Origin: Kiritimatiellia bacterium
GTDB taxonomy: Bacteria > Verrucomicrobiota > Kiritimatiellia > CAIKKV01 > CAITUY01
Reading direction: 5' to 3'
Assembly: GCA_038330175.1 (NCBI GenBank)
Contig: JBBQNS010000003.1
Location: forward strand, 283 to 64,282
Length of the DNA: 64,000 nt
Made by a program: the position numbers and the translations under genes. The first letter of the stretch is position 1. The number at the start of each line of letters is the position of its first letter. This document shows positions 1 through 64,000 of the stretch, piece after piece. Under the pieces are notes generated by a model. That model was not told the origin of the DNA and did not search any database. It saw only the letters and a program-made list of their open reading frames with translations.

Positions 1-19
1 TTTCATAGTTTCGGCTTTC

Positions 20-2975
20 TTAGGGAAGTTGCTGCACGTTGCCCTCGTTGTCGAGCGTGACGTTTTCGCTACGAGCGCCAGATAGGACCCTAAGCCACCC
101 GGAGCCGTCATATTGGTAGTTCAATCGTTGGATGGTTGACCTACTTTCATCCACACTCGGGTCTAGCCCGTGATCCCTCTCCCAGCCGTCCAGAAGCCCG
201 TCGGCATCCGTATCCGAATTTGTCGGGCAAGCGCCGTAGTGGTATTCGTCAAAGTTTGACAGGCCGTCGCCATCGGGATCGGTGCCCAGTTCATAGACCG
301 CATGCACTTCATTACTGGAGAGGTCGCGGTCGCAGACGCGCATATCGTCCAGAACGCCGGCGAAGAAGTTAGTGGGAGTCGCCCCGGAAGAGGCCCCGAT
401 TCTCAAAACACTGGTATCCTGATCAACCTTACCGAAGCCGCTTCCCCAATCATAGTTTGTGGAGGCGACCGGAACTCCATTGACGAATAGAGCCTGAAGC
501 GTGCCGGCAAAGGAGCCTGCCACATGAACCGGAATCCCGGATGTGAGGGCACAGGGAAACCCAAGGGATTTTGCGCCTGAACTGCAGAACGTGAAAACAA
601 CCTTCCCATTCTCGTAGCCGATACTGTATCCCGCACTGCCACCGGGAACCCGCTTACTCAGGAACATTGCAGTTCCGTTGGTGTAAAGCATTGAAGGGGT
701 GATCCACATTCCAACGCTTATCGCATCAGGCTTGAGCGAGGCGCTATCAGGCACTTCAACACACGCGGTTCCGCTCAGCTGCAGCCCATTGCTGATGATC
801 CATGTCACCCAGGCATTCGAGCCATTTATCAACACACCGTGATTGGTGTTGGCCGTGGTGTCGAAAACATTGGTTCCGTTTCCTTCATCAGGTTTCCACC
901 ATGCTGCCGCGTTATCTTCGCCGCCATGCAACGGATCAAGGCCGTACTTTACCTCCCACCAGTCGGCAATCCCATCCCCGTCATCATCAGGGTCTGCCAG
1001 CGTGATGTCCTGTCCCGTGAGATTGGCATCCAGGAAGACCGGATTGCTGTTGTGACTGCCGACGGCCTCCCAGGATGCCGGCAAGCCGTCCCCACTGCTA
1101 TCCCGCCAGGCCCGCACCCAGTAGCTTACGTTAGGAGGCAGGTGCGTGATGGTGAATGCCCCCATATTGGTGAGGGTGTCGGCATGAACCCAGGCCCAAT
1201 CCGTTCCATTGGTGCAGGCTACGATATGGATTGTCCCTGTCTGTGGGCCGGTATAAGTAATCGCTCCATCCAGGTTGCATGGATGGCTCAGGCTGTTGGT
1301 GGGAACTGTGTCAGCCTCGTATTCCTCCAAATTCGTGTATTCGTCGCCATCCGGGTCGGCATTGTTGGTGAGGCCACCAAAATAGACAATTTCCCACCAA
1401 TCAGGCAGGCCGTTGGTATTGCTGTCAGGATCGGCCATGGTGATGTCCTGCCCTGTCATGCGGTTGGTGATGATAATGGCGATATCGGTCAGACTGCCAC
1501 GGGCTTCGGGCGCATTGGTGGCCCCGCTCCCGTTGCTGTCCATCCAGGCTTTTATCCAAATAGTTGGTTTGCTCAAGATCTGAAATCAGATAGGGCAACG
1601 GACAAGGGGAAGCGGAAACTGAAGACGTGAAGCACTGAGCGGTATTCCAACTGTTTGAATCTGTGGTTGCAATTACCCACACCATACCCGTTTGGCGACC
1701 AGTATAGAAAATGGTGCCCGAGACGTTCGGTGGGTCATTGGGATCCAGCGGATTGTGGCCATGTGCCACCTCCCAGCCATCGCCACACCCATCGCCATCC
1801 GTGTCAAACTTTGTCGGGTCGGTTCCCAATGACATTTCGCCCAGCACATAAATGCTTCCATTCGTGGTGATGCCTCCAGGATAACTGTTCGTCGTGACGA
1901 AACCGCTGTATCCGTCGACTAGACCATCCCCATCAGAGTCCAGCGCATTCGGATCAGTGCGATACATGATCACTTCCCGACCATCCTCAACTCCATCTCC
2001 GTCGTAATCTGCCGAATTCCCTATCTGATAAAACCGATTAACATCGCCGTCTCCGTTGGTTGCACCCGTATCCACCCACATGAGGGAGTTCGTCCCGACT
2101 GTTACCAGATTCGTCTCGGCAAGCCACCAGTGCCGGGCAATAAGATTTGTGCAGATCATCACTTCCAAGCGGTTTGTGAATGTATCCGGATAATCTACCC
2201 GCAGAAGCGTACCTGTGCTCACCTTTGTCATCTGAGCTATCACTACATTAGTGTCGGAACCTGCCGCCTTCATCATTGTCGTCCCGCTCGACACGATTTT
2301 CTTTGGTGTCGCCAAGGTATTCACTTCTTCCAACATCAGCGCGTCCAATAAGGATGAAACCTCCCCCTCCGCATAGGTTTCCACATAGGATTCTGGAATC
2401 AAGGCAATATCCATCTCCACATGGGATGGATCGGTCCATTCTTCCATAAATGCACGCTTGGAAGGATCATACGTCGCCAGGAAAGTATCAGGGAATTCCC
2501 GACGCGCCAACCAAAGAGGATCGTAGTCCGCACTGGGGTTGAATATATAGAAAACCCTACCGTTCGCGTCCAACACCTCAATCTGACGAGTTTTCCGCAC
2601 CTCGCGAAGTCTCAGGTGGTAAACAGGGCTTCCATTCTCAACATCATATACCAGCCCCTTCAAAAAGGAATCGGGGAAGGTTTTTGGATCGAAGGAAAAC
2701 AACCCTGCGGAGAAGCAAACGGGGTTTGGCATTCCGGGGACGAACAACCGAAATGAATTTTCCTGCATCTCGAATAAGCGCTCAACAAGAAAAGCAGGAC
2801 TTTCAGCAACTCTACTTCGAAGATCCTCGATGAGTTTTTCCTGACGATCGGTGATGATATTCCGGCTGATTTCAGTGATTGCCCATACTGAAACAACGGC
2901 CACCAGCAAGCTTACTGCGGCTGTGAGAATAATGGCACGAATCCGAACCCAACCCGTCTTTCCACTCCAAGGCAT
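20..2975 (-). pseudogene. Large secreted/surface protein (~985 codons) with TSP3-like Ca-binding DxDxDG repeats, two tandem Ig/beta-sandwich-like repeats, a LamG/concanavalin domain and a short YD-like tail; interrupted by a 1-nt frameshift at ~1558-1560
   Basis: ORFs 1425..2975 and 20..1576 join if one base of AAC TAT T TGG ATA AAA GCC TGG (minus strand) is removed, giving TNYWIKAWMDSNG, which matches the second repeat SYWVRAWRDSSG. N-terminal hydrophobic segment; RBS GAAAGGA before ATG 2975; many DxDGDG motifs; LamG-like segment ending F.GVLDDMRV.DR.LS..EV. Confidence 0.8.
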
Positions 2976-3000
2976 AAATATCCTTTCGTTTTCTTGAGGT

Positions 3001-3160
3001 CACGCCCAAAAGAGGGCGCGAACCCCAAGATGCATCTCAACCGAAGGGCTAGCACACCCTATTGTAGAAACACACAACAAGAAGCCGCGCCCATATGGAG
3101 GCGCGTTCCCGTCAGTGTCATCTCTACAATGCTAAAAAGTGCTAGTTCTCGGCTAAGATG
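3001..3160 (-). ncRNA. Candidate structured 5' leader (long nested hairpin) of the surface-protein gene
   Basis: Nested complementary pairs on + coordinates: 3033-3044/3149-3160 (G-U tolerated), 3049-3055/3139-3145, 3061-3068/3123-3130, inner 3086-3091/3100-3105; extra hairpin 3001-3020. Confidence 0.55.
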
Positions 3161-3227
3161 ATCTGCGCGTTAACGCATTAAAATCATTAAATTGTCCCTT
3201 CCACCATTACTGGCGGAATTGTTTTTC

Positions 3228-3255
3228 ACAATACATTCAATTTCATTTCTGTCAA
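3228..3255 (-). promoter_or_regulatory. Putative sigma70 promoter for the leader and surface-protein gene
   Basis: Minus strand TTGACA-N16-TATTGT in an AT-rich tract. Confidence 0.4.
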
Positions 3256-3404
3256 AGGGATTCACCATCTTGGAAAACCTGATTCTGCATCAGGGTTTTG
3301 CTGACAGAGCGATTGCTAAAAGAGTAACAGTTTAGCCCTTTATATTTGAGCCGAAATGGGAAGCGGCGATGAGAGTTGCCGTTTATGTTTGGGAGTTCAA
3401 CCGC

Positions 3405-3740
3405 TCACGAGGTATTGGGCGGGTTTCTGAAGAGAGCGGCTTGAGCGGTGGCGGTGTCTTGGGTGAAAAGGGTGTAGAAGAACTTGAGTTCCGACTTGCC
3501 TTGTCGTTGAGCGGTAACCATGAGGCTTGGTATGACGCCTTGAGAGAGGGAGCCTACAGGGGATCGAGTTCCAAAGGAAATCTTTCGCATGATGACCTGA
3601 GGTCGAAGCGACTGTTCTGCCTGGTTATTGGTGGGTTGGACTCCAGGGACAGTGAGGAAAGTAAAAAGGCGGCCATGGTCCTTGACCAGTATGCGGTTGC
3701 GGAGAGTTTCGGCCGCCTCATAGTCGAGTGGTTGTGGGGA
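3405..3740 (-). mobile_element. IS66-family transposase (TnpC) C-terminal remnant, 5'-truncated
   Basis: The start-less open frame upstream of ORF 3405..3590 reads ...HGRLFTFLTVPGVQPTNNQAEQSLRPQVIMRKISFGTRSPVG...IPSLMVTAQRQG, the characteristic IS66 PTNN.AE.SLRP.VI.RK.S.G.RS signature; the frame is closed by TAA at 3741-3743. Confidence 0.85.
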
Positions 3741-3800
3741 TTAGGGTCGTGGGGATTAGAGGGGGATTAGGGTCAGCCCTGGGGGATTAGGGTCAGCCCT
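3736..3800 (+). repeat. G-rich tandem repeat: four GGGGATTAG units, including an exact 20-bp duplication
   Basis: GGGGGATTAGGGTCAGCCCT at 3761-3780 and 3781-3800; partial units at 3736 and 3751. Confidence 0.9.
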
Positions 3801-4032
3801 TAAAAGTTAAAAGCGGTCTGTTTATGGGCTTTTATAACGACTTTTCAACGCGTTATGCGCCCGCCTCGCACAGCCCGAGCCATCATGCGGAACCCCGTCG
3901 TGCGCTGGGTGGACATCGCGCGCAAGCGACGGCCCTACGAAAGCCAATGATTACGAATGCGCAAGCGATGGCATCTACATTGAAAATACCGATGATCTCA
4001 GATGAACCCGCCCGATCCCCCTTTCCAATTTC

Positions 4033-4061
4033 TTGATTTCTTCATGGAAGTGGCGTAATGT
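4033..4061 (+). promoter_or_regulatory. Putative sigma70 promoter of the lipid cluster (near-leaderless)
   Basis: TTGATT-N17-TAATGT ending 10 nt before ATG 4072; no clear RBS. Confidence 0.4.
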
Positions 4062-4071
4062 GCAGGCCATT

Positions 4072-4809
4072 ATGGAAGCGCAACAACGATCTAAAATAGC
4101 ATTGGTAGTGGGGGGCAGCCGGGGTATCGGGCGTGCTATCGCCTTACGACTCGCCCGCTCGGGGTTCGACCTATGGGTAACCTACCTCGAAAACCAGGCG
4201 GCGGCCGAAGAAGTCAAAGCTGCCATTGAGTCGCTCGGCCGGTCCTGCGATCTGCTGAAATTCGATATCTCCGATTATGAGGCCTCCAAGGCTGCATTAT
4301 CAGAAAAAGCCGATCTCTGTGTGCCGGATGCGGTGGTCTTCAATGCCGGCATTGCTCGCGACAACCTCCTCGTATGGATGACCAAGGCGGAATGGGATAC
4401 CGTGATCCGTACGAACCTTGACGGGTTTTATAATGTCATTCACCCCGTGCTATTCCCCATGCTCCGCGAAAAGCGCGGCCGCATCGTGGTGATCTCCTCG
4501 ACATCGGGCCAGGTCGGACAGGCCGGCCAGGTGAATTATTCCGCGTCGAAAGCCGGCCTGATCGGAGCCGTCAAGGCGCTGGCCCGCGAAGTGGGGCGTA
4601 AGAATATCTTCGTGAATGTGGTGGCACCCGGTGTGATCGAGACCGAGATGGTGGCGCATTTGCCCAAGGAAAAAATTCTGCCACTGATCCCTGTAAACCG
4701 TTTCGGAAAAGTCGAAGATGTGGCATCCATTGTTGATTTCCTTTGTTCCGAACCGAACATGTATATCCACGGTCAAGTGATCGGGGTCAACGGCGGCCTG
4801 GCCATCTGA
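4072..4809 (+). CDS. fabG: 3-oxoacyl-ACP reductase (SDR, ApeQ/FabG-like)
   Basis: GGSRGIG Rossmann motif, NAG, YSASK catalytic motif, N.VAPG.IETEM; ATG 4072 preferred over TTG 4033. Confidence 0.92.
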   Translation: MEAQQRSKIALVVGGSRGIGRAIALRLARSGFDLWVTYLENQAAAEEVKAAIESLGRSCDLLKFDISDYEASKAALSEKADLCVPDAVVFNAGIARDNLLVWMTKAEWDTVIRTNLDGFYNVIHPVLFPMLREKRGRIVVISSTSGQVGQAGQVNYSASKAGLIGAVKALAREVGRKNIFVNVVAPGVIETEMVAHLPKEKILPLIPVNRFGKVEDVASIVDFLCSEPNMYIHGQVIGVNGGLAI

Positions 4810-4833
4810 ACCTAACCCGGCTTAGCCGGAACC

Positions 4834-4998
4834 AAGAGGAAGATTTTGAACAGAAGCACGCAAAGCACGCAAAGGCGGCTGCGGCGAGTACGCCGCAACC
4901 GCATTATTTTTGGAATTCAAACACCTGGCATTCTCGCCGAAGGCGTAAACATTCCCTCCTTTGCGGTCTTCGCGAGCTTTTGTTCAAACTCTTTTCTT
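4834..4998. repeat. Imperfect long inverted repeat (REP/MITE-like) between fabG and the oxidoreductase
   Basis: Left arm AAGAGGAAGATTTTGAACAGAAGCACGCAAAGCACGCAAAGG (4834-4875) pairs with CCTTTGCGGTCTTCGCGAGCTTTTGTTCAAACTCTTTTCTT (4958-4998). Confidence 0.7.
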
Positions 4999-5049
4999 GT
5001 CCAAATCATGACCATAATTCGATTGATTCAAGTCGTAAGGAACTAAATT

Positions 5050-6549
5050 ATGGAAAAATACGATCATATCGTTGTCGGTAGCGGAGCGAGCGGGCTGACC
5101 GCTACCCTGCTGCTGGCTTTGAATGGACGCCGGGTTTTGCTTTTGGAAAAAGCGCCCACCCTCGGCGGCTCGCTGGCCCGATTCCGCCGGCAAGGCGTGC
5201 CGTTTGATACGGGATTCCACTTCACCGGCGGCTTACTGCCGGACGCCCTTTTAAGCCGAATGCTGTCGGTCCTCGGACTCATGGATTCGGTTGAGCCGGA
5301 GTTCATGTCTCCCGACCGGGCTCACCAATTTATTTTCGAGGGGGAGAGTCGTCTTTTTGAAATGCCCTGCGGCATCAGCCGCATCCGACTCAAACTCAAG
5401 GATGAATTTCCGGGCGAGACCATGGCGGTGGACCGCTATTTCGACCTAGTGGAAAAAGTTTGTGCCCAAACAGCCTCGATGGACTTGGCGCGACTGGCTG
5501 AATCCGCCCATCGCCTGGACGAGGAATCCATCAGCCTGAAGGAGGTTCTGGACGGCCTCACTTCCAACGGGCTACTGCGAGGCATCCTGAGCGGATTATG
5601 TATGTGCTATGGGACCAAGCCGTCAGAAGTGTCCTTCGCCTCCCACAGCCGCATGTGTTACGACATGTATCAATCCACCGCCCGCTTCCGGCGCGGGGGC
5701 GATGCCCTGATCGATGCGTTTAAGAAGGCCATCCAATCATTGGATGTGGAAGTGCGCTGCAACCAGTGGATTGCCGAATGCCGGGTGGGCGACAATGACC
5801 AAGCCAGCAGTTTCATCATGAACGATGGCCGGGAGGTGGCGGCGGATTCAGCGGTTTTGACCATCCATCCCCAAGAGATTCTGAAACTCCTGCCCCGCAG
5901 CACTATCTCCAAGGCCTTCATCAGCCGGGTGGAGTCGTTTGAGCCCTCCTCCGGATTCTTTACCGTGTACGGCGTAATGGACGGTGAGACGGACCCCCAC
6001 TTCGGCGCCACGATCACCTCGTTGTTTCCAACAGATGATTTCGAGCAGCTTCTTGATCCGGCCTATCGCGGGGAGCAGGCGCTAGTCATTTGCGGCAGCG
6101 TGGAGCCGGTTCAAGGGGTTTCCCGCCGTGTCGTGACCGCTTTTGAGCCGTCCTTCCACGAACATGTAGCCGCGTGGGCAAACTCCTCGGTCAAACACCG
6201 CCCGGCCACCTATGAGGACTATAAGGCGGGGCGCGTGGAAGCCATTCGGAATCGGTTGCGTCGATATGATCCGGCCTTTAACGAGCGGCTCCGTATTCTG
6301 GATGCCGCTTCCATGCTGACCTTCCGGGATTATCTGCATTCGCCAGAAGGCTCCGCTTACGGCATCAAGCAGAAGGTCGGGCAGTATAACTTGATTGGAA
6401 AGCTTCCCGTCCGTAATCTCTTTGCGGCAGGACAAAGCGCGTTGCTGCCAGGAATTGCGGGAGCGATGATGTCGTCCTTCATTGTCATCCGGGCGGTTCT
6501 AGGCAAGGACAACTTTAATCGTTTTGTGAGTGGTAAATTATGCAGTTAA
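5050..6549 (+). CDS. FAD-dependent oxidoreductase, phytoene desaturase (CrtI)/retinol saturase family
   Basis: VVGSGASGL...LLEK...GG dinucleotide-binding motif, FDTGFH, C-terminal GSAYG...NLFAAGQS...PGIAG. Confidence 0.85.
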   Translation: MEKYDHIVVGSGASGLTATLLLALNGRRVLLLEKAPTLGGSLARFRRQGVPFDTGFHFTGGLLPDALLSRMLSVLGLMDSVEPEFMSPDRAHQFIFEGESRLFEMPCGISRIRLKLKDEFPGETMAVDRYFDLVEKVCAQTASMDLARLAESAHRLDEESISLKEVLDGLTSNGLLRGILSGLCMCYGTKPSEVSFASHSRMCYDMYQSTARFRRGGDALIDAFKKAIQSLDVEVRCNQWIAECRVGDNDQASSFIMNDGREVAADSAVLTIHPQEILKLLPRSTISKAFISRVESFEPSSGFFTVYGVMDGETDPHFGATITSLFPTDDFEQLLDPAYRGEQALVICGSVEPVQGVSRRVVTAFEPSFHEHVAAWANSSVKHRPATYEDYKAGRVEAIRNRLRRYDPAFNERLRILDAASMLTFRDYLHSPEGSAYGIKQKVGQYNLIGKLPVRNLFAAGQSALLPGIAGAMMSSFIVIRAVLGKDNFNRFVSGKLCS

Positions 6550-7769
6550 AACGTGTGGTCATTACAGGAATGGGAAGCGTTTCCCCTCTCGGGCGTGGGA
6601 TCCAAACCCTGACCGACGGCCTCAACACCGGTCGCAGCGCGGTCCGCAAAATGGAAGGTTGGGATCAGTATATCGGCTTGCGGAGTCTTGTCGGGGCACC
6701 GGCCGAACTGAAGGACGAACGGCTTATCCCGCGCCTGAGCCGTCGATCCATGGGACGCATGAGTATTTTTGCCGTTCAGGCGGCTCAGGACGCCGTCGCC
6801 GATGCCGCCCTTGATCCGGCACTGGCCACTTCAGGCCGAATGGGGTGCGTGGTAGGCTCCACCACCGGAAGCGCCATCAGCATCAGTCAGGCGTTCGAGA
6901 CCATGCTGCCGGATCACGATTTATCCAAGCTGTCCTCCATGCAGTTTTTCCACTGCATTTCCCATACGGCTACGATGAATGTGGCACAGGCTCTCAATCT
7001 CAACGGCTGGGTGATGGCGACTTCAGCGGCCTGTGCCTCGGCCATGCAAGGGATCGGCGCCGGCTACGACGTGATTCGACTGGGCCGTCAGGATGTCATG
7101 CTGTGCGGTGGCGCCGAAGAACTGCACCCCACTGTTACAGGCTCATTTGATGTCCTCTTCGCCACTTCAGTGAAATACAATCAGACCCCTTCCCTTACGC
7201 CGCGTCCGTTCGACCGCGACCGGGACGGCCTAGTTTGCGGAGAAGGTGCCGGGATTCTGATTTTGGAAGACTATGACCACGCCGTGAAACGGGGCGCCCG
7301 GATCTATGCTGAAATTCTGGGTTATCATACCTGCAGCAGCGGCAATCATGTCAGCGAATCCAGCCGCACCGCCATGGTGACGTGTATGCGGGAGGCTCTG
7401 CAGGCGGCAGACGTACAGCCCCATCAGGTGGATTACGTTAATGCACATGCCACGGCGACCTTGCAGGGCGACAAGGAAGAGGCGGAGGCCATCATCGAAG
7501 TGTTTGGATCCAAGGTTCCGGTCAGCAGTTTCAAGGGTCATCTGGGCCATACCCTGGGTGCCTCGGCGGCCATCGAGTTGAGCGCTTCCCTGGCCGGCAT
7601 GCGGCAGGGTCTGCTCTTTCCGACCCTGAATCTGGACAACATCAGTCCCGAGTGTCAGGGTATCGCCCACATCATGGGGCAGACCTTGAAAAAGGACGCC
7701 CGTATCGTCGTGAAAAACAGTTTTGCCTTTGGCGGTATCAGCGCGGTGCTGGTCTGCCGGATGATGTAA
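6540..7769 (+). CDS. fabF: Beta-ketoacyl-ACP synthase (FabF/ApeO-R-like) with intact Cys-His-His triad
   Basis: RVVITGMG, TSAACAS (catalytic Cys), PRPFDRDRDG, NAHATAT, KGHLGHTLGA, NSFAFGG. Confidence 0.9.
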   Translation: MQLKRVVITGMGSVSPLGRGIQTLTDGLNTGRSAVRKMEGWDQYIGLRSLVGAPAELKDERLIPRLSRRSMGRMSIFAVQAAQDAVADAALDPALATSGRMGCVVGSTTGSAISISQAFETMLPDHDLSKLSSMQFFHCISHTATMNVAQALNLNGWVMATSAACASAMQGIGAGYDVIRLGRQDVMLCGGAEELHPTVTGSFDVLFATSVKYNQTPSLTPRPFDRDRDGLVCGEGAGILILEDYDHAVKRGARIYAEILGYHTCSSGNHVSESSRTAMVTCMREALQAADVQPHQVDYVNAHATATLQGDKEEAEAIIEVFGSKVPVSSFKGHLGHTLGASAAIELSASLAGMRQGLLFPTLNLDNISPECQGIAHIMGQTLKKDARIVVKNSFAFGGISAVLVCRMM

Positions 7770-7791
7770 AGAAAAGTTTTAAGAGGTAAAT

Positions 7792-8058
7792 ATGACTAAA
7801 GAAGAAATCGTCGCATTGACTAATAAGGTTTTTGAGGATTCTTTTGAAATCGAGCCTGCGCGACTGACCCCCCAGGCGACCATTTTTGATGAGCTTGGCC
7901 TAGACAGCCTGGATATCGTGGACTTGATCGTGGCGTTGCAGAAGCAGTTCAAGGTTCAAATCCGCGAAGACGAACGCGTTCGCACCATTCGCACGCTGGA
8001 GGATGTCTACAACTTCATTCTGATGCTGAAGCAAGAGGACGAGAAGAAGGGGCAGTAA
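7792..8058 (+). CDS. acpP: Acyl carrier protein
   Basis: 88 aa, acidic, LGLDSLD phosphopantetheine site; RBS GAGG. Confidence 0.92.
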   Translation: MTKEEIVALTNKVFEDSFEIEPARLTPQATIFDELGLDSLDIVDLIVALQKQFKVQIREDERVRTIRTLEDVYNFILMLKQEDEKKGQ

Positions 8059-8073
8059 TTTACATGTTGTGAG

Positions 8074-8264
8074 GCTCTTGCAAAACCTCGTTTTGCAAGA
8101 GCAGAATCCAGAAGTCAGGAGTCAGAATTCTTTCATCATCTGTGTATTGCATTATTCTGGCTTCTGAATGCTGAATTCCCTCTTGTATGTTGTGACGTGA
8201 TTACTCAAGCTGAATTGTGGAATTTCATGCCCGAAACCCGAAACCCAAAACGCGAAACGCGAAA
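8074..8264. repeat. Composite intergenic repeats: 13-bp perfect palindrome, inverted heptamer tracts and a 5x heptamer tandem
   Basis: GCTCTTGCAAAAC-CTC-GTTTTGCAAGAGC (8074-8102); CAGAATC/CAGAAGT/CAGGAGT/CAGAATT (8102-8129) mirrored by ATTCTGG CTTCTGA ATGCTGA ATTC (8154-8178); CCCGAAA CCCGAAA CCCAAAA CGCGAAA CGCGAAA (8230-8264). Confidence 0.8.
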
Positions 8265-9090
8265 CCGTTGCCCGAACATACCTTTTCGAGCAACGCCTAG
8301 CTACCCTAAGCCCACCGCCTTGGGACGGCGCTTGCTCAAGCGCCTCGAGTGGGTTTGGCTCAACCTCTCTTTCTATTTTCTGCTGGTTCTGTTTTCGTTG
8401 CTCGCGGTTCCCGGGTTCTCGCTTTTTATCGCCGTTCAAACGCCTTTCATTTCGCACCGCCAGGCGATGCGGTTATTCCGCCGCTCTATCCGCTGGTACG
8501 GCTATGTCGTAATCTACATTTTGCCCTTTCCGTTGGTTCGAGTTCGGTATGAGAATCGATCGCAGGGGAAGCTGCCCAATCCCTGCATTGTGATATGCAA
8601 TCATCGCTCCTCCGCCGATCCTTTCCTGATGGGCGCCATTCCGCTTGAGGAAGCGGTTCAGATTGTGAACAAATGGCCCTTTAAATTACCGCTCTGGGGG
8701 CCTATGGCACGCTGGGCCGGATATCTGAGCATCAATGAAATGCCGGTCGAAGAATTTTTCAGTCGGGGCACAGCCCTGATGAAGAGCGGAGCCTCACTGA
8801 TTGCGTTTCCGGAAGGAACCCGTTCACGGACGATGGAGTTGGGGCCGTTTCACGGGACTCTCTTCAGGCTGGCCCTGGAAACCAAGATTCCTGTTGTTCC
8901 CATATGCATCCTGGGAAGTGAACAGGTGCCGCCGCGGGGAACAATGGTTCTGAAACCAGGTCTGGTGTTAGTGCGGAGTCTGCCGCCAGTGACATGGGAG
9001 GTCTATAAGAACCTCTCGCCGTTCCAATTTAAAACCCAGGTGCGGGACATGATCGCCCGAGAGCTCGTGAACATGGAGAGGGACGCATGA
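8197..9090 (+). CDS. Lysophospholipid/glycerol-phosphate acyltransferase (PlsC/ApeD-like); true start probably downstream of the heptamer repeats
   Basis: NHRSSADP (HX4D) and FPEGTRS motifs, N-terminal TM segment; stop overlaps next ATG (ATGA). Confidence 0.88.
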   Translation: MITQAELWNFMPETRNPKRETRNRCPNIPFRATPSYPKPTALGRRLLKRLEWVWLNLSFYFLLVLFSLLAVPGFSLFIAVQTPFISHRQAMRLFRRSIRWYGYVVIYILPFPLVRVRYENRSQGKLPNPCIVICNHRSSADPFLMGAIPLEEAVQIVNKWPFKLPLWGPMARWAGYLSINEMPVEEFFSRGTALMKSGASLIAFPEGTRSRTMELGPFHGTLFRLALETKIPVVPICILGSEQVPPRGTMVLKPGLVLVRSLPPVTWEVYKNLSPFQFKTQVRDMIARELVNMERDA

Positions 9091-10391
9091 AAGCCTTTAA
9101 GGGAGATCCGACACTTGAATTTGCGGAGCCAGCCATCGTCAGAGCAGCACAAGCCGAGCGGTTGCGCCGCCATGTAGCGTGGTGTGCCCGTAAGTCGCCC
9201 TATTACCGCCGCCTGTTCCGAGATTCGGGCATTAAACACAAGTGGGTCAGCCTGGAAACCCTCGCTCAGTTCCCCACCACGAGTAAATCAGACCTAGCCC
9301 GGTACAATGACGAGTTCCTCGCCGTCGCCCCTTCAGAAATTGTCGATATCGTGCTATCCTCCGGCACCACCGGCAAGCCGGTTCGGATCCTTTACACCGA
9401 ACGCGATCTCACGCGGCTGGCCCACAACGAACAACTCTCGTTTGCCGGCTGCGGTATCACCACCGGAGATGTGGCCCTGCTGACATGCACGATGGACCGT
9501 TGCTTCATTGCCGGCTTGGCTTACTTCCTGGGAATCCGGGCACTCGGAGCCGCGGCCATCCGCAACGGACACGGGACGCTGGCCAGTCATTTGGAGATCA
9601 TCAAAACCATCCGCCCGTCCGTATTGGTGGGGGTGCCGTCGTTCCTCCGCAAATTGGCAGTCTATATGAAGGACCACGGAATCGACGCCTCCCAGACCTC
9701 CGTTCGCAAACTCGTCTGCATTGGCGAACCGGTACGCGGGGCCGACATGGCGCTGCTAAAATTAGGAAGCGACCTTCAGGCATTCTGGAAGGCCGACGTG
9801 TACTCCACCTACGCCTCCTCTGAATGCATCTCGACCTTCTGCGAATGCACTGCCCAGCAGGGCGGGCACCTGCATCCCGATCTGGCTATTGTTGAAATCC
9901 TGAACGACAGGGGAGATGCGGCCGCTCCAGGCCAGTCTGGGGAAGTGGTGCTGACCCCCCTTGACATGGAGGGAATGCCGCTGATCCGCTTCCGAACGGG
10001 GGATGTGAGTTTCCTGATGACGGAGCCCTGCTCATGTGGGCGCACCTCGCCCCGACTGGGACCGATTATCGGTCGGAAACAACAGATGATGAAGGTTCGC
10101 GGCACCACCTTGTATCCGCAAGCCGTCTTCGCGGCGCTGGATGAACTCCCGACGTTGGGCGATTATTATCTGGAAATTGTTGAAAAAGAAAACCTCTCTG
10201 ACGACCTGATCATCCATCTCGCCGCCCGGGCGGGTCAGCCGTCGCCCGACTGGCTCCGCGCACACCTTCAAGCCTGTCTGCGAGTGACCCCCGTCATCGT
10301 CATTGACCCCGAAGACAAAGTTCGGCAACATTTATATTCACCTGAATCACGGAAGCCCGTGCGGGTATGGGATCGGAGAAAAAACACGTGA
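9087..10391 (+). CDS. Phenylacetate-CoA ligase (PaaK)-like adenylating enzyme
   Basis: SSGTTGKP P-loop, YASSE, PLIRFRTGD, RKQQMMKVRGTTLYP. Confidence 0.85.
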   Translation: MKAFKGDPTLEFAEPAIVRAAQAERLRRHVAWCARKSPYYRRLFRDSGIKHKWVSLETLAQFPTTSKSDLARYNDEFLAVAPSEIVDIVLSSGTTGKPVRILYTERDLTRLAHNEQLSFAGCGITTGDVALLTCTMDRCFIAGLAYFLGIRALGAAAIRNGHGTLASHLEIIKTIRPSVLVGVPSFLRKLAVYMKDHGIDASQTSVRKLVCIGEPVRGADMALLKLGSDLQAFWKADVYSTYASSECISTFCECTAQQGGHLHPDLAIVEILNDRGDAAAPGQSGEVVLTPLDMEGMPLIRFRTGDVSFLMTEPCSCGRTSPRLGPIIGRKQQMMKVRGTTLYPQAVFAALDELPTLGDYYLEIVEKENLSDDLIIHLAARAGQPSPDWLRAHLQACLRVTPVIVIDPEDKVRQHLYSPESRKPVRVWDRRKNT

Positions 10392-11872
10392 GCTGTCACA
10401 ACCTCATGATCGGGTCGGAGTTTGACAAAGCCGATATCGATTTCGCTGCTAAAAACGGACGGTTGCTCTCGATAGAAATCGAGTTTGGCCTCCAATGCAA
10501 TTTTCGGTGCCAGTACTGCTATGTCGGGAATACCGACACCACCATCAATACGCTCTCCCCGGATGAAATTCGGCGCGTCATTGTAGAAGCCAAGGATCTA
10601 GGCGCGCGTAAGATCATTGCGCTGGGTGGCGAACCCATGATCTATCCCAACTTTCTGGGAATGCTGCAATTTATGCGCGACTTGGGGCTTTCCGTCGAAG
10701 TATTCACTAACGGTACCAATATGACCCCGGAATCGGCAAAGCGTCTTTATGATCTAGGCGTTCAGGTCGTCCTCAAAATGAACAGTTTCTCGGAAATCAT
10801 CCAAGATGAACTCGCAGGGGTCAAGGGAGCCTACCAGATCATCCAGGAGGCTTACCGGAACCTGACCGCCGCGGGTTTCCCGTCGGAAGGACATCCCTTG
10901 GCGGTCAGTACGATTATCTGCAACCAAAACCTGTCGGAGATTGTGCCGATGTGGCAATGGTTAAGGGACCGGAAGATCACCCCCTATTTCGAAATCATGA
11001 CTCCGCAGGGAAACGCGCAGGACAACCAGCATCTGGATGTTGAACTCCCGCGTCTCAAATCACTTTTCACCGAGCTCGCCGAGCTGGATCATGCCCGGTA
11101 TGGTTACCGGTGGGAGCCCCAGCCGCCCTTGGTGGGAGATCGCTGCCTCCGCCACCAATTCTCATGTCTGGTCAATGCGACGGGGAACGTCATGCCGTGT
11201 GTTGGGGTTACCATTCCCGTTGGCAATGTCAGGGAGCATGCTTTGGCCGATATTCTTCGCGACAGCGAAGTGATTGGCGATCTGCGGCACTACACTAAAA
11301 CCATCCACGGCCCCTGCGCGGCCTGTGAGAAAGCCGAATCTTGTTACGGTTGCCGTGGAGCGGCCTATCAATCAACGGGTGATTACCTGGCCTCTGACCC
11401 CCTGTGCTGGAGGAATGAGGGACACGAAGCAGAGATCATGAAACTCCCCTCCGCCATCGGGCACATGATTCCCCAGCAGGCCCCGATGCGCCTGGTTGAT
11501 CGCCTGATCTCCGTGGGAGAGCGGGTGGCTGTCGTCGAAACCACCCTGCGGCCAGACAACCCTTTTGTGGATGACGAGGGGACGCTGGATACGGCAGCCT
11601 ATCTGGAACTCATTGCCCAGGCCGCGGCCACGATGAACGGATTCAGAACCTCCTTCCGCGAAGGGCATGACCCTCAGGGGTATTTGCTGGGAGCCCGCCA
11701 GATGGAAACGTTTGGAATCGCCCGCGTAGGTGATACCCTTTCCATTCATGTGTTCAAGGCGACCCGATTTGGGGATTTCGGGATTATTGAAGGTCGGGTT
11801 TCCTGCGGCAAAACGCTTCTGGCTCGAGGCGAGATTAAGGTCTGGCATCAAGCCTCCGAGATAAAAGAATGA
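10388..11872 (+). CDS. Radical SAM/SPASM protein fused to a C-terminal hotdog-fold 3-hydroxyacyl-ACP dehydratase (ApeP/FabZ-like)
   Basis: CNFRCQYC (10496-10519), GGEP, SPASM Cys array (CLRHQFSC...MPC...CAACEKAESCYGCR...DPLCW), then IPQQAPMRLVDRL...ELIAQAAA...GYLLGAR; GTG 10388 overlaps the PaaK stop (GTGA). Confidence 0.88.
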   Translation: MSCHNLMIGSEFDKADIDFAAKNGRLLSIEIEFGLQCNFRCQYCYVGNTDTTINTLSPDEIRRVIVEAKDLGARKIIALGGEPMIYPNFLGMLQFMRDLGLSVEVFTNGTNMTPESAKRLYDLGVQVVLKMNSFSEIIQDELAGVKGAYQIIQEAYRNLTAAGFPSEGHPLAVSTIICNQNLSEIVPMWQWLRDRKITPYFEIMTPQGNAQDNQHLDVELPRLKSLFTELAELDHARYGYRWEPQPPLVGDRCLRHQFSCLVNATGNVMPCVGVTIPVGNVREHALADILRDSEVIGDLRHYTKTIHGPCAACEKAESCYGCRGAAYQSTGDYLASDPLCWRNEGHEAEIMKLPSAIGHMIPQQAPMRLVDRLISVGERVAVVETTLRPDNPFVDDEGTLDTAAYLELIAQAAATMNGFRTSFREGHDPQGYLLGARQMETFGIARVGDTLSIHVFKATRFGDFGIIEGRVSCGKTLLARGEIKVWHQASEIKE

Positions 11873-12525
11873 ACCTGTTCATGCCCACAAACTGTGTCCG
11901 CGGCGTGGTGAGTGCTGGATGCCTCGCATTGATGGCGGCATCTGCGGTGGCGACGCCTGCCCTTTTTGACGAACTACAGAAAAGCCTTGCCGGTACAACC
12001 AATGTCCAGAGCGGGTTCATTCAAGAGAAGACTCTCACCCTGCTGCAGCAAACGGTGGTGATCCGGGGACGACTAGCAGTCGAACAACCGGATCGCCTGG
12101 CGTGGTACGTTGAGGAGCCTATCCGATACAATATGATCTTGGACGGCTCCACGTTAAAACAGTGGGACGCGGCCACCGGTAAGGTGCAAACGATGTCAAT
12201 GGCAGGGAATCCCGTCTTCAAGGTGGTTGTCACTCAACTCCGCGCTTGGTTCTCAGGCCGGCTCGATTTGTTAACTCAGGATTTCGACTCCGAGGCCGAT
12301 ACCGCTTTAGGGCGCGCCCAAATCACTTTTATCCCGAAAAGCGGAAGCTTCGCCTTCAAGGTGATTAAGCGGGTGGTCCTGACGTTCCGCGAGGACCGAC
12401 GTTATATTCAGGATATGTTGATCGAAGAACAATCGGGCGATCGCACGACCATGACCTTCACCAATACGATCCTCAATGCCGCTATTCCTGCGGCAACCTG
12501 GGAGGTTAAGCCGCATGGCCGGTAG
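11869..12525 (+). CDS. LolA-like periplasmic lipid/lipoprotein carrier (ApeL-like)
   Basis: Signal peptide; FIQEKTL...G.L....PDRLAW.VEEP..Y.MILDG pattern. Confidence 0.8.
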   Translation: MNLFMPTNCVRGVVSAGCLALMAASAVATPALFDELQKSLAGTTNVQSGFIQEKTLTLLQQTVVIRGRLAVEQPDRLAWYVEEPIRYNMILDGSTLKQWDAATGKVQTMSMAGNPVFKVVVTQLRAWFSGRLDLLTQDFDSEADTALGRAQITFIPKSGSFAFKVIKRVVLTFREDRRYIQDMLIEEQSGDRTTMTFTNTILNAAIPAATWEVKPHGR

Positions 12526-14896
12526 CCATTTCCTTCGCACCTTTACCTGGCTTGAAAATCACCGCAACCTGGCCATTGGCCTGTTGCTCACCCTTCTCGT
12601 AGTGGCGGGCTTAAGCCTCGTCCGAGTCCGATTTGACAACACACTGGATCTGATGCTGCCGGTAGGCAGTCCCGCCCAACGGATGATGTCTTTTTTGCGC
12701 GAAGCCAATTTCTCCAATAAAATTGTAATTTCACTAGAGGCGCTGGACACAGACGAAGCGCGTGGTCGGCTTCTGGCGGCAGCGGATGGTTTGGCGGCTG
12801 CCCTTCCCTCCCCGCTGATCACAAAAGTTACAACCGGCTTTTCCACACCCGACCTCATGAATGATGCCGGCTTTTTCCTGAAACACGCGCCGCAGATTCT
12901 AACCTCTAACGACTTGGCCGGCATCGATGCAGAGCTAACAACGACCGGAATCAGCGGCGTCGTGCAACGCTTGTACTACCAGCTCCTGAAACCCGAGGGC
13001 ATGTTCATGGCCCAGTCCATCCGGACGGATCCGCTGGCCATCAACCAGATGATTCTGGCCCAAATGTCCAAGCTATCCACCAGCATGGGTTATGATGTAA
13101 CCATGGAAAACGGACATTTCATCAGCCGAGATGGCCGCCATACCATGCTCTTGCTTGAAACGACGGTGCCCCTCACGGATGCCGATGGAGCCCGCATGTT
13201 GCTCGCGTACCTAAACCAGAAACTCGCTACGTTGCCGGCCGGCATCACCGCCTCACTGATATGCGGCCATACTCATGTCGTCAGCAACGAAGATACCATT
13301 AAGCGCGATCTCGGGGTGGTGCTGACGTTGGCCTCGCTCGCCTTCGTTATCCTGTATGTTGGTTTTTTCCGGGACACCCGGGCGCTGTTGATTTTCATTA
13401 TTCCGGCCTTGGCCGCCTTAGTCGCACTGGCCATCACCGCCTTGTTTTTCCCACGCCTCTCTTATTTTGTTATTGCCTTTGGGCCGGTGATTGCGGGAAT
13501 TGCCGATGACTACGGAATCGCCGTTTATGTTGCGATTCGGCATGGCTCGAACCGGGCCGAATCTGTGAAGCACGTCTTGGCGCCCGTCACTGCAGGCGCC
13601 GTGACCACCACGGGAATTTTCTTCGCCTTTTTCTTCTCCCGCATCCCCGGTTACTACCAACTGGCCTGGTTCTGCATTCTCAGCATTCTCCTGACCCTTG
13701 CCCTCGCCCTCTGGATCCTGCCGCTGTTCCTGCGGCCCGGCCTGACGCCGGAAGAACATGACGCAACCCCATCCTTTATCCCACCGAAACGCCCCAAACT
13801 CTATCTTGCTGGTTTTGCCGTTCTCTTTGTTCTAGCGGTGGCCTGTGCGACTCGGGTCCGGTTTGACAATGATGTGACGCGCCTTGATGGAGCCGCGCCC
13901 TCGATTCTCAAAGCGGAAGAGGAGTTCAAAACGGTTTGGGGTACCGGCGAGAAAAAAGAGGCTATCCTAGCCGTCATGGGGGATAGCTATGAAAATGTCC
14001 GAGAGAAGACCGACGCCGCCTACGAAGAGGCGATCGCAGCCGTCGGCCCCTCGCAATTTGTAAGCTTGTCCTCCGTCTGGCCGTCCGGGAAGACCCGCGC
14101 TGCACGGGCTTCTGCGTGGACAAATTTTTGGAAGGCAGGCCGGGAGGAACACCTCAGGAAATTGTTGGCTATACAAGGGAAAGCCTGCGGGTTTGCCACC
14201 AACGCTTTTGATCCCTTCTTTGCAAATCTGTATGACGGCACCGTGCTAACCGATGAGCCCGTTTCAAACCGGGTCCTCATCAGCCTGAAAGATCGCTTTG
14301 TCCAAACTCCCAACGGGCGGTATCAAACGCTGTCCTATTTTCCAGACAACCCGGAAATGGTAGCTTCACTGAGCCGGGTTTTAGGAAACCGGTCAGACGC
14401 CTCCATCATCTCCCGAACCGAATTGGGAAACATTCTCTCAACCGCGTTTACCGGAGAAGTGGTGCGCACGTCACTGCTGGCCGGACTGATGATCCTCCTG
14501 ACCGCCTGGCTATTCATTCACAATCTGCCTCTGACACTGGTAGCCCTGTCGCCCGCATTTGCTGCCGTCATCGGACTTTTAGCCATCATGGGAGTGATGG
14601 GACGCCCGCTCAACGTGGCTAACTTGATTTCGGGAATTGTGGTTTTCGGACTCAGTATTGATTTCGGGATGCACATCCTGCATTCCTGCCGTCATCCACA
14701 AGGCGTACACGCCCGAATGGCGGTTACCTTTGCCGCGATGACGACGGTCATGGGGGCGGCGGTATTGCTATTTGCGCGGCATCCTGCGCTTTATTCCATT
14801 GGATTGACTTTATCGATTGGTGTGACCTTAGGTTATTTTGCCGCCATGTGGATGGTACCGGCATTATATGAGGTGGTTGGCAGGAGGCAGGAATGA
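12515..14896 (+). CDS. MMPL/RND-family lipid exporter (ApeM-like)
   Basis: Two blocks of TM helices separated by large loops; GIADDYGI and GLSIDFG motifs; RBS GGAGG at 12501-12505 supports ATG 12515. Confidence 0.85.
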   Translation: MAGSHFLRTFTWLENHRNLAIGLLLTLLVVAGLSLVRVRFDNTLDLMLPVGSPAQRMMSFLREANFSNKIVISLEALDTDEARGRLLAAADGLAAALPSPLITKVTTGFSTPDLMNDAGFFLKHAPQILTSNDLAGIDAELTTTGISGVVQRLYYQLLKPEGMFMAQSIRTDPLAINQMILAQMSKLSTSMGYDVTMENGHFISRDGRHTMLLLETTVPLTDADGARMLLAYLNQKLATLPAGITASLICGHTHVVSNEDTIKRDLGVVLTLASLAFVILYVGFFRDTRALLIFIIPALAALVALAITALFFPRLSYFVIAFGPVIAGIADDYGIAVYVAIRHGSNRAESVKHVLAPVTAGAVTTTGIFFAFFFSRIPGYYQLAWFCILSILLTLALALWILPLFLRPGLTPEEHDATPSFIPPKRPKLYLAGFAVLFVLAVACATRVRFDNDVTRLDGAAPSILKAEEEFKTVWGTGEKKEAILAVMGDSYENVREKTDAAYEEAIAAVGPSQFVSLSSVWPSGKTRAARASAWTNFWKAGREEHLRKLLAIQGKACGFATNAFDPFFANLYDGTVLTDEPVSNRVLISLKDRFVQTPNGRYQTLSYFPDNPEMVASLSRVLGNRSDASIISRTELGNILSTAFTGEVVRTSLLAGLMILLTAWLFIHNLPLTLVALSPAFAAVIGLLAIMGVMGRPLNVANLISGIVVFGLSIDFGMHILHSCRHPQGVHARMAVTFAAMTTVMGAAVLLFARHPALYSIGLTLSIGVTLGYFAAMWMVPALYEVVGRRQE

Positions 14897-15561
14897 AACG
14901 GCTAACGCTCATTACCGCCGCTTCGCTCCTGCTCCTCTGCTCCTGCCGAACGCTGCCCCCGGTGGAACCGGGTGAAGCGGCTAAGGTGTCGGCAACGGCC
15001 GATGCCGCTTTGCCGCAATCGTTCAAGGCTCAACAGGTTTTGATGTTTGAGTTTAAACCCCATTGGTGGTGGCCAACCATCCACATGACCGCGCTCGGCT
15101 ATGCCACGGTGAATCGCAAGACCGGTGATTACGCCGTAGTGTGCCTGACCCCGGTGGGCGTTAAACTATTTGAAGCAAAACGTCTTGCAGGAGTCACCAC
15201 GGTCACTGTAGCTTTACCCATCAAACACGACAAAGAGGCGATGGAACGTGCGATCGGAGAAGACATTGAGAGCATGTACTTTGGCCTGACCCCGCCCGAA
15301 AATGCAGATTGGAGAAAGGACCGCCGCGAGCTTAGCGCCACCAGCGGCGATGGGGCCAAGCGCGAAGAGTGGCATTTTGCCGCTGACACGGGCCGACTCT
15401 CCCGAAAAGAGGTGCAGTCCTCGGATGGCACGAGAACCATCCTGTTTAGCGATTACAAACTTTTGCTTGGTGGCGCCTATCCGGCATTGATCAGTATCAA
15501 AAATAACCGTTTTCGTTACACCCTATCGGTACAACAGAGCTTAGTTAGCGTCAGTAAATAG
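14893..15561 (+). CDS. Lipoprotein, DUF3261/ApeN-like
   Basis: Lipobox LLCSC; VVCLTPVGVKLFE motif; position after MMPL as in aryl-polyene clusters. Confidence 0.65.
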   Translation: MKRLTLITAASLLLLCSCRTLPPVEPGEAAKVSATADAALPQSFKAQQVLMFEFKPHWWWPTIHMTALGYATVNRKTGDYAVVCLTPVGVKLFEAKRLAGVTTVTVALPIKHDKEAMERAIGEDIESMYFGLTPPENADWRKDRRELSATSGDGAKREEWHFAADTGRLSRKEVQSSDGTRTILFSDYKLLLGGAYPALISIKNNRFRYTLSVQQSLVSVSK

Positions 15562-15581
15562 CATGCGCAAAACCCAAAGTC

Positions 15582-15651
15582 ACCCACCCCTAGCCCCTCC
15601 AAGGAGGGGATCTCAGTCTGGTTCCCCTCCCTGGAGGGGCTAGGGGTGGGT
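15582..15651. repeat. 29-bp inverted repeat (1 mismatch), REP-like, each arm itself a hairpin
   Basis: ACCCACCCCTAGCCCCTCCAAGGAGGGGA (15582-15610) and TCCCCTCCCTGGAGGGGCTAGGGGTGGGT (15623-15651). Confidence 0.85.
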
Positions 15652-15702
15652 TCTTGTGTATGGCCCGATATGATCTTATTATTAGAGAGGAAGGTAGGTT
15701 TT

Positions 15703-16581
15703 ATGACTTGGTTGAAATTATTTATGTTGGGGGCTGTCCTGGTTTGTTCGAGTTGCGCCACGGTCCCGTACCATTACGGCAAAGCCTCCGACTATGTGCG
15801 CAACCCACACGCGGTTGTCGACAAAGAGCCACAAGTGACCTATGGCACCCCGCATGGGTTTCTGGATGCCAGCGGCTGGATCTGGCCCGGCAGCTTATTT
15901 GGCAAGCTCATCCTATGGAATTACAAAGTGGATAGCCATCGCATCTCCACCCAGACAGTCGCCGCTGTTCAACAGTTTTTGGCGGACAACGAACTACAAG
16001 ATGTCAAAGTTCGTATTAATGATTATTGCGTAGGAGCGGAGTTTCGCCGCACAATTCACAATAAAGCGGTAGCGCCCGGATGGCGTTACACGTTTGGAAT
16101 TTTCTCCTGGTTAGGATACACCATCATGCCAGGTCGGTTTTTTGGTGGCGATAACTACAATCCCTATTCGAACACCATCAATCTGTATTCCGACCTGAAA
16201 CCTATCGGTTTACACGAATCGGGTCATTCCAAGGACTTTGCCCAGCGTACCTACAAGGGGACCTATGCGTTTTTCTATACCATTGTGCCCGGATTCAACC
16301 TCTATCCAGAAGCCAAAGCGTCGACTGAAGCGTTGAGCTACTTGCGCGCCAAAGGCGATGTAGATGAAAGCAAAGCGGCTTACAAGCTATTGTACCCAGC
16401 CTATGCGACCTATATCGGGGGCACCGCTGGCTCCCGTCTAGCCCAGCCGTGGATCTATTTGGTGGAAGCAGGGGTCGTTATTCCGGCCCACATCGTAGGA
16501 CGGATCAAGGCCGCCCGTGTTCCCGATAATTTGGAGCCCCAACCCTTGTTAACCCACGCGTCAGTAAATCTCTCGCCCTAA
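15703..16581 (+). CDS. Lipoprotein of unknown function with an HExxH (HESGH) motif
   Basis: Lipobox VCSSC after a hydrophobic stretch; LHESGHSKD and a downstream E (YPEAKAS); purine-rich RBS before ATG 15703. Confidence 0.7.
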   Translation: MTWLKLFMLGAVLVCSSCATVPYHYGKASDYVRNPHAVVDKEPQVTYGTPHGFLDASGWIWPGSLFGKLILWNYKVDSHRISTQTVAAVQQFLADNELQDVKVRINDYCVGAEFRRTIHNKAVAPGWRYTFGIFSWLGYTIMPGRFFGGDNYNPYSNTINLYSDLKPIGLHESGHSKDFAQRTYKGTYAFFYTIVPGFNLYPEAKASTEALSYLRAKGDVDESKAAYKLLYPAYATYIGGTAGSRLAQPWIYLVEAGVVIPAHIVGRIKAARVPDNLEPQPLLTHASVNLSP

Positions 16582-16703
16582 CCTAAACTGCTTTGAAACA
16601 CTAGACGCCTGTTTTCTGTGTTTGTTCCGGCTTCGAATTTCCAACAACACAATATCACACAGGTACTGACAGCTTTAAATTTTTGTGTTATCAGAGCTGT
16701 TTT

Positions 16704-17480
16704 ATGAGGTCTATTCTAACCATTGCGCTTATTTTATTACCGTTTTCGGCGGTCATTTCCGAAGCTAACACGGATGCTGTGGCGCGGGCTGAAGCCCAAG
16801 TATTGTTGGAATCCCTTTCCCAACAATTTTCCGGAATCCACACTTTGTCGTATACGGTTGAACGGACAACTCAAGGGCGCCGCCAAGCCTCAAAGGAGCG
16901 CTGGAGTTTCACTTATGCAACCCCTGGTTTTGTGCGGGTGGACTACCAATATCCTACTGAGCGTCACCTCATCCTGACCCCCAACTCCCTATATGAGTAT
17001 ATTCCGGCGCTACGTAAGGCGCTTCACACTGACCTAACAAAGATGACCGACACAGCACGACAAGCTACCATCAAACAAACCCTTACACGGATTTCCCTGG
17101 ATGGAATTAATCCCACCAAGTTTCAAGAGATGGTTCCCCGAACAACCTCCGTTACGATCATCGCCCCAACGTCGAGTATTTACCGCATTACAGGGAAGAA
17201 TCCTAAATTTTTGCTTGAACTTGACCAACAGCGAAAGGTTTTGCTGACGACCGACATCTATACACCAGCCAACGATCTCCTGCTCCATTGCGAGGCGTCT
17301 AAATTTATCGAAGCAAGCCCTGGGTTCTGGTATCCCCAGCAGTTAGACGCCCGTTACTTAACCGAACAAGGCTTTGTTTCCACCACCACCCTTATTCGTG
17401 ACATTGCCATTAATGCGCCTCTTACTAATACCCTATTTCAATTCACGCTGCCCGCCCACGCCTCTATAGAGACACGGTAA
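16704..17480 (+). CDS. Second LolA-like outer-membrane lipoprotein carrier
   Basis: Signal peptide; F.YATPGFVRVDYQYP...LILT...LYEY; ends FQFTLPAHA, typical of LolA-fold C-termini. Confidence 0.7.
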   Translation: MRSILTIALILLPFSAVISEANTDAVARAEAQVLLESLSQQFSGIHTLSYTVERTTQGRRQASKERWSFTYATPGFVRVDYQYPTERHLILTPNSLYEYIPALRKALHTDLTKMTDTARQATIKQTLTRISLDGINPTKFQEMVPRTTSVTIIAPTSSIYRITGKNPKFLLELDQQRKVLLTTDIYTPANDLLLHCEASKFIEASPGFWYPQQLDARYLTEQGFVSTTTLIRDIAINAPLTNTLFQFTLPAHASIETR

Positions 17481-17648
17481 ATTTAAAAGTATGTGAAAAA
17501 AACAAATTGCATCCTTGACGTTTTCTGGAGGGACGCAATAATGAGTGCGGTTATAATAAATTGAGCTTATGTCCCAGCCAAAGTTGTTGAACATGAAGCC
17601 GATTAAAAAAACGCAAATAAAAAAGGTAAAGGCAGGAGAATTCCAAAT

Positions 17649-17927
17649 ATGAAGAAAATTATTGGTGGTTTGTTAATTGGGATGGTGTTGATGGGTGCAG
17701 TTCCTTCTGCAAAGGCAGCTGATGCGGGCGGCGCAGCCATTCTGTCTGCTGTGCTTCCTGGCTGTGGCGAGTGGTATAACCGCGGATGGCAAGGCGGATT
17801 CCCATGGGCCGAATGTGTTGTCGGGCATGTTTGCTGTCTTTTCCAGCTAAGTTCCGTCATGGATGCCGTGAACGGCAATACGGATGAAGGGTTGCGTCTT
17901 GATTTCTGGTCAGCCCCTACAAAATAA
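17649..17927 (+). CDS. Small secreted/membrane protein (92 aa), Cys/Trp-rich
   Basis: RBS AGGAG, signal peptide ending AKA-A, motif AAILSAVLPGCGEWY, followed by a strong terminator. Confidence 0.75.
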   Translation: MKKIIGGLLIGMVLMGAVPSAKAADAGGAAILSAVLPGCGEWYNRGWQGGFPWAECVVGHVCCLFQLSSVMDAVNGNTDEGLRLDFWSAPTK

Positions 17928-17942
17928 AGCATTTTATGCATT

Positions 17943-17979
17943 AAAAAAGGAGGCCGGGAATTCCTCGGCCTCCTTTTTT
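17943..17979. terminator. Bidirectional intrinsic terminator
   Basis: AAAAAAGGAGGCCG-N9-CGGCCTCCTTTTTT, 14-bp perfect stem between convergent genes. Confidence 0.9.
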
Positions 17980-18055
17980 ATTTCTCAAGTAATCATTATT
18001 TTAAAACACTGGTATCCTGCAGAACGCCAGTGTTTTAAACTTATAACTCAGCCCC

Positions 18056-18988
18056 TTAAAATTTAATTTTGAGACCTACTCCGGGCAACATGTCGCCGCT
18101 TTGTGCGTCTTTTAACAGGCCACAATTAACCTCCAGTTGGTCAAACACAGAATTGCGTTGCCGGGAGTTAAACTTATGTGCCCCCGTGGACGCGTTGTAG
18201 ATATTGCCAAAGTACCAACTCATTTCCACCACCGCGAATAGGCACCCTACGACCTCTTCATGATTATTAAAAGCGGCGAGCATCCCCGCAAGGGTTATCC
18301 CGTTAAGCAAAAATGAAACCGTAGCATCTCTCGGCCTTTCAACATAAAGTTGCCCTGCACCAGGCAATACCGCCGATAAGCCAGCCGCCAATCCCGGGGA
18401 TTTCTGCGGTACTCCATCAAGTCTCTCGGACAACGCCAAGAGTGTATCCATATCTACGGATCGGACTGAGTTGGTTGGCACACGACGGAACGATTCGCGC
18501 GCCCACTCATTATTTCCAAACCGAGCTAGGCAAATCCCCTTCATGACCAGCGCATCACCAATGCGATCATCGTCGGGGAATTTTTGTATAAACTCTTTAA
18601 TCAGCGCTTCTGCCACGGTATACTTTTGTAGCCGATAAAAAGTTTTTGACAACATCAACCAAGCATCCCGTCCCTCAGGAGTATCGCTATGTTGTTCTTT
18701 CAGTTTAAGGAACTGCTCGCAAGCGGCCTCCCATTTTTCACCCTTATAATAACACATACCGACTTGCAAACGGGCTCGTCCGGCTTGCGAAGCCTCAGGA
18801 CTGAGGAAAACAAAACGCTCATATTCAGTAATCGCACGGTAGTAATCGCCACGACTATATAAATCATCAGCAAACGACATAACGGCGATTGAATCTGATA
18901 TGACGGCCGCCTCAGCCAGGCCTGCGCCCATAACTAATATCCAAACCCAACCCCATTTCATTATAGATGTCATTTTCACCTTTTTCAT
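18056..18988 (-). CDS. Exported tetratricopeptide-repeat protein with C-terminal membrane domain (KSP..A..LSAVLPG.GQ.Y)
   Basis: Signal peptide, TPR-like helices (YYRAITEYERF, ARLQVGMCYY, DALVMKGICL), KSPGLAAGLSAVLPGAGQLY. Confidence 0.75.
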   Translation of the reverse strand: MKKVKMTSIMKWGWVWILVMGAGLAEAAVISDSIAVMSFADDLYSRGDYYRAITEYERFVFLSPEASQAGRARLQVGMCYYKGEKWEAACEQFLKLKEQHSDTPEGRDAWLMLSKTFYRLQKYTVAEALIKEFIQKFPDDDRIGDALVMKGICLARFGNNEWARESFRRVPTNSVRSVDMDTLLALSERLDGVPQKSPGLAAGLSAVLPGAGQLYVERPRDATVSFLLNGITLAGMLAAFNNHEEVVGCLFAVVEMSWYFGNIYNASTGAHKFNSRQRNSVFDQLEVNCGLLKDAQSGDMLPGVGLKIKF

Positions 18989-19422
18989 TCTACAGGATCA
19001 AAGCAAAGCGTGCGCTCCCCAACTTGAATAACAGGCGCTTCTCTCATTTCAGTCGATTCATGAATCAATCTATCCGCCGTCATAATAATTCCTTTGATCG
19101 AACCGTATCGACGAATAGCCTGAATACTATAATTGGAACACGAGGGGTACATGGGGCAATGGGATTTTGACACAACTGAAAAATAATTTTGATAGATTTT
19201 GAGCCAAGCATAGGAACAGGAACGCCCCATCTCTTCCGGGACGTCATTATCGGACTCAACCGACGATAATGGCATTAGCTGATTGAGAACGGGAGCCTGT
19301 AAGTTGACAGACCAAGGCTCGGAATAGTCTGAAGCTTGAACCAAAGAGCTATTCAAGTGGCAGACGACCCAGACACTAAGTAAGAGACTTTTCAACTCTC
19401 TATTCCGAACCAATGACCACAT
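18985..19422 (-). CDS. yidD: Membrane protein insertion efficiency factor YidD-like (DUF37); start uncertain
   Basis: KIYQNYFS...CPMYPSCSNYSIQAIRRYGSIKG...ADRL motif. Confidence 0.75.
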   Translation of the reverse strand: MWSLVRNRELKSLLLSVWVVCHLNSSLVQASDYSEPWSVNLQAPVLNQLMPLSSVESDNDVPEEMGRSCSYAWLKIYQNYFSVVSKSHCPMYPSCSNYSIQAIRRYGSIKGIIMTADRLIHESTEMREAPVIQVGERTLCFDPVE

Positions 19423-19576
19423 TAAGACTCTCCCTGCTAATGGTTTTCAAGCTAGCAGAACCATTGAATCTATTAAAGTGTATTGTCAGCTTTTTAGACA
19501 GGGCGGAAAGACGCTTGAAATCCTCGGCTAAGGACGTCCCGGCCACGGTGAACTCGCATGATTCGCCCTGCCCACA

Positions 19577-19658
19577 CGGCTCAGCAAGCTTCGCCCTCCA
19601 GACCAATCATCACCACATTGTTGATCATGTCTTCTGGAGGGCGAAGCTTGCTGAGCCG
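19577..19658. repeat. 26-bp perfect inverted repeat, REP-like
   Basis: CGGCTCAGCAAGCTTCGCCCTCCAGA (19577-19602) and TCTGGAGGGCGAAGCTTGCTGAGCCG (19633-19658). Confidence 0.88.
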
Positions 19659-19735
19659 CGTGAATACAGAGTGCATTGGGGATCTCAGGGAGACATCGTT
19701 TGCTTGAGCAGGAATTTGGGTTCTGCGACTCTGTC

Positions 19736-19764
19736 TCGACACACCTCGTTCTTATCCCTATAAT
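19736..19764 (+). promoter_or_regulatory. Sigma70 promoter of the nfeD-floA operon (leaderless)
   Basis: TCGACA-N17-TATAAT ending 8 nt before ATG 19773. Confidence 0.6.
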
Positions 19765-19772
19765 CCGCCAGC

Positions 19773-21203
19773 ATGAAAACGTTAAGACTTTTTGCCAGTT
19801 TACTGACGTTGATAACGCTGATATCAGCTCCGGGTGTTGCGCTAGCGGCATCCGACTGGGGCCAACCAGCCCCTACCGGCATGGTTTTTATCATCCCCAT
19901 CCATAATGTAATCGATACGGCCCTGATTTACGTCATTCGCCGAGGCCTGACCGAAGCCGAAAACGGCGAGGCAGCGGCCATTATCTTTGATATTGATACT
20001 CCCGGTGGACGAGTGGACGCAGCCGAAGAGATCTTGAATCTGCTTCGCGGCGTTAAAATCCCCACTTATTCACTGGTCAATCCCAACGCCATCTCGGCCG
20101 GGGCCATTATCGCCATGGCAACGGATCATATCTATATGACGCCCGGAAGCAAAATCGGGGATGCCATGCCCATCATGCTCGGGATCACTGGGGAGGTACA
20201 ACCGATGCCCGAGTCGGTTGAAGAGAAATCAGTTTCTTACGTGGCGGCGATGATCCGGGCGGCAGCGCAACTCCGCGGCCATGATCCCCAACTCGCGGAA
20301 GCCATGGTGCGCCGTGACGCCGAATATAAAATCGGGGATGAGGTCATCTCCAAAAAAGGCCAACTACTCACCCTTACCAACAAGGACGCCGAGCGCCTGG
20401 TCGGCCCTGACAAGCGCCCACTCCTGTCGGAGGGGACCGTGGAAGATCTAGATGCCTTACTGAAAAAACTGGGTAAAGAAAACTGCGTTAGGGTTAAATT
20501 GACCGTAACCTCAGCCGAGAAAATCGCCCGTTATATCGAGTCTATTTCCATCATCTTATTGGGACTTGGACTGCTCGGACTCTATATTGAATTTAAAACC
20601 CCGGGATTCGGGTTGCCCGGCATTGCAGGAATTCTTCTGCTGGCCATCTGGTTCTGGGGTTCCCACATTGCCGGCTTGGCAGGGATGGAAGAGGTGGCTC
20701 TGTTCCTTGTGGGTCTCGTGCTGTTATGTGTCGAACTATTTGTCTTCCCGGGGGTCATTCTGCCCGGCATGATGGGTCTAGTACTGATCATTGTTGCGAT
20801 TCTGATGGGCATGATTCAGCACTACCCGGGCGACCCCTGGTACCCGACACTCCCTAAGGTCACCGGTTCTGTAATTAGTTTTTCTTGGTCTTTGCTTATT
20901 GCCGTTGTGGGCGCGGTGCTGGCCGCCTCGTTCCTGCCGAAAAGTCCGCTGTATAATAAACTAATTTTGAATACCACCATTCCGCCCTCGACGAATACTC
21001 CGGCGCCAACCCTCAACTCCCCATTGATTGCTGGACAGCAAGGGGTGGCAGTGACTTGTTTGAATCCTGCAGGGGCTGGTCTTTTCGGCGATTTACGCAT
21101 CAATGTGGTGTCGCGAGGCGACTTTATTGAGCCGGGTGAAAAAATCATGATTGCCGAAGCCCATGGAAACCGCATAATCGTCGAGCGCGTGAAAAACGCC
21201 TAA
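19773..21203 (+). CDS. nfeD: NfeD family membrane-bound ClpP-class serine protease (long form)
   Basis: IDTPGG, AISAGA, TM block with EFKTPGFG, C-terminal OB-fold (G.AVT.LNPAG...NVVSRGDFIEPG). Confidence 0.88.
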   Translation: MKTLRLFASLLTLITLISAPGVALAASDWGQPAPTGMVFIIPIHNVIDTALIYVIRRGLTEAENGEAAAIIFDIDTPGGRVDAAEEILNLLRGVKIPTYSLVNPNAISAGAIIAMATDHIYMTPGSKIGDAMPIMLGITGEVQPMPESVEEKSVSYVAAMIRAAAQLRGHDPQLAEAMVRRDAEYKIGDEVISKKGQLLTLTNKDAERLVGPDKRPLLSEGTVEDLDALLKKLGKENCVRVKLTVTSAEKIARYIESISIILLGLGLLGLYIEFKTPGFGLPGIAGILLLAIWFWGSHIAGLAGMEEVALFLVGLVLLCVELFVFPGVILPGMMGLVLIIVAILMGMIQHYPGDPWYPTLPKVTGSVISFSWSLLIAVVGAVLAASFLPKSPLYNKLILNTTIPPSTNTPAPTLNSPLIAGQQGVAVTCLNPAGAGLFGDLRINVVSRGDFIEPGEKIMIAEAHGNRIIVERVKNA

Positions 21204-21222
21204 GCAAGGGAGTCGTTGAAAT

Positions 21223-21696
21223 ATGGATAGCACAACATGGTTGATAACACTATTGCTAGTCGGAACATTGTTGATCGGCGCTGAAATTTTCATTCCCGGC
21301 GCCGTGGCGGGTACTCTGGGGGGCATGGCCTTATTCAGCGCCGTGATTGTAGCTTTCAATATCGGCCCCGCCGTAGGATTTTACGTATTTTTCGGCGTCG
21401 TTATCCTGGTAGCCCTGACCACCTTCGCCTGGATCCGTTTATTCCCTAAATCAGGCATCGGTCAAAAAATGACTTTAAGCGTCGATGGCAAGGCCTTCAA
21501 ATCGGCGGAGTCTCATCAGGCTTTGCTCGGGAAAACAGGAATCACCCACTCCGAACTACGTCCTGCGGGTTACGCGATCATCGACGGAAAACGAATTGAT
21601 GTCGTATCGGAAGGTGGCGTGGTCGATGCCAATGTTGCCATCCATGTGATCAAAGTTGAAGGTACCCGGGTCGTGGTACGAAAGGTTGAGTCATGA
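21223..21696 (+). CDS. Short NfeD-like protein (TM plus OB-fold)
   Basis: AEIFIPG.VAG; LGKTG.T.SELRPAG.A.IDGKRIDVVSEG. Confidence 0.85.
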   Translation: MDSTTWLITLLLVGTLLIGAEIFIPGAVAGTLGGMALFSAVIVAFNIGPAVGFYVFFGVVILVALTTFAWIRLFPKSGIGQKMTLSVDGKAFKSAESHQALLGKTGITHSELRPAGYAIIDGKRIDVVSEGGVVDANVAIHVIKVEGTRVVVRKVES

Positions 21697-22919
21697 ATTT
21701 TCGCTGGTTCGTAATCCTGCCCCTGCTCCTGCTCCTTTTGATCTCCCAGACTCAGGCCATTGAATTCCGGGAGACCTCCTCCTATAAGCTCACCCTCGAT
21801 CAAACCCTCACCAATGAGCTTTGGGTACAGGCCCGTTCCATAACCATGGCAGGGACAGCAAACGAAGACTGCTTTATGCTGGCAGACAGCATGGGCCAAA
21901 ACCCCGCCACCAATCTTCCCACCCTCCGTCTCGCGGGGCAGTTTCTCACCGATGTCTGGGGATTTGGTGAAACCGTAGAGTTGACCGGTACGGTCTCTAA
22001 AAACGCACGCCTCGCAGCGGCCAAAACCATCATTATTTCGAGCGAAGTAGGGCATAATTTAATGGCCTTCGCCCCGACCATCAGTTTGGACGAGACCTCC
22101 TTGGTACAGGGAAGCGCCCTTCTGGCGGCGCAAGACATCATCCTCAGCGGAACCATCAAAGGAAGCACTCGCGTCTATGGCACGAAAGTCACCCTGACCG
22201 GAAAGTTTGACGATGACCTGTATGTCAGTGCCACCGAAATCACGGTTATGCCCGGCACGCAAATCAAAGGAAATTTTTATTATCGGATGGATGGAGATCT
22301 TGTCCTGGACGCACGTGTTCTGCTTGGAGGCAAAATGGTCAAGCAGGAACCTGTTGTGCCGCCCCCCGCCCGGACCTCCTCCACCCTCATGCTCCAATTG
22401 ACGCTTTTGTGCGGAGCGATCATGGTCGGTATGGCCTTCGTTACACTGGTACCGGGCATTACGGCCCTAAGCGTTCACAAATTAGTAGAATCACCTTGGA
22501 AATGCCTGCTGTTCGGCTTCATTACCTTTGTCTTAGTTCCCCTGATTGCCGCCTTTTTGCTCTTCACCGTGGCGGGCATCCCGCTCAGCGTGATATTGAT
22601 TCTAGCCTATGTGATCCTGATCTATGTCAGTAAAATTGTCGTAGGTCTGTTCGTCGGCCACCTTATCATTCGAAAAAAAATACCGGTCCCGCCAAATCTT
22701 CTTTTCCCGATCATGGCGCTCGGACTTCTGGCGCTCTATGCAGCCACGAACCTGCCGTTTCCTTTTGACATTATATTTTGGTTCGCTATTACTCTGTCTG
22801 GACTGGGAGCGCTGGTTAGCGCCATAATGGATCGGCGGACTCCTGTTTTGGTGTCATGCGCGGTGGACGGAGGAACTAAACCGCCCCCGATCACGGGTGA
22901 GATGCCACCGAAGATTTGA
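21693..22919 (+). CDS. Bactofilin-like/polymer-forming beta-helix protein with multi-TM C-terminus
   Basis: Signal peptide; repeated 'L.G.V.G....A...I' beta-solenoid units; about six C-terminal TM helices. Confidence 0.6.
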   Translation: MNFRWFVILPLLLLLLISQTQAIEFRETSSYKLTLDQTLTNELWVQARSITMAGTANEDCFMLADSMGQNPATNLPTLRLAGQFLTDVWGFGETVELTGTVSKNARLAAAKTIIISSEVGHNLMAFAPTISLDETSLVQGSALLAAQDIILSGTIKGSTRVYGTKVTLTGKFDDDLYVSATEITVMPGTQIKGNFYYRMDGDLVLDARVLLGGKMVKQEPVVPPPARTSSTLMLQLTLLCGAIMVGMAFVTLVPGITALSVHKLVESPWKCLLFGFITFVLVPLIAAFLLFTVAGIPLSVILILAYVILIYVSKIVVGLFVGHLIIRKKIPVPPNLLFPIMALGLLALYAATNLPFPFDIIFWFAITLSGLGALVSAIMDRRTPVLVSCAVDGGTKPPPITGEMPPKI

Positions 22920-22972
22920 TAGGTTGATAAGCGAGAAGTTAGAAGTTGAGTAATACAGAATAAGGAATCGTC

Positions 22973-24010
22973 ATGCAAAATATAGCAGGAATCATTGTCA
23001 TTTTAATTGCCGTTGTCGCCTTTATCATATTGGGCATATTTTTCTATTTCATCAAGGTATGGGTCCGCGCCCTGATGTCGGGCGCCCGCGTTCCCATTCT
23101 GTCACTTGTCGGAATGAAACTCCGACGCGTCCCCCCCACGCTCATCGTGGATGCCCGAATCCGGGTGATCAAGGCCGGCCTGACGTTGTCCTCCGACCTT
23201 ATTGAAGCGCATTATCTGGCCGGCGGCGACGTGATTAACGTCGTCAACGGACTGATTGCAGCAGATAAAGCCGGTATTGAACTGACCTTCCAGCAGGCGG
23301 CCGCCATCAATCTTGCAGGGCGTGACGTCCAGGAAGCGGTTCGCACCAGTGTCATTCCGAAGGTCATTGATTGCCCGGATCCCCAGAAAAGCCAAGTCAC
23401 CATGCTTGACGCCGTGGCCCGGGATGGTATCCGCATGCTGGTAAAGGCCCGTGTCACCGTACGCACGAACCTGAACCAACTGGTCGGTGGCGCCGGTGAA
23501 GACACAATTATTGCCCGCGTCGGACAAGGCATCGTCAGCGCCATTGGCTCCTCCGCCACCTATAAGGCGGTGCTTGAAAATCCGGACGCCATCAGTCGGC
23601 GCGTGCTGTCCAGTGGACTGGACTCGCAAACGGCCTTTGAAATCGTTTCAATCGATATCGCGGATATCAGTGTCGCAGGAACCGGTGCCAAGGATGTCGC
23701 TAACGTCGGTGCCATGCTGGAAACAGAACGCGCCGAAGCGGATAAGAAATTGCGTCAGGCAGAAGCCGAAGGGCGCCGCGCTATGGCCGTTGCCCGAGAG
23801 CAGGAAATGCGCGCTTTAGTTCAGGAGATGCAGGCCCGTGTTGTCGAAGCGCAAGCGGAAGTTCCCCGCGCCATGGCAGAAGCCTTTCGCAAAGGAAATT
23901 TGGGCGTCATGGATTTTTATCGTATGCAAAACATTCAATCTGATACCGACATGCGTAAAACCATCGCCGGTGAACCGCACGACCAGCAGCAAAAACCCGT
24001 TCAACAGTAA
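22973..24010 (+). CDS. floA: Flotillin-like protein FloA (YqfA/SPFH)
   Basis: [68 protein letters not shown]. Confidence 0.92.
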
Positions 24011-24067
24011 CAGCCAAGGATGCCAGGCTGTTAGCGCATCATGCTTAACAGTCTGGCCGCCTAAGCC

Positions 24068-24586
24068 ATGCTCATGAATCTTTTTACCATAGCCGCCTCA
24101 GACATGGACGTCATCATCGGTATCATTGCCGTTGTAGGATGGGTTTTGGCTCAAATTTTTAGCAAAAAGAAGAACGCTCCAACGCAGCAGGAGGAACCTC
24201 ACCCGGAATCGGGAGTTCCCCTTGACCCTCGCGAGGAGCTGAGGAAATTTTTTGAGGGGCTTGATAAACCGGCCAAGCCCGCGATGGCGCCCCCCGCATT
24301 CGAGCAGAAACCATATCAGGAAGCTCCTAAACATCGGGCTTATAAATCAAAAACCAGAACTCTTTCAGCACAGGATCGGGCAAACGATGGCGCTTCAGAG
24401 TCTGTTTTGATTTTACCAGAAGGGGTTGCTCTGGCAACAGCGACGGTTCCCCTTCTCATAAAACACCCAAGATTATCTTCGATACCTGAGCTTCAAAGCC
24501 CTATTGCGCTACGAAATTTTATCGTTATGAATGAGATACTTGGTAAACCGATAGCCCTGCGGCAAGATCAAGAAGCTAAATTTTAA
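24068..24586 (+). CDS. Hypothetical single-TM protein (positional analogue of YqfB)
   Basis: N-terminal TM; C-terminal LRNFIVMNEILGKPIALR; follows floA. Confidence 0.65.
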   Translation: MLMNLFTIAASDMDVIIGIIAVVGWVLAQIFSKKKNAPTQQEEPHPESGVPLDPREELRKFFEGLDKPAKPAMAPPAFEQKPYQEAPKHRAYKSKTRTLSAQDRANDGASESVLILPEGVALATATVPLLIKHPRLSSIPELQSPIALRNFIVMNEILGKPIALRQDQEAKF

Positions 24587-26387
24587 GGATCCGCTCATCG
24601 GCGCGTCCAGCACGCGCTTCATTCGCAGTCAAATAAGGCTCCGTCTCATACTGCCCCACCCCTTTCAAGCGGTGAAGAACGGTCGCAACTTCTTCGGTCG
24701 CTGCCAGACACTCTTGAATCATGGATCGCATTTCTGGCGACATCTCAGCGCGTTTCATGAGATCCAGATACCCGCGGATGATCGAGGCCGGCTGTCCCAA
24801 ATGATGACAGGCAGCCCCTACCGTCTCCGCCATGACCCGCTGTTGCTCAGCCTGCACCAAAGCCTTTGACTGCGCTTCGATAACCTTAACCTTTTCTACC
24901 CCCTGACTAATCACCGCCCCCAGTGAGCGTTGGATGGCAACAAAATCTTCGCTTGACTGGTACCCCATAACCTCAGGGGCTCCCCCGTGTGAAATCTCCT
25001 CGAGATATTGCCTTAACCGTCCGACCTCCAGTGTATGTCGAGCCAGCAACATTACCCCCATCGCCACCAAGGCCACAACGGAAGGGAGGAGCAAATAGAT
25101 CGTCTCTAAATCCAATGACCGCATCATGAGGGCATTCCCGAGCACGTAAGCGAAGGCCAGAAGCGGAATCACTGACATCAGCGAAACAGCCACAATAAAT
25201 TGCTGGCGGGTTCCTAACGAAATAAGTGACCGTTTCTTCGAATCCAGGTGTATTGGCCCAGGCGTTCCGAGATACCGCCGTGAGCGTTCAACCGCAAGCG
25301 GCTTTACTATCTCAATAAAGTTTCGCGCAGGATTAACTCCTGTGGCCTCAGGCAACTCTAACCACCAGAATGTTGAATGATTTTGCGTTAGGGGCCCCCC
25401 GAATTCTCCTCCGTGCGCCGTCGCCACCATCCGACAGTAGGTCAGCCCTAGGGCATCCGTATCAAAGGAGGGATCCCCCTGACCGCCCACGCACACGACC
25501 ATCAATTTGACGTGCCCTGATGCTCGCTGTAGGCGTATCTGAACGATCTTATCAACGGGTTTTGCCTTGAGCGCCAAACGGATTAGGTGCCGGACCACCC
25601 GTGTTATTTGCGATAGGTCACAGAGCACGGTCGCACTATCCCCGTCGACCTCCAGCGTCATCCCAACGGCTTGGGCGGATTCAGACAAAGCCTCTACAAT
25701 GTCTCGGGCGCGCTTTGCAATGTCACAGGGTTGTTTATCCGGAATATCCTCACCCGCCATCATTTTTCGTACGCTCATCAGAAATTCAATCAGCTCCTCG
25801 AGCGTCTCCGTCGCACCCAGTGCTTCGTTCACATAACGCGAGGCATCGACTTTGAAATTTTTCGGGGTCGCCGCCTCGGTCATCTTGAGAATATCGGCAA
25901 GCCCGGCCAGAGGCGTTTTCATGCCATGCACAACGAGCTGGGTCAGTTCCGCGCGCGCCTCTTCCAATTGTTGGATCCGTACCGCATCCTTCTTTAGCTC
26001 CCGGGCCTGTCGGGTTCTCACCACCGCATTCCTCAACCGAATCATCACTTCATCGCGGTCAAATGGACGAATGATAAAGTCATCGGCTCCCGCTTGGACC
26101 GCACTCAACCGGTCTTGGCGGACCTCACCGCTTGATATCGCCAACACACTGATTAACGCGGTAAGAGGATCATTTTTCATGACCCGATACACTTCAAAAT
26201 CAAAACCACGGCACACCGCATCAATCAGAATCACATCGGGTAAAATGCTTTTAGCTACCTGCAGGAGCTCTTCGACAGACTGGGCCCAGCGCAATTCAAA
26301 ATCGTACGAGCCCCATAGTTGAGTGGCCTCACTATCGGTCTTATCACAACCCAATATCAGTATTAACCCGTTTTCAGAGGTTATCAT
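24576..26387 (-). CDS. Atypical hybrid sensor: REC-HisKA-degenerate HATPase-2TM-linker-HisKA-like
   Basis: PDVILID and AGADDFIIRPF (REC); LVVHGMKTP; LGLTYC..VATAHGG; two TM helices; ETVGAACHHLGQP. Confidence 0.75.
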   Translation of the reverse strand: MITSENGLILILGCDKTDSEATQLWGSYDFELRWAQSVEELLQVAKSILPDVILIDAVCRGFDFEVYRVMKNDPLTALISVLAISSGEVRQDRLSAVQAGADDFIIRPFDRDEVMIRLRNAVVRTRQARELKKDAVRIQQLEEARAELTQLVVHGMKTPLAGLADILKMTEAATPKNFKVDASRYVNEALGATETLEELIEFLMSVRKMMAGEDIPDKQPCDIAKRARDIVEALSESAQAVGMTLEVDGDSATVLCDLSQITRVVRHLIRLALKAKPVDKIVQIRLQRASGHVKLMVVCVGGQGDPSFDTDALGLTYCRMVATAHGGEFGGPLTQNHSTFWWLELPEATGVNPARNFIEIVKPLAVERSRRYLGTPGPIHLDSKKRSLISLGTRQQFIVAVSLMSVIPLLAFAYVLGNALMMRSLDLETIYLLLPSVVALVAMGVMLLARHTLEVGRLRQYLEEISHGGAPEVMGYQSSEDFVAIQRSLGAVISQGVEKVKVIEAQSKALVQAEQQRVMAETVGAACHHLGQPASIIRGYLDLMKRAEMSPEMRSMIQECLAATEEVATVLHRLKGVGQYETEPYLTANEARAGRADERILKI

Positions 26388-26441
26388 AAAATACCCGGCT
26401 TACACCTTATGGCCACCCGACACCACCATACATTATTGAGT

Positions 26442-27461
26442 TCAAGGCTGTGCCAAAACCTTGACAGGAAGTAGGATTTCTTTCATGGAAGCCAGATCCG
26501 TTTCAATCCGAACTACCTTTCCATCCAATCCGCTCAGGGGGCCCCAGGTTTTAAATTCCAGTCGATAACGGCTTGGCTTTAGGGTGGCAATTGAGTTGGT
26601 CATTCCCTCTCCGGGCAATTCTAAGCGTGTGATGCTAAACGACTTGCCAGAAGGGGACCAAAGGTTAACCCAAACAGTATTGGAAGCGTTGCCAGCCGAG
26701 GGCGCCAGCACCAAATTATTTGGGGAAGACACGATATCGCCGGCCACAAACCCAGCTACAGGAATGGAAACGACCCGCATCTGCGGATGATCAGTCGTCA
26801 CCTCCACCGATGTCATGAAGCTCCCTCTCTTTCGGGGACCCTTATCTATAATTTTAATGAGATATTGTTTTCCTGCTTCGCGAGGTTCGACCGTTACCGA
26901 CACTTGGGATGAAGCTGATTTAGCCGAGAGCACCTGAAAGACGTTAGTCGAAACAGCAGTCAGTAGTACCTCACGTTCAAGTGAACCCTCCTCACCAACC
27001 GTTCCTAAGTGGACACCCTCCGGCTGCGCCTCAATAGGAACAAAGACGGTCCCTGTAAAGCTCAGGTGCACAATCCGGCTCACGGGGTCGTCTGTTTCGA
27101 CATAGATCGACTTGCTTTGCCGCCCACGTCGGCCCTTAAAGTTAATAACGACCTCCACGTCAGTCGATTGTCCTGGCGCGATACTGTTTGTCACCGCCTT
27201 CGCTGTGGAACAACCACAGCTGGTGCGCACTCCCAGTATTTTTATTACGCGCTCGCCCACATTGGTTAACACGAAACTATGCTTTACGACGGCATCAGAA
27301 TATACCGCCCCGAAATCAAGATTGGAATTCACACAGTCGATACCCGGAAGATGGGTCAGACTCCCCGCCGGTTCGGCTTTTACCTGACTTGCAAATAAAG
27401 CACCGATTACCAACCCCATTGCCAAAATGGCTTTTGAAGAAACTGATTGACGATACATCAA
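26442..27461 (-). CDS. Exported DUF1573 domain (Ig-like) protein
   Basis: Signal peptide; LDFG...HSFVLTNVG...VRTSCGCSTA...IAPGQS motif. Confidence 0.75.
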   Translation of the reverse strand: MMYRQSVSSKAILAMGLVIGALFASQVKAEPAGSLTHLPGIDCVNSNLDFGAVYSDAVVKHSFVLTNVGERVIKILGVRTSCGCSTAKAVTNSIAPGQSTDVEVVINFKGRRGRQSKSIYVETDDPVSRIVHLSFTGTVFVPIEAQPEGVHLGTVGEEGSLEREVLLTAVSTNVFQVLSAKSASSQVSVTVEPREAGKQYLIKIIDKGPRKRGSFMTSVEVTTDHPQMRVVSIPVAGFVAGDIVSSPNNLVLAPSAGNASNTVWVNLWSPSGKSFSITRLELPGEGMTNSIATLKPSRYRLEFKTWGPLSGLDGKVVRIETDLASMKEILLPVKVLAQP

Positions 27462-27529
27462 AGCTCCCTATTCAGAATTAGTTACGGTTTCCTCTACAGC
27501 GCTAGCCGCCTTGCGGCAACGGGCATTCC

Positions 27530-28066
27530 TCATTTTGGAATAAACAATTTTTGACCGGGGCGGAGAACGTCGGATTTCAGAGAGTTCGCTTTCTTTATTG
27601 AGTTCACGTTCACTTTGTATGCTACCGCAATCGCCGAAAGCGTCTGCCCCGGCTCAACCACGTGCTCATATCCGGTTTGCGCGCTACCACTATTACGCCC
27701 CGAGGAAGACTTCCCGGATGCCCCCCCGCCAGAGGAACCGATAAGTGAGGCCACCTGATTCACGATCTGTTTGCGATCCGCATCACGCCCCGCCGCCAGA
27801 GACTGAACTTGACGTTCCAAGGTATCCAGTCGATTTCGAACTAGCATATCTTCTTTGGGCGCCCCTTTCATCGAGCCGATATCACGCTGCAGGTTCTGCT
27901 GCTCCAACTCCAGCCCATTGATTTTTTCCTGAACCTGCTGGACATTCTCGCGCAGCTTCTCCATATCAGCCTGTTGTTGCGCCACCGTGTTCTGATCCAC
28001 TAGGGTCACACAGCCGCACCCCAGAAGCAAAGTCCCGCCCATCAAGCCCTTTAGAAATACGTTCAT
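27530..28066 (-). CDS. Coiled-coil plus LysM lipoprotein
   Basis: Lipobox-like LLGCGC, heptad-rich middle, C-terminal HVVEPGQTLSAIA..YKV....IKKAN.L.SD.LRPGQKLFIP; ATG 28066 preferred. Confidence 0.82.
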   Translation of the reverse strand: MNVFLKGLMGGTLLLGCGCVTLVDQNTVAQQQADMEKLRENVQQVQEKINGLELEQQNLQRDIGSMKGAPKEDMLVRNRLDTLERQVQSLAAGRDADRKQIVNQVASLIGSSGGGASGKSSSGRNSGSAQTGYEHVVEPGQTLSAIAVAYKVNVNSIKKANSLKSDVLRPGQKLFIPK

Positions 28067-28168
28067 CGGTTGTCCCTTGAGTATTAAAATATTTATCACG
28101 CACACATTAGAAGTCATTAGGTTAACGACATCTTCACGGGTAAGTCAACGCTTAGGTCAATCTCGCTA

Positions 28169-28197
28169 TTGTCTGGACACCCTCAGCCTGTTATCAT
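28169..28197 (+). promoter_or_regulatory. Putative leaderless promoter of the class IV aminotransferase
   Basis: TTGTCT-N17-TATCAT with extended -10 TG, 6 nt before ATG 28204. Confidence 0.45.
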
Positions 28198-28203
28198 CAA
28201 CAA

Positions 28204-29169
28204 ATGAAACGTTTTGAAATTACTGATTGGTCAGTCCTTGCCGAAGCATTACGACAGCCATACCAGAACACCTATTTTGCGATGTACTCGAGCGTCTATG
28301 GCGGCCTTGTCACCGACCCACGCCTTATGATGATCCCCATTGACGACCATATGGTTCATCGTGGGGATGGCGTTTTCGAGGCGCTCAAAGCCGTTAACGG
28401 GCAGATTTACAACCTTACCGCTCATCTTGACCGGCTCATCACCTCCGCACGTGGCATCGCCCTGGATCTCCCTGTAGAACAGACTGAATTGACTCGCCTC
28501 ATCATCGAAACCGCCCAAGTTGCCGGACATCCGACCTGCATGATCCGGATTTATGTTTCACGCGGTCCCGGTGGTTTTGGAGTCAACCCCTATGAATGCC
28601 CGGCCGCCCAACTCTATATAGTGGTTACGGCACTGGGAACTCCGTTCATGGCGTTACACCCTGAAGGAGCCCGTCTTTGCACGAGCGCCATTCCCTCCAA
28701 ATCTGCTGATATGGCCAAAATCAAAAACTGTAATTACGTACCCAATGTCTTGATGAAAAAAGAGGCCGCAGATCGAAAGTTCGATTTTTCGGCTGGCTTC
28801 GATGAGCGTGGTTTCCTCACCGAAGGCGCGACCGAGAATATAGGCATCATCTCAAAGGATAACCGGCTCCTGTTCCCCGACCTTGCCCGCATTCTCACCG
28901 GCACCACCATGCTTCGCGTCATGGCCCTTTCACAGGAACTCTTGAACGAAAAAGCCCTGTTTTTTTCTGGCTTGGCAGATATTACGCCCGAAGATATTCT
29001 TGCCGCCCGCGAACTCATCATTGTTGGCACCACCATTAATGTTGTGGCGGGTATCGGGTTTGACGGACACCTTATCGGAACGGGAAAACCGGGCCCCATT
29101 TTTAAGCGCCTCGCAACACTGCTCGAAAAGGATATGACGGAAAATACATCCAGACTCACTCCGTTCTAA
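28204..29169 (+). CDS. PLP-dependent class IV aminotransferase (BCAT/D-amino acid aminotransferase/ADC lyase family)
   Basis: HRGDGVFE, HLDRL, K.CNY, EGATEN, ILTGTT, GTT motifs. Confidence 0.88.
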   Translation: MKRFEITDWSVLAEALRQPYQNTYFAMYSSVYGGLVTDPRLMMIPIDDHMVHRGDGVFEALKAVNGQIYNLTAHLDRLITSARGIALDLPVEQTELTRLIIETAQVAGHPTCMIRIYVSRGPGGFGVNPYECPAAQLYIVVTALGTPFMALHPEGARLCTSAIPSKSADMAKIKNCNYVPNVLMKKEAADRKFDFSAGFDERGFLTEGATENIGIISKDNRLLFPDLARILTGTTMLRVMALSQELLNEKALFFSGLADITPEDILAARELIIVGTTINVVAGIGFDGHLIGTGKPGPIFKRLATLLEKDMTENTSRLTPF

Positions 29170-29234
29170 GGACAGCCTGTAAATATTAAAAAAACCTGTA
29201 CCCTATAAACCGCTAAGTTAAAAAATCAAAATTT

Positions 29235-30422
29235 ATGAACAAAAAACATTTTTTTTCATCTCTCCCCGCGCTTATCCGACTCCTGCTCCTCATGATCGTG
29301 ACAACCGGTGCCTACGGGGAAGACCCTGACATCACGGTACAACCGCTCCCTGAGGAGGCTAAAAAGCCGATCGATATTTTACTCGCCTTCACGTCAACTC
29401 CCTGCACAAACTTTTCTTCCGACGCAGTAAAACCATTGGTGGATTTCATCCGCGCGGCCAGTAGCACTGACAGTGGTTGGGAACTTCCCAAGCGGGACGG
29501 AGCGGCGGGCTCGGCCTACATCGTGACCGTAAAGGTTCCTCTTCAAAAATATCTCGCCTTGAATTTCCATCCTGACATTCCTGACTATGCCGTTTTTCTA
29601 GCCTCCCTTCGCTACTCGACGTGTCTCGACAGCAACGCCATGCGCCATGCGTATTCCTGTATTGAAACGGGCCCCACTGGCTCTCTTCAATATGTGACGG
29701 CCCTGATGTCCGGTACAGAGGAAATTACACCCAACCCAGAATCAGGTTGTTACTTCTCTTATACGAATTCACGCGTGTTCCTGCGTTGTAAGGTGGAGGG
29801 ACAGGATGTCTTATTTTCATGCGCTGAAACCCTTTCACCGTCCACCTTCAGCCAGCGCGGCGTTACTATCGGGCTCCTGGAACAATCCTTGTTCTACTAC
29901 AGCGGGAGGCCCGGATTGAATGTGACCGGGATGTCCTGGATGCTCTCTCAAATCAAGCACTCTACCACGCTGAGCGTTTATATCTCGCTGAGTTCCAATG
30001 AAACCGCCGTCGCCACTTTTGCCTGGCTGAATGCGGGATGGAAAGGCATGAACGTTACCCGGGCATGCCATATTCTCAACTCCCAAAAGAACACGCTGGA
30101 CTGCTCCCGCCGGATAGCCCAGAACCCGAAAGTTTCAGCCCCTCTCCTGGCCTCCATCGCAGCGGCCGTGGACGCCCTGACACCCGCCGAAGTGGATAGT
30201 GATTATGAAAAATACCTGGCATACGTAAGAATATGGCGCGACAAGAAGGATTCAGCCTTTTCCCAAGGATCACTCTTGAAGGATCTATATGACCCCAAAG
30301 CCTCTCAGGCTATACCGCTCTCGCACCGGCGGGCACTCCTCGTGCAGGAGCGCATTCGGGTTTTGATGGACATCCCCACCTGGTCGGCACCAGGTGCAGC
30401 CGAAACGGTGGCCCGCCGCTAA
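29235..30422 (+). CDS. Exported hypothetical protein
   Basis: 395-aa ORF with signal peptide; no recognised motif. Confidence 0.65.
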   Translation: MNKKHFFSSLPALIRLLLLMIVTTGAYGEDPDITVQPLPEEAKKPIDILLAFTSTPCTNFSSDAVKPLVDFIRAASSTDSGWELPKRDGAAGSAYIVTVKVPLQKYLALNFHPDIPDYAVFLASLRYSTCLDSNAMRHAYSCIETGPTGSLQYVTALMSGTEEITPNPESGCYFSYTNSRVFLRCKVEGQDVLFSCAETLSPSTFSQRGVTIGLLEQSLFYYSGRPGLNVTGMSWMLSQIKHSTTLSVYISLSSNETAVATFAWLNAGWKGMNVTRACHILNSQKNTLDCSRRIAQNPKVSAPLLASIAAAVDALTPAEVDSDYEKYLAYVRIWRDKKDSAFSQGSLLKDLYDPKASQAIPLSHRRALLVQERIRVLMDIPTWSAPGAAETVARR

Positions 30423-30463
30423 AGACTCACCTGACCGCGCTCTCAGTCAATACGCAATCGAAG

Positions 30464-31630
30464 TTATTGCAGCGTCGAAATGAAGCGTTCGAGCCGAATC
30501 ATGCCTTCCTCGATATTGGCCATACTACAAGCGTAGGACAGGCGGATATTCTCATCGGCCCCAAAAGGAAGCCCGGGTACGACCGCCATCTTTTCCTGTG
30601 TCAGAAGTTTTTGAGCAAAATCGATTGAAGACAGCCCGAAAGCTGAAATGTTCGGGAACGCATAAAAGGCCCCATCAGGTTTTACGCACGTGATCCCTTT
30701 CATGTCCGTCAACCGCTTGTAAAGGTACTTACGGCGCTCATCGAAGGCCACTACCATTTTAGACACGCAATCCTGAGACCCACGCAAGGCCGCTATGGCA
30801 CCATATTGGGCAAAGGTATTAGGCGCCGAAGTGCTATGACTTTGAAGCGCAGAAGCCGCCTTCACAAGGTCAATCGGACCCGCAAAGTAACCCAAACGCC
30901 ACCCCGTCATGGCATAGGGCTTACTGAACCCATTAACCGTGATGGTGTACTTGAAGATCTCAGGAGAAAGCGAGCCGATGCTCACCGCTTCAACGCCATC
31001 GTAAACCATTCTCTCATAAATTTCGTCTGAGACTATGTAAAGCCCATGCTTGACAGCAACTTCGGCCAGCGAACGCAGCTCAGCGCGGGTATAGACTGTA
31101 CCAGTGGGATTGGACGGACTGTTGATAATAATCGCCTTCGTGCGCTTTGTGATGGCGGCTTCCAATTGAGAGGCGGTCACCTTAAGCCCATGGGCCTCAC
31201 TCCCATGGACAAACACGGGCTTACCTCCGGCAACACGAACCATTTCGGGATAGCTCAGCCAGAACGGAGCGGGAATGATAATTTCATCCCCTTCACGGCA
31301 AAGCGCCATGAAAATATTAAAAAGCGAGTGCTTGGCACCATTACTGACTAAAATCTGGTCAATTTTGTATGAAAGCTTATTCTCCATGGCGAGCTTGTCC
31401 GCAATCGCCGCGCGGAGCTCTAAAACGCCATCATTAGGGGCGTATTTTGTCTTTCCTTCGCGTAACGCTTTGGCGGCCGCCTCCTTGACATGTTCGGGGG
31501 TATCAAAATCCGGTTCACCCGCTCCAAACCCGCACACTTTTTCGCCTGCCTCCATAAGCGCCTTGGCCTTAGCATCGATCGCCAAAGTCAACGAAGGCGC
31601 AATTCCACTCACCCGCACATTAAGTTCCAT
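30464..31630 (-). CDS. aspC: Class I/II PLP aminotransferase (aspartate aminotransferase-like)
   Basis: GEPDF, NGAKHSL, NSPSNPTG, SDEIY, NGFSKPYAMTGWRLG; start ATG 31630 (MELNVRV) overlapping the ndk end. Confidence 0.9.
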   Translation of the reverse strand: MELNVRVSGIAPSLTLAIDAKAKALMEAGEKVCGFGAGEPDFDTPEHVKEAAAKALREGKTKYAPNDGVLELRAAIADKLAMENKLSYKIDQILVSNGAKHSLFNIFMALCREGDEIIIPAPFWLSYPEMVRVAGGKPVFVHGSEAHGLKVTASQLEAAITKRTKAIIINSPSNPTGTVYTRAELRSLAEVAVKHGLYIVSDEIYERMVYDGVEAVSIGSLSPEIFKYTITVNGFSKPYAMTGWRLGYFAGPIDLVKAASALQSHSTSAPNTFAQYGAIAALRGSQDCVSKMVVAFDERRKYLYKRLTDMKGITCVKPDGAFYAFPNISAFGLSSIDFAQKLLTQEKMAVVPGLPFGADENIRLSYACSMANIEEGMIRLERFISTLQ

Positions 31631-32786
31631 AGTATTTTTCCACCCACTCTTTAATCGTATCTTTTTTAACATCCACAATTTTAATTTCACGAGCGGAGTT
31701 TTCCGGCGAGTCAGACGCATGCGCGGCATTGACCATGATATCGCTGCCGTACTCACGCCGTACCGAACCCGGCTGAGCCTTGGCAGGGTCCGTGGGGCCC
31801 AACAGGTATCGAATTTTCTCCACAGCACTGATGCCACGATAGACCAGCGCCAAACAGTTCTCAGAGCCTGTTTTAACTTTATCGGATTCGGCCACTTCGG
31901 AGGGGCGGAAGCCTGTCATAAATTTGATAATTTCCTCAAATTGGCCATTCCCGGCAATAGGGCCAATATGCTCCCCAATCACCGCTTTGGTATCCTCAGG
32001 AATGGATATCCCTAACGATTTTTCCAGGATCTCCCCTGCCCGCTGGGCCATTATGCTCTTGAATTTGTCTTGCAGGATGGGGCGTACCGGCCCATAAAAT
32101 TCCTCCGCTTGCGCCACAGTCATTGAAAATTTTCGCATTCCGACAATCCGAAGTCCTGAGCGGGAAAGTAGATCAATAATGTGGCCCGGCCGAACGCTGG
32201 GAAAGCGGAAGTTATCGGGCTTGATCAGGACCAGCGTTGTTTGAACTCCTTCTGAACTAACCGAATCAACGCTATTTTCGATCACCCCACCATCTGGCTC
32301 AGAATACTCAGCCCACAAACGCAAGACAGATGCCGCGCGTTCAACGGAGGGGGCGACCAAAACGGCTGGCTCAAAATAACGAACTTCTCCCGATTCGTCC
32401 TCAATGTAATCGCCATAGGTATCCCGAATCGTTTCACCGTTCACCCACCCGGAACGTAGATGTCCTGTCGCCTCGCGTACTTTCTGGATTGCGTTTTCGC
32501 CCTCAAATACCAGTAAAATGACACGCCTTCGTAGCCCGGTAACGGGGTCGGGCACATAGGACTTGCGCACATATTCGCTCAATAATCGCGCGAATTCTGG
32601 CTCCGCTTGATTGCTGTTCAACAGGGAATCGGCATAACGGGTGCTTAGTTCCTGGCTGGGGCCATACATGCGGGCGGCCACAAGCTCAAGGCCCGTACGG
32701 CTCATGAGGCGACCGATGACGCCGCCGGTTCTGGATTTTGAAATTGTATATGGGTTAATTAACGCAAATGCCAACTCCTGAGCCAT
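31620..32786 (-). CDS. ndk: Nucleoside-diphosphate kinase with two NDK-like domains
   Basis: Domain 2: TTLVLIKPD...LGPTDP..A.PGSVR..YG....NAAHASDS; domain 1: LAFALINPY...ETIRDTYG without the catalytic His motif. Confidence 0.85.
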   Translation of the reverse strand: MAQELAFALINPYTISKSRTGGVIGRLMSRTGLELVAARMYGPSQELSTRYADSLLNSNQAEPEFARLLSEYVRKSYVPDPVTGLRRRVILLVFEGENAIQKVREATGHLRSGWVNGETIRDTYGDYIEDESGEVRYFEPAVLVAPSVERAASVLRLWAEYSEPDGGVIENSVDSVSSEGVQTTLVLIKPDNFRFPSVRPGHIIDLLSRSGLRIVGMRKFSMTVAQAEEFYGPVRPILQDKFKSIMAQRAGEILEKSLGISIPEDTKAVIGEHIGPIAGNGQFEEIIKFMTGFRPSEVAESDKVKTGSENCLALVYRGISAVEKIRYLLGPTDPAKAQPGSVRREYGSDIMVNAAHASDSPENSAREIKIVDVKKDTIKEWVEKYYGT

Positions 32787-32886
32787 AATGATCTCCTCCT
32801 GCCTCTCGCCAAAATTTAATTGCGATGGAGTATCGTAATCTCAATCTGTGTAATCAAGCTTAAAGACTGAATTATTTACGAAAATC

Positions 32887-32915
32887 TTGACATAATCGGT
32901 GCTCAAGCACATTCT
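32887..32915 (+). promoter_or_regulatory. Putative sigma70 promoter
   Basis: TTGACA-N17-CATTCT upstream of RBS GAGGAG and ATG 32941. Confidence 0.45.
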
Positions 32916-32940
32916 GAAAGCACTAAGAGGAGCGTTACCC

Positions 32941-33597
32941 ATGCCTATTAGAATTGTACTGTGTGATGATCATCAAATTATTCGTGAGGGCCTCAGGTCA
33001 TTACTTGAAAAACAGCCCGACATGGACGTGGTAGGAGAGGCTACGAATGGGCTAGAAGCGGTTAAACTTGTAGCGGACAAGAAACCGGATATCGTCGTGC
33101 TGGACATTGCGATGCCGGAAATGAACGGGATCGCGGCTGCCCGCCGGATTTTTACAGATTATCCGAAAATCAAGATCCTTGCGCTCTCCATGCATTCCGA
33201 CCATCACTTCGTAACTGAAATGCTAGAAGCAGGTGCCTCAGGGTATATGATGAAAGACAGCGCTTTTGCCGAGCTTACCACCGCGATTCGAACCATTATT
33301 TCTGGTGGCCTCTTCATCAGCCCACACATCGCAGGGAATGTGCTGAACGAATTTGCACGCCGTGCCACTCCCGGACGAGTTGCCCAACGGCAAATAGCCA
33401 AGTTAAGTCAGCGAGAGAAGGAAATCCTGCAACTCATTTCTGAGGGGCACAGCACCAAAGAAATCGCGTCCAAAATCAGTGTTAGCGTTAAAACCGTTGA
33501 AACCCATCGCCAGCATATTATGCAAAAAGTAGGCGCCCACAATGTCGCGGCTTTAACCAAATATGCCGTGCGTGAGGGGATCACAAGCCTTGAATGA
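32941..33597 (+). CDS. NarL/LuxR-family response regulator
   Basis: LCDDH, VLDIAMP, GYMMK, LSQREKEIL..ISEG.S.KEIA....SVKTVETHR. Confidence 0.92.
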   Translation: MPIRIVLCDDHQIIREGLRSLLEKQPDMDVVGEATNGLEAVKLVADKKPDIVVLDIAMPEMNGIAAARRIFTDYPKIKILALSMHSDHHFVTEMLEAGASGYMMKDSAFAELTTAIRTIISGGLFISPHIAGNVLNEFARRATPGRVAQRQIAKLSQREKEILQLISEGHSTKEIASKISVSVKTVETHRQHIMQKVGAHNVAALTKYAVREGITSLE

Positions 33598-33615
33598 TCC
33601 GGCTTGGATTTGACC

Positions 33616-34326
33616 ATGAATTCAAAAACGGTTTCGCGCATTCAGTCTCGCCTTAAACATCACTTTGAAAAAAACAATAGCCCCGTCGTCCATTTTATGG
33701 CCATTCGGACTCTTGACCCGTTCCGGGTCCTGGTGGCCACCATTTTAAGTGCACGGACCAAAGATCAAACGACAACGCTCGTTTCAGAGCGCCTCTTCAA
33801 TAAGGTCAACACGCTTGATGACCTTGGTGAAATCCCCCTGAAAGAACTTGAAGCTTTGATTTTCCCTGTTGGGTTCTATCGGACCAAAGCCCGTATGCTA
33901 AACAAGCTTCCTTCAGTTGTGCAGACCCTTTACAAAGGGGTTATCCCGAAAACTGTGGAAGAATTGATCAAACTCCCCGGAGTTGGCCGAAAAACCGCGA
34001 ACCTGGTAGTCACGGAAGCCTTTGATCAGCAGGGCATCTGTGTGGATGTGCATGTCCACCGCATTAGCAATAGGCTGGGTTTACTGAAGACTCAAACCCC
34101 GACAGAAACCGAGATGACTTTGCGAAAAGAACTGCCTGCTAAATACTGGCAAACGTGGAACCGTTATCTTGTAGCCTTTGGCCAAACTCTTTGCACCCCA
34201 CTCCGACCGCATTGCGAGGAGTGCCCCATTCAAGGAGACTGCGCCCAGATCGGTGTCACTCCACGGAAATCAACGTCCCACGGGGCGGCTCTATCAAAAA
34301 AAATGTCGGCCATTGTCCCGGGCTGA
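33616..34326 (+). CDS. nth: Endonuclease III
   Basis: HhH LPGVGRKTANLV, VDVHVHRI, C-X6-C-X2-C-X5-C 4Fe-4S motif. Confidence 0.92.
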   Translation: MNSKTVSRIQSRLKHHFEKNNSPVVHFMAIRTLDPFRVLVATILSARTKDQTTTLVSERLFNKVNTLDDLGEIPLKELEALIFPVGFYRTKARMLNKLPSVVQTLYKGVIPKTVEELIKLPGVGRKTANLVVTEAFDQQGICVDVHVHRISNRLGLLKTQTPTETEMTLRKELPAKYWQTWNRYLVAFGQTLCTPLRPHCEECPIQGDCAQIGVTPRKSTSHGAALSKKMSAIVPG

Positions 34327-34993
34327 TGTAATCTGAGCTTGAGGTCCATTTAGCCAGGGAGTCAATTGATCGTAATAACTTCGAGACCGTTCCGGTCCTG
34401 ATCCCCGAATAATATCCATTGTCCCATTTCCCTGCATGCACAGCGGTATGGTCACCACTTGACAAGCCACTGGGAATATAGCTTCGGCTTGCCCCACCCG
34501 TTACATTATCCCAACCCCCATTTGCGAAATTCAGTCCAAACAACATAACGGCATCTGAAGCATCACCCAGCCACGGTGAAGTGCCCGCTACATTGTGGTT
34601 GATCTTTCCCGTATAGGCAAAGATCTGATCGCCTTCTGCGCTTAAGGTCATGCCCCCGCCTGATAAGATCCCCACACTCCAGCATTTCTGGGTGCCAGCG
34701 ATCCAGGTAACCACAGTGCCTTCTTTCAGCAGATTCGGGCTTGTCCAAGTCAGGGGGCCAGGCGACACGGTACGCCCAAGATGATCGCCCCACCGAAACC
34801 ACCCATTACTTACAGATGAGTTCGTGAAATGGATGAGGGTATTAGGAGGGATATCGCGAAAAGCCACCCAAGCGAAGGAATCCGTGTAATCTGTATTGTA
34901 GGCGACGACCGCCAGATCACCGGCGCATAACGGGGAACCTAACAGTCGAACGGCCCCTATCGATAAAGTCACTATAACAACTATTATTCTCAC
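34256..34993 (-). CDS. Secreted hypothetical protein ending in PPRGTLISVE; 3' end overlaps nth
   Basis: Signal peptide; GDLAVVAYNTD...GDQIFAY...LFGLNF pattern of beta-rich extracellular domains. Confidence 0.65.
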   Translation of the reverse strand: MRIIVVIVTLSIGAVRLLGSPLCAGDLAVVAYNTDYTDSFAWVAFRDIPPNTLIHFTNSSVSNGWFRWGDHLGRTVSPGPLTWTSPNLLKEGTVVTWIAGTQKCWSVGILSGGGMTLSAEGDQIFAYTGKINHNVAGTSPWLGDASDAVMLFGLNFANGGWDNVTGGASRSYIPSGLSSGDHTAVHAGKWDNGYYSGIRTGTVSKLLRSIDSLAKWTSSSDYISPGQWPTFFLIEPPRGTLISVE

Positions 34994-35110
34994 TAATCAC
35001 CATTTAGCTTTAATTAGCTAAATGGTTATATATAGAGATTGAACTAAGTCAACTAGTAATATCTGGAGCTTAAACGAAAAAACTAAATAGCCCCTATTCG
35101 GAAAGGGTCA

Positions 35111-35244
35111 GGTAGGGTGAATCGTCCCGATGAGCCGTGATGCAAAGGGCAATCCATCTGAAGCGCCACAAAAAAGCTTTGGCTATTTTGGCGCATTTTA
35201 TGGCCACAACTTGCTCCGGCTCGGCAGGGACAACTCGCCCTACC
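35111..35244. repeat. Imperfect inverted repeat related to the 19577 element
   Basis: GGTAGGGTGAATCGTCCCGATGAGCCG (35111-35137) and CGGCTCGGCAGGGACAACTCGCCCTACC (35217-35244). Confidence 0.7.
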
Positions 35245-35313
35245 ATCGAAATCCCTTTAGTTTTCAAGGGGCTCTTTTTTAAATACTTTTCCGAATGGAG
35301 TCTAATCAGAGTC

Positions 35314-36813
35314 TTATCGCCGCGGAGGCGGACGTCGTCCAAAACGACCTTGCGGTCGGCCTTGAGGGCGGGGGCGTGAATATGATGAAGTTGAATGGCC
35401 CCCACCAACGCCCGGGGGAAGCACCAAAAGAGCCGGCTCAGGATTTTCGTAATCTAGCGCTTTACCGATATATTTCTCAATTTCCGGCATTGAAAACGCT
35501 TCGTTTTCGCAAGCAAAGGTATAAGCAATACCGGCCTTACCCGCGCGCCCCGTCCGCCCAATCCGATGCACATAATCCTCTGCATCCAACGGAATATCAT
35601 AATTGATCACATGCGAAATATCATCGACATGAAGGCCACGCCCGGCCACATCGGTCGCCACCAGCACGCGGATACGGCCTTCCCGGAAATCTTCCAAGAC
35701 CTTTACGCGCTTCTTCTGTGGGACAGCCCCGGAAAGCATTTCGGCGTTAATTCCGCATCGAGCCATATAACCCAAAACCCGCTCGGTTTCGTCACGTCGG
35801 TTACAAAACATCAAAACACGTTCCGGCTTATCACGCTGAAATAAATTATAGAAGAGCGCAAATTTCTTATCAGCGGGCACGGTGAACACCACCTGTCGGA
35901 TATTATCAACTGTAACTTTTTCAGGCTCGATCTCTATGGCAACGGACTCATTTGTCCAGCGGGAGGCTAGACGCAAGATATCCTCCGTGAGCGTGGCACT
36001 AAACAGCAAGGTCTGGCGTTCTTCCTTACGGGGAGTCGAGTAAACGATCGTACGGACATCAGGAATGAACCCCATATCCAACATTCGATCCGCTTCATCG
36101 ATAACCAACACTTCTACATTCCTCAGGTCAAGCAGTCCTCCACGCCGGAAATCAAGCAAACGGCCAGGGGTCGCCACCATGATATCAGGGCTGACGGCCA
36201 TCAACTGCCGCTGTTGCTTATCATAATCCATACCGCCATAGATGCCGAGAATGTTCAAGCCGCAATACTTGCCAATATCGCGAGCATCCTTTTCGATCTG
36301 GATAACGAGTTCCCGTGTCGGAGCCAGAATTAAAGCGCGGGGTGCCCCTATTTTCGTGGCTCGTTTTCTGGGAGTACGAATAAAATGGGTGAAAATGGCA
36401 ATTAGGAAGGCTGCCGTCTTACCTGTCCCAGTCTGGGCTTTACCCGTGACATCCCGCCCTGCAAGTGACGGAGGAATGGACATGGCCTGAACGCCGGTAC
36501 AGTACTTGAACCCAAGATCATCAACGGCGTGCATGATTTCTGGCGGTAAATCCAGATCATGAAACCGAGTTTTACCCTCAATAGCAGGAATATCATAATC
36601 CGCTACAACCCATTTACGGGCAGGCACAGCAGCCGGCACCGCAGGACGTAATGGGGCTGGCTTTATGCCTGTAGTAGCCTTTTTAGGGGGGGAACTAGGG
36701 CGGGCCGCAGTAGAATTGACTACCGGTGCTTTCTTAATTACCCCTGAGACCTCAGGTTTGCGGCCCAAACGCTTGATGTGATGCTTTATCTTCTGAATTA
36801 ATCGACGTACCAT
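35314..36813 (-). CDS. DEAD-box RNA helicase (RhlB/RhlE-like)
   Basis: AQTGTGKT, PTREL, TPGRLLD, DEAD, SAT, HRIGRTGR. Confidence 0.93.
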   Translation of the reverse strand: MVRRLIQKIKHHIKRLGRKPEVSGVIKKAPVVNSTAARPSSPPKKATTGIKPAPLRPAVPAAVPARKWVVADYDIPAIEGKTRFHDLDLPPEIMHAVDDLGFKYCTGVQAMSIPPSLAGRDVTGKAQTGTGKTAAFLIAIFTHFIRTPRKRATKIGAPRALILAPTRELVIQIEKDARDIGKYCGLNILGIYGGMDYDKQQRQLMAVSPDIMVATPGRLLDFRRGGLLDLRNVEVLVIDEADRMLDMGFIPDVRTIVYSTPRKEERQTLLFSATLTEDILRLASRWTNESVAIEIEPEKVTVDNIRQVVFTVPADKKFALFYNLFQRDKPERVLMFCNRRDETERVLGYMARCGINAEMLSGAVPQKKRVKVLEDFREGRIRVLVATDVAGRGLHVDDISHVINYDIPLDAEDYVHRIGRTGRAGKAGIAYTFACENEAFSMPEIEKYIGKALDYENPEPALLVLPPGVGGGHSTSSYSRPRPQGRPQGRFGRRPPPRR

Positions 36814-36821
36814 GGGGAAGA

Positions 36822-36850
36822 ACTCTACGCCTTTGTGACATTCAATACAA
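36822..36850 (-). promoter_or_regulatory. Putative leaderless promoter of the helicase
   Basis: Minus strand TTGTAT-N17-TAGAGT, 8 nt before ATG 36813. Confidence 0.45.
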
Positions 36851-36875
36851 GCTTGGCCTTTTTGATCAAACCGAT

Positions 36876-37202
36876 TTATCGGATCATGATCAGAAGCATT
36901 TTAAATTTTTCAACAGCCCGGACGGAATGGGGGATATTTGCGGGCATAATGAAGAGTTGTCCCGCTTTAACCAAATTCGGAGTGCCGCCCACAGTTACCT
37001 CAGCCAAGCCGTCAATTACCTGAACCGTCGCGTCAAATGGAGCGGTATGCTCACTGAGCCCCTGCCCCTTGTCGAAGGCAAACAAAGTTAACGTGCCGGT
37101 CTTTTTATCCAAAATAGTCTTACTGACGACCGCCCCAGCCGCATACTCCACGCCAGTTCCTAACTCGATCGCCTTGCCTTTGTATTGGTCATGCTCGCTC
37201 AT
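36876..37202 (-). CDS. Cupin domain protein
   Basis: LFAFDKGQGLSEHTAPFDA...MPANIPHSVRA. Confidence 0.88.
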   Translation of the reverse strand: MSEHDQYKGKAIELGTGVEYAAGAVVSKTILDKKTGTLTLFAFDKGQGLSEHTAPFDATVQVIDGLAEVTVGGTPNLVKAGQLFIMPANIPHSVRAVEKFKMLLIMIR

Positions 37203-37241
37203 AATAAATAGTCCTTTCTCTAGTTCCTAGTTGCCTGAATC

Positions 37242-38099
37242 TCAAACCTGAAGCCATTCATTTTTCAAAATTTCACCCTGAAGCCCCACGACAATACATT
37301 TAAGGGGTACTATCCGCTTTGCTTGCTTTACCGCTGCCTGCACCAACCTGAGCAATCCGGAACAGCACGGCACCTGCATGATCATCACCGTCAAAGAATT
37401 GATCTTAGCCTCATCAATGAGCGCCACCACTTTTGAAGAATAAATTTCCTGCTCCGTGTCCAGCTTCGGGCAGGCTATAGCTAAAACTTTTCCTTTGAGA
37501 TAATCCTTATGGAAATCACCCAAAGCAAAAGCGGTGCAATCTGCGGCTAATAAGAAATCTGCTCCCTGGAAATGTGAGGCCGAAGGCGAAATGAGATGAA
37601 GTTGAACCGGCCAATGCGACAATTGAGACGGCCGCACTCCTACGGCAGGTGCCTCATGGGTGTCCTGCCGTTCAAGCGACGAAGCACGCGAGCCTGGGCA
37701 CCCGTCCTGCCCTGCTGTTTCGCCCGAGCGTAAAGGAGTCTCGTCAGCCAAGGGGACGGGCAGTCCTTTTTGATTCAACACGTGAAGAGCCTGCTTGAGA
37801 AACTCATCCTGATGATGATCCTTTAAATGCTTCAGATGAGCTTTGATGGTAGCCGCCCCCTGCAGGATGATGTTTTCCATAACTTTTGCTTCATCGTAAG
37901 GCTCAGCCTCCCGTTCCTCAATGGTAATGGCGCCCTCAGGACAATGGCCAAGACAGGCCCCGAGCCCGTCACATGACAAATCACTAACTAAGCGGGCTTT
38001 CCCGTCCAATATTTGTATGGCGCCCTCAGGACAGTTCGGGAGGCAAAGTCCACACCCCGTACATTTGTTATCGTCGATTTTTATAATTTTTCGTTTCAT
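37242..38099 (-). CDS. 4Fe-4S ferredoxin-domain oxidoreductase
   Basis: CTGCGLCLPNCPEGAI, CDGLGACLGHCP, WPVQL, IACPKLD, MQVPCC. Confidence 0.85.
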   Translation of the reverse strand: MKRKIIKIDDNKCTGCGLCLPNCPEGAIQILDGKARLVSDLSCDGLGACLGHCPEGAITIEEREAEPYDEAKVMENIILQGAATIKAHLKHLKDHHQDEFLKQALHVLNQKGLPVPLADETPLRSGETAGQDGCPGSRASSLERQDTHEAPAVGVRPSQLSHWPVQLHLISPSASHFQGADFLLAADCTAFALGDFHKDYLKGKVLAIACPKLDTEQEIYSSKVVALIDEAKINSLTVMIMQVPCCSGLLRLVQAAVKQAKRIVPLKCIVVGLQGEILKNEWLQV

Positions 38100-38158
38100 T
38101 TGGCTTCCACCTTTCCTCACTATCTAGCTTCACGATAACCTATCAGAAAATATTAACA

Positions 38159-38172
38159 TTGATTCAAATCAA
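38159..38172. promoter_or_regulatory. FNR/Dnr-type (Crp/Fnr family) binding site
   Basis: Perfect TTGAT-TCAA-ATCAA; on the minus strand a TATCGT -10 (38132-38137) lies at class II activator spacing. Confidence 0.7.
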
Positions 38173-38323
38173 GAGAAGGAATTTAAACTCTGGCGTCCCA
38201 CAGGACGCCAAGGATTTTGCCAATCCGGACATGCTTTAGCTTTTATTCGAACCAAGATGTACCGAAATGCGAATTACTGCTTTGAACTTGCGTCAGCCCG
38301 CTGGGTCATATAGAAGCAGTGAC

Positions 38324-38839
38324 ATGAAAGGTTATATTCAAGTTTACACGGGGGACGGCAAATGCAAAACCACGGCGGCCCTCGGCCTTATTATGCGCGC
38401 CGTTGGAGCCGGCCTGCGTGTTTACATCGGCCAATTCATTAAAGGCCGTGATTACAGTGAGATACGGATTCTAAAAGCCCGCTTTCCGGAAGTCACGGTT
38501 GTCCAGTTTGGTGATGGCCGTTTTATCCAAGGCAAACCCGTACAATCTGCAATCTCGGCAGCAACACGAGGCCTGGAAAACCTAAAGCAAGCCATGCACA
38601 GCGGACTCTACGACGTTGTCATTGGAGATGAAGCGAATACGGCTGTAGTTGCCGGGCTATTTACGGAGGCTGACTTGCTAGCCCTCTGTGAAAGCAAGCC
38701 CGATTGTGTCGAACTGGTTTTGACCGGTCGGGGGGCGGGCAAAGATTTGCAAAACCGCGCTGACCTGGTTACAGAAATGAAATGCGTCAAACACTATTAC
38801 GATGCGGGTGTAAAAGGACGCGTCGGCATCGAGTCCTGA
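38324..38839 (+). CDS. cobO: Cob(I)yrinic acid a,c-diamide adenosyltransferase
   Basis: IQVYTGDGKCKTTAALG, QFIKG, DVVIGDE, ELVLTGR, ADLVTEM..VKHYY..G..GR.GIE. Confidence 0.88.
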   Translation: MKGYIQVYTGDGKCKTTAALGLIMRAVGAGLRVYIGQFIKGRDYSEIRILKARFPEVTVVQFGDGRFIQGKPVQSAISAATRGLENLKQAMHSGLYDVVIGDEANTAVVAGLFTEADLLALCESKPDCVELVLTGRGAGKDLQNRADLVTEMKCVKHYYDAGVKGRVGIES

Positions 38840-38870
38840 TGGAACTACCTACTTCGAAAGACACCCCCCT

Positions 38871-40553
38871 ATGAGTGATAAAGATACCATCAAACTAAAA
38901 TTCGACTACGGCGCTACATTGGAATGTTCACCCCGAACCGCACTGAAAGACGTCCTGCCCAGTCCCCTGTCTCCCAATGGCCTCGCCTACATTGCCGCCC
39001 TAGTTAATAACGACACGACGTCCCTCAGCTACCCTGTCGAAATGGATAGCGACATCAAACTCCTCACAATGATCGATCCACAGGGATGGCACGTATATCA
39101 AAGATCCATCGCTTTTCTGCTCGCCAAGACCGTAAAAGAGCTTTTCCCTCTAGCAGCATTCTCGGTTGATTACGCGGTTGGAGAAGGTCTTTTCTGCAAC
39201 TTCGAACCTAAAGCGGGTGAACGTAATGGCGGCATAACACAGGAGCAGGTCAGCGCCATCCGGGACCATCTCAGAATGCTAGTAGATAAGAATATCCCGA
39301 TAGAAAGAAAGAAGATTTCATTCGAAGATGCATCACGCCGGCTAATTGAAGCCCAACAACCCGACAAACTGAACCTGCTTCGCTTCAGAAACCCGCCTCG
39401 AATTGTCATTCATGTTTGCGAGGGGTTCTATGACTTGGCACAGGGAGTTCTGGTCCCCGATACGGGAGCTTTGCAACTGTTCGAACTTATTCATTATTCG
39501 CCTGGTTTCATTCTCCAGCTCCCTGAGGCCGGAAATGGTAAACAAATCGCCCCTTTCCGGGAGTTGCCCCATCTCTCAAGTATTTTCCGTGAGCGAAAAG
39601 GATGGATTCGGACGATGGGAGTAGGAACCGTCGGACGACTTAATGAAATTATAGTGAATGGGGACATCAGTGACTTCATTAAGGTGGCCGAAGCCTTGCA
39701 CGAAAAGAATGTGGCCCGGATAGCGGATGAAATTTTGCGTCGTCGAGGAACCGTTAGGATCATTCTAGTTGCAGGCCCCTCATCGTCAGGTAAAACTACT
39801 TTTGCCAAAAGGCTGGCAATCCAGTTGCGCGTTAACTGTTTCCGGATTTCAACCATCTCATTGGATAACTACTTTCATGAACATGCCCAAACCCCCCGCG
39901 ATGAAAACGGCAATCCGGACTTCGAGCACATCAATGCTCTGGATCTAGAGCTTTTCAACCGGGATATGGCCCAAATTGTCAAAGGCGAGGAAGTAGAACT
40001 GCCGGAGTTTAATTTTGAAACTAAACGGCGCGAGTACAACGGTAAAAGAATTAAACTCGAAAAAGACGATATCCTGATCATCGAAGGCATTCATGGCCTC
40101 AACCCGATACTAACCGAGATGGTTCCCGAATCCGCCAAGTTTAGAATTTACGTTAGTGCGTTAACGCAACTCAGCCTTGATGCCAATAATCGAATCTCCA
40201 CAACCGACAACCGCTTAATCCGCCGCATGGTGAGAGATCACAAATACCGGGCTCACTCCGCCCTCACAACCCTCCGCATGTGGGACTCCGTTCGCAAGGG
40301 CGAAAAACAATGGATATTCCCCTATCAAGAAAATGCCGATGCGACCTTCAACTCCGCACTCGACTATGAACTGGCGGTTCTCAAACCCATCGCTGAGCCC
40401 CTTTTAATGGAAGTTAAACCGTTTGACCCTGAATATGCAGAGGCCCGGCGGCTTACCGCCTTCCTTATCAATTTTATTGGCGTTTCGGATCGCGAAGTGC
40501 CCAATACCTCAATGCTTCGCGAGTACATCGGGCGCAGTGCATTCAAATACTAA
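38871..40553 (+). CDS. Nucleoside/uridine kinase with ThrRS-like N-terminal domain
   Basis: AGPSSSGKTTF P-loop, ISLDNYF, IEGIHGLNP, DNRLIRRMVRD. Confidence 0.85.
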   Translation: MSDKDTIKLKFDYGATLECSPRTALKDVLPSPLSPNGLAYIAALVNNDTTSLSYPVEMDSDIKLLTMIDPQGWHVYQRSIAFLLAKTVKELFPLAAFSVDYAVGEGLFCNFEPKAGERNGGITQEQVSAIRDHLRMLVDKNIPIERKKISFEDASRRLIEAQQPDKLNLLRFRNPPRIVIHVCEGFYDLAQGVLVPDTGALQLFELIHYSPGFILQLPEAGNGKQIAPFRELPHLSSIFRERKGWIRTMGVGTVGRLNEIIVNGDISDFIKVAEALHEKNVARIADEILRRRGTVRIILVAGPSSSGKTTFAKRLAIQLRVNCFRISTISLDNYFHEHAQTPRDENGNPDFEHINALDLELFNRDMAQIVKGEEVELPEFNFETKRREYNGKRIKLEKDDILIIEGIHGLNPILTEMVPESAKFRIYVSALTQLSLDANNRISTTDNRLIRRMVRDHKYRAHSALTTLRMWDSVRKGEKQWIFPYQENADATFNSALDYELAVLKPIAEPLLMEVKPFDPEYAEARRLTAFLINFIGVSDREVPNTSMLREYIGRSAFKY

Positions 40554-40647
40554 CGCACCGGCTCCCTTCCGCAAAACCAACTACTAAAAACTATTTTAAA
40601 TTAAATATAGTATTGATTGTTAGTTAAACATCCGGCAATCATACTGC

Positions 40648-42105
40648 ATGTCATCGCACTACAGTTTTGATTTTACAAGAAGTTGCCAGTATCAGGCTCT
40701 AACACTTCCGGCCTCCTCCTGCGTAAGAGACGGCTCCTTACCAGTATCTTTTCCCTGGTCGGAACGGCATCTTCGATGCGTGTGGGCCGACAATTCGCTC
40801 CGCCCCCCCGCTTTAACGAGCATGGATGGGCGTGCCATTACCGTGCTCAATCCAGGACGGTGGAATCTGGAGGCCGGACCAGATTTTCTTGATGCCATTC
40901 TTAATATCGGGCCAGATCAATGCACGCTCCGGGGCGACATTGAACTTCACATTCGCCCATTAGACTGGCGTTACCATAAACATGCAATGGACGTGCGTTA
41001 CAAAAACGTTATTGCTCACGTGACCTATTTTGAAGGCATGCTCGCTGCCACGGATATGCCCGCCTCCGTTCTTCAAATACCATTACGCACCGCCCTCCAT
41101 TCGACACCCTCTTTCTCTTTTGAGGGTCTTGATTTATTGGCCTATCCCTTTGCATCCCTTGCACCGCTGCCGCCCTGCGCAGAAATCCTGAAAGGCTGGA
41201 AGCCTGAGCAACGCGAATCTTTGCTTGATTCTGCCGGCGAGGAACGTTTAAGAATTAAAACGGCACGAATGGAAAAGAACATCGCAGAGAAGGGAAAGGA
41301 ACAAACTCTCTACGAAGAGTTTATGGGAGCATTGGGCTATAAACATAACCGATTACCCTTTCTTCGACTTGCCCAAATCATTCCTCTGGAGCGCTTGAGG
41401 CAGGATACGAACAACTCTCCGCTGCATGCCTATGCCTTATTTATGGGGATAGGCGGATTATTACCGCTTAAAACAAATCCATTATGGGATCCTGAAACAA
41501 AGGCCTTTATTCGGGTATTGTGGGACTTCTGGTGGAAACATCAGGCCGAGTGGCATGATCAAGTGTTGAGCCGTGAGGTCTGGACGCTCTCTGGTTTGCG
41601 CCCCGCGAACAACCCCCTTCGCCGCCTCATGGCCGCAGCGCAACTTTTTACGCACCAGCCCGGTTATGCCGACTTATTTGTGCCCGATAAAGCAACACCG
41701 CCAGAAGCGTTATGCCGGTCCTGGCTATCCCACATTCAACTACAGGGCGAGGAGAACTATTGGACTTGGCGGGGTAGCTTTTCACGACCTCGGCATTCCC
41801 ACCCGGAAACCCTCGTCGGGCCAGGACGGGCAGCGACTCTTTTCAACAACGTCTTAATCCCTTGGTGGGCTGCCACACAAGCTATTCAAATCAACTCGAC
41901 CCTGCTCAACACACTCCCCCCGGAGGATCCCAACCGATACGTGAAGCACACGGCCCACGCCCTCTTCGGACATGATCACTCTCCTGCACTTTATAATTCA
42001 GGATTACGACAACAAGGCCTTCTCCAAATTTTCCATGATTTTTGCTTAAGCAGCAGAAATGGGTGTTCAGGCTGCCAACTCCCCACCGCGCTAATGAGCA
42101 AGTGA
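40648..42105 (+). CDS. DUF2851 family protein
   Basis: PGRWNLEAGPDFLDA, GDIELH, HVTY, QQGLLQIFHDFC...C..C. Confidence 0.8.
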   Translation: MSSHYSFDFTRSCQYQALTLPASSCVRDGSLPVSFPWSERHLRCVWADNSLRPPALTSMDGRAITVLNPGRWNLEAGPDFLDAILNIGPDQCTLRGDIELHIRPLDWRYHKHAMDVRYKNVIAHVTYFEGMLAATDMPASVLQIPLRTALHSTPSFSFEGLDLLAYPFASLAPLPPCAEILKGWKPEQRESLLDSAGEERLRIKTARMEKNIAEKGKEQTLYEEFMGALGYKHNRLPFLRLAQIIPLERLRQDTNNSPLHAYALFMGIGGLLPLKTNPLWDPETKAFIRVLWDFWWKHQAEWHDQVLSREVWTLSGLRPANNPLRRLMAAAQLFTHQPGYADLFVPDKATPPEALCRSWLSHIQLQGEENYWTWRGSFSRPRHSHPETLVGPGRAATLFNNVLIPWWAATQAIQINSTLLNTLPPEDPNRYVKHTAHALFGHDHSPALYNSGLRQQGLLQIFHDFCLSSRNGCSGCQLPTALMSK

Positions 42106-42141
42106 AAACTAGTGCAAGATTGCTTCAGCAGCGGAAAAGGA

Positions 42142-42840
42142 TCACCAGAACTGGTATGATCCCGTAGCAAGGACATATAATCCCAGAAGAAAATTAGTGG
42201 TCACATGCGCCGAGGCAACGCCCGCGATATCGCCATTGCGACGATAGAGCCAACCATAGGCCAGCCCAGCCATCACTCCAACCAGCCAACGGCTATGTTC
42301 GAACCCAAACAATAATGCTGATAGAAAAACAAGTGCCCAGCCCACTTTTTTAGCATCGACTTCCCAAAAGTCGATTTTCACCAACCAACGCATTAAAAAG
42401 CCGCGCCAGAAAAATTCCTCAATAACAGCAATCACAAATGCTGACGAACTGAATTTAACCAGTGAAAGGAGCCAGCCACAATGCTCGGGGGCATATAAAT
42501 ATCCGTTTCCCGCCGAACTGCCACGAATGAAGTATCGCACATAGAACTCATTCACCCCTTTGAACTGAAGAATCCATTGAGTTTCAGGCAAAATCCAGAA
42601 TCCAGCGACTCCAAACCCGACAGCTAAACTCAGGGGAAACGAACGAAGATTTGGAATTGAATAATACTGCCACGGTTTTAACGCAAGGAGTGCTACCAAA
42701 CTCGCGCCTCCCTGAAGTGCATATCGAAGAGCCGTATTACTCATCGGTATACTCATAATCCCGATCCATATTAAAAACGGAATGATGTGACGGGCGATCG
42801 CCCATTTCGCATCCTTTTGATTGCTCAGCAGGGTACTCAT
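42142..42840 (-). CDS. CPBP/CAAX prenyl protease-related intramembrane protease (exosortase-associated type)
   Basis: EEFFWRGFL, FGFEH, AHVTTNFLLG. Confidence 0.85.
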   Translation of the reverse strand: MSTLLSNQKDAKWAIARHIIPFLIWIGIMSIPMSNTALRYALQGGASLVALLALKPWQYYSIPNLRSFPLSLAVGFGVAGFWILPETQWILQFKGVNEFYVRYFIRGSSAGNGYLYAPEHCGWLLSLVKFSSSAFVIAVIEEFFWRGFLMRWLVKIDFWEVDAKKVGWALVFLSALLFGFEHSRWLVGVMAGLAYGWLYRRNGDIAGVASAHVTTNFLLGLYVLATGSYQFW

Positions 42841-45800
42841 TGTTTGTTACGGAATGATGACGAGCTCACCGTACGACACGCCTGAAGAACTTCGCCTACC
42901 CCAATCTGCGCCATGCAAGCAATCGTCCGGCAATATTTGTGGTAACCAAAAATAAAACAGGGGGCACATGCGAGCGCTTTCCGGACTACAGCAACCCGGT
43001 CACTTTCCCGACACCATTTTTTAGCGTCACTGGGACCGAACATTACCACCGAAGGCACGTCAAACGCAGACGCAAGATGAGCAAGGCCGGAGTCCCCACC
43101 CACAAATAGAGCCGCTTGAGAAAGAAGGATCGCTGTCTGGAAAATGGTTAAGCGGCCAGCTAACACAACAACTTTGTCTTGCAACCCGCATTGTTCCGCA
43201 ATTTTGTTGGCTAGGCGCTCCTCTCCACGGCCACCCACAAGCCCTATTACATTTTCAGGGTTCTTGCACAGCCCCTGCACTAAACCCACGAAGTTTGGGA
43301 GAGCCCAAGTTTTGTGCCGTATGGAGGCCCCTACATGAACAAGGATCAACCGCTTGGAACTTATCTTTAATTTCATATGCCATTCTTCGAAATCATCGGG
43401 CAAATTACCCACTGGGCGCACTAGGCAACCAGCGGCCTGCGCCGAACAGGAAATACCGAATGGTTCCAACAACTTCATGAATTCACCCGCCTCGTATCCC
43501 TCCAAATCATAGGTAATGAGGTGGGTATATAGAGGGTTCCGCCCGGGATTGATTTTGTAACCGATCCTGATTGAGGCTCGACTCAAAAGCGCCATAACAG
43601 CTGAAAAAAAATGGAACTGTTCGGAATCAATCGCCACGTCATGGCCACCCGCCCCTAAACGCCATAGCAGACGGAAAGGGTTAGCATCATAAGTGAACAC
43701 ATTTACTGGGAATGCGGCAAGCTTGAGAATAGCCTCATTGCGCCGCTCACATATAAGATCAATCACGGCATGGGGATAGTGCTCGTGAAGCGCTTTTAGC
43801 ATGGGTTGCAGCAGAATCATATCGCCCAATCCGCCCGGGCGAATTACCAATATCCGCCTGATATCTTCTGGTCGAAACTCACTAAATGCGGACTCGCGAT
43901 GGAATAAATATAAAAGATGACCACCAACCCAGCACAGGAGCATTCCTAGCGTCGCGTCCAAAATCTTTAAGAGGCGGACACTCATATCAGAAAAATTCCT
44001 TTTTTTTCTTTTCCACAGTATCAATACGCCAAAAACACAGCATCCCAGCGTGGTGATCACATATCCTACGACATCACTCCAGGTTGTTCCATAATAGAGT
44101 TCCACCTCTGACCGCTCGGGGAAAACACACATAAATCCCGGTGAAATACAATACACTTGCCTGGCCCCGCGAACTTTCCAATTCGGAAACCAGGTCATTT
44201 TGATGATGTGGGGAAGGCCCAATGCCGTTGTACGGAATTGTATCCGACTGTCGGACACAAATTCGTCACTAATGCATTGCGTGCCAGCTTGGGGCAAAAG
44301 CCGCCCCGCCAAGCTAGCCCCCACAGAGTTAGTGTGGCGCATCTCTTCCAGCACCTTCAACGCCCAGCCCTCTTTGAAAGTGGCAAGTTCTGGATGATCG
44401 ATTGTCATTCCTGGCATTTTCCAAAGCAAGAATTGGTCAAGCGCCTGCGGGGTATATAGCCATTCCAAAGAACATTCTTTCCATCTGGAGGTCTCCACCA
44501 CGCCGGGGAGACGGGGCGGGATAAACACATAACGTCCTTCATGGCTCATCAACTCATAGAGCGTCCACTCATCTTCGCGTCCAATGAAACGCCATTCCTT
44601 CATGGACTGCAGGGCCTGCTTGGCGATAGAACTGCGGGCAATAAACTGTTTCACATTGAATAATTCCAAATGTTTGGTCGCCCGCGAAAAGTCAAAGGTT
44701 GTCGGCGTAACAATAGGGGGAAATCCTGCACACGACGGCGACGTTTCCCCCTGTACATAATAGGCATACATGGACCCTAGGGCAGAATTAACCAATCCCC
44801 CCTCCAAGATCGGCTTACCGATTAAATAGGGGACAAGCTCAAAAACACGACTCGAGCCTAATTGATTATTCTCCTCGCAAAGATCGTTGGCCAGGCGTCC
44901 GGGAGACCCTTTCAGAAGCGGCATCCATTTTTTAAACACCGAGGCAGAGGGTTTGGATTCCAACCCTGAAAAATTCCATTTCGCCCAGGACTGGGTTAAC
45001 CCCGGACCGTATAACCCTCCCACCGAATCACTCATCGCAACGGCAATCAGAATCGCCGGGACCAGAAGTCCTACTACCACACGCCACCTTATGATCTTTT
45101 CAAATAAAATTCCGCCCCCCACTGCGGCAAGCGCCATCAGGGCAAAGAATATAAAGGGCCACAGACGCACATTGACAAATACGGGAGAAAGACAATATCC
45201 GAACTCAAATAACCCCACACTCACCACGCCCATCCAGGCAAAAAGCCACACCACCGGCAAAGGGCGGCGGATCCCCACAACCAGCGCTACTCCGGCAAAG
45301 ACCAACGCTCCCGTTGCATAGGCCGGAAATGATCGGACTAATGACAGATCCCAATTCGCGCCAAAGTCCATACTGAACTTCGATTTGGCAATGAGAGGAA
45401 TGAGCCACCATCCCATGATCATCACCGCCAGGGCAAATTCACCGCCCACGACCAAGGCGCCACGACCAAGCCTAGTTAAACGCCTGCCCTGCACGCCTGC
45501 ATTCAAAACCATCACTATGGGCAACACTGCCAACGAGACAAACATGATCACAGAGGTAAAGAAATGGGACGCCAACACCAGCACAAATAACACAATAGTT
45601 CGACCCCTGATTTTTTCCTCTGAGATGTCACGCATCCCCAGCGCCAGTGCAGGCAGCATCAGGGCAAAACTCCAGCTATTGGCAATCATCCCCGCCAGAG
45701 TGCTGGCGGTGTTGACGCCCCACATGGTGTGCGACTGGACAAACAGAAAAGGAACCATGGCCACTGCCAGCAAAATCGATCCAGCCCCTGGCAAGTACCA

Positions 45801-46979
45801 CTCTCGAGCCGCCCAATAGGCGCAAAGAGGCGTGAACACCAAGCCTGCGACACTCACACACTTGAAGGCTATATTAAGTGGGATAATGAGGCTCAATGAG
45901 GCTGCCGCAATATAGGGAAGCGCAAAATAATACTGGTACATGGGAAATCCACACCACCACCCGCCTGCCCAGGAAATGACACGTCCATGCTGGAATAATT
46001 GCTCCTTCAGATGACTTACCAGATAGAGATGAGCCGGAGTATCCCCCCCCACAGGCGTCGTATTCAGAAACACATCAAAAGGTGATAATTGCCAGCCTAC
46101 AAAAAGGCTGATAGCCGTTAAAATCGCCGCATCAAAAAGCCCACCTGGAGCGGCTACCGTATGCCCCTGTTTCCGCTGCAGGAAAATCCACAACATCAGT
46201 CCTATCACCAGGGTAATCGATAACCCACCCCAAAAACCATACGATTGGCCAATCCATTTGATCTCAACGACTGTTATGGTTCCAGGCTCCGTTGCATAGC
46301 GCACAACCCCGTTTGACGTACGCTCTACCGATACATAAACCGTATACGTCCCCCCTGGGACAGCGCCATGATTGGTGAGTTCGAAGGTTTCAACACGTTG
46401 CGAATCGGGCTCCAATAACAGTTTTCGTTCTTGGAATTTACAGGACAGCTCATCAGGCAGAATCAGCCGCACATTTACCTCAGACGGTTCATCCTGCAGC
46501 AGGGTCATTTGAAGGAATAGTTGTCCCGTCCTACCTATCGACGCCGGAGCAAGCCTTGTTAAAACCCAGGGAGTCTCATTTGACTGGCCTTCAGGGGGTG
46601 AGGCCAACACGAGCGAGGAAAAGGTAGTCCCATTATCATGGGCATAATGGGTCCGAATAACCGCCGGCTGTCCATCAAACCTAAACGGGAGAGCCGGAAA
46701 GGATAATTTTACCTCGGCCTGTTCTCCAGGAATCAGTGACTTCCCGGGAAACGCTTTTGACGTGAGCCCTTGCAAGCGAGCATCAACTGACAGGATTTTG
46801 TAAGGCTCATCACCCGGATTGGTGAATTGGATAATTGCGACAGGAGCCCCTTCGACAAGTTCAATATGGGCCTGCGGGGTTAATCTGATCACTCCCGCCT
46901 GCACGAGCAACGGCACCACCATGATCCAGCCGGCAAGTAAAATCCGCCAAGCCTTCACCATATAAACCGCCGCTCCCAT
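42837..46979 (-). CDS. Fused protein: exported Ig-like region, PTPS-related/YfhO-like GT-C membrane glycosyltransferase, and C-terminal GT9 (heptosyltransferase-like)
   Basis: GGDTPAH...GWWCGFPMYQYY and many TMs; after ~43985 IRPGGLGDMIL, HVGAS, GGDSGLAHLA, VMFGPS. Confidence 0.8.
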   Translation of the reverse strand: MGAAVYMVKAWRILLAGWIMVVPLLVQAGVIRLTPQAHIELVEGAPVAIIQFTNPGDEPYKILSVDARLQGLTSKAFPGKSLIPGEQAEVKLSFPALPFRFDGQPAVIRTHYAHDNGTTFSSLVLASPPEGQSNETPWVLTRLAPASIGRTGQLFLQMTLLQDEPSEVNVRLILPDELSCKFQERKLLLEPDSQRVETFELTNHGAVPGGTYTVYVSVERTSNGVVRYATEPGTITVVEIKWIGQSYGFWGGLSITLVIGLMLWIFLQRKQGHTVAAPGGLFDAAILTAISLFVGWQLSPFDVFLNTTPVGGDTPAHLYLVSHLKEQLFQHGRVISWAGGWWCGFPMYQYYFALPYIAAASLSLIIPLNIAFKCVSVAGLVFTPLCAYWAAREWYLPGAGSILLAVAMVPFLFVQSHTMWGVNTASTLAGMIANSWSFALMLPALALGMRDISEEKIRGRTIVLFVLVLASHFFTSVIMFVSLAVLPIVMVLNAGVQGRRLTRLGRGALVVGGEFALAVMIMGWWLIPLIAKSKFSMDFGANWDLSLVRSFPAYATGALVFAGVALVVGIRRPLPVVWLFAWMGVVSVGLFEFGYCLSPVFVNVRLWPFIFFALMALAAVGGGILFEKIIRWRVVVGLLVPAILIAVAMSDSVGGLYGPGLTQSWAKWNFSGLESKPSASVFKKWMPLLKGSPGRLANDLCEENNQLGSSRVFELVPYLIGKPILEGGLVNSALGSMYAYYVQGETSPSCAGFPPIVTPTTFDFSRATKHLELFNVKQFIARSSIAKQALQSMKEWRFIGREDEWTLYELMSHEGRYVFIPPRLPGVVETSRWKECSLEWLYTPQALDQFLLWKMPGMTIDHPELATFKEGWALKVLEEMRHTNSVGASLAGRLLPQAGTQCISDEFVSDSRIQFRTTALGLPHIIKMTWFPNWKVRGARQVYCISPGFMCVFPERSEVELYYGTTWSDVVGYVITTLGCCVFGVLILWKRKKRNFSDMSVRLLKILDATLGMLLCWVGGHLLYLFHRESAFSEFRPEDIRRILVIRPGGLGDMILLQPMLKALHEHYPHAVIDLICERRNEAILKLAAFPVNVFTYDANPFRLLWRLGAGGHDVAIDSEQFHFFSAVMALLSRASIRIGYKINPGRNPLYTHLITYDLEGYEAGEFMKLLEPFGISCSAQAAGCLVRPVGNLPDDFEEWHMKLKISSKRLILVHVGASIRHKTWALPNFVGLVQGLCKNPENVIGLVGGRGEERLANKIAEQCGLQDKVVVLAGRLTIFQTAILLSQAALFVGGDSGLAHLASAFDVPSVVMFGPSDAKKWCRESDRVAVVRKALACAPCFIFGYHKYCRTIACMAQIGVGEVLQACRTVSSSSFRNKQ

Positions 46980-46990
46980 CCGGGTATAAA

Positions 46991-48064
46991 CTAGTTGATC
47001 AATCGAACCTTTCGGTTACCTTTTTCAATCCAACCCACAATGACAGGCTTGGATCCTGTCTTTCGAAGAATGGTTATAGATTTTTCAACATCTTGTTTCT
47101 TGACCACAACCACCATGCCAATACCCATGTTGAAGACCCGATACATTTCCTCGCGATCCACCTTGCCCACTCGCTGGATAAACTGATAGACCTCGGGAAC
47201 GTCCCAAGCAGATCGGTCAAAAACCGCATTCACCGTGTCAGGCAACACACGGGGAACATTATCAAGAAACCCGCCGCCCGTGATGTGAGCCATCCCGCGA
47301 ACTTTGATCGCTTTCATCAATGTGGTGATCGGCTTTAGATAGCTGCGATGAACAGCCAGCAATATATCGGCAACCGTCTTGTTGGTTCCAGGTAAAGTAT
47401 CTTTAAGTTTAAGTTTTGCCTGCTCAAAAATGACCCGCCGCGCCAAAGAATATCCATTGGTATGTAAACCGGACGAGGGAAGTCCAATCATTACATCTCC
47501 TGGCCGAATCGCTTTACCGGTAATGACCTGCCGGCGATCCACAACCCCCACGATTGTCCCTACGAGATCATATTCCTTGGGAGGATAAAGCCCGGGCATT
47601 TCTGCGGTTTCACCGCCCAAAAGGGCGCATCCATTTTCGCGGCACGCCTTGCACAAGCCACTTACAACCTGCTCAAAAATCCACCCTTCAAACTTGGAAA
47701 TCCCGACATAATCCATGAAAAAAAGAGGAACGGCCCCCTGCACCAGGATGTCATTGACACAATGGTTGACGATATCCTGCCCGATGGTGTCGTGCTTGCC
47801 CGCCATAGCGGCAATCTTAAGCTTGGTCCCCACCCCGTCAGTACTTGCGACAAGAATTTTATCTTTCCCAGGCGAAGCAAAGAAGCCACCAAACGATCCG
47901 ATCTCATTCAACACACCAGCGGTTCGGGTCGATTTGACCATCTTCTTGATGGACGCAATGCCCGCCATTTTCTGATCGATATCCACGCCGGCAGCGGCAT
48001 AGGCAGATTTTACGATTTTCGTTTTTGCTTTTTTCGCGCTCATGATTTGATTTTCCTTTTTCAT
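46991..48064 (-). CDS. purM: Phosphoribosylformylglycinamidine cyclo-ligase
   Basis: YAAAGVD, STDGVGTK, GGETAEMPG, SSGLHTNGYS, HITGGG, FNMGIG. Confidence 0.95.
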   Translation of the reverse strand: MKKENQIMSAKKAKTKIVKSAYAAAGVDIDQKMAGIASIKKMVKSTRTAGVLNEIGSFGGFFASPGKDKILVASTDGVGTKLKIAAMAGKHDTIGQDIVNHCVNDILVQGAVPLFFMDYVGISKFEGWIFEQVVSGLCKACRENGCALLGGETAEMPGLYPPKEYDLVGTIVGVVDRRQVITGKAIRPGDVMIGLPSSGLHTNGYSLARRVIFEQAKLKLKDTLPGTNKTVADILLAVHRSYLKPITTLMKAIKVRGMAHITGGGFLDNVPRVLPDTVNAVFDRSAWDVPEVYQFIQRVGKVDREEMYRVFNMGIGMVVVVKKQDVEKSITILRKTGSKPVIVGWIEKGNRKVRLIN

Positions 48065-49353
48065 AGCCCGACGGCCTTAAACGTGCGCGCCACATCCCTA
48101 AAATGCGTCGCGAGATTGAACACTTGATCAAGATCTTTTACAGATACCTTGGCCATAATCGCCTGATCCGCCTCAATCAAGTCGCGCAAATTGCGCCGCG
48201 TATCCCATGCCGCCATGGCATGCCGCTGGATCATGCGATAAGCCTGCTCCCGCGTGAATCCTTTTTGCGTTAACATGAGAAGCACCTGTTGGGAGTGAAT
48301 CAGCCCATGCGTCAGATTCAGGTTTTCTTTCATCCGCTCCGGCGACACAAGCATGTTGCGCGTCAGTTTTTCAAGTCCCACCAACATGTGATCAAGCGCA
48401 ATGGTACTATCGGGCAAAATGACTCGCTCGACAGATGAGTGCGAGATATCGCGCTCGTGCCAAAGGGCGACATTCTCAAGAGCTGCCACTAAATTTCCGC
48501 GCAACAAGCGGGCTAACCCGCACAGTTTCTCACCGGTAATCGGATTTTTCTTATGCGGCATTGCGGAAGACCCTTTTTGCTCTTCGCCGAAATATTCCTC
48601 TACTTCCAAAACTTCAGTGCGTTGCAGATGCCGGAATTCTGTCGCCCAACGATCCACCGAAGCGCCAACCAAGGCCACTGCTGACATATATTCCGCATGG
48701 CGATCTCGTTGCAATATCTGCGTCGAAATAGCCGCAGGCTTAAGCCCAAGCTTTTTGCACACATACTGTTCTACAAAAGGATCAATGTGCGCGTGAGTTC
48801 CGACCGCCCCTGAGAGCTGTCCCACCCGGATCACTTCTCGCGCGGCTTCCAATCTTTTGAGTGCCCGGCCAAATTCGTCATACATCAACGCCATTTTAAG
48901 ACCGAAGGTAATAGGTTCTGCATGCACTCCATGACTTCGGCCAATCATGGGAGTTAATTTATATTTTTTAGCCTTTGCCGCAGCGGCCTTGCGCACCGTT
49001 TTCACATCAGCGATTAAGATGTCCATCGCCTGAACCATCTGAACGGCTAATGCCGTGTCCAGGACATCAGAACTGGTCAAGCCGCGGTGAATAAAGCGGG
49101 AAGAGGATCCCACATGTTCAGCGACATTGGTTAGGAAAGCGATCACATCGTGATTCACCTTTGCTTCAATCTGGTTGATGCGTTTGACGCTGAAGGTCGC
49201 CCGGGATTTAATTCGCTTCAAATCTGCGGCGGGGACAATCCCTAATTCATGCATTGCCTCGCAAGCGAGAATCTCGATTTTCAACCAGATCCGGAATTTA
49301 TTCTCGTCATCCCAAATATTTCCGATTTCAGGACGTGTATATCGTGGAATCAT
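48061..49353 (-). CDS. purB: Adenylosuccinate lyase
   Basis: MIPRY, HRGLTSSD, GRSHGVHAEP, GSSAMPHKKNP. Confidence 0.95.
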   Translation of the reverse strand: MIPRYTRPEIGNIWDDENKFRIWLKIEILACEAMHELGIVPAADLKRIKSRATFSVKRINQIEAKVNHDVIAFLTNVAEHVGSSSRFIHRGLTSSDVLDTALAVQMVQAMDILIADVKTVRKAAAAKAKKYKLTPMIGRSHGVHAEPITFGLKMALMYDEFGRALKRLEAAREVIRVGQLSGAVGTHAHIDPFVEQYVCKKLGLKPAAISTQILQRDRHAEYMSAVALVGASVDRWATEFRHLQRTEVLEVEEYFGEEQKGSSAMPHKKNPITGEKLCGLARLLRGNLVAALENVALWHERDISHSSVERVILPDSTIALDHMLVGLEKLTRNMLVSPERMKENLNLTHGLIHSQQVLLMLTQKGFTREQAYRMIQRHAMAAWDTRRNLRDLIEADQAIMAKVSVKDLDQVFNLATHFRDVARTFKAVGL

Positions 49354-49492
49354 AAGCTGTACTCCTCTAAAAAATGAGGCCGGAGATTATTGAATTTCTC
49401 CCCTCGATGCCAGCAAATACATTCAACTCCAGGCCGCCAGTTTTCTGTCCGCAAGGATCACAAACAGGTGCTGTTATGCGCTCACGCCTCCT

Positions 49493-50632
49493 CTAGATCC
49501 ATCTATTTTTGTCTCTGACAGCCTGGGTAAAAGCGCAATCTTCCGGCACCACCCCTTGACGCGCGATATTTAGAAGCACGCCTACACACATCATCGACAC
49601 AATCAAACTTGAGCCGCCATAGCTGATAAAGGGAAGCGCAAGCCCCTTGGTGGGCAAGCAACCGGAAACCACGCCTATATTAATAACCGCCTGAACGGAC
49701 GTCATTAACGTGAATCCTATACCCATTAATCTCCCAAAAAGATCGGGAGCTTGAAAACTAATGGCGGCACCACACGCCAAAAATCCCGCAAACAAAAGCA
49801 CAACGAGCAGGGTGGCCGCCAAACCTAACTCTTCGCCAATAATGGCCAAAATGAAATCTGTGTGAGCCTCCGGTAGATAATAATGTTTTTGAAGACTCTC
49901 TCCCAGCCCTACCCCCCAGACTCCACCCAATGTAAAGGCCTGCTCAGACTGTTGAAGATGATAAGCCTCCTTAGGATATTTTTCAGGATTCATGAACGCC
50001 AAAACGCGCCCGGCCCGTATGGGGTCATGCATCACCGCTCCCGCAAATAAAAGCAGCCCCAGCAGTCCCAACAAGGCTAAATATCGGGGCGGACTGCCCC
50101 CTGTAAACATGATGGCGGCACCGACCACACCGAGCAGAACGGTCGTCCCAAAATCAGGCTCAAAAATTACCAGACCCAATACGGGGGCCATTAAAGCAAG
50201 AGGTTTTAATATTCCCCCTTTAAAAGACTGATTCTTGCTTCCGCCTTTGGCCATCCAGGCGCTCATCATGATGACCAAGGCGAACTTGGCCAATTCGGAA
50301 GGTTGTGTGCTAATGGGCCCTATCCGTATCCAGCGATGACTGCCATTAATCTTAGCACCGATATGAGGGACCAGCACCAAAACAAGCAATAGGCCTGAAA
50401 ATACGGCTAAAGGGATCCACCATCGTTGCCAACGATGATAATCAATAGACGCCGTCACCACCCCTGCCACCGCAGCGCCGGCTAACCAGATCAACTGCCG
50501 GAACAGAAAATAGTTTGCATCTTTGTAGACAGCGTTCCCTTTAACAGAACTGGCGCTGGCCAACATTACGATGCCCAGCGCCAGTAACAAAAGAACGATG
50601 CCCACTAATATGGTGGGCGTTTTCCGCATCAC
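49493..50632 (-). CDS. ftsW: SEDS family cell division protein FtsW
   Basis: NGSHRWI, QPSELAK, EPDFGT, LPEAHTDFI, KGLALPFISYGGSS. Confidence 0.93.
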   Translation of the reverse strand: MMRKTPTILVGIVLLLLALGIVMLASASSVKGNAVYKDANYFLFRQLIWLAGAAVAGVVTASIDYHRWQRWWIPLAVFSGLLLVLVLVPHIGAKINGSHRWIRIGPISTQPSELAKFALVIMMSAWMAKGGSKNQSFKGGILKPLALMAPVLGLVIFEPDFGTTVLLGVVGAAIMFTGGSPPRYLALLGLLGLLLFAGAVMHDPIRAGRVLAFMNPEKYPKEAYHLQQSEQAFTLGGVWGVGLGESLQKHYYLPEAHTDFILAIIGEELGLAATLLVVLLFAGFLACGAAISFQAPDLFGRLMGIGFTLMTSVQAVINIGVVSGCLPTKGLALPFISYGGSSLIVSMMCVGVLLNIARQGVVPEDCAFTQAVRDKNRWI

Positions 50633-51471
50633 TCAACAGGCGGAGGAATTTTCAATACCTGTCCCGCCTTGACGTCAGGCGAAGACAAATTATTCAGACG
50701 CATGACTTCTTCAGCACGAACGCCATACATCATCGCGATGGAGTTTAAATCCTGGTTTAGCTCGACGACATGCAAAACGTCATTTGACTTCGGAGCCACG
50801 AGATCCGCCATAGGCGCGGGCGCCACACTCTCATCAGGCATCACAACGGCGTCCGGTGCAGGAGCAGCTTGCCCTTTTTCCACATGAGCGGCAGCACCTT
50901 TGGGGAGTTTTAGCTTCTGCCCCACGACCAATTTATCATTGGTCAAACCATTAAGTTGCTTGAGCGCCTTGGTCGTCGTCTTGTGAGCCACCGCAATGCT
51001 GCCAAGCATGTCGCCAGATTTCACAACATAGACATCACCACTGGCGGCAACCGGAACGGACTTCACGGCGGATTTTGAAGCCTTTTTATGCGCCGTCTTA
51101 GCACCATGTGAAGGAGCCCTGTCAGCAGCACTCAGCTCCACTGAACCAGGAAGCTTCAACTTCTGGCCTACGCGAATCTTGTTCGGGTTGGTAATGTTAT
51201 TGAGCTTGATAATATCTTTGGTAGAGACTTTGAAACGCTTGGCAATGGAACCTAGACTTTCACCAGACTTGACGACGTAGGACTTGGATTCGACCACGGC
51301 TTCCGCCTTGGGCTCAGGCTTCACTTCAGTGACCTGAGGAACAACTTCTGTTGTCGGGGGCATGACCACAGGGGTAACCGCTTCCTCGTTGACACGCGTT
51401 GTCCCGCATCCCACACTTAGCATCAAGCCGCCTACAACCATCACTGACCCTATTATTCGAACCTTTTTCAC
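50629..51471 (-). CDS. Lipoprotein with three LysM domains
   Basis: Lipobox VGC; YVVKSGESL, YVVKSGDML, HVVELNQDL LysM repeats. Confidence 0.88.
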   Translation of the reverse strand: MKKVRIIGSVMVVGGLMLSVGCGTTRVNEEAVTPVVMPPTTEVVPQVTEVKPEPKAEAVVESKSYVVKSGESLGSIAKRFKVSTKDIIKLNNITNPNKIRVGQKLKLPGSVELSAADRAPSHGAKTAHKKASKSAVKSVPVAASGDVYVVKSGDMLGSIAVAHKTTTKALKQLNGLTNDKLVVGQKLKLPKGAAAHVEKGQAAPAPDAVVMPDESVAPAPMADLVAPKSNDVLHVVELNQDLNSIAMMYGVRAEEVMRLNNLSSPDVKAGQVLKIPPPVE

Positions 51472-51474
51472 TAC

Positions 51475-52836
51475 CTATTCTCCTTTTTGTATATCTCGTA
51501 CAATTTTTAAAAACTGGTCGCCTCTATCTTCAAAACCTTTAAACTGGTCAAAACTTGCACAACCGGGTGACAGTAAAATCACTTCACCCCGCTGTGCGTC
51601 TTGCCAAGCTCTATGCACGGCATTTTTAAGATCACTACAAGCGAAACAAGCCAAGTCATCTTGCCAAGCTTCAATCATAACCCGTGTATATTTGCCGATA
51701 ATGTAAACACCACGCACCTTGTTTACCAGTATTTTTTTTACTGAATCTAAATCCGTTTCCTTTAACAGCCCCCCAGCGATCAGGCGTATCGGCCCCCGTG
51801 TCATCTGGACGCCTGCGGATAAGGCCGCCAGATTGGTCGCTTTGGAATCATTTACAAATAAAACCCCTCTTATTTCCGCGATTTTTTGCATGCGGTGAGG
51901 AAGGCTTTGAAATGTTTTTGCAGCCTTCCCTACGCATTTCGGGTCAATACCGAGCCCCATCAAAGCCGCAACGCAGGCCGCAGCCGAAATCCCCATCACT
52001 TCGTTGTCAAACATCGTACCTGCCAGAGGAACAGGCTGAACCAGAGCCGTTCCTCGGATAAATCCATCTTCGTAATAGCAAGAAGACTGAGAAGATAACC
52101 CAAAGGTTGAAACGCGGCAGTCTGAGGGAACGGCCATCTTAATCCGGTCAAGCACCATTTCAGGGAGTACCGCCACCTGCCGCTGATCCATGCGCGTGAA
52201 TAGGCGCGCTTTCAGATCAGCATAACGCTCAAAGGAACCATGCCGGTCTAAATGATTCGGGTTAATGTTCAGCAGGATCCCCGCATCAGGCACAAATTGT
52301 TCGACGGCTTCCAGCTGGAATGAACTGACCTCAACCACCACCCATTCGGGCGCAGGGTCTAAACAGGCCAGGGCGGATAAAGGGGTCCCGTAATTCCCGC
52401 CAGCCATTGCGGAAAAGTCGGCGTTTTGCAGGGACTCGCAACACAACTTAACCAGCGTGCTTTTCCCATTAGAACCGGTTACAGCCAGAATTCGACTTTG
52501 GCAGGCGCGCCACCCAAGCTCTAGCTCAGAAATCACCGAGATTGTTCGATGATGGAGTTCCACTAGCCAGGGGTCTGTCTCGGGGATTCCCGGACTTACA
52601 ACAGCAAACTCAACCGAAACGGCAGGCAAGTCCCTTGAACCAAGGCACACCTGGCATCCTGCTGCCTGTAATTTTAACGCCCTTGCCTCCAGCGCGGGGC
52701 TCACCCCGGAATCAATAACCATTACCTGTCGGCCTTGATGGCGCAAGAGCTGAGCGGCAGCTTCTCCACTGGCACCTAACCCCAGCACGAGCACGGCAGA
52801 ACCAGATAGTGTGGTTTGTTCAGACATGGATCTCAC
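51475..52836 (-). CDS. murD: UDP-MurNAc-L-Ala-D-Glu ligase
   Basis: VSPGIP, TGSNGKST, EVSSFQLE, NHLDRH, NDSKATN, LSPGCASFDQF. Confidence 0.94.
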   Translation of the reverse strand: MRSMSEQTTLSGSAVLVLGLGASGEAAAQLLRHQGRQVMVIDSGVSPALEARALKLQAAGCQVCLGSRDLPAVSVEFAVVSPGIPETDPWLVELHHRTISVISELELGWRACQSRILAVTGSNGKSTLVKLCCESLQNADFSAMAGGNYGTPLSALACLDPAPEWVVVEVSSFQLEAVEQFVPDAGILLNINPNHLDRHGSFERYADLKARLFTRMDQRQVAVLPEMVLDRIKMAVPSDCRVSTFGLSSQSSCYYEDGFIRGTALVQPVPLAGTMFDNEVMGISAAACVAALMGLGIDPKCVGKAAKTFQSLPHRMQKIAEIRGVLFVNDSKATNLAALSAGVQMTRGPIRLIAGGLLKETDLDSVKKILVNKVRGVYIIGKYTRVMIEAWQDDLACFACSDLKNAVHRAWQDAQRGEVILLSPGCASFDQFKGFEDRGDQFLKIVRDIQKGE

Positions 52837-53933
52837 CTGATTTTAAGCGTAGCGATCCCAAGGAGCGCAAACAAAATGGAAAGAATCCAAAACCGGATCG
52901 TCACCTGTGTCTCACTCCATTTTTTCATTTCAAAATGATGATGGATTGGAGCCATGGCAAAAATTCTTTTTCCACGTAATTTAAAAGAAGCCACCTGCAA
53001 AATCACACTCATGGCTTCCATTACAAAGACGCCCCCGACAATAATCAATACAAGCTCCTGCTTGATGAGAATGGCAACCATAGCCACGGCGCCGCCCAAT
53101 GCCAGACTCCCCGTATCCCCCATGAAAACCTGAGCGGGGTGACAGTTATACCATAAAAAACCTAGACAGCCTCCCAAAAGACAGCCACAAAAAACAGCCA
53201 ATTCACCGGTACCGGGAATGTAGGGTATAAATAAATATTCTGCAAAAGTACGGTGCCCCGCGATATACGCCATCACTAAATACGCCAAAGCCACTGTACT
53301 GCTACACCCGATGGCTAAGCCATCTAATCCATCGGTCAAGTTGACCGCATTGCTTGCGCCCACGACGATCAAAACCACAAATAAAATCGCCACAAACCAA
53401 CCCAAATCCTTGATCACCGGCCCCTTACAAAACGGAACCATCAGCTGCTTGGCATGCTCCCGGGTTTCCGGGAGGATCAACATGACACCACCGATAATGA
53501 CGGCCCATAATATTTGAAGCCGGAATTTAGCCCGCGCGCTTAGGCCTATGGCATTTTTCCCACGCAGCTTCACCGAATCGTCCAAAAACCCCACAAACCC
53601 CATAAAGATAAACGTCGACAGCGTTAAAAGAATAAAAACATTTGTCGGCATGGCCCAAAGCAAGGTAGACACGGTTACCGAACCAATAATGAGGATTCCT
53701 CCCATGGTGGGCGTTCCCTCTTTTTTTTCATGTAACACATGAAGCGGAGGGGCCTCTTCTTTTCGAATATATTGCTGTACTTTATAGGCGCGGAGTTTTC
53801 GGATCACCCAGGGGCCAAGCATGACACACAATAAAAACGACGTTCCGGCCCCACAAAGTGCGCGAACCGTAATGTACTTAAACACACGTAATTCGGAAAT
53901 CCAACCACTGAAATACTGCAAATAATAGAACAT
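52833..53933 (-). CDS. mraY: Phospho-MurNAc-pentapeptide transferase
   Basis: KEGTPTMGG, NAVNLTDGLDGLA, FMGDTGSLALG, MAPIHHHFE. Confidence 0.95.
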   Translation of the reverse strand: MFYYLQYFSGWISELRVFKYITVRALCGAGTSFLLCVMLGPWVIRKLRAYKVQQYIRKEEAPPLHVLHEKKEGTPTMGGILIIGSVTVSTLLWAMPTNVFILLTLSTFIFMGFVGFLDDSVKLRGKNAIGLSARAKFRLQILWAVIIGGVMLILPETREHAKQLMVPFCKGPVIKDLGWFVAILFVVLIVVGASNAVNLTDGLDGLAIGCSSTVALAYLVMAYIAGHRTFAEYLFIPYIPGTGELAVFCGCLLGGCLGFLWYNCHPAQVFMGDTGSLALGGAVAMVAILIKQELVLIIVGGVFVMEAMSVILQVASFKLRGKRIFAMAPIHHHFEMKKWSETQVTIRFWILSILFALLGIATLKIR

Positions 53934-53938
53934 GTCTT

Positions 53939-55336
53939 TTAATCCTTATTCAGCCTGCTGGAAAGTTGAGCTACAACTTCATCCAAATGTTTTCCGCGCG
54001 AGGCTTTTACCAATACGGCATCCCCAGGAGCGATACAATTCCTCAAGAGCTCAACACTCGGATCAAGCGTTTCAAAAGCGTGAACTCGCTCAGGAAGCAT
54101 CCCTGCGGAAAGAGCCCCTTTCGAGATTTGGGTACCCAAGACACCAATGGTGATAAGCCCCGCCCAAGCCTCCCCTGCCAAGGAGCGTCCAAGCGCCAGA
54201 TGTTCTTCCACCTCGGAGGACCCCAGCTCGAGCATATCGCCCAGCACCAGCCATTTACGTCCCGCGATGCCCAGCTCCCTGAAGGTTTGAATGGCCGCCT
54301 TCATGCTGAGGGGATTGGCATTGTACGCGTCATTGATGAAAGTAACCCCGCCCGCTTCCGTTTGCTCCCACCGCATCGGGGGAGGAACAAAACGGTCGAA
54401 GGAGGCGGCGATCTGCTCCCAGGACACTCCAAATCCGCGAGCAACGGCAATGGCCAGCAGTGCATTGCTACGGTTATGGGCTCCTGGCAACGACAGGCGA
54501 AAGGCGTGAATTCCACCATTAACCCGATCCTCCACCTTGCACTCACCCGTCTTTTTGTCCGCAAAAACCAAACGATAGTCCGCCTCCATCGACTCATTAA
54601 CGGAAGTCGTAATAACCCGGCCTGGTGCCCTGGCACGTAAAACCGCTTCATAGGGTTCATCCCGGCTTATTACGGCAATCCCGTCAATCGGTAGACTCCG
54701 CAATAATTCAGCCTTTTCACGGGCAATCGCTTCAACGGAGGAGAAAAATTCAAGATGCACAGGCCCCACATTGGTGATAACACCCCAGTTGGGTTTTGCG
54801 ATTGAACAGAGCGGAGCTATTTCGCCGGGATGGCTAATACCCAGCTCCAAAACGGCCACCTCACTTTTCGGCGGGATAGCCAAAATGCTGAGAGGGAGAC
54901 CTATGTCATTGTTCCAATTTCCCTTGGTGCGTGCGGTTGAAAAGGTTCCCGCTAGCAGACAGGCAATCATCTCTTTAACCGTAGTTTTGCCAGTGCTACC
55001 CGTAACGCCCACAACGGAAAGCCCCAGTTTCTCGCGATAACCGGTTGCCAATTCCTTCAAGGCCTGGGCCGAATCCTCAACCACCAGCAAGGGTAGCTCC
55101 AGATGCTGAAGCCCGGCTAGGCGGGATCGGGCAATCAATGCCCCTGCCGCACCCGCCCCAGCTGCCTGCGCCACAAAGTCATGTCCGTCAAATCGTGCGC
55201 CACGTAGGGCGACAAAGAGAGCCCCGGGCACAGCGTTCTTGGCGTCATGCACTACCGATTGGATTTTTTCAGGGAGGCGGGGAATCCAGTGTCCCCCACA
55301 CCAGTTCGCCAAATCTACGGGATCAAAAGAGTTCAT
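53939..55336 (-). CDS. murF: UDP-MurNAc-tripeptide D-Ala-D-Ala ligase
   Basis: VTGSTGKTT, NNDIGLP, NDAYNANP, GDMLELG, VKASRG. Confidence 0.94.
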   Translation of the reverse strand: MNSFDPVDLANWCGGHWIPRLPEKIQSVVHDAKNAVPGALFVALRGARFDGHDFVAQAAGAGAAGALIARSRLAGLQHLELPLLVVEDSAQALKELATGYREKLGLSVVGVTGSTGKTTVKEMIACLLAGTFSTARTKGNWNNDIGLPLSILAIPPKSEVAVLELGISHPGEIAPLCSIAKPNWGVITNVGPVHLEFFSSVEAIAREKAELLRSLPIDGIAVISRDEPYEAVLRARAPGRVITTSVNESMEADYRLVFADKKTGECKVEDRVNGGIHAFRLSLPGAHNRSNALLAIAVARGFGVSWEQIAASFDRFVPPPMRWEQTEAGGVTFINDAYNANPLSMKAAIQTFRELGIAGRKWLVLGDMLELGSSEVEEHLALGRSLAGEAWAGLITIGVLGTQISKGALSAGMLPERVHAFETLDPSVELLRNCIAPGDAVLVKASRGKHLDEVVAQLSSRLNKD

Positions 55337-55343
55337 GTAATTC

Positions 55344-56816
55344 TTAGCGGTCCATTTCTATTAAAGCTTTTTTCACAACCGTGCGATCATCAAAAAAGGT
55401 TTGAACCCCGGCTATTTCCTGAGTTGTTTCATGACCTTTACCGGCAATGATCACCACGTCTTTATCCCGTGCTACAGCCAAAGCCATTGCAATCGCTTTA
55501 CTGCGGTCTTCAACAACCTCATAATTTGAAGCACTACCAAATCCAGAACACACTTGATTGATGATCGACAGGGGCTCTTCATCGCGAGGGTTATCTGAGG
55601 TGACAATCGCCATGTCCGCTAAACGTGCTGCCACAGCCCCCATCAATGCCCGTTTACTTTTATCCCGGTTGCCGCCGCAACCGAACACAACGATCAACCG
55701 CCCTCTGGTTAAACACCGCACGGTTTCCAGCACGTTCGCCAAAGCATCATCTGTGTGGGCATAATCAACAAACACCCGCCAGCCGCGATTTACGGGAATC
55801 TCTTCAAGCCGCCCAGGAACAATTGCACGTGCCGCCAAAGCCCGAACCATAGCCGCATCATCCAATTGCATGGCCCGCCCCGCCGCATAGGCACCAAGCA
55901 AGTTCTGCAGATTAAAGCGCCCCAGAAGCGGTGTCCGCAGTTGACTTTCGCCCCAAGGCGTCACCACTTTACATTCGCTGCCATTCATACTCAAACGCAC
56001 ATCCACCGCCTGAACCATAGCTCCCGCCTCGATGCCGAAGGTGATGACCTCCGCATGGATTTCAGGATCCACAGCCAGCTTGCGCCCCCAGGGGTCGTCG
56101 TGGTTGATAATGGCCACGGCACGTTTATGTCCACGACCAAGCTCAGTAAATAATCGGCGTTTGGCGCTATAATACGCTTCCATTGTATGATGGTAGTCCA
56201 AATGATCGCGCGTCAGATTAGTAAAAATCGCCACATCAAACTCAACGCCTGAAACCCGTTTTTGATCTAGCGCATGCGACGACACTTCCATAACAACACT
56301 ATGACAGCCCGCTCGCACCATCTGTTTCAAGTAATCCTGAACTTCCAAGGATTCCGGCGTGGTTCGGCGTGCGGGGATAATCCGCGTTCCAATTTCATAA
56401 TGGACCGTCCCGATCAAGCCCGGTATGCGTCCGACAGATTCCAATATATCCCTGACCATAAAAGCGGTCGTCGTTTTTCCATTTGTACCAGTGATCCCGA
56501 CAACGGATAGCATCCCGCTGGGATGCCCATAGAAAGCGTCACAAATCTCGGCTAAAGCCAATCGCGTATCTTCCACCTGTACCTGAGTAACTTCACGTGC
56601 AGAAAGCCGAGCGTGAGAGGTTACCACCACTGTTGCGCCCCGCTTAATGGCTTCTTCCGCATATTCAAATCCATCACAATGTGCACCGGGAATGGCCACG
56701 AACAGTTGATCAGAGGTTACCTGCCGGGAGTCGTAGGCAATTCCGCTCACCTCGCGCTCAGGATTGCCCCGCACGACAAGCGTCTTCACTTTTTTTAATA
56801 GTTCGGATAACTTCAT
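55344..56816 (-). CDS. murE: UDP-MurNAc-dipeptide diaminopimelate ligase
   Basis: TGTNGKTT, MEVSSH, DYAHT, GCGGNRD, DNPR (meso-DAP specificity), AGKGHE. Confidence 0.95.
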   Translation of the reverse strand: MKLSELLKKVKTLVVRGNPEREVSGIAYDSRQVTSDQLFVAIPGAHCDGFEYAEEAIKRGATVVVTSHARLSAREVTQVQVEDTRLALAEICDAFYGHPSGMLSVVGITGTNGKTTTAFMVRDILESVGRIPGLIGTVHYEIGTRIIPARRTTPESLEVQDYLKQMVRAGCHSVVMEVSSHALDQKRVSGVEFDVAIFTNLTRDHLDYHHTMEAYYSAKRRLFTELGRGHKRAVAIINHDDPWGRKLAVDPEIHAEVITFGIEAGAMVQAVDVRLSMNGSECKVVTPWGESQLRTPLLGRFNLQNLLGAYAAGRAMQLDDAAMVRALAARAIVPGRLEEIPVNRGWRVFVDYAHTDDALANVLETVRCLTRGRLIVVFGCGGNRDKSKRALMGAVAARLADMAIVTSDNPRDEEPLSIINQVCSGFGSASNYEVVEDRSKAIAMALAVARDKDVVIIAGKGHETTQEIAGVQTFFDDRTVVKKALIEMDR

Positions 56817-58567
56817 TAAAACGTCTCGCCAGGGCCAACGGTTTGGATTGTTTTTGACAACGGCACCAGACTCTCCGTGGGGGTGAGCCCCAAATAACGC
56901 ACCGCCTGCTCGGCGACTTCGCCAAATACTGGGGCCGATACCGCGCCTCCCGTATGAAGCGGTTGTGGCTCATCAAACACAATAATCATCCCGATTTCGG
57001 GATGATCGGCCGGGATAAAGCCAACAAATGAAGCCATATAATCAGTTTCTGAATAATGGCCGGAGATCGGCTTTTGCGCGGTACCTGTTTTTCCGCCTAC
57101 TGAAAATCCATTTACTCTGGCCTTGAACCCAGTTCCCCCTTCTTCACAAACCCGGGCCAACAAACGCCTCATTAATGCAGCGGTTTCAGGGCGAATCGGA
57201 TGCGATATCACCTGCGGTTGGCGACGCAACAAAACAGTCCCATCATCGGCGATCACTTCCTTTACAAGATAGGGCTTCATTAAGGCTCCGTCGTTAGCGA
57301 TGGCACACAACACCCCCAACATTTGAAGCCCCGTCACGGCCACCCCCTGCCCAATGGCAATACGGCTCGAGCTGATCGCGGCCCATTTTTGAACCGGCAT
57401 TAATATCCCACCCTCTTCACCTGGCAAATCCAAACCCAACTTGCCTCCAATGCCGAAACTTCGCAAATACTTATCCATGCGCACATTTCCCAGCATAATC
57501 GCAATTTTAGCGGCCCCGATATTACTGGATTTCTTGAGGACGTCAGCCACACTTAATTGAGAATAACCATGATAATCGCGAAGTATTTTCTTCTGATAAA
57601 GCCAACGGCCATTTTCAGTGTTAAATATCGTCTCGGGTGTGACAATCCCATCATTTAAAGCCGCCGCAATCACCGACACCTTGAAGGTGGATCCCGGCTC
57701 GTAAACATAGCCAATAGCACGATTAAGTTTCTGTGGGTCTGTTGCTTTACGAAACTGATTTGGATCAAATCCGGGGCGACTGACCATCGCTAGAATTTCG
57801 CCCGTTCGCACTCGCTCCATAATGGCAAAAGCAGCCTTAGACCGGTTGCGCTCCATCGCTGCATCAACGCTTTTTTCGAGCATGTACTGAAGCTGCTGAT
57901 CAATGGTCAGGACCACATCGGCCCCGCTCTTTGAAGGGATCTCCTGAGTTCTGCGCTCGACCATCTCTCGGCGTTTTCCATCGAGACGGCTTTCAATCAG
58001 GCCCGGGCTTCCCTTTAAGAGTTTCTCCATCGCCAGCTCAAGCCCGCTGGAGCCCACCCCTTCATTGTTGGCAAATCCAAGAACATGGCATAGCATTTCA
58101 TTCTGGGGGTAAGACCGGATGGACGAATCACTCGAATGGACGCCGGGTAGTTTCAGCTTTTCTATGGCGTCTGCTTTTTCGGCAGAGACGTAACGGGAAA
58201 TCATGGCAAACTGGCTGTTGGTTTTATTTAATCGAGGTAAAACGTCAGCCATGTCAATGGGGATCAACGGGACGAGGCAGGTGAGAGTGGTCCCCACTCG
58301 ATTACTCGCAATCAACAAAGAGGGGTCAGCCCAGATATCCTTGACACCTACATTGAGAGCTAATATTCCGGCTGAAGGGCTCCCATCCAAGATCCGTCCA
58401 CGTGGGACCGTTAGGGTCTGCTTGAAAGGCTTTGTTTTGGCCGCAGTAGCCTTGTTTTGATCGCCCCCCAGATGTAGAAAAGCCAACCGACCGACCAAAA
58501 CCATCATCACTAGGCCCAAAAGAACCAAAATGACGATGAATCTGGTTGATCCACGTGGCTCAGTCAT
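56816..58567 (-). CDS. ftsI: Class B penicillin-binding protein (PBP3)
   Basis: EPGSTFK (SxxK), SSN (SxN), GKTGT (KTG). Confidence 0.92.
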   Translation of the reverse strand: MTEPRGSTRFIVILVLLGLVMMVLVGRLAFLHLGGDQNKATAAKTKPFKQTLTVPRGRILDGSPSAGILALNVGVKDIWADPSLLIASNRVGTTLTCLVPLIPIDMADVLPRLNKTNSQFAMISRYVSAEKADAIEKLKLPGVHSSDSSIRSYPQNEMLCHVLGFANNEGVGSSGLELAMEKLLKGSPGLIESRLDGKRREMVERRTQEIPSKSGADVVLTIDQQLQYMLEKSVDAAMERNRSKAAFAIMERVRTGEILAMVSRPGFDPNQFRKATDPQKLNRAIGYVYEPGSTFKVSVIAAALNDGIVTPETIFNTENGRWLYQKKILRDYHGYSQLSVADVLKKSSNIGAAKIAIMLGNVRMDKYLRSFGIGGKLGLDLPGEEGGILMPVQKWAAISSSRIAIGQGVAVTGLQMLGVLCAIANDGALMKPYLVKEVIADDGTVLLRRQPQVISHPIRPETAALMRRLLARVCEEGGTGFKARVNGFSVGGKTGTAQKPISGHYSETDYMASFVGFIPADHPEIGMIIVFDEPQPLHTGGAVSAPVFGEVAEQAVRYLGLTPTESLVPLSKTIQTVGPGETF

Positions 58568-58952
58568 TCATCACAATCCTATTATTCCGGGCCACCCGAG
58601 CTGAGGGGCGGGTTTCGTACCCATGAAGGGTATCAAGAGAGCCATCATACCGCACCCGCACAATCTGGTCACGCCCAGGCCAGGTCATCACTAATCCATG
58701 CGATTTCAAAGCCAGCTCAAGGCTAGACGGCGACTGCATTTTCGCCCATTCACATTGCTCGCGAACCAATTGATCGCGTAGCCGACTTTGGGACGCCTCT
58801 AGGCCACGGATTTCACGACCAAGCGTCTCGGTCCGAGACTGGAGACAGACATACACCAAGGCAAACCCAACCAACACCACCAGGAGTGCAACGAGAGGAA
58901 TCGGAACCGGAAATTTTGTCTGCCCCTTTTTTCTGTTTTTCTTAGCCATCAT
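58560..58952 (-). CDS. ftsL: FtsL-like cell division protein
   Basis: Basic N-terminus, single TM, coiled coil; between rsmH and ftsI. Confidence 0.7.
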   Translation of the reverse strand: MMAKKNRKKGQTKFPVPIPLVALLVVLVGFALVYVCLQSRTETLGREIRGLEASQSRLRDQLVREQCEWAKMQSPSSLELALKSHGLVMTWPGRDQIVRVRYDGSLDTLHGYETRPSARVARNNRIVMND

Positions 58953-59882
58953 CTAGTTCTGCTCCTTTCGCTCCGCGATTCTCAACTTGGCTGAACGCGC
59001 GCGGGTATTTTCCCTGCACTCTTCATCCGTTGCCACCACGGGCTTACGGGTTAAAATTGTCATTTCAGGTAGAGCGCCAACCCATCTCGCCCCACCTTCC
59101 GGAAGAGATTCCATTCTCCCCTGATGTTCCACAAAAAATTGTTTAACGATCCGATCTTCAAGACTATGGAAGGTAATCACAGCCATTCTGCCGCCAACCT
59201 TCAAAATTCGAAGCCCAGCCTCTAATCCCGCCTCCAAAGCCTCCAACTCACCATTAACTGCAATCCTGAGTGCCTGAAAGGTCAACGTCGCCGGGTGAAT
59301 CCGTCCCCGCCGTCCGCCATACACCGTCATCACTAACTCGGCCAACTGAGCGGTTCTCCGGAACGGAACCGCTCCCCGTTGCCCCACAATCTTATGCGCA
59401 ATTGCTCTTGCCCGGGGCTCCTCGCCATATTTCTTAAACACCCGTGCAAGTTCCACTTCCGGTAGCGTGTTCAACAAATCAGCTGCCGTCAGAGGCGCCT
59501 CCTGATCCATGCGCATATCCAAAGGGCCATCTCGCATAAAGCTAAAGCCGCGCTCCGGATCATCCAACTGATCCGAAGAGATCCCGATATCCAATAACAC
59601 TCCGTCCACCTGCTTTAGGCCCAGCTCCGCGACAACCTGATCCATCCTGGCGAAACTCGACTGCACCAACAAACATTGTGCTACTTTGCTTCCAAGCTTC
59701 TGCCGCGCTCGATCCAATGCGCCTGCATCCTGGTCCAATGCCACCACCCGCCCTTGGAGACCCACCGCATCCGCTAGAGCCAGCGCATGCCCGCCTCCAC
59801 CCAGAGTTCCATCAACCACCACCGCACCAGGCTGCAAGCCCAACCCCACCAGCACCTCTGAAAGCATTACGGACTGATGCAT
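58953..59882 (-). CDS. rsmH: 16S rRNA m4C1402 methyltransferase
   Basis: DGTLGGGGH, DIGISSDQLD, GPLDMRMD, FQALRIAVN, FHSLEDR, RARSAKLR. Confidence 0.95.
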   Translation of the reverse strand: MHQSVMLSEVLVGLGLQPGAVVVDGTLGGGGHALALADAVGLQGRVVALDQDAGALDRARQKLGSKVAQCLLVQSSFARMDQVVAELGLKQVDGVLLDIGISSDQLDDPERGFSFMRDGPLDMRMDQEAPLTAADLLNTLPEVELARVFKKYGEEPRARAIAHKIVGQRGAVPFRRTAQLAELVMTVYGGRRGRIHPATLTFQALRIAVNGELEALEAGLEAGLRILKVGGRMAVITFHSLEDRIVKQFFVEHQGRMESLPEGGARWVGALPEMTILTRKPVVATDEECRENTRARSAKLRIAERKEQN

Positions 59883-59896
59883 TTAAAAATTACAGG

Positions 59897-60349
59897 TTAG
59901 AACCCAACCGAACGCGCCGCTTCACCAAGATCCACAAGCCCGGTCGAATTTACCTGTTTCCATAATTCCGGATTCCACAGTTCGAAGTGATCAATCGAAC
60001 CGACAAGGGTAACTTGATCCATCAGTTTTCCATGCTCCAGCAATCCATCATTAACACGAATACGTCCCGCTGAATCCCAGGGAGCCAATTGAGATTGCGA
60101 ACCTAAAATACGGGCAAATTGCCGCCCCTTCACATCCGCAACCGAAAGATTTCGGAGGCTCTGTAAGCGCTGAATCATTTCACGAGCGGGATACACATTC
60201 AGGAACATCCGTCCCTCAAGATCCGGCAGAACATAGAGCCCAGCAGACAAACCCGCACATTCACGCCATTCCGATGGAATGGTCAGGCGCTTTTTGGGAT
60301 CCAATAAATGGGTGTAGGTGCCCATGAAAAGGCCCTGCATAATCCCCAT
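59897..60349 (-). CDS. mraZ: Division/cell wall cluster transcriptional repressor MraZ (start uncertain, 60340-60379)
   Basis: FMGTYTHLLDPKKRLTIP, D..GRI, VG..DHFELW. Confidence 0.92.
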   Translation of the reverse strand: MGIMQGLFMGTYTHLLDPKKRLTIPSEWRECAGLSAGLYVLPDLEGRMFLNVYPAREMIQRLQSLRNLSVADVKGRQFARILGSQSQLAPWDSAGRIRVNDGLLEHGKLMDQVTLVGSIDHFELWNPELWKQVNSTGLVDLGEAARSVGF

Positions 60350-60375
60350 ATTGGTTTCTTTTTTTTCTTCTGCCT

Positions 60376-60431
60376 GCACTTATGCCCCACACTTATGTAC
60401 TCTCGACACACAATACACCACTTCGCCCCAC
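60376..60431 (-). promoter_or_regulatory. MraZ-binding direct repeats
   Basis: Minus strand GTGGGGCGAA GTGGTGTATT GTGTG (10-nt period) plus GTGGGGCATAAGTG upstream of mraZ; MraZ binds TGGGN-type repeats with 10-nt spacing. Confidence 0.65.
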
Positions 60432-60557
60432 CCAACGTCAATAATTTTCACTGTTTTCTAAGGTATTTTGGACTATTTTTGTCGTGTAAACTTGTCGCTT
60501 GCCTCTAATCCGTGCGGAGTGTAGAAGTTAACCGACTATCTATTAATGAGGTGCATG

Positions 60558-62387
60558 ATGTCTAAGCAAGTTGATTCAAATATTTCAAAAGAACCCGCCG
60601 CCTCGACTCAGCCGTTACTTTTCGAAGTCGCGTGGGAAGTGTGCCAACAACTTGGCGGGATCTACACGGTCATCCGATCAAAGGTGCCAAGTATCGTTGA
60701 GCAGTGGGGTAACCGGTATTGTCTCATTGGACCTTACAACCCACAAACTTCACAAACTGAATTCGAAGAAATCCAACCTACTGGCTTTTTCAAAGATGTT
60801 TTGCAAATCCTGGCCGAACAAGGGATTGAGGCGCATTATGGACACTGGCTCATCACGGGGCGACCGCGTGTATTGCTACTCAACCCCCTCTCCGTTCAAT
60901 CGCAACTGGGCTTTATCAAATATCTGTTGTGGGAACACCACAACATTGCCATGACGGATGATGACCTGGTTAATCAAGTGGTTTCATTCGGTTACACCGT
61001 TGAACAATGCTTTAGAGCCATCACCAAAGCGCAGCCTGTTAGACGCCCGATGATTGCCCACTTCCATGAATGGATGGGGGCCTCGGCCATTCCTGAAATG
61101 CGGCGGGCCCAGATTCCAGTCTCCATCGTATTCACAACGCACGCTACTTTGCTTGGTCGTTATCTGGCCATGAACGACCCCTGGTTTTATGATCACGTGC
61201 CTTTTGTTGACTGGGAAGCAGATGCCCGTAAGTATAACATCGAAGCGCAAGTCCGCTTGGAACGTGCCGCCGCACATGGGTGCCATGTGTTCACTACCGT
61301 CAGTGATATCACGGGCTACGAATGCGAGCATCTCCTAGGGCGCAAGCCGGATACGCTCCTTCCTAACGGCTTGAATATCGAACGCTTTGTGGCTCTGCAT
61401 GAATTTCAGAACCTTCACCGGATCTACAAGGAGAAAATCAATGAGTTTGTAGTCGCCCATTTTTTCCCAAGCTATTCCTTTGATCTGGATCGTACCCTTT
61501 ATTTTTTCACTTCAGGTCGTTTTGAATATCGGAATAAAGGCTTTGATCTCACCATTGAATCGTTGGCCCGGCTTAATTTCCGCATGAAGCAGGCCGGAAC
61601 AAATAAAACCGTCGTCTTTTTCATTATCACTCGGAAACCGATTCGCTCCATCAATGCGGAAGCGTTACGCCGACGCGCCATGATGCAGGAAATGCAGGAT
61701 GATTGCCGCGCCATTTCCAGCCAAATCGGCGAACGACTTTTTGTCGCAGCGTCCATGGGAAAATTCCCGGACATGGATGAATTAGTGGATGATTATTGGA
61801 GACTTCGCCTCCGCCGCCTGATGCATGTATGGAAAAGCAAGAGCATGCCATCCATCGTGACCCATGACCTGATGGATGACCGCAATGATGAGATCCTTAA
61901 TCAGCTTCGCTCCTGCCGGTTATTCAACCAACCTGGCGACCCCGTCAAAGTTGTTTATCACCCGGACTTCGTCACCACCAACGACCCGCTCTTTGGAATG
62001 GATTACGATCAGTTCGTGCGGGGCTGTCATCTGGGTGTTTTCCCAAGCAGCTACGAACCCTGGGGCTATGCCCCATTAGAATGTGCGGCACTCGGGCTTC
62101 CCTCTATTACCAGTGACCTTTCGGGATTCGGTACTTATCTGTCGCAGAATATCGAAAATCATGACACGGACGGATTACATATACTTAACCGCCGCTTCAA
62201 CTCGTTCGATATTTCCGCCACCACGCTGACCAACCAATTATTTGATTTCATGCAGATGGACCGGCGTGAACGCATCAACCAACGAAATCGTGTTCAAATT
62301 GCCTCCGAACATTTTGATTGGCATAACCTCGGGCGATATTACTCTCAGGCCTATCAAATGGCTTTGGGCTGTGACATCAACGCCTGA
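60558..62387 (+). CDS. Glycogen synthase, GT3 (eukaryote-like) family
   Basis: FEVAWEV....GGIYTV, HFHEW, FTTHATLLGR, GRFEYRNKG, PSSYEPWGY; RBS GAGGTG. Confidence 0.9.
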   Translation: MSKQVDSNISKEPAASTQPLLFEVAWEVCQQLGGIYTVIRSKVPSIVEQWGNRYCLIGPYNPQTSQTEFEEIQPTGFFKDVLQILAEQGIEAHYGHWLITGRPRVLLLNPLSVQSQLGFIKYLLWEHHNIAMTDDDLVNQVVSFGYTVEQCFRAITKAQPVRRPMIAHFHEWMGASAIPEMRRAQIPVSIVFTTHATLLGRYLAMNDPWFYDHVPFVDWEADARKYNIEAQVRLERAAAHGCHVFTTVSDITGYECEHLLGRKPDTLLPNGLNIERFVALHEFQNLHRIYKEKINEFVVAHFFPSYSFDLDRTLYFFTSGRFEYRNKGFDLTIESLARLNFRMKQAGTNKTVVFFIITRKPIRSINAEALRRRAMMQEMQDDCRAISSQIGERLFVAASMGKFPDMDELVDDYWRLRLRRLMHVWKSKSMPSIVTHDLMDDRNDEILNQLRSCRLFNQPGDPVKVVYHPDFVTTNDPLFGMDYDQFVRGCHLGVFPSSYEPWGYAPLECAALGLPSITSDLSGFGTYLSQNIENHDTDGLHILNRRFNSFDISATTLTNQLFDFMQMDRRERINQRNRVQIASEHFDWHNLGRYYSQAYQMALGCDINA

Positions 62388-62487
62388 GCACAATAATCCA
62401 AATCGGACTCAACAATGACCACCGGCGGAGACCGCCGGCTCCAATGATTAAAAGTGCAGGCTATCCTCTGCAAGATGATTCCGCGTG

Positions 62488-62516
62488 TTGACCGACTCCT
62501 ATTTTTCCCTTACTAT
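62488..62516 (+). promoter_or_regulatory. Sigma70 promoter of nrdR
   Basis: TTGACC-N17-TACTAT. Confidence 0.55.
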
Positions 62517-62545
62517 GCAACACCAACAACATTTTAAGGTGAATC

Positions 62546-62998
62546 ATGCGTTGTCCCCGATGCGGTCATAGTGAAGATAAGGTTATCGATAGCAGGGCCT
62601 CCCGTGGCGGCGACGTCATCCGTCGTCGCAGGGTATGCGTTGGATGTGAGCATCGCTTCACCACTCGCGAGGAAGTTGTCAAAGTGGCGCTCCACATCGT
62701 CAAACGTGATGGACGGCATGAAGAGTTGTCACGGGAAAAACTGATCAATGGAATCGCCCGTGCTTGCGAAAAACGTCCCGTCAGTATGGAAGAGATCGAG
62801 ATCATCGTAGATAATATCATTACTGAACTGGGCAATGATTTTGAACGGGAGGTCACGAGCGATATTATCGGCGAAAAGGTGATGGAGCGACTCGAGAAAA
62901 TTGACGAGGTCGCCTATGTGAGATTCGCCTCTGTTTATCGCCGCTTTAAGGATGTTAACCAGTTTATTAATGCTATTCAGGGGATGGTAACTCGCTGA
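62546..62998 (+). CDS. nrdR: Transcriptional regulator NrdR
   Basis: MRCPRC, VIDSR, RRRVC..C..RFTT, VAYVRFASVYR.F. Confidence 0.95.
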   Translation: MRCPRCGHSEDKVIDSRASRGGDVIRRRRVCVGCEHRFTTREEVVKVALHIVKRDGRHEELSREKLINGIARACEKRPVSMEEIEIIVDNIITELGNDFEREVTSDIIGEKVMERLEKIDEVAYVRFASVYRRFKDVNQFINAIQGMVTR

Positions 62999-63621
62999 TG
63001 ATTTGGCAGGATTCCATTATCTCCGGAACCTCGCGCGAAAAAATAGCAGACCGACTGCTAACCGATGTCCCCGCCCTTTGCGGTAACCCCGCCCTCGCCT
63101 CACACCCCCCCTTGGCGGAGGCCGCCCAGGGTGTTGCCTTATACCTTGATCAAATTGAGGTGATTCCTGAGGAATTGGACCCTCGCCAGTCACGCGAACT
63201 ACTCGCTCATGCTTTAGACGCCGCTGGGGAGGTGGCATTAGCCCGACGCATCCGCCTATTTGGCAACCGCATCATCTATCCTGCTTCATGGATCGCGTGC
63301 GGGCGGGAAACCGTGTGGGTACTTGATACCCGCCAACTTATCACCTCGCGAGATGCCGGAATGGAATTGATTTTTTTTGAGCGCATTCGGATTGTCCTCT
63401 CCACCTTTGCCGACATCTGGGACTCAAGCTCAGGCCGAGGATTTCTGGGGCTCAAAGGCATGGAGGTCACCGCTGCTATTATCTTAGGCCCAGCCCCCTC
63501 CAAACGCTCGCTACAGGCGCTCACATCGGAAATGCGAGCCCTGGCAGCACGGCACCTCGAATATTTTCTGACCCAGCGCGGCTGGGATGTAGCACCCGCT
63601 ATTCTCACTCTGTTACCCTGA
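62998..63621 (+). CDS. Hypothetical protein coupled to nrdR
   Basis: 207-aa ORF whose ATG overlaps the nrdR stop (TGATG). Confidence 0.65.
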   Translation: MIWQDSIISGTSREKIADRLLTDVPALCGNPALASHPPLAEAAQGVALYLDQIEVIPEELDPRQSRELLAHALDAAGEVALARRIRLFGNRIIYPASWIACGRETVWVLDTRQLITSRDAGMELIFFERIRIVLSTFADIWDSSSGRGFLGLKGMEVTAAIILGPAPSKRSLQALTSEMRALAARHLEYFLTQRGWDVAPAILTLLP

Positions 63622-63665
63622 ATTTTAGTTATTTAAAAAATACCTTATAAAAGGAGAAAATAATA

Positions 63666-64000
63666 ATGATCGCAGAAGAACGCCTTCAATCCGAGCTGAA
63701 CAACACATTGAATGAAACCCACTTCTCTGGCCTTGGTGAACGGCTATATGGCAAGGTACGTGAGAGTTATCTCCAAAAGAATCAACGGATCATCGTGACG
63801 ACAGACCGGGTATCCGCTTTCGATTGCATTATCGGCACGATCCCCTTCAAGGGTCAGGTTCTGAATCAAATGGCGGCATTCTGGTTTGAAAAAACGAAAT
63901 CGATCGTTCCTAACCATCTGCTCTCCATCCCGGATCCCAACGTCATGATTGTGCATGAGTGCGAACAACTCCCACTTGAATTTATTGTTCGGAGCTATGT
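63666..64000 (+). CDS. purC: SAICAR synthetase, partial (runs off the window end; not in the ORF track)
   Basis: Manual translation: MIAEERL...GKVRESY...TTDRVSAFD...IPFKGQVLNQ..AFWF...PNHLL...LPLEFIVRSY; RBS AAGGAG. Confidence 0.9.
   Translation, partial: MIAEERLQSELNNTLNETHFSGLGERLYGKVRESYLQKNQRIIVTTDRVSAFDCIIGTIPFKGQVLNQMAAFWFEKTKSIVPNHLLSIPDPNVMIVHECEQLPLEFIVRSY

Follow-up and report, generated by a model that had tools for sequence, protein, structure and literature searches.

The aryl polyene (APE) clusters of Escherichia coli CFT073, Xenorhabdus doucetiae and Acinetobacter baumannii (ApeA-R) encode an ApeR-type ketosynthase (KS), an ApeQ-type ketoreductase (KR), a dehydratase split into ApeI and ApeP, two acyl carrier proteins (ACPs), an adenylating ligase, acyltransferases, a glycosyltransferase, a 4HBT thioesterase, and an export trio of LolA, MMPL and DUF3261 proteins, and no enoyl reductase. 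ApeI and ApeP form a heterodimer that shares one active site, and in A. baumannii ApeI is fused to the ligase ApeH, a precedent for a dehydratase half joined to another pathway enzyme (PMC8041823). The flexirubin clusters of Chitinophaga pinensis and Flavobacterium johnsoniae (flxA-flxY) also follow a type II logic with an acyltransferase, LolA and an exporter; their FlxY is a characterised 4-coumarate-CoA ligase, and neither a SPASM radical SAM gene nor a CrtI-like gene is mentioned for them in the paper cited here (PMC3992019). A further, uncharacterised cluster type, kuste3335-3352 of Kuenenia stuttgartiensis and DP1853-1860 (DP185x) of Desulfotalea psychrophila, was described in 2009 in a search for ladderane genes as 'candidate ladderane / novel PUFA', with syntenic genes for a radical SAM enzyme, a phytoene-dehydrogenase-like protein, a 'phenylacetyl-CoA ligase' and an Mmp-like membrane protein (Rattray et al., PMC2649909). 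It has been reported as 'ladderane' biosynthetic gene clusters in Verrucomicrobiota, Omnitrophota, Desulfobacterota and other phyla (PMC9902471). Anammox Cluster I (Kuste3603-3608: amxACP, amxFabZ, amxFabF2/FabFmut, PDH and a B12-dependent radical SAM enzyme), in turn, has no ligase, LolA, MMPL or DUF3261 genes and is reported as exclusive to ladderane producers (PMC4790861; bioRxiv 10.64898/2026.05.19.726425).

The ten genes studied here lie within a 64,000-nt stretch of a Kiritimatiellia genome (the window). Counted together with a second locus of the same genome, they share with APE clusters all components of the opening list and the lack of an enoyl reductase. They probably encode the first half of an aryl-polyene-family type II PKS/FAS-like pathway that is split in two and is of the kuste3335-3352/DP185x type. 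The first-pass annotation suggested a possibly new product; the cluster type itself was already published in 2009, and no match to a characterised cluster with a known product was found.

The ten genes of the window

Ten intact open reading frames, all on the forward strand, occupy positions 4072-15561, and the domain calls made for them in the first-pass annotation were upheld by Pfam and NCBIfam. Their description as mostly overlapping fits the majority of the junctions. The acyltransferase and ligase genes, the ligase and radical SAM genes (GTG 10388), the radical SAM and LolA-like genes, and the MMPL gene and the last gene overlap by 4 nt each, the flavoprotein and KS genes by 10 nt, and the LolA-like and MMPL genes by 50 nt, while 22 nt separate the KS gene from the ACP gene. 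It does not fit the KR/flavoprotein (4810-5049) and ACP/acyltransferase (8059 to ~8330) junctions, which are loose and occupied by small dispersed repeats absent from relatives. The first repeat (4810-5049, no strand assigned) is a MITE/REP-like element of ~237 bp with more than 100 blastn matches in the organism's own genome, its near-full copies being 80-97% identical; in a PVC relative without this insert the KR and flavoprotein genes abut. The element contains a terminator-like hairpin ahead of a U-run (fold energy -22.4 kcal/mol, z -2.7), and its position between the KR gene and the remainder of the operon counts against our reading. The second repeat fills the spacer at 8068-8178, upstream of the acyltransferase gene.

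The core enzymes are closest to those of APE pathways, in agreement with the architecture proposed initially: the top PDB sequence matches of the KS, the KR and the hotdog domain are ApeR, ApeQ and ApeP, respectively, and the export trio is present. The KR, an ApeQ/FlxB-type 3-oxoacyl-ACP reductase (4072-4809; ATG 4072, with TTG 4033 starting the longest reading frame), matches Pfam adh_short_C2 (E 5.5e-51), NCBIfam FabG NF004200 (294 bits) and FlxB (285 bits, cut-off 340), and its top PDB matches, 6NRP and 7CAW (A. baumannii ApeQ), score 230 bits as compared with at most 196 bits for other reductases (PMC8041823). The ApeR-type (FabB-like) KS (6540-7769) has an intact Cys-His-His triad, scores 441 bits on NCBIfam PRK09116, and matches 4EWG (PpApeR) and 7F27 with 335 and 324 bits, whereas FabB and FabF proteins reach at most 244 and 223 bits, respectively (PMC8358021). 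The dedicated ACP (7792-8058), with its DSL serine motif, matches Pfam PP-binding (E 7.5e-11) and NCBIfam PRK05350 (63.6 bits, cut-off 65), and is 66% identical to its Omnitrophota orthologue.

The ACP gene is followed by that of a PlsC-family (lysophospholipid-type) acyltransferase (8197-9090; Pfam Acyltransferase, E 1e-21) with an N-terminal membrane segment and the motifs HX4D (NHRSSAD) and FPEGTRS. As its homologues are about 250 residues long (249-250 aa), its true start is probably a TTG codon near 8320-8332 rather than position 8197 of the longest reading frame. The next gene encodes a FlxY/PaaK-like adenylate-forming ligase (9087-10391) with the P-loop SSGTTGKP, presumably the loader of the starter acid. 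It scores 456.6 bits on NCBIfam FlxY (E 7e-137, cut-off 520) and 184 bits on PaaK, and matches the phenylacetate-CoA ligases 4R1L (160 bits) and 2Y27 (132 bits) in the PDB. Initially, such a ligase had been placed outside the canonical gene set; this view has to be abandoned given the FlxY score, the presence of ApeH in APE clusters and the ligase already named by Rattray et al.

The export genes begin with that of an ApeL/LolA2-type, LolA-like periplasmic lipid carrier (11869-12525; Pfam LolA, E 5e-13; NCBIfam LolA2_flexi, 90 bits, cut-off 125), which holds the same position in all related loci. The FlxY, FlxB and LolA2 matches are the best or near-best NCBIfam matches of their proteins, but all three fall below the curated cut-offs, which is a point against our assignment. 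The ApeM-type MMPL/RND-superfamily inner-membrane exporter (12476-14896) matches Pfam MMPL weakly (E 1.8e-4; 21.0 bits, gathering score 20.5), matches NCBIfam HpnN-like (E 7.5e-22) and HAE3, and is 38% identical to its Omnitrophota orthologue over 757 aa. The product of the last gene (14893-15561), which has a signal peptide with Cys, was called DUF3261-like on first inspection. This protein itself has no Pfam match, and the call stands through its homologues: five of the six aligned match PF11659 (best E 1.2e-5), and equivalents in three other phyla have precomputed 'faint' DUF3261 matches. We therefore describe it as a divergent DUF3261 (ApeN-like) lipoprotein.

The flavoprotein and the radical SAM-ApeP fusion

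Two enzymes of the window were singled out initially as additions to the canonical APE set, and the comparison bears this out. The first is an FAD flavoprotein of the carotenoid-desaturase fold (CrtI superfamily; 5050-6549; Pfam Amino_oxidase and NAD_binding_8). Its AF2 model (pLDDT 88.6, pTM 0.90) is most similar to the gamma-carotenoid desaturase 4REP (TM 0.75), PDS 5MOG and CrtI 4DGK. However, it scores just 53 bits on NCBIfam crtI_fam (cut-off 238), and its identity to solved carotenoid desaturases is only 14-15%, which weakens our reading. Orthologues of ~500 aa with at least 50% identity occur in Nitrospirae, Omnitrophica, Desulfobacterales and Hydrogenedentes; identity to the Kuenenia proteins Kuste3336 and Kuste3607, in contrast, is 23-25%.

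The second combines a radical SAM/SPASM enzyme and an ApeP-type hotdog half-dehydratase in a single protein (10388-11872, alternative start ATG 10367; Pfam Radical_SAM and SPASM, weakly ApeP-like). It carries CX3CX2C and eight invariant cysteines in the SPASM region, and its AF2 model has a pLDDT of 89.4 and a pTM of 0.87. The radical SAM domain shares 44% identity with Kuste3343 across the full length of the latter (E 5e-105), but Kuste3343 (350 aa) is unfused, unlike the protein here and in most relatives, and the enzyme differs from the radical SAM enzyme of anammox Cluster I in being of the SPASM type. The C-terminal domain matches ApeP (6QSR_B) at E 5.4e-10 and in a fold search (TMt 0.79); among its homologues a Glu is invariant and no His is conserved. 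Thus, the fusion annotated initially is real, but its dehydratase is the ApeP-type half of a two-protein enzyme, incomplete without its partner. An ApeI-like protein carrying FQGHFPG is encoded elsewhere in the genome, on contig C61.

The nearest solved folds of the radical SAM domain are the peptide maturases SkfB, SuiB, PqqE and CteB, as if the enzyme were a RiPP maturase residing incidentally in a lipid operon. We regard this as extremely unlikely. The only ~35 residues ahead of the radical SAM core are too few to form a peptide-recognition domain, and no conserved small open reading frame was seen. Moreover, the in-frame fusion to ApeP is found in all 120 top matches and in about half of the top 150 representatives, and the gene is fixed between those of the ligase and the LolA-like protein in five phyla. 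Still, its nearest characterised relatives (AhbD, NirJ, PqqE, SkfB and SuiB) act on tetrapyrroles or peptides, not on acyl-ACPs, which speaks against the role in lipid tailoring that we favour.

The second locus and the distribution of the cluster

The cluster type is widespread among anaerobic bacteria, and the complete ten-gene order recurs in PVC, Lentisphaerae, Omnitrophota, Desulfobacterales and Nitrospirae loci. As the order is kept in five phylum-level lineages, the arrangement is far beyond chance. In the relatives the operons run on into genes for an ApeI-type dehydratase half, a thioesterase, extra ketosynthases and a glycosyltransferase, and B12-radical SAM genes are present in all related loci except those of Lentisphaerae. 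In the genome studied here, contigs C61 and C128 carry the ApeI-type half, a thioesterase, three further KS-type genes (one CLF-like), a second ACP, B12-radical SAM genes, a glycosyltransferase and an LpxL-like acyltransferase. Thus, the window contains half of the pathway and not a self-contained one. The two halves are also separate, ~5 Mb apart, in a complete chromosome of the same class. Besides this split, the flavoprotein and the fusion, the system differs from APE clusters in that its second locus encodes two B12-binding radical SAM-type proteins; an ApeB-type SAM methyltransferase was seen in neither locus.

The likeness to ladderane gene sets suggested initially was confirmed. With the Kuenenia and Desulfotalea clusters the system shares the Kuste3343-orthologous enzyme, a B12-radical SAM protein passing NCBIfam TIGR04072 (rSAM_ladder_B12; 509.6 bits, cut-off 360) and, in synteny, the phytoene-dehydrogenase-like flavoprotein, the PaaK-like ligase, the Mmp-like membrane protein and FabG/FabF-like genes. 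Its host is a non-anammox PVC bacterium. Anammox Cluster I is composed of components of similar kinds, namely an ACP, a hotdog dehydratase, a KS paired with a CLF-like protein, a flavoprotein resembling phytoene dehydrogenase and a radical SAM enzyme. TIGR04072 is found in 17 of 22 genomes with the fusion gene and in none of eight without it. Although the Kuste3343 orthology, the TIGR04072 gene and the desaturase-like gene could point to ladderane (concatenated cyclobutane) lipids as made by anammox bacteria, we consider such a product most improbable. The cluster type is found in many non-anammox phyla (PMC9902471); Desulfotalea carries it and has no ladderanes or cyclobutane-containing fatty acids (PMC2649909); Lentisphaerae versions lack B12-radical SAM genes entirely; and current work favours the anammox-restricted Kuste3603-3608, with a B12-radical SAM enzyme and an amxFabF heterodimer (bioRxiv 10.64898/2026.05.19.726425).

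Of 201 genomes from the phylum, 22 carry the cluster, and two genomes of the same genus lack it; it is accessory, not core. This patchiness bears on whether the genes could be the organism's housekeeping or anaerobic unsaturated-fatty-acid FAS II, a suspicion raised by the assembly, in which no KS reaches the FabF cut-off and neither FabD nor an AcpP-like gene was found. However, FabD is present in same-genus genomes without the cluster, which makes it probable that the fab operon was simply not recovered in this metagenome-assembled genome of 205 contigs, and a true FabZ is encoded on contig C44. As the export trio is typical of secondary lipids, and the KS and KR are nearest to ApeR and ApeQ rather than to FabF, FabB or FabG, a housekeeping role is highly unlikely.

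Starter acid and proposed pathway

Neither an aromatic ammonia-lyase (TAL/HAL/PAL) nor a UbiC-type chorismate lyase was found in the 95%-complete genome, which, in contrast to APE and flexirubin producers, has no evident source of 4-hydroxybenzoate or coumarate and no tyrosine ammonia-lyase. As the two established APE/flexirubin aryl-starter routes are missing, the starter may not be aromatic: the same machinery could load an aliphatic or other acid, yielding a polyunsaturated, radically modified acyl lipid instead of an aryl polyene. The ligase score below the FlxY cut-off would fit this, as would Desulfotalea, which gave polyunsaturated hydrocarbons and for which no aryl polyene was reported (Rattray et al., PMC2649909). 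We hold this version to be possible but doubtful, as the top models of the ligase are all aryl-acid ligases (FlxY and PaaK), and the KS retains the aromatic cavity residues of ApeR, which are conserved in six KS orthologues from five lineages; an invariant Phe takes the place of Tyr135, and Phe202 is unchanged. Moreover, aromatic acids are open to scavenging in anoxic habitats.

For the aryl-polyene-family pathway that we favour, the intact genes, their motifs and homologies, the conserved operon order across phyla, the second locus and the joint occurrence of both halves are direct observations; we infer the substrate, the order of reactions and the product, and steps 1-4 of the mechanism from homology. 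In step 1, a carboxylic-acid starter, most likely an aromatic acid scavenged or made by fermentation, would be activated by the FlxY/PaaK-like ligase and loaded on the dedicated ACP. In step 2, the ApeR-type KS would extend it with malonyl units with help from the second-locus KS-type proteins (one CLF-like), and the ApeQ-type KR would reduce each beta-keto group. In step 3, dehydration would be carried out by a heterodimer of the ApeP-type domain, providing Glu, and the ApeI-type protein from C61, providing the His of FQGHFPG; since neither locus encodes an enoyl reductase, the chain would stay conjugated and unsaturated. In step 4, the SPASM radical SAM enzyme, being covalently tied to a dehydratase half, would act on the ACP-bound enoyl or polyenoyl intermediate through C-H abstraction, resulting in C-C bond formation, dehydrogenation or a similar change. 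The flavoprotein may desaturate, saturate or isomerise the chain in a two-electron reaction, and the B12-radical SAM enzymes may add further changes, probably C-methylation. In step 5, the PlsC-type acyltransferase would join the chain to a lipid anchor together with two enzymes of the second locus, the LpxL-like acyltransferase and the GT2 glycosyltransferase, and the LolA-like, MMPL and DUF3261 proteins would transport the product to the outer membrane. Such a pathway would build, tailor and export an outer-membrane lipid or pigment, which we regard as the probable function of this accessory cluster.

Layout and conservation of the operon

The region 4072-15561 contains ten head-to-tail ORFs, all on the + strand, which encode, in this order, a ketoreductase (KR), a CrtI-like flavoprotein, a ketosynthase (KS), an ACP, an acyltransferase, a ligase, a radical SAM (rSAM)/SPASM protein fused to an ApeP-like domain, a LolA-like protein, an MMPL protein and a DUF3261-like protein. 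Neighbouring ORFs overlap by 4-10 nt at five junctions and by 50 nt at one, which is what a translationally coupled operon would show. The same ten genes in unchanged order were found in a PVC MAG (L002, 67-90% identity), a Lentisphaerae MAG (L005, 24-56%) and an Omnitrophota MAG (L009, 27-75%), as well as in a Desulfobacterales contig (L012) and a Nitrospirae MAG (L013). The operon is real and well conserved, and few orphan lipid gene sets of anaerobic bacteria are kept as rigidly as this type. Within the phylum of the organism itself the cluster is present in 22 of 201 genomes and missing from two genomes of the same genus, and therefore represents an accessory trait. Horizontal transfer as judged by GC content was rejected, as the cluster (55.7% GC, compared with 53.1 +/- 2.0% for the genome) ranks within the top 11% of windows, which is no anomaly. 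MAG ELA529 (L003) carries the ligase-to-DUF3261 genes only, preceded by unrelated genes, and in a Pseudomonadota MAG (L004) the gene of an unfused rSAM protein, 60% identical, lies near MMPL and KS genes of the opposite strand.

Two junctions of the operon are wide, namely that of the KR and flavoprotein genes (4810-5049) and that of the ACP and acyltransferase genes (8059 to ~8330), and both are occupied by small genome-dispersed repeats. In L002, a close relative, the flavoprotein start directly abuts the KR stop. The repeat at 4810-5049, of ~237 bp, contains a GC stem of 12 bp and, next to it on the 3' side, AUUAUUUUU; it gave more than 100 blastn matches on dozens of contigs, with copies reaching 97% identity and many of them located at contig ends, and it may attenuate transcription. 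The ACP/acyltransferase spacer contains a repeat of ~110 nt (8068-8178) with about ten near-full-length copies (at least 110 nt, 81-94% identity), and also a short tandem run of (CGAAAC)-like units at ~8233-8270. A third, palindromic repeat of ~90 nt (15570-15658), with copies on several contigs, lies directly 3' of the last gene. No RNA families were found by an Rfam scan of 2900-18000, and promoter and terminator scans performed no better than shuffled controls.

The ORFs flanking the operon downstream, orf11 (15646-16581) and orf12 (16683-17480), have no solid family match and were rejected as members of the cluster because they are not kept beside it in the relative L001, the sequence of which reaches far enough. 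The product of orf11 (311 aa) is probably a lipoprotein and has a metalloprotease-like HESGH (HExxH) motif, and that of orf12 (265 aa) is secreted and has a weak LolA_like match (E 0.0065). For the two ORFs upstream of the operon (3369-4036), neither family matches nor relatives were found.

Aryl polyene-type enzymes and the starter acid

The first-pass annotation had read the operon as an aryl polyene (APE)-like pathway with radical SAM and CrtI-like extras, which proved correct. Of the features of the APE family, the genome has the ketosynthase, the ketoreductase, the split dehydratase and the export genes. The top PDB matches of the KR are 6NRP and 7CAW (230 bits), both of them structures of A. 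baumannii ApeQ (PMC8041823), which places it among the ApeQ-type ketoreductases of the APE family. The best matches of the KS are ApeR structures, 4EWG with 335 bits and 7F27 with 324 bits, compared with at most 244 bits for FabB and at most 223 bits for FabF, and the protein has the active Cys-His-His triad of APE-family ketosynthases of the ApeR/ApeO type. 4EWG is the Paraburkholderia ApeR, and a structure of the A. baumannii protein has also been described; residues named as lining the ApeR cavity are Arg64, Arg68, Ala163, Cys164, Phe202, Leu229, His268, Leu336 and Phe394 (PMC8358021). All nine of these residues are identical in the KS studied here and in its orthologues of five lineages; the aryl-stacking Tyr135 of ApeR is replaced in all of them by an invariant Phe. 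The acyltransferase has the PlsC-family motifs HX4D and FPEGTRS. The export genes are those of the APE family as well: the LolA-like protein was recognized with an E of 5e-13, the MMPL protein gave MMPL/HpnN-like matches in Pfam and NCBIfam, and the last gene encodes a lipoprotein that is assigned to DUF3261 through its homologues only (5/6 of those aligned). The domains named in the first-pass annotation were all confirmed by Pfam/NCBIfam, except that the last protein has no Pfam match of its own and that the "dehydratase", scanned by itself, gave a weak ApeP-like match (E 7e-4).

The view that the ten genes serve housekeeping fatty-acid synthesis draws on the 95%-complete assembly, which is devoid of FabD and of an AcpP-like gene and in which no KS exceeds the FabF cut-off. 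However, FabD is encoded in genomes of the same genus that are without the cluster, and contig C44 of the assembly encodes a true FabZ. Most likely the MAG therefore lacks the fab operon, which is probably unassembled or unbinned, and we rejected the housekeeping role. The most FabF-like KS of the genome (351 bits, cut-off 494) is encoded outside a fab operon, at C12:43985-50721 (L014 1985-8722), in a further unusual gene neighbourhood with the look of a lipid locus, together with an LpxC-like protein, a 557-aa B12-binding radical SAM protein and a FadL/TodX outer-membrane channel.

The ligase matched the NCBIfam models FlxY (457 bits) and PaaK (184 bits); FlxY is a characterised 4-coumarate-CoA ligase (PMC3992019). 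The flexirubin equivalog cut-offs were missed by the ligase (520 bits for FlxY) and also in the case of FlxB (285 vs 340 bits) and LolA2 (90 vs 125 bits). Judged by their sequences, the ligase and the KS look aryl-adapted, yet genes for both an aromatic ammonia-lyase and a UbiC-type chorismate lyase are absent from the whole 95%-complete genome; in particular, no PF00221 match that would indicate a tyrosine ammonia-lyase (FlxA, 4-coumarate supply) was found in it, and the control genomes did match. The starter acid is the weakest point of the proposed pathway. As its possible suppliers we considered two glycyl-radical enzymes (708 and 729 aa) encoded with an activase at C61:10040-15215 (L010 1041-6215), directly upstream of the second half-cluster. 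They match the generic PFL2-3 subfamily only, which provides no link to the lipid pathway, and were rejected.

The radical SAM–ApeP fusion and the second locus

The radical SAM protein has the CX3CX2C motif and the full set of invariant SPASM cysteines, and lacks a peptide-recognition domain at its N-terminus. The hotdog domain at its C-terminus can be aligned with chain B of the ApeI:ApeP dehydratase heterocomplex 6QSR (E 5.4e-10; fold-search TMt 0.79), and the AF2 model of the whole fusion is confident as one body (pLDDT 89.4, pTM 0.87). The same rSAM-SPASM-ApeP architecture is common to all 120 best matches in a collection of 5.8 billion proteins. Among 1.84 billion representatives, the rSAM family has 260 members at E <= 1e-30, fused (~490 aa) as well as unfused (~350 aa). 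In one database protein (P0066, 727 aa), rSAM-ApeP is fused additionally to LolA. Fold searches with the rSAM domain returned generic SPASM/twitch neighbours only, which do not indicate the reaction. A role in peptide (RiPP) modification, as might be supposed for a SPASM enzyme, is contradicted by its fusion to ApeP and by its fixed position in the operon.

The flavoprotein scored 53 bits with crtI_fam (TIGR02734, cut-off 238) and 91 bits with CrtD (cut-off 550). Its confident AF2 model (pLDDT 88.6, pTM 0.90) is nearest to the gamma-carotenoid desaturase 4REP (TM 0.75), plant PDS and CrtI. The term CrtI-like therefore applies to it at the level of fold only.

In 120 fused homologues, the hotdog domain has an invariant Glu (LELIAQ motif) and no conserved His. 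ApeI and ApeP form a heterodimer with a single active site, and the ApeI of A. baumannii occurs as a fusion with the ligase ApeH (PMC8041823). An ApeI-like protein with a FabZ-type FQGHFPG histidine motif is encoded in the same genome on contig C61, so that, as far as can be predicted from the motifs, the Glu of the one protein and the His of the other match the one-site heterodimer, and the dehydratase half encoded in the operon would need this kind of partner from elsewhere in the genome.

In L009, L012 and L013, the DUF3261 gene is directly followed by genes of an ApeI-like dehydratase, a 4HBT thioesterase (not in the gene list of L009) and a second KS, at which L012 and L013 stop. In L009, the operon of which also has an LpxL-like acyltransferase gene, and in the contig of P0100, genes of a ~181-aa protein, a B12-binding protein, a B12-radical SAM enzyme and a GT2-DUF2062 glycosyltransferase follow. 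In the genome studied here, these second-half genes are missing from the window and present on C61 (~16900 to the end), continuing on C128, which additionally encodes MipA, a second ACP, a KS (PRK09185, 288 bits) and, adjoining the latter, a CLF-like Ketoacyl-synt_2 protein. These two are, by sequence, a candidate ApeO:ApeC-type pair, and neither is encoded in the window. The ten-gene block is only half of the pathway, and as the predicted partner of its dehydratase is encoded elsewhere, expression work must include both loci.

The split into two loci is probably real and not an assembly artefact, because in the complete chromosome G197, from the same class, marker genes of the two halves lie ~5 Mb apart. 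A further copy of the ~237-bp repeat, at C61:15218-15447, immediately precedes the second half-cluster, and this repeat may be connected with the way in which the operon is split. To a specialist, the split arrangement and the repeat insertions are the only unexpected features of the window; the open chemistry of the cluster is attractive.

Relation to ladderane-type clusters and a proposed pathway

Genes for a SAM-radical enzyme, a phytoene-dehydrogenase-like protein, a "phenylacetyl-CoA ligase" and an Mmp-like membrane protein are syntenic in Kuenenia, Desulfotalea, Geobacter and Pelobacter (Rattray et al. 2009, PMC2649909). Residues 19-351 of the rSAM protein align with residues 13-346 of Kuste3343 from Kuenenia stuttgartiensis (sequence taken from S6 Table of PMC4790861) with 44% identity (E 5e-105), which identifies it as an orthologue of the Kuste3343/DP1855 SPASM enzymes. 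The flavoprotein shares fold and family with Kuste3336/3607, with only 23-25% identity over 300-350 aa. Moreover, a gene at the C61 end/C128 start, outside the window, passes TIGR04072, rSAM_ladder_B12 (509.6 bits, cut-off 360), and of the 22 genomes that have the rSAM-ApeP gene 17 also encode a member of this family, compared with none of the 8 that do not have it. The Lentisphaerae versions of the cluster are without the B12 genes, which are therefore accessory, the SPASM enzyme and the flavoprotein being the core.

In spite of this kinship, it is very unlikely that the cluster makes ladderane lipids. The distribution of the cluster argues against it, and so does Desulfotalea, which carries the cluster type and in which ladderanes were not found (Rattray et al. 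2009, PMC2649909). Present ladderane work centres on another, anammox-restricted cluster, Kuste3603-3608, with a B12-rSAM enzyme (bioRxiv 10.64898/2026.05.19.726425). A 2023 survey listed antiSMASH "ladderane" BGCs of unknown function in Verrucomicrobiota, Omnitrophota, Desulfobacterota and other phyla (PMC9902471), and our literature search found no paper giving a product for this cluster type. The cluster type is already on record, and the window contains one more member of it, and only half of one.

From the genes, motifs, homology, collinearity, split locus and co-occurrence observed directly, the following pathway can be proposed. The ligase would prime the ACP with a starter acid. The chain would then grow by repeated action of the ApeR-type KS (together with the second-locus KS-type proteins, one of which is CLF-like), of the ApeQ-type KR and of the ApeI:ApeP dehydratase, and as no enoyl reductase takes part, it would be conjugated. 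The dehydratase-tethered SPASM domain may work on the ACP-bound intermediate, and the CrtI-fold flavoprotein may make a two-electron change on the chain. The product would be anchored by the acyltransferases and the glycosyltransferase, and exported by the LolA, MMPL and DUF3261 proteins. This type of operon couples a polyene assembly line to radical SAM chemistry, the substrate of which is probably a fatty chain bound to a carrier protein.

A more far-reaching idea, which we consider improbable, is that the rSAM-ApeP protein acts in line as a "dehydratase-coupled radical module", and that many anaerobic phyla make an unseen class of carbocyclic outer-membrane lipids. At each enoyl- or polyenoyl-ACP formed by ApeI:ApeP, the SPASM domain would abstract hydrogen and forge C-C bonds, and the CrtI-fold enzyme would help to cyclise or cross-link the chain. 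If this were true, such lipids would be chemically akin to the first steps of ladderane formation.

Identification of the product would bring in a reaction of a new type. With it, the meaning of the "ladderane" BGC matches in genomes of non-anammox bacteria would be settled, and the Kuenenia genes that are not ladderane-specific could be told apart.
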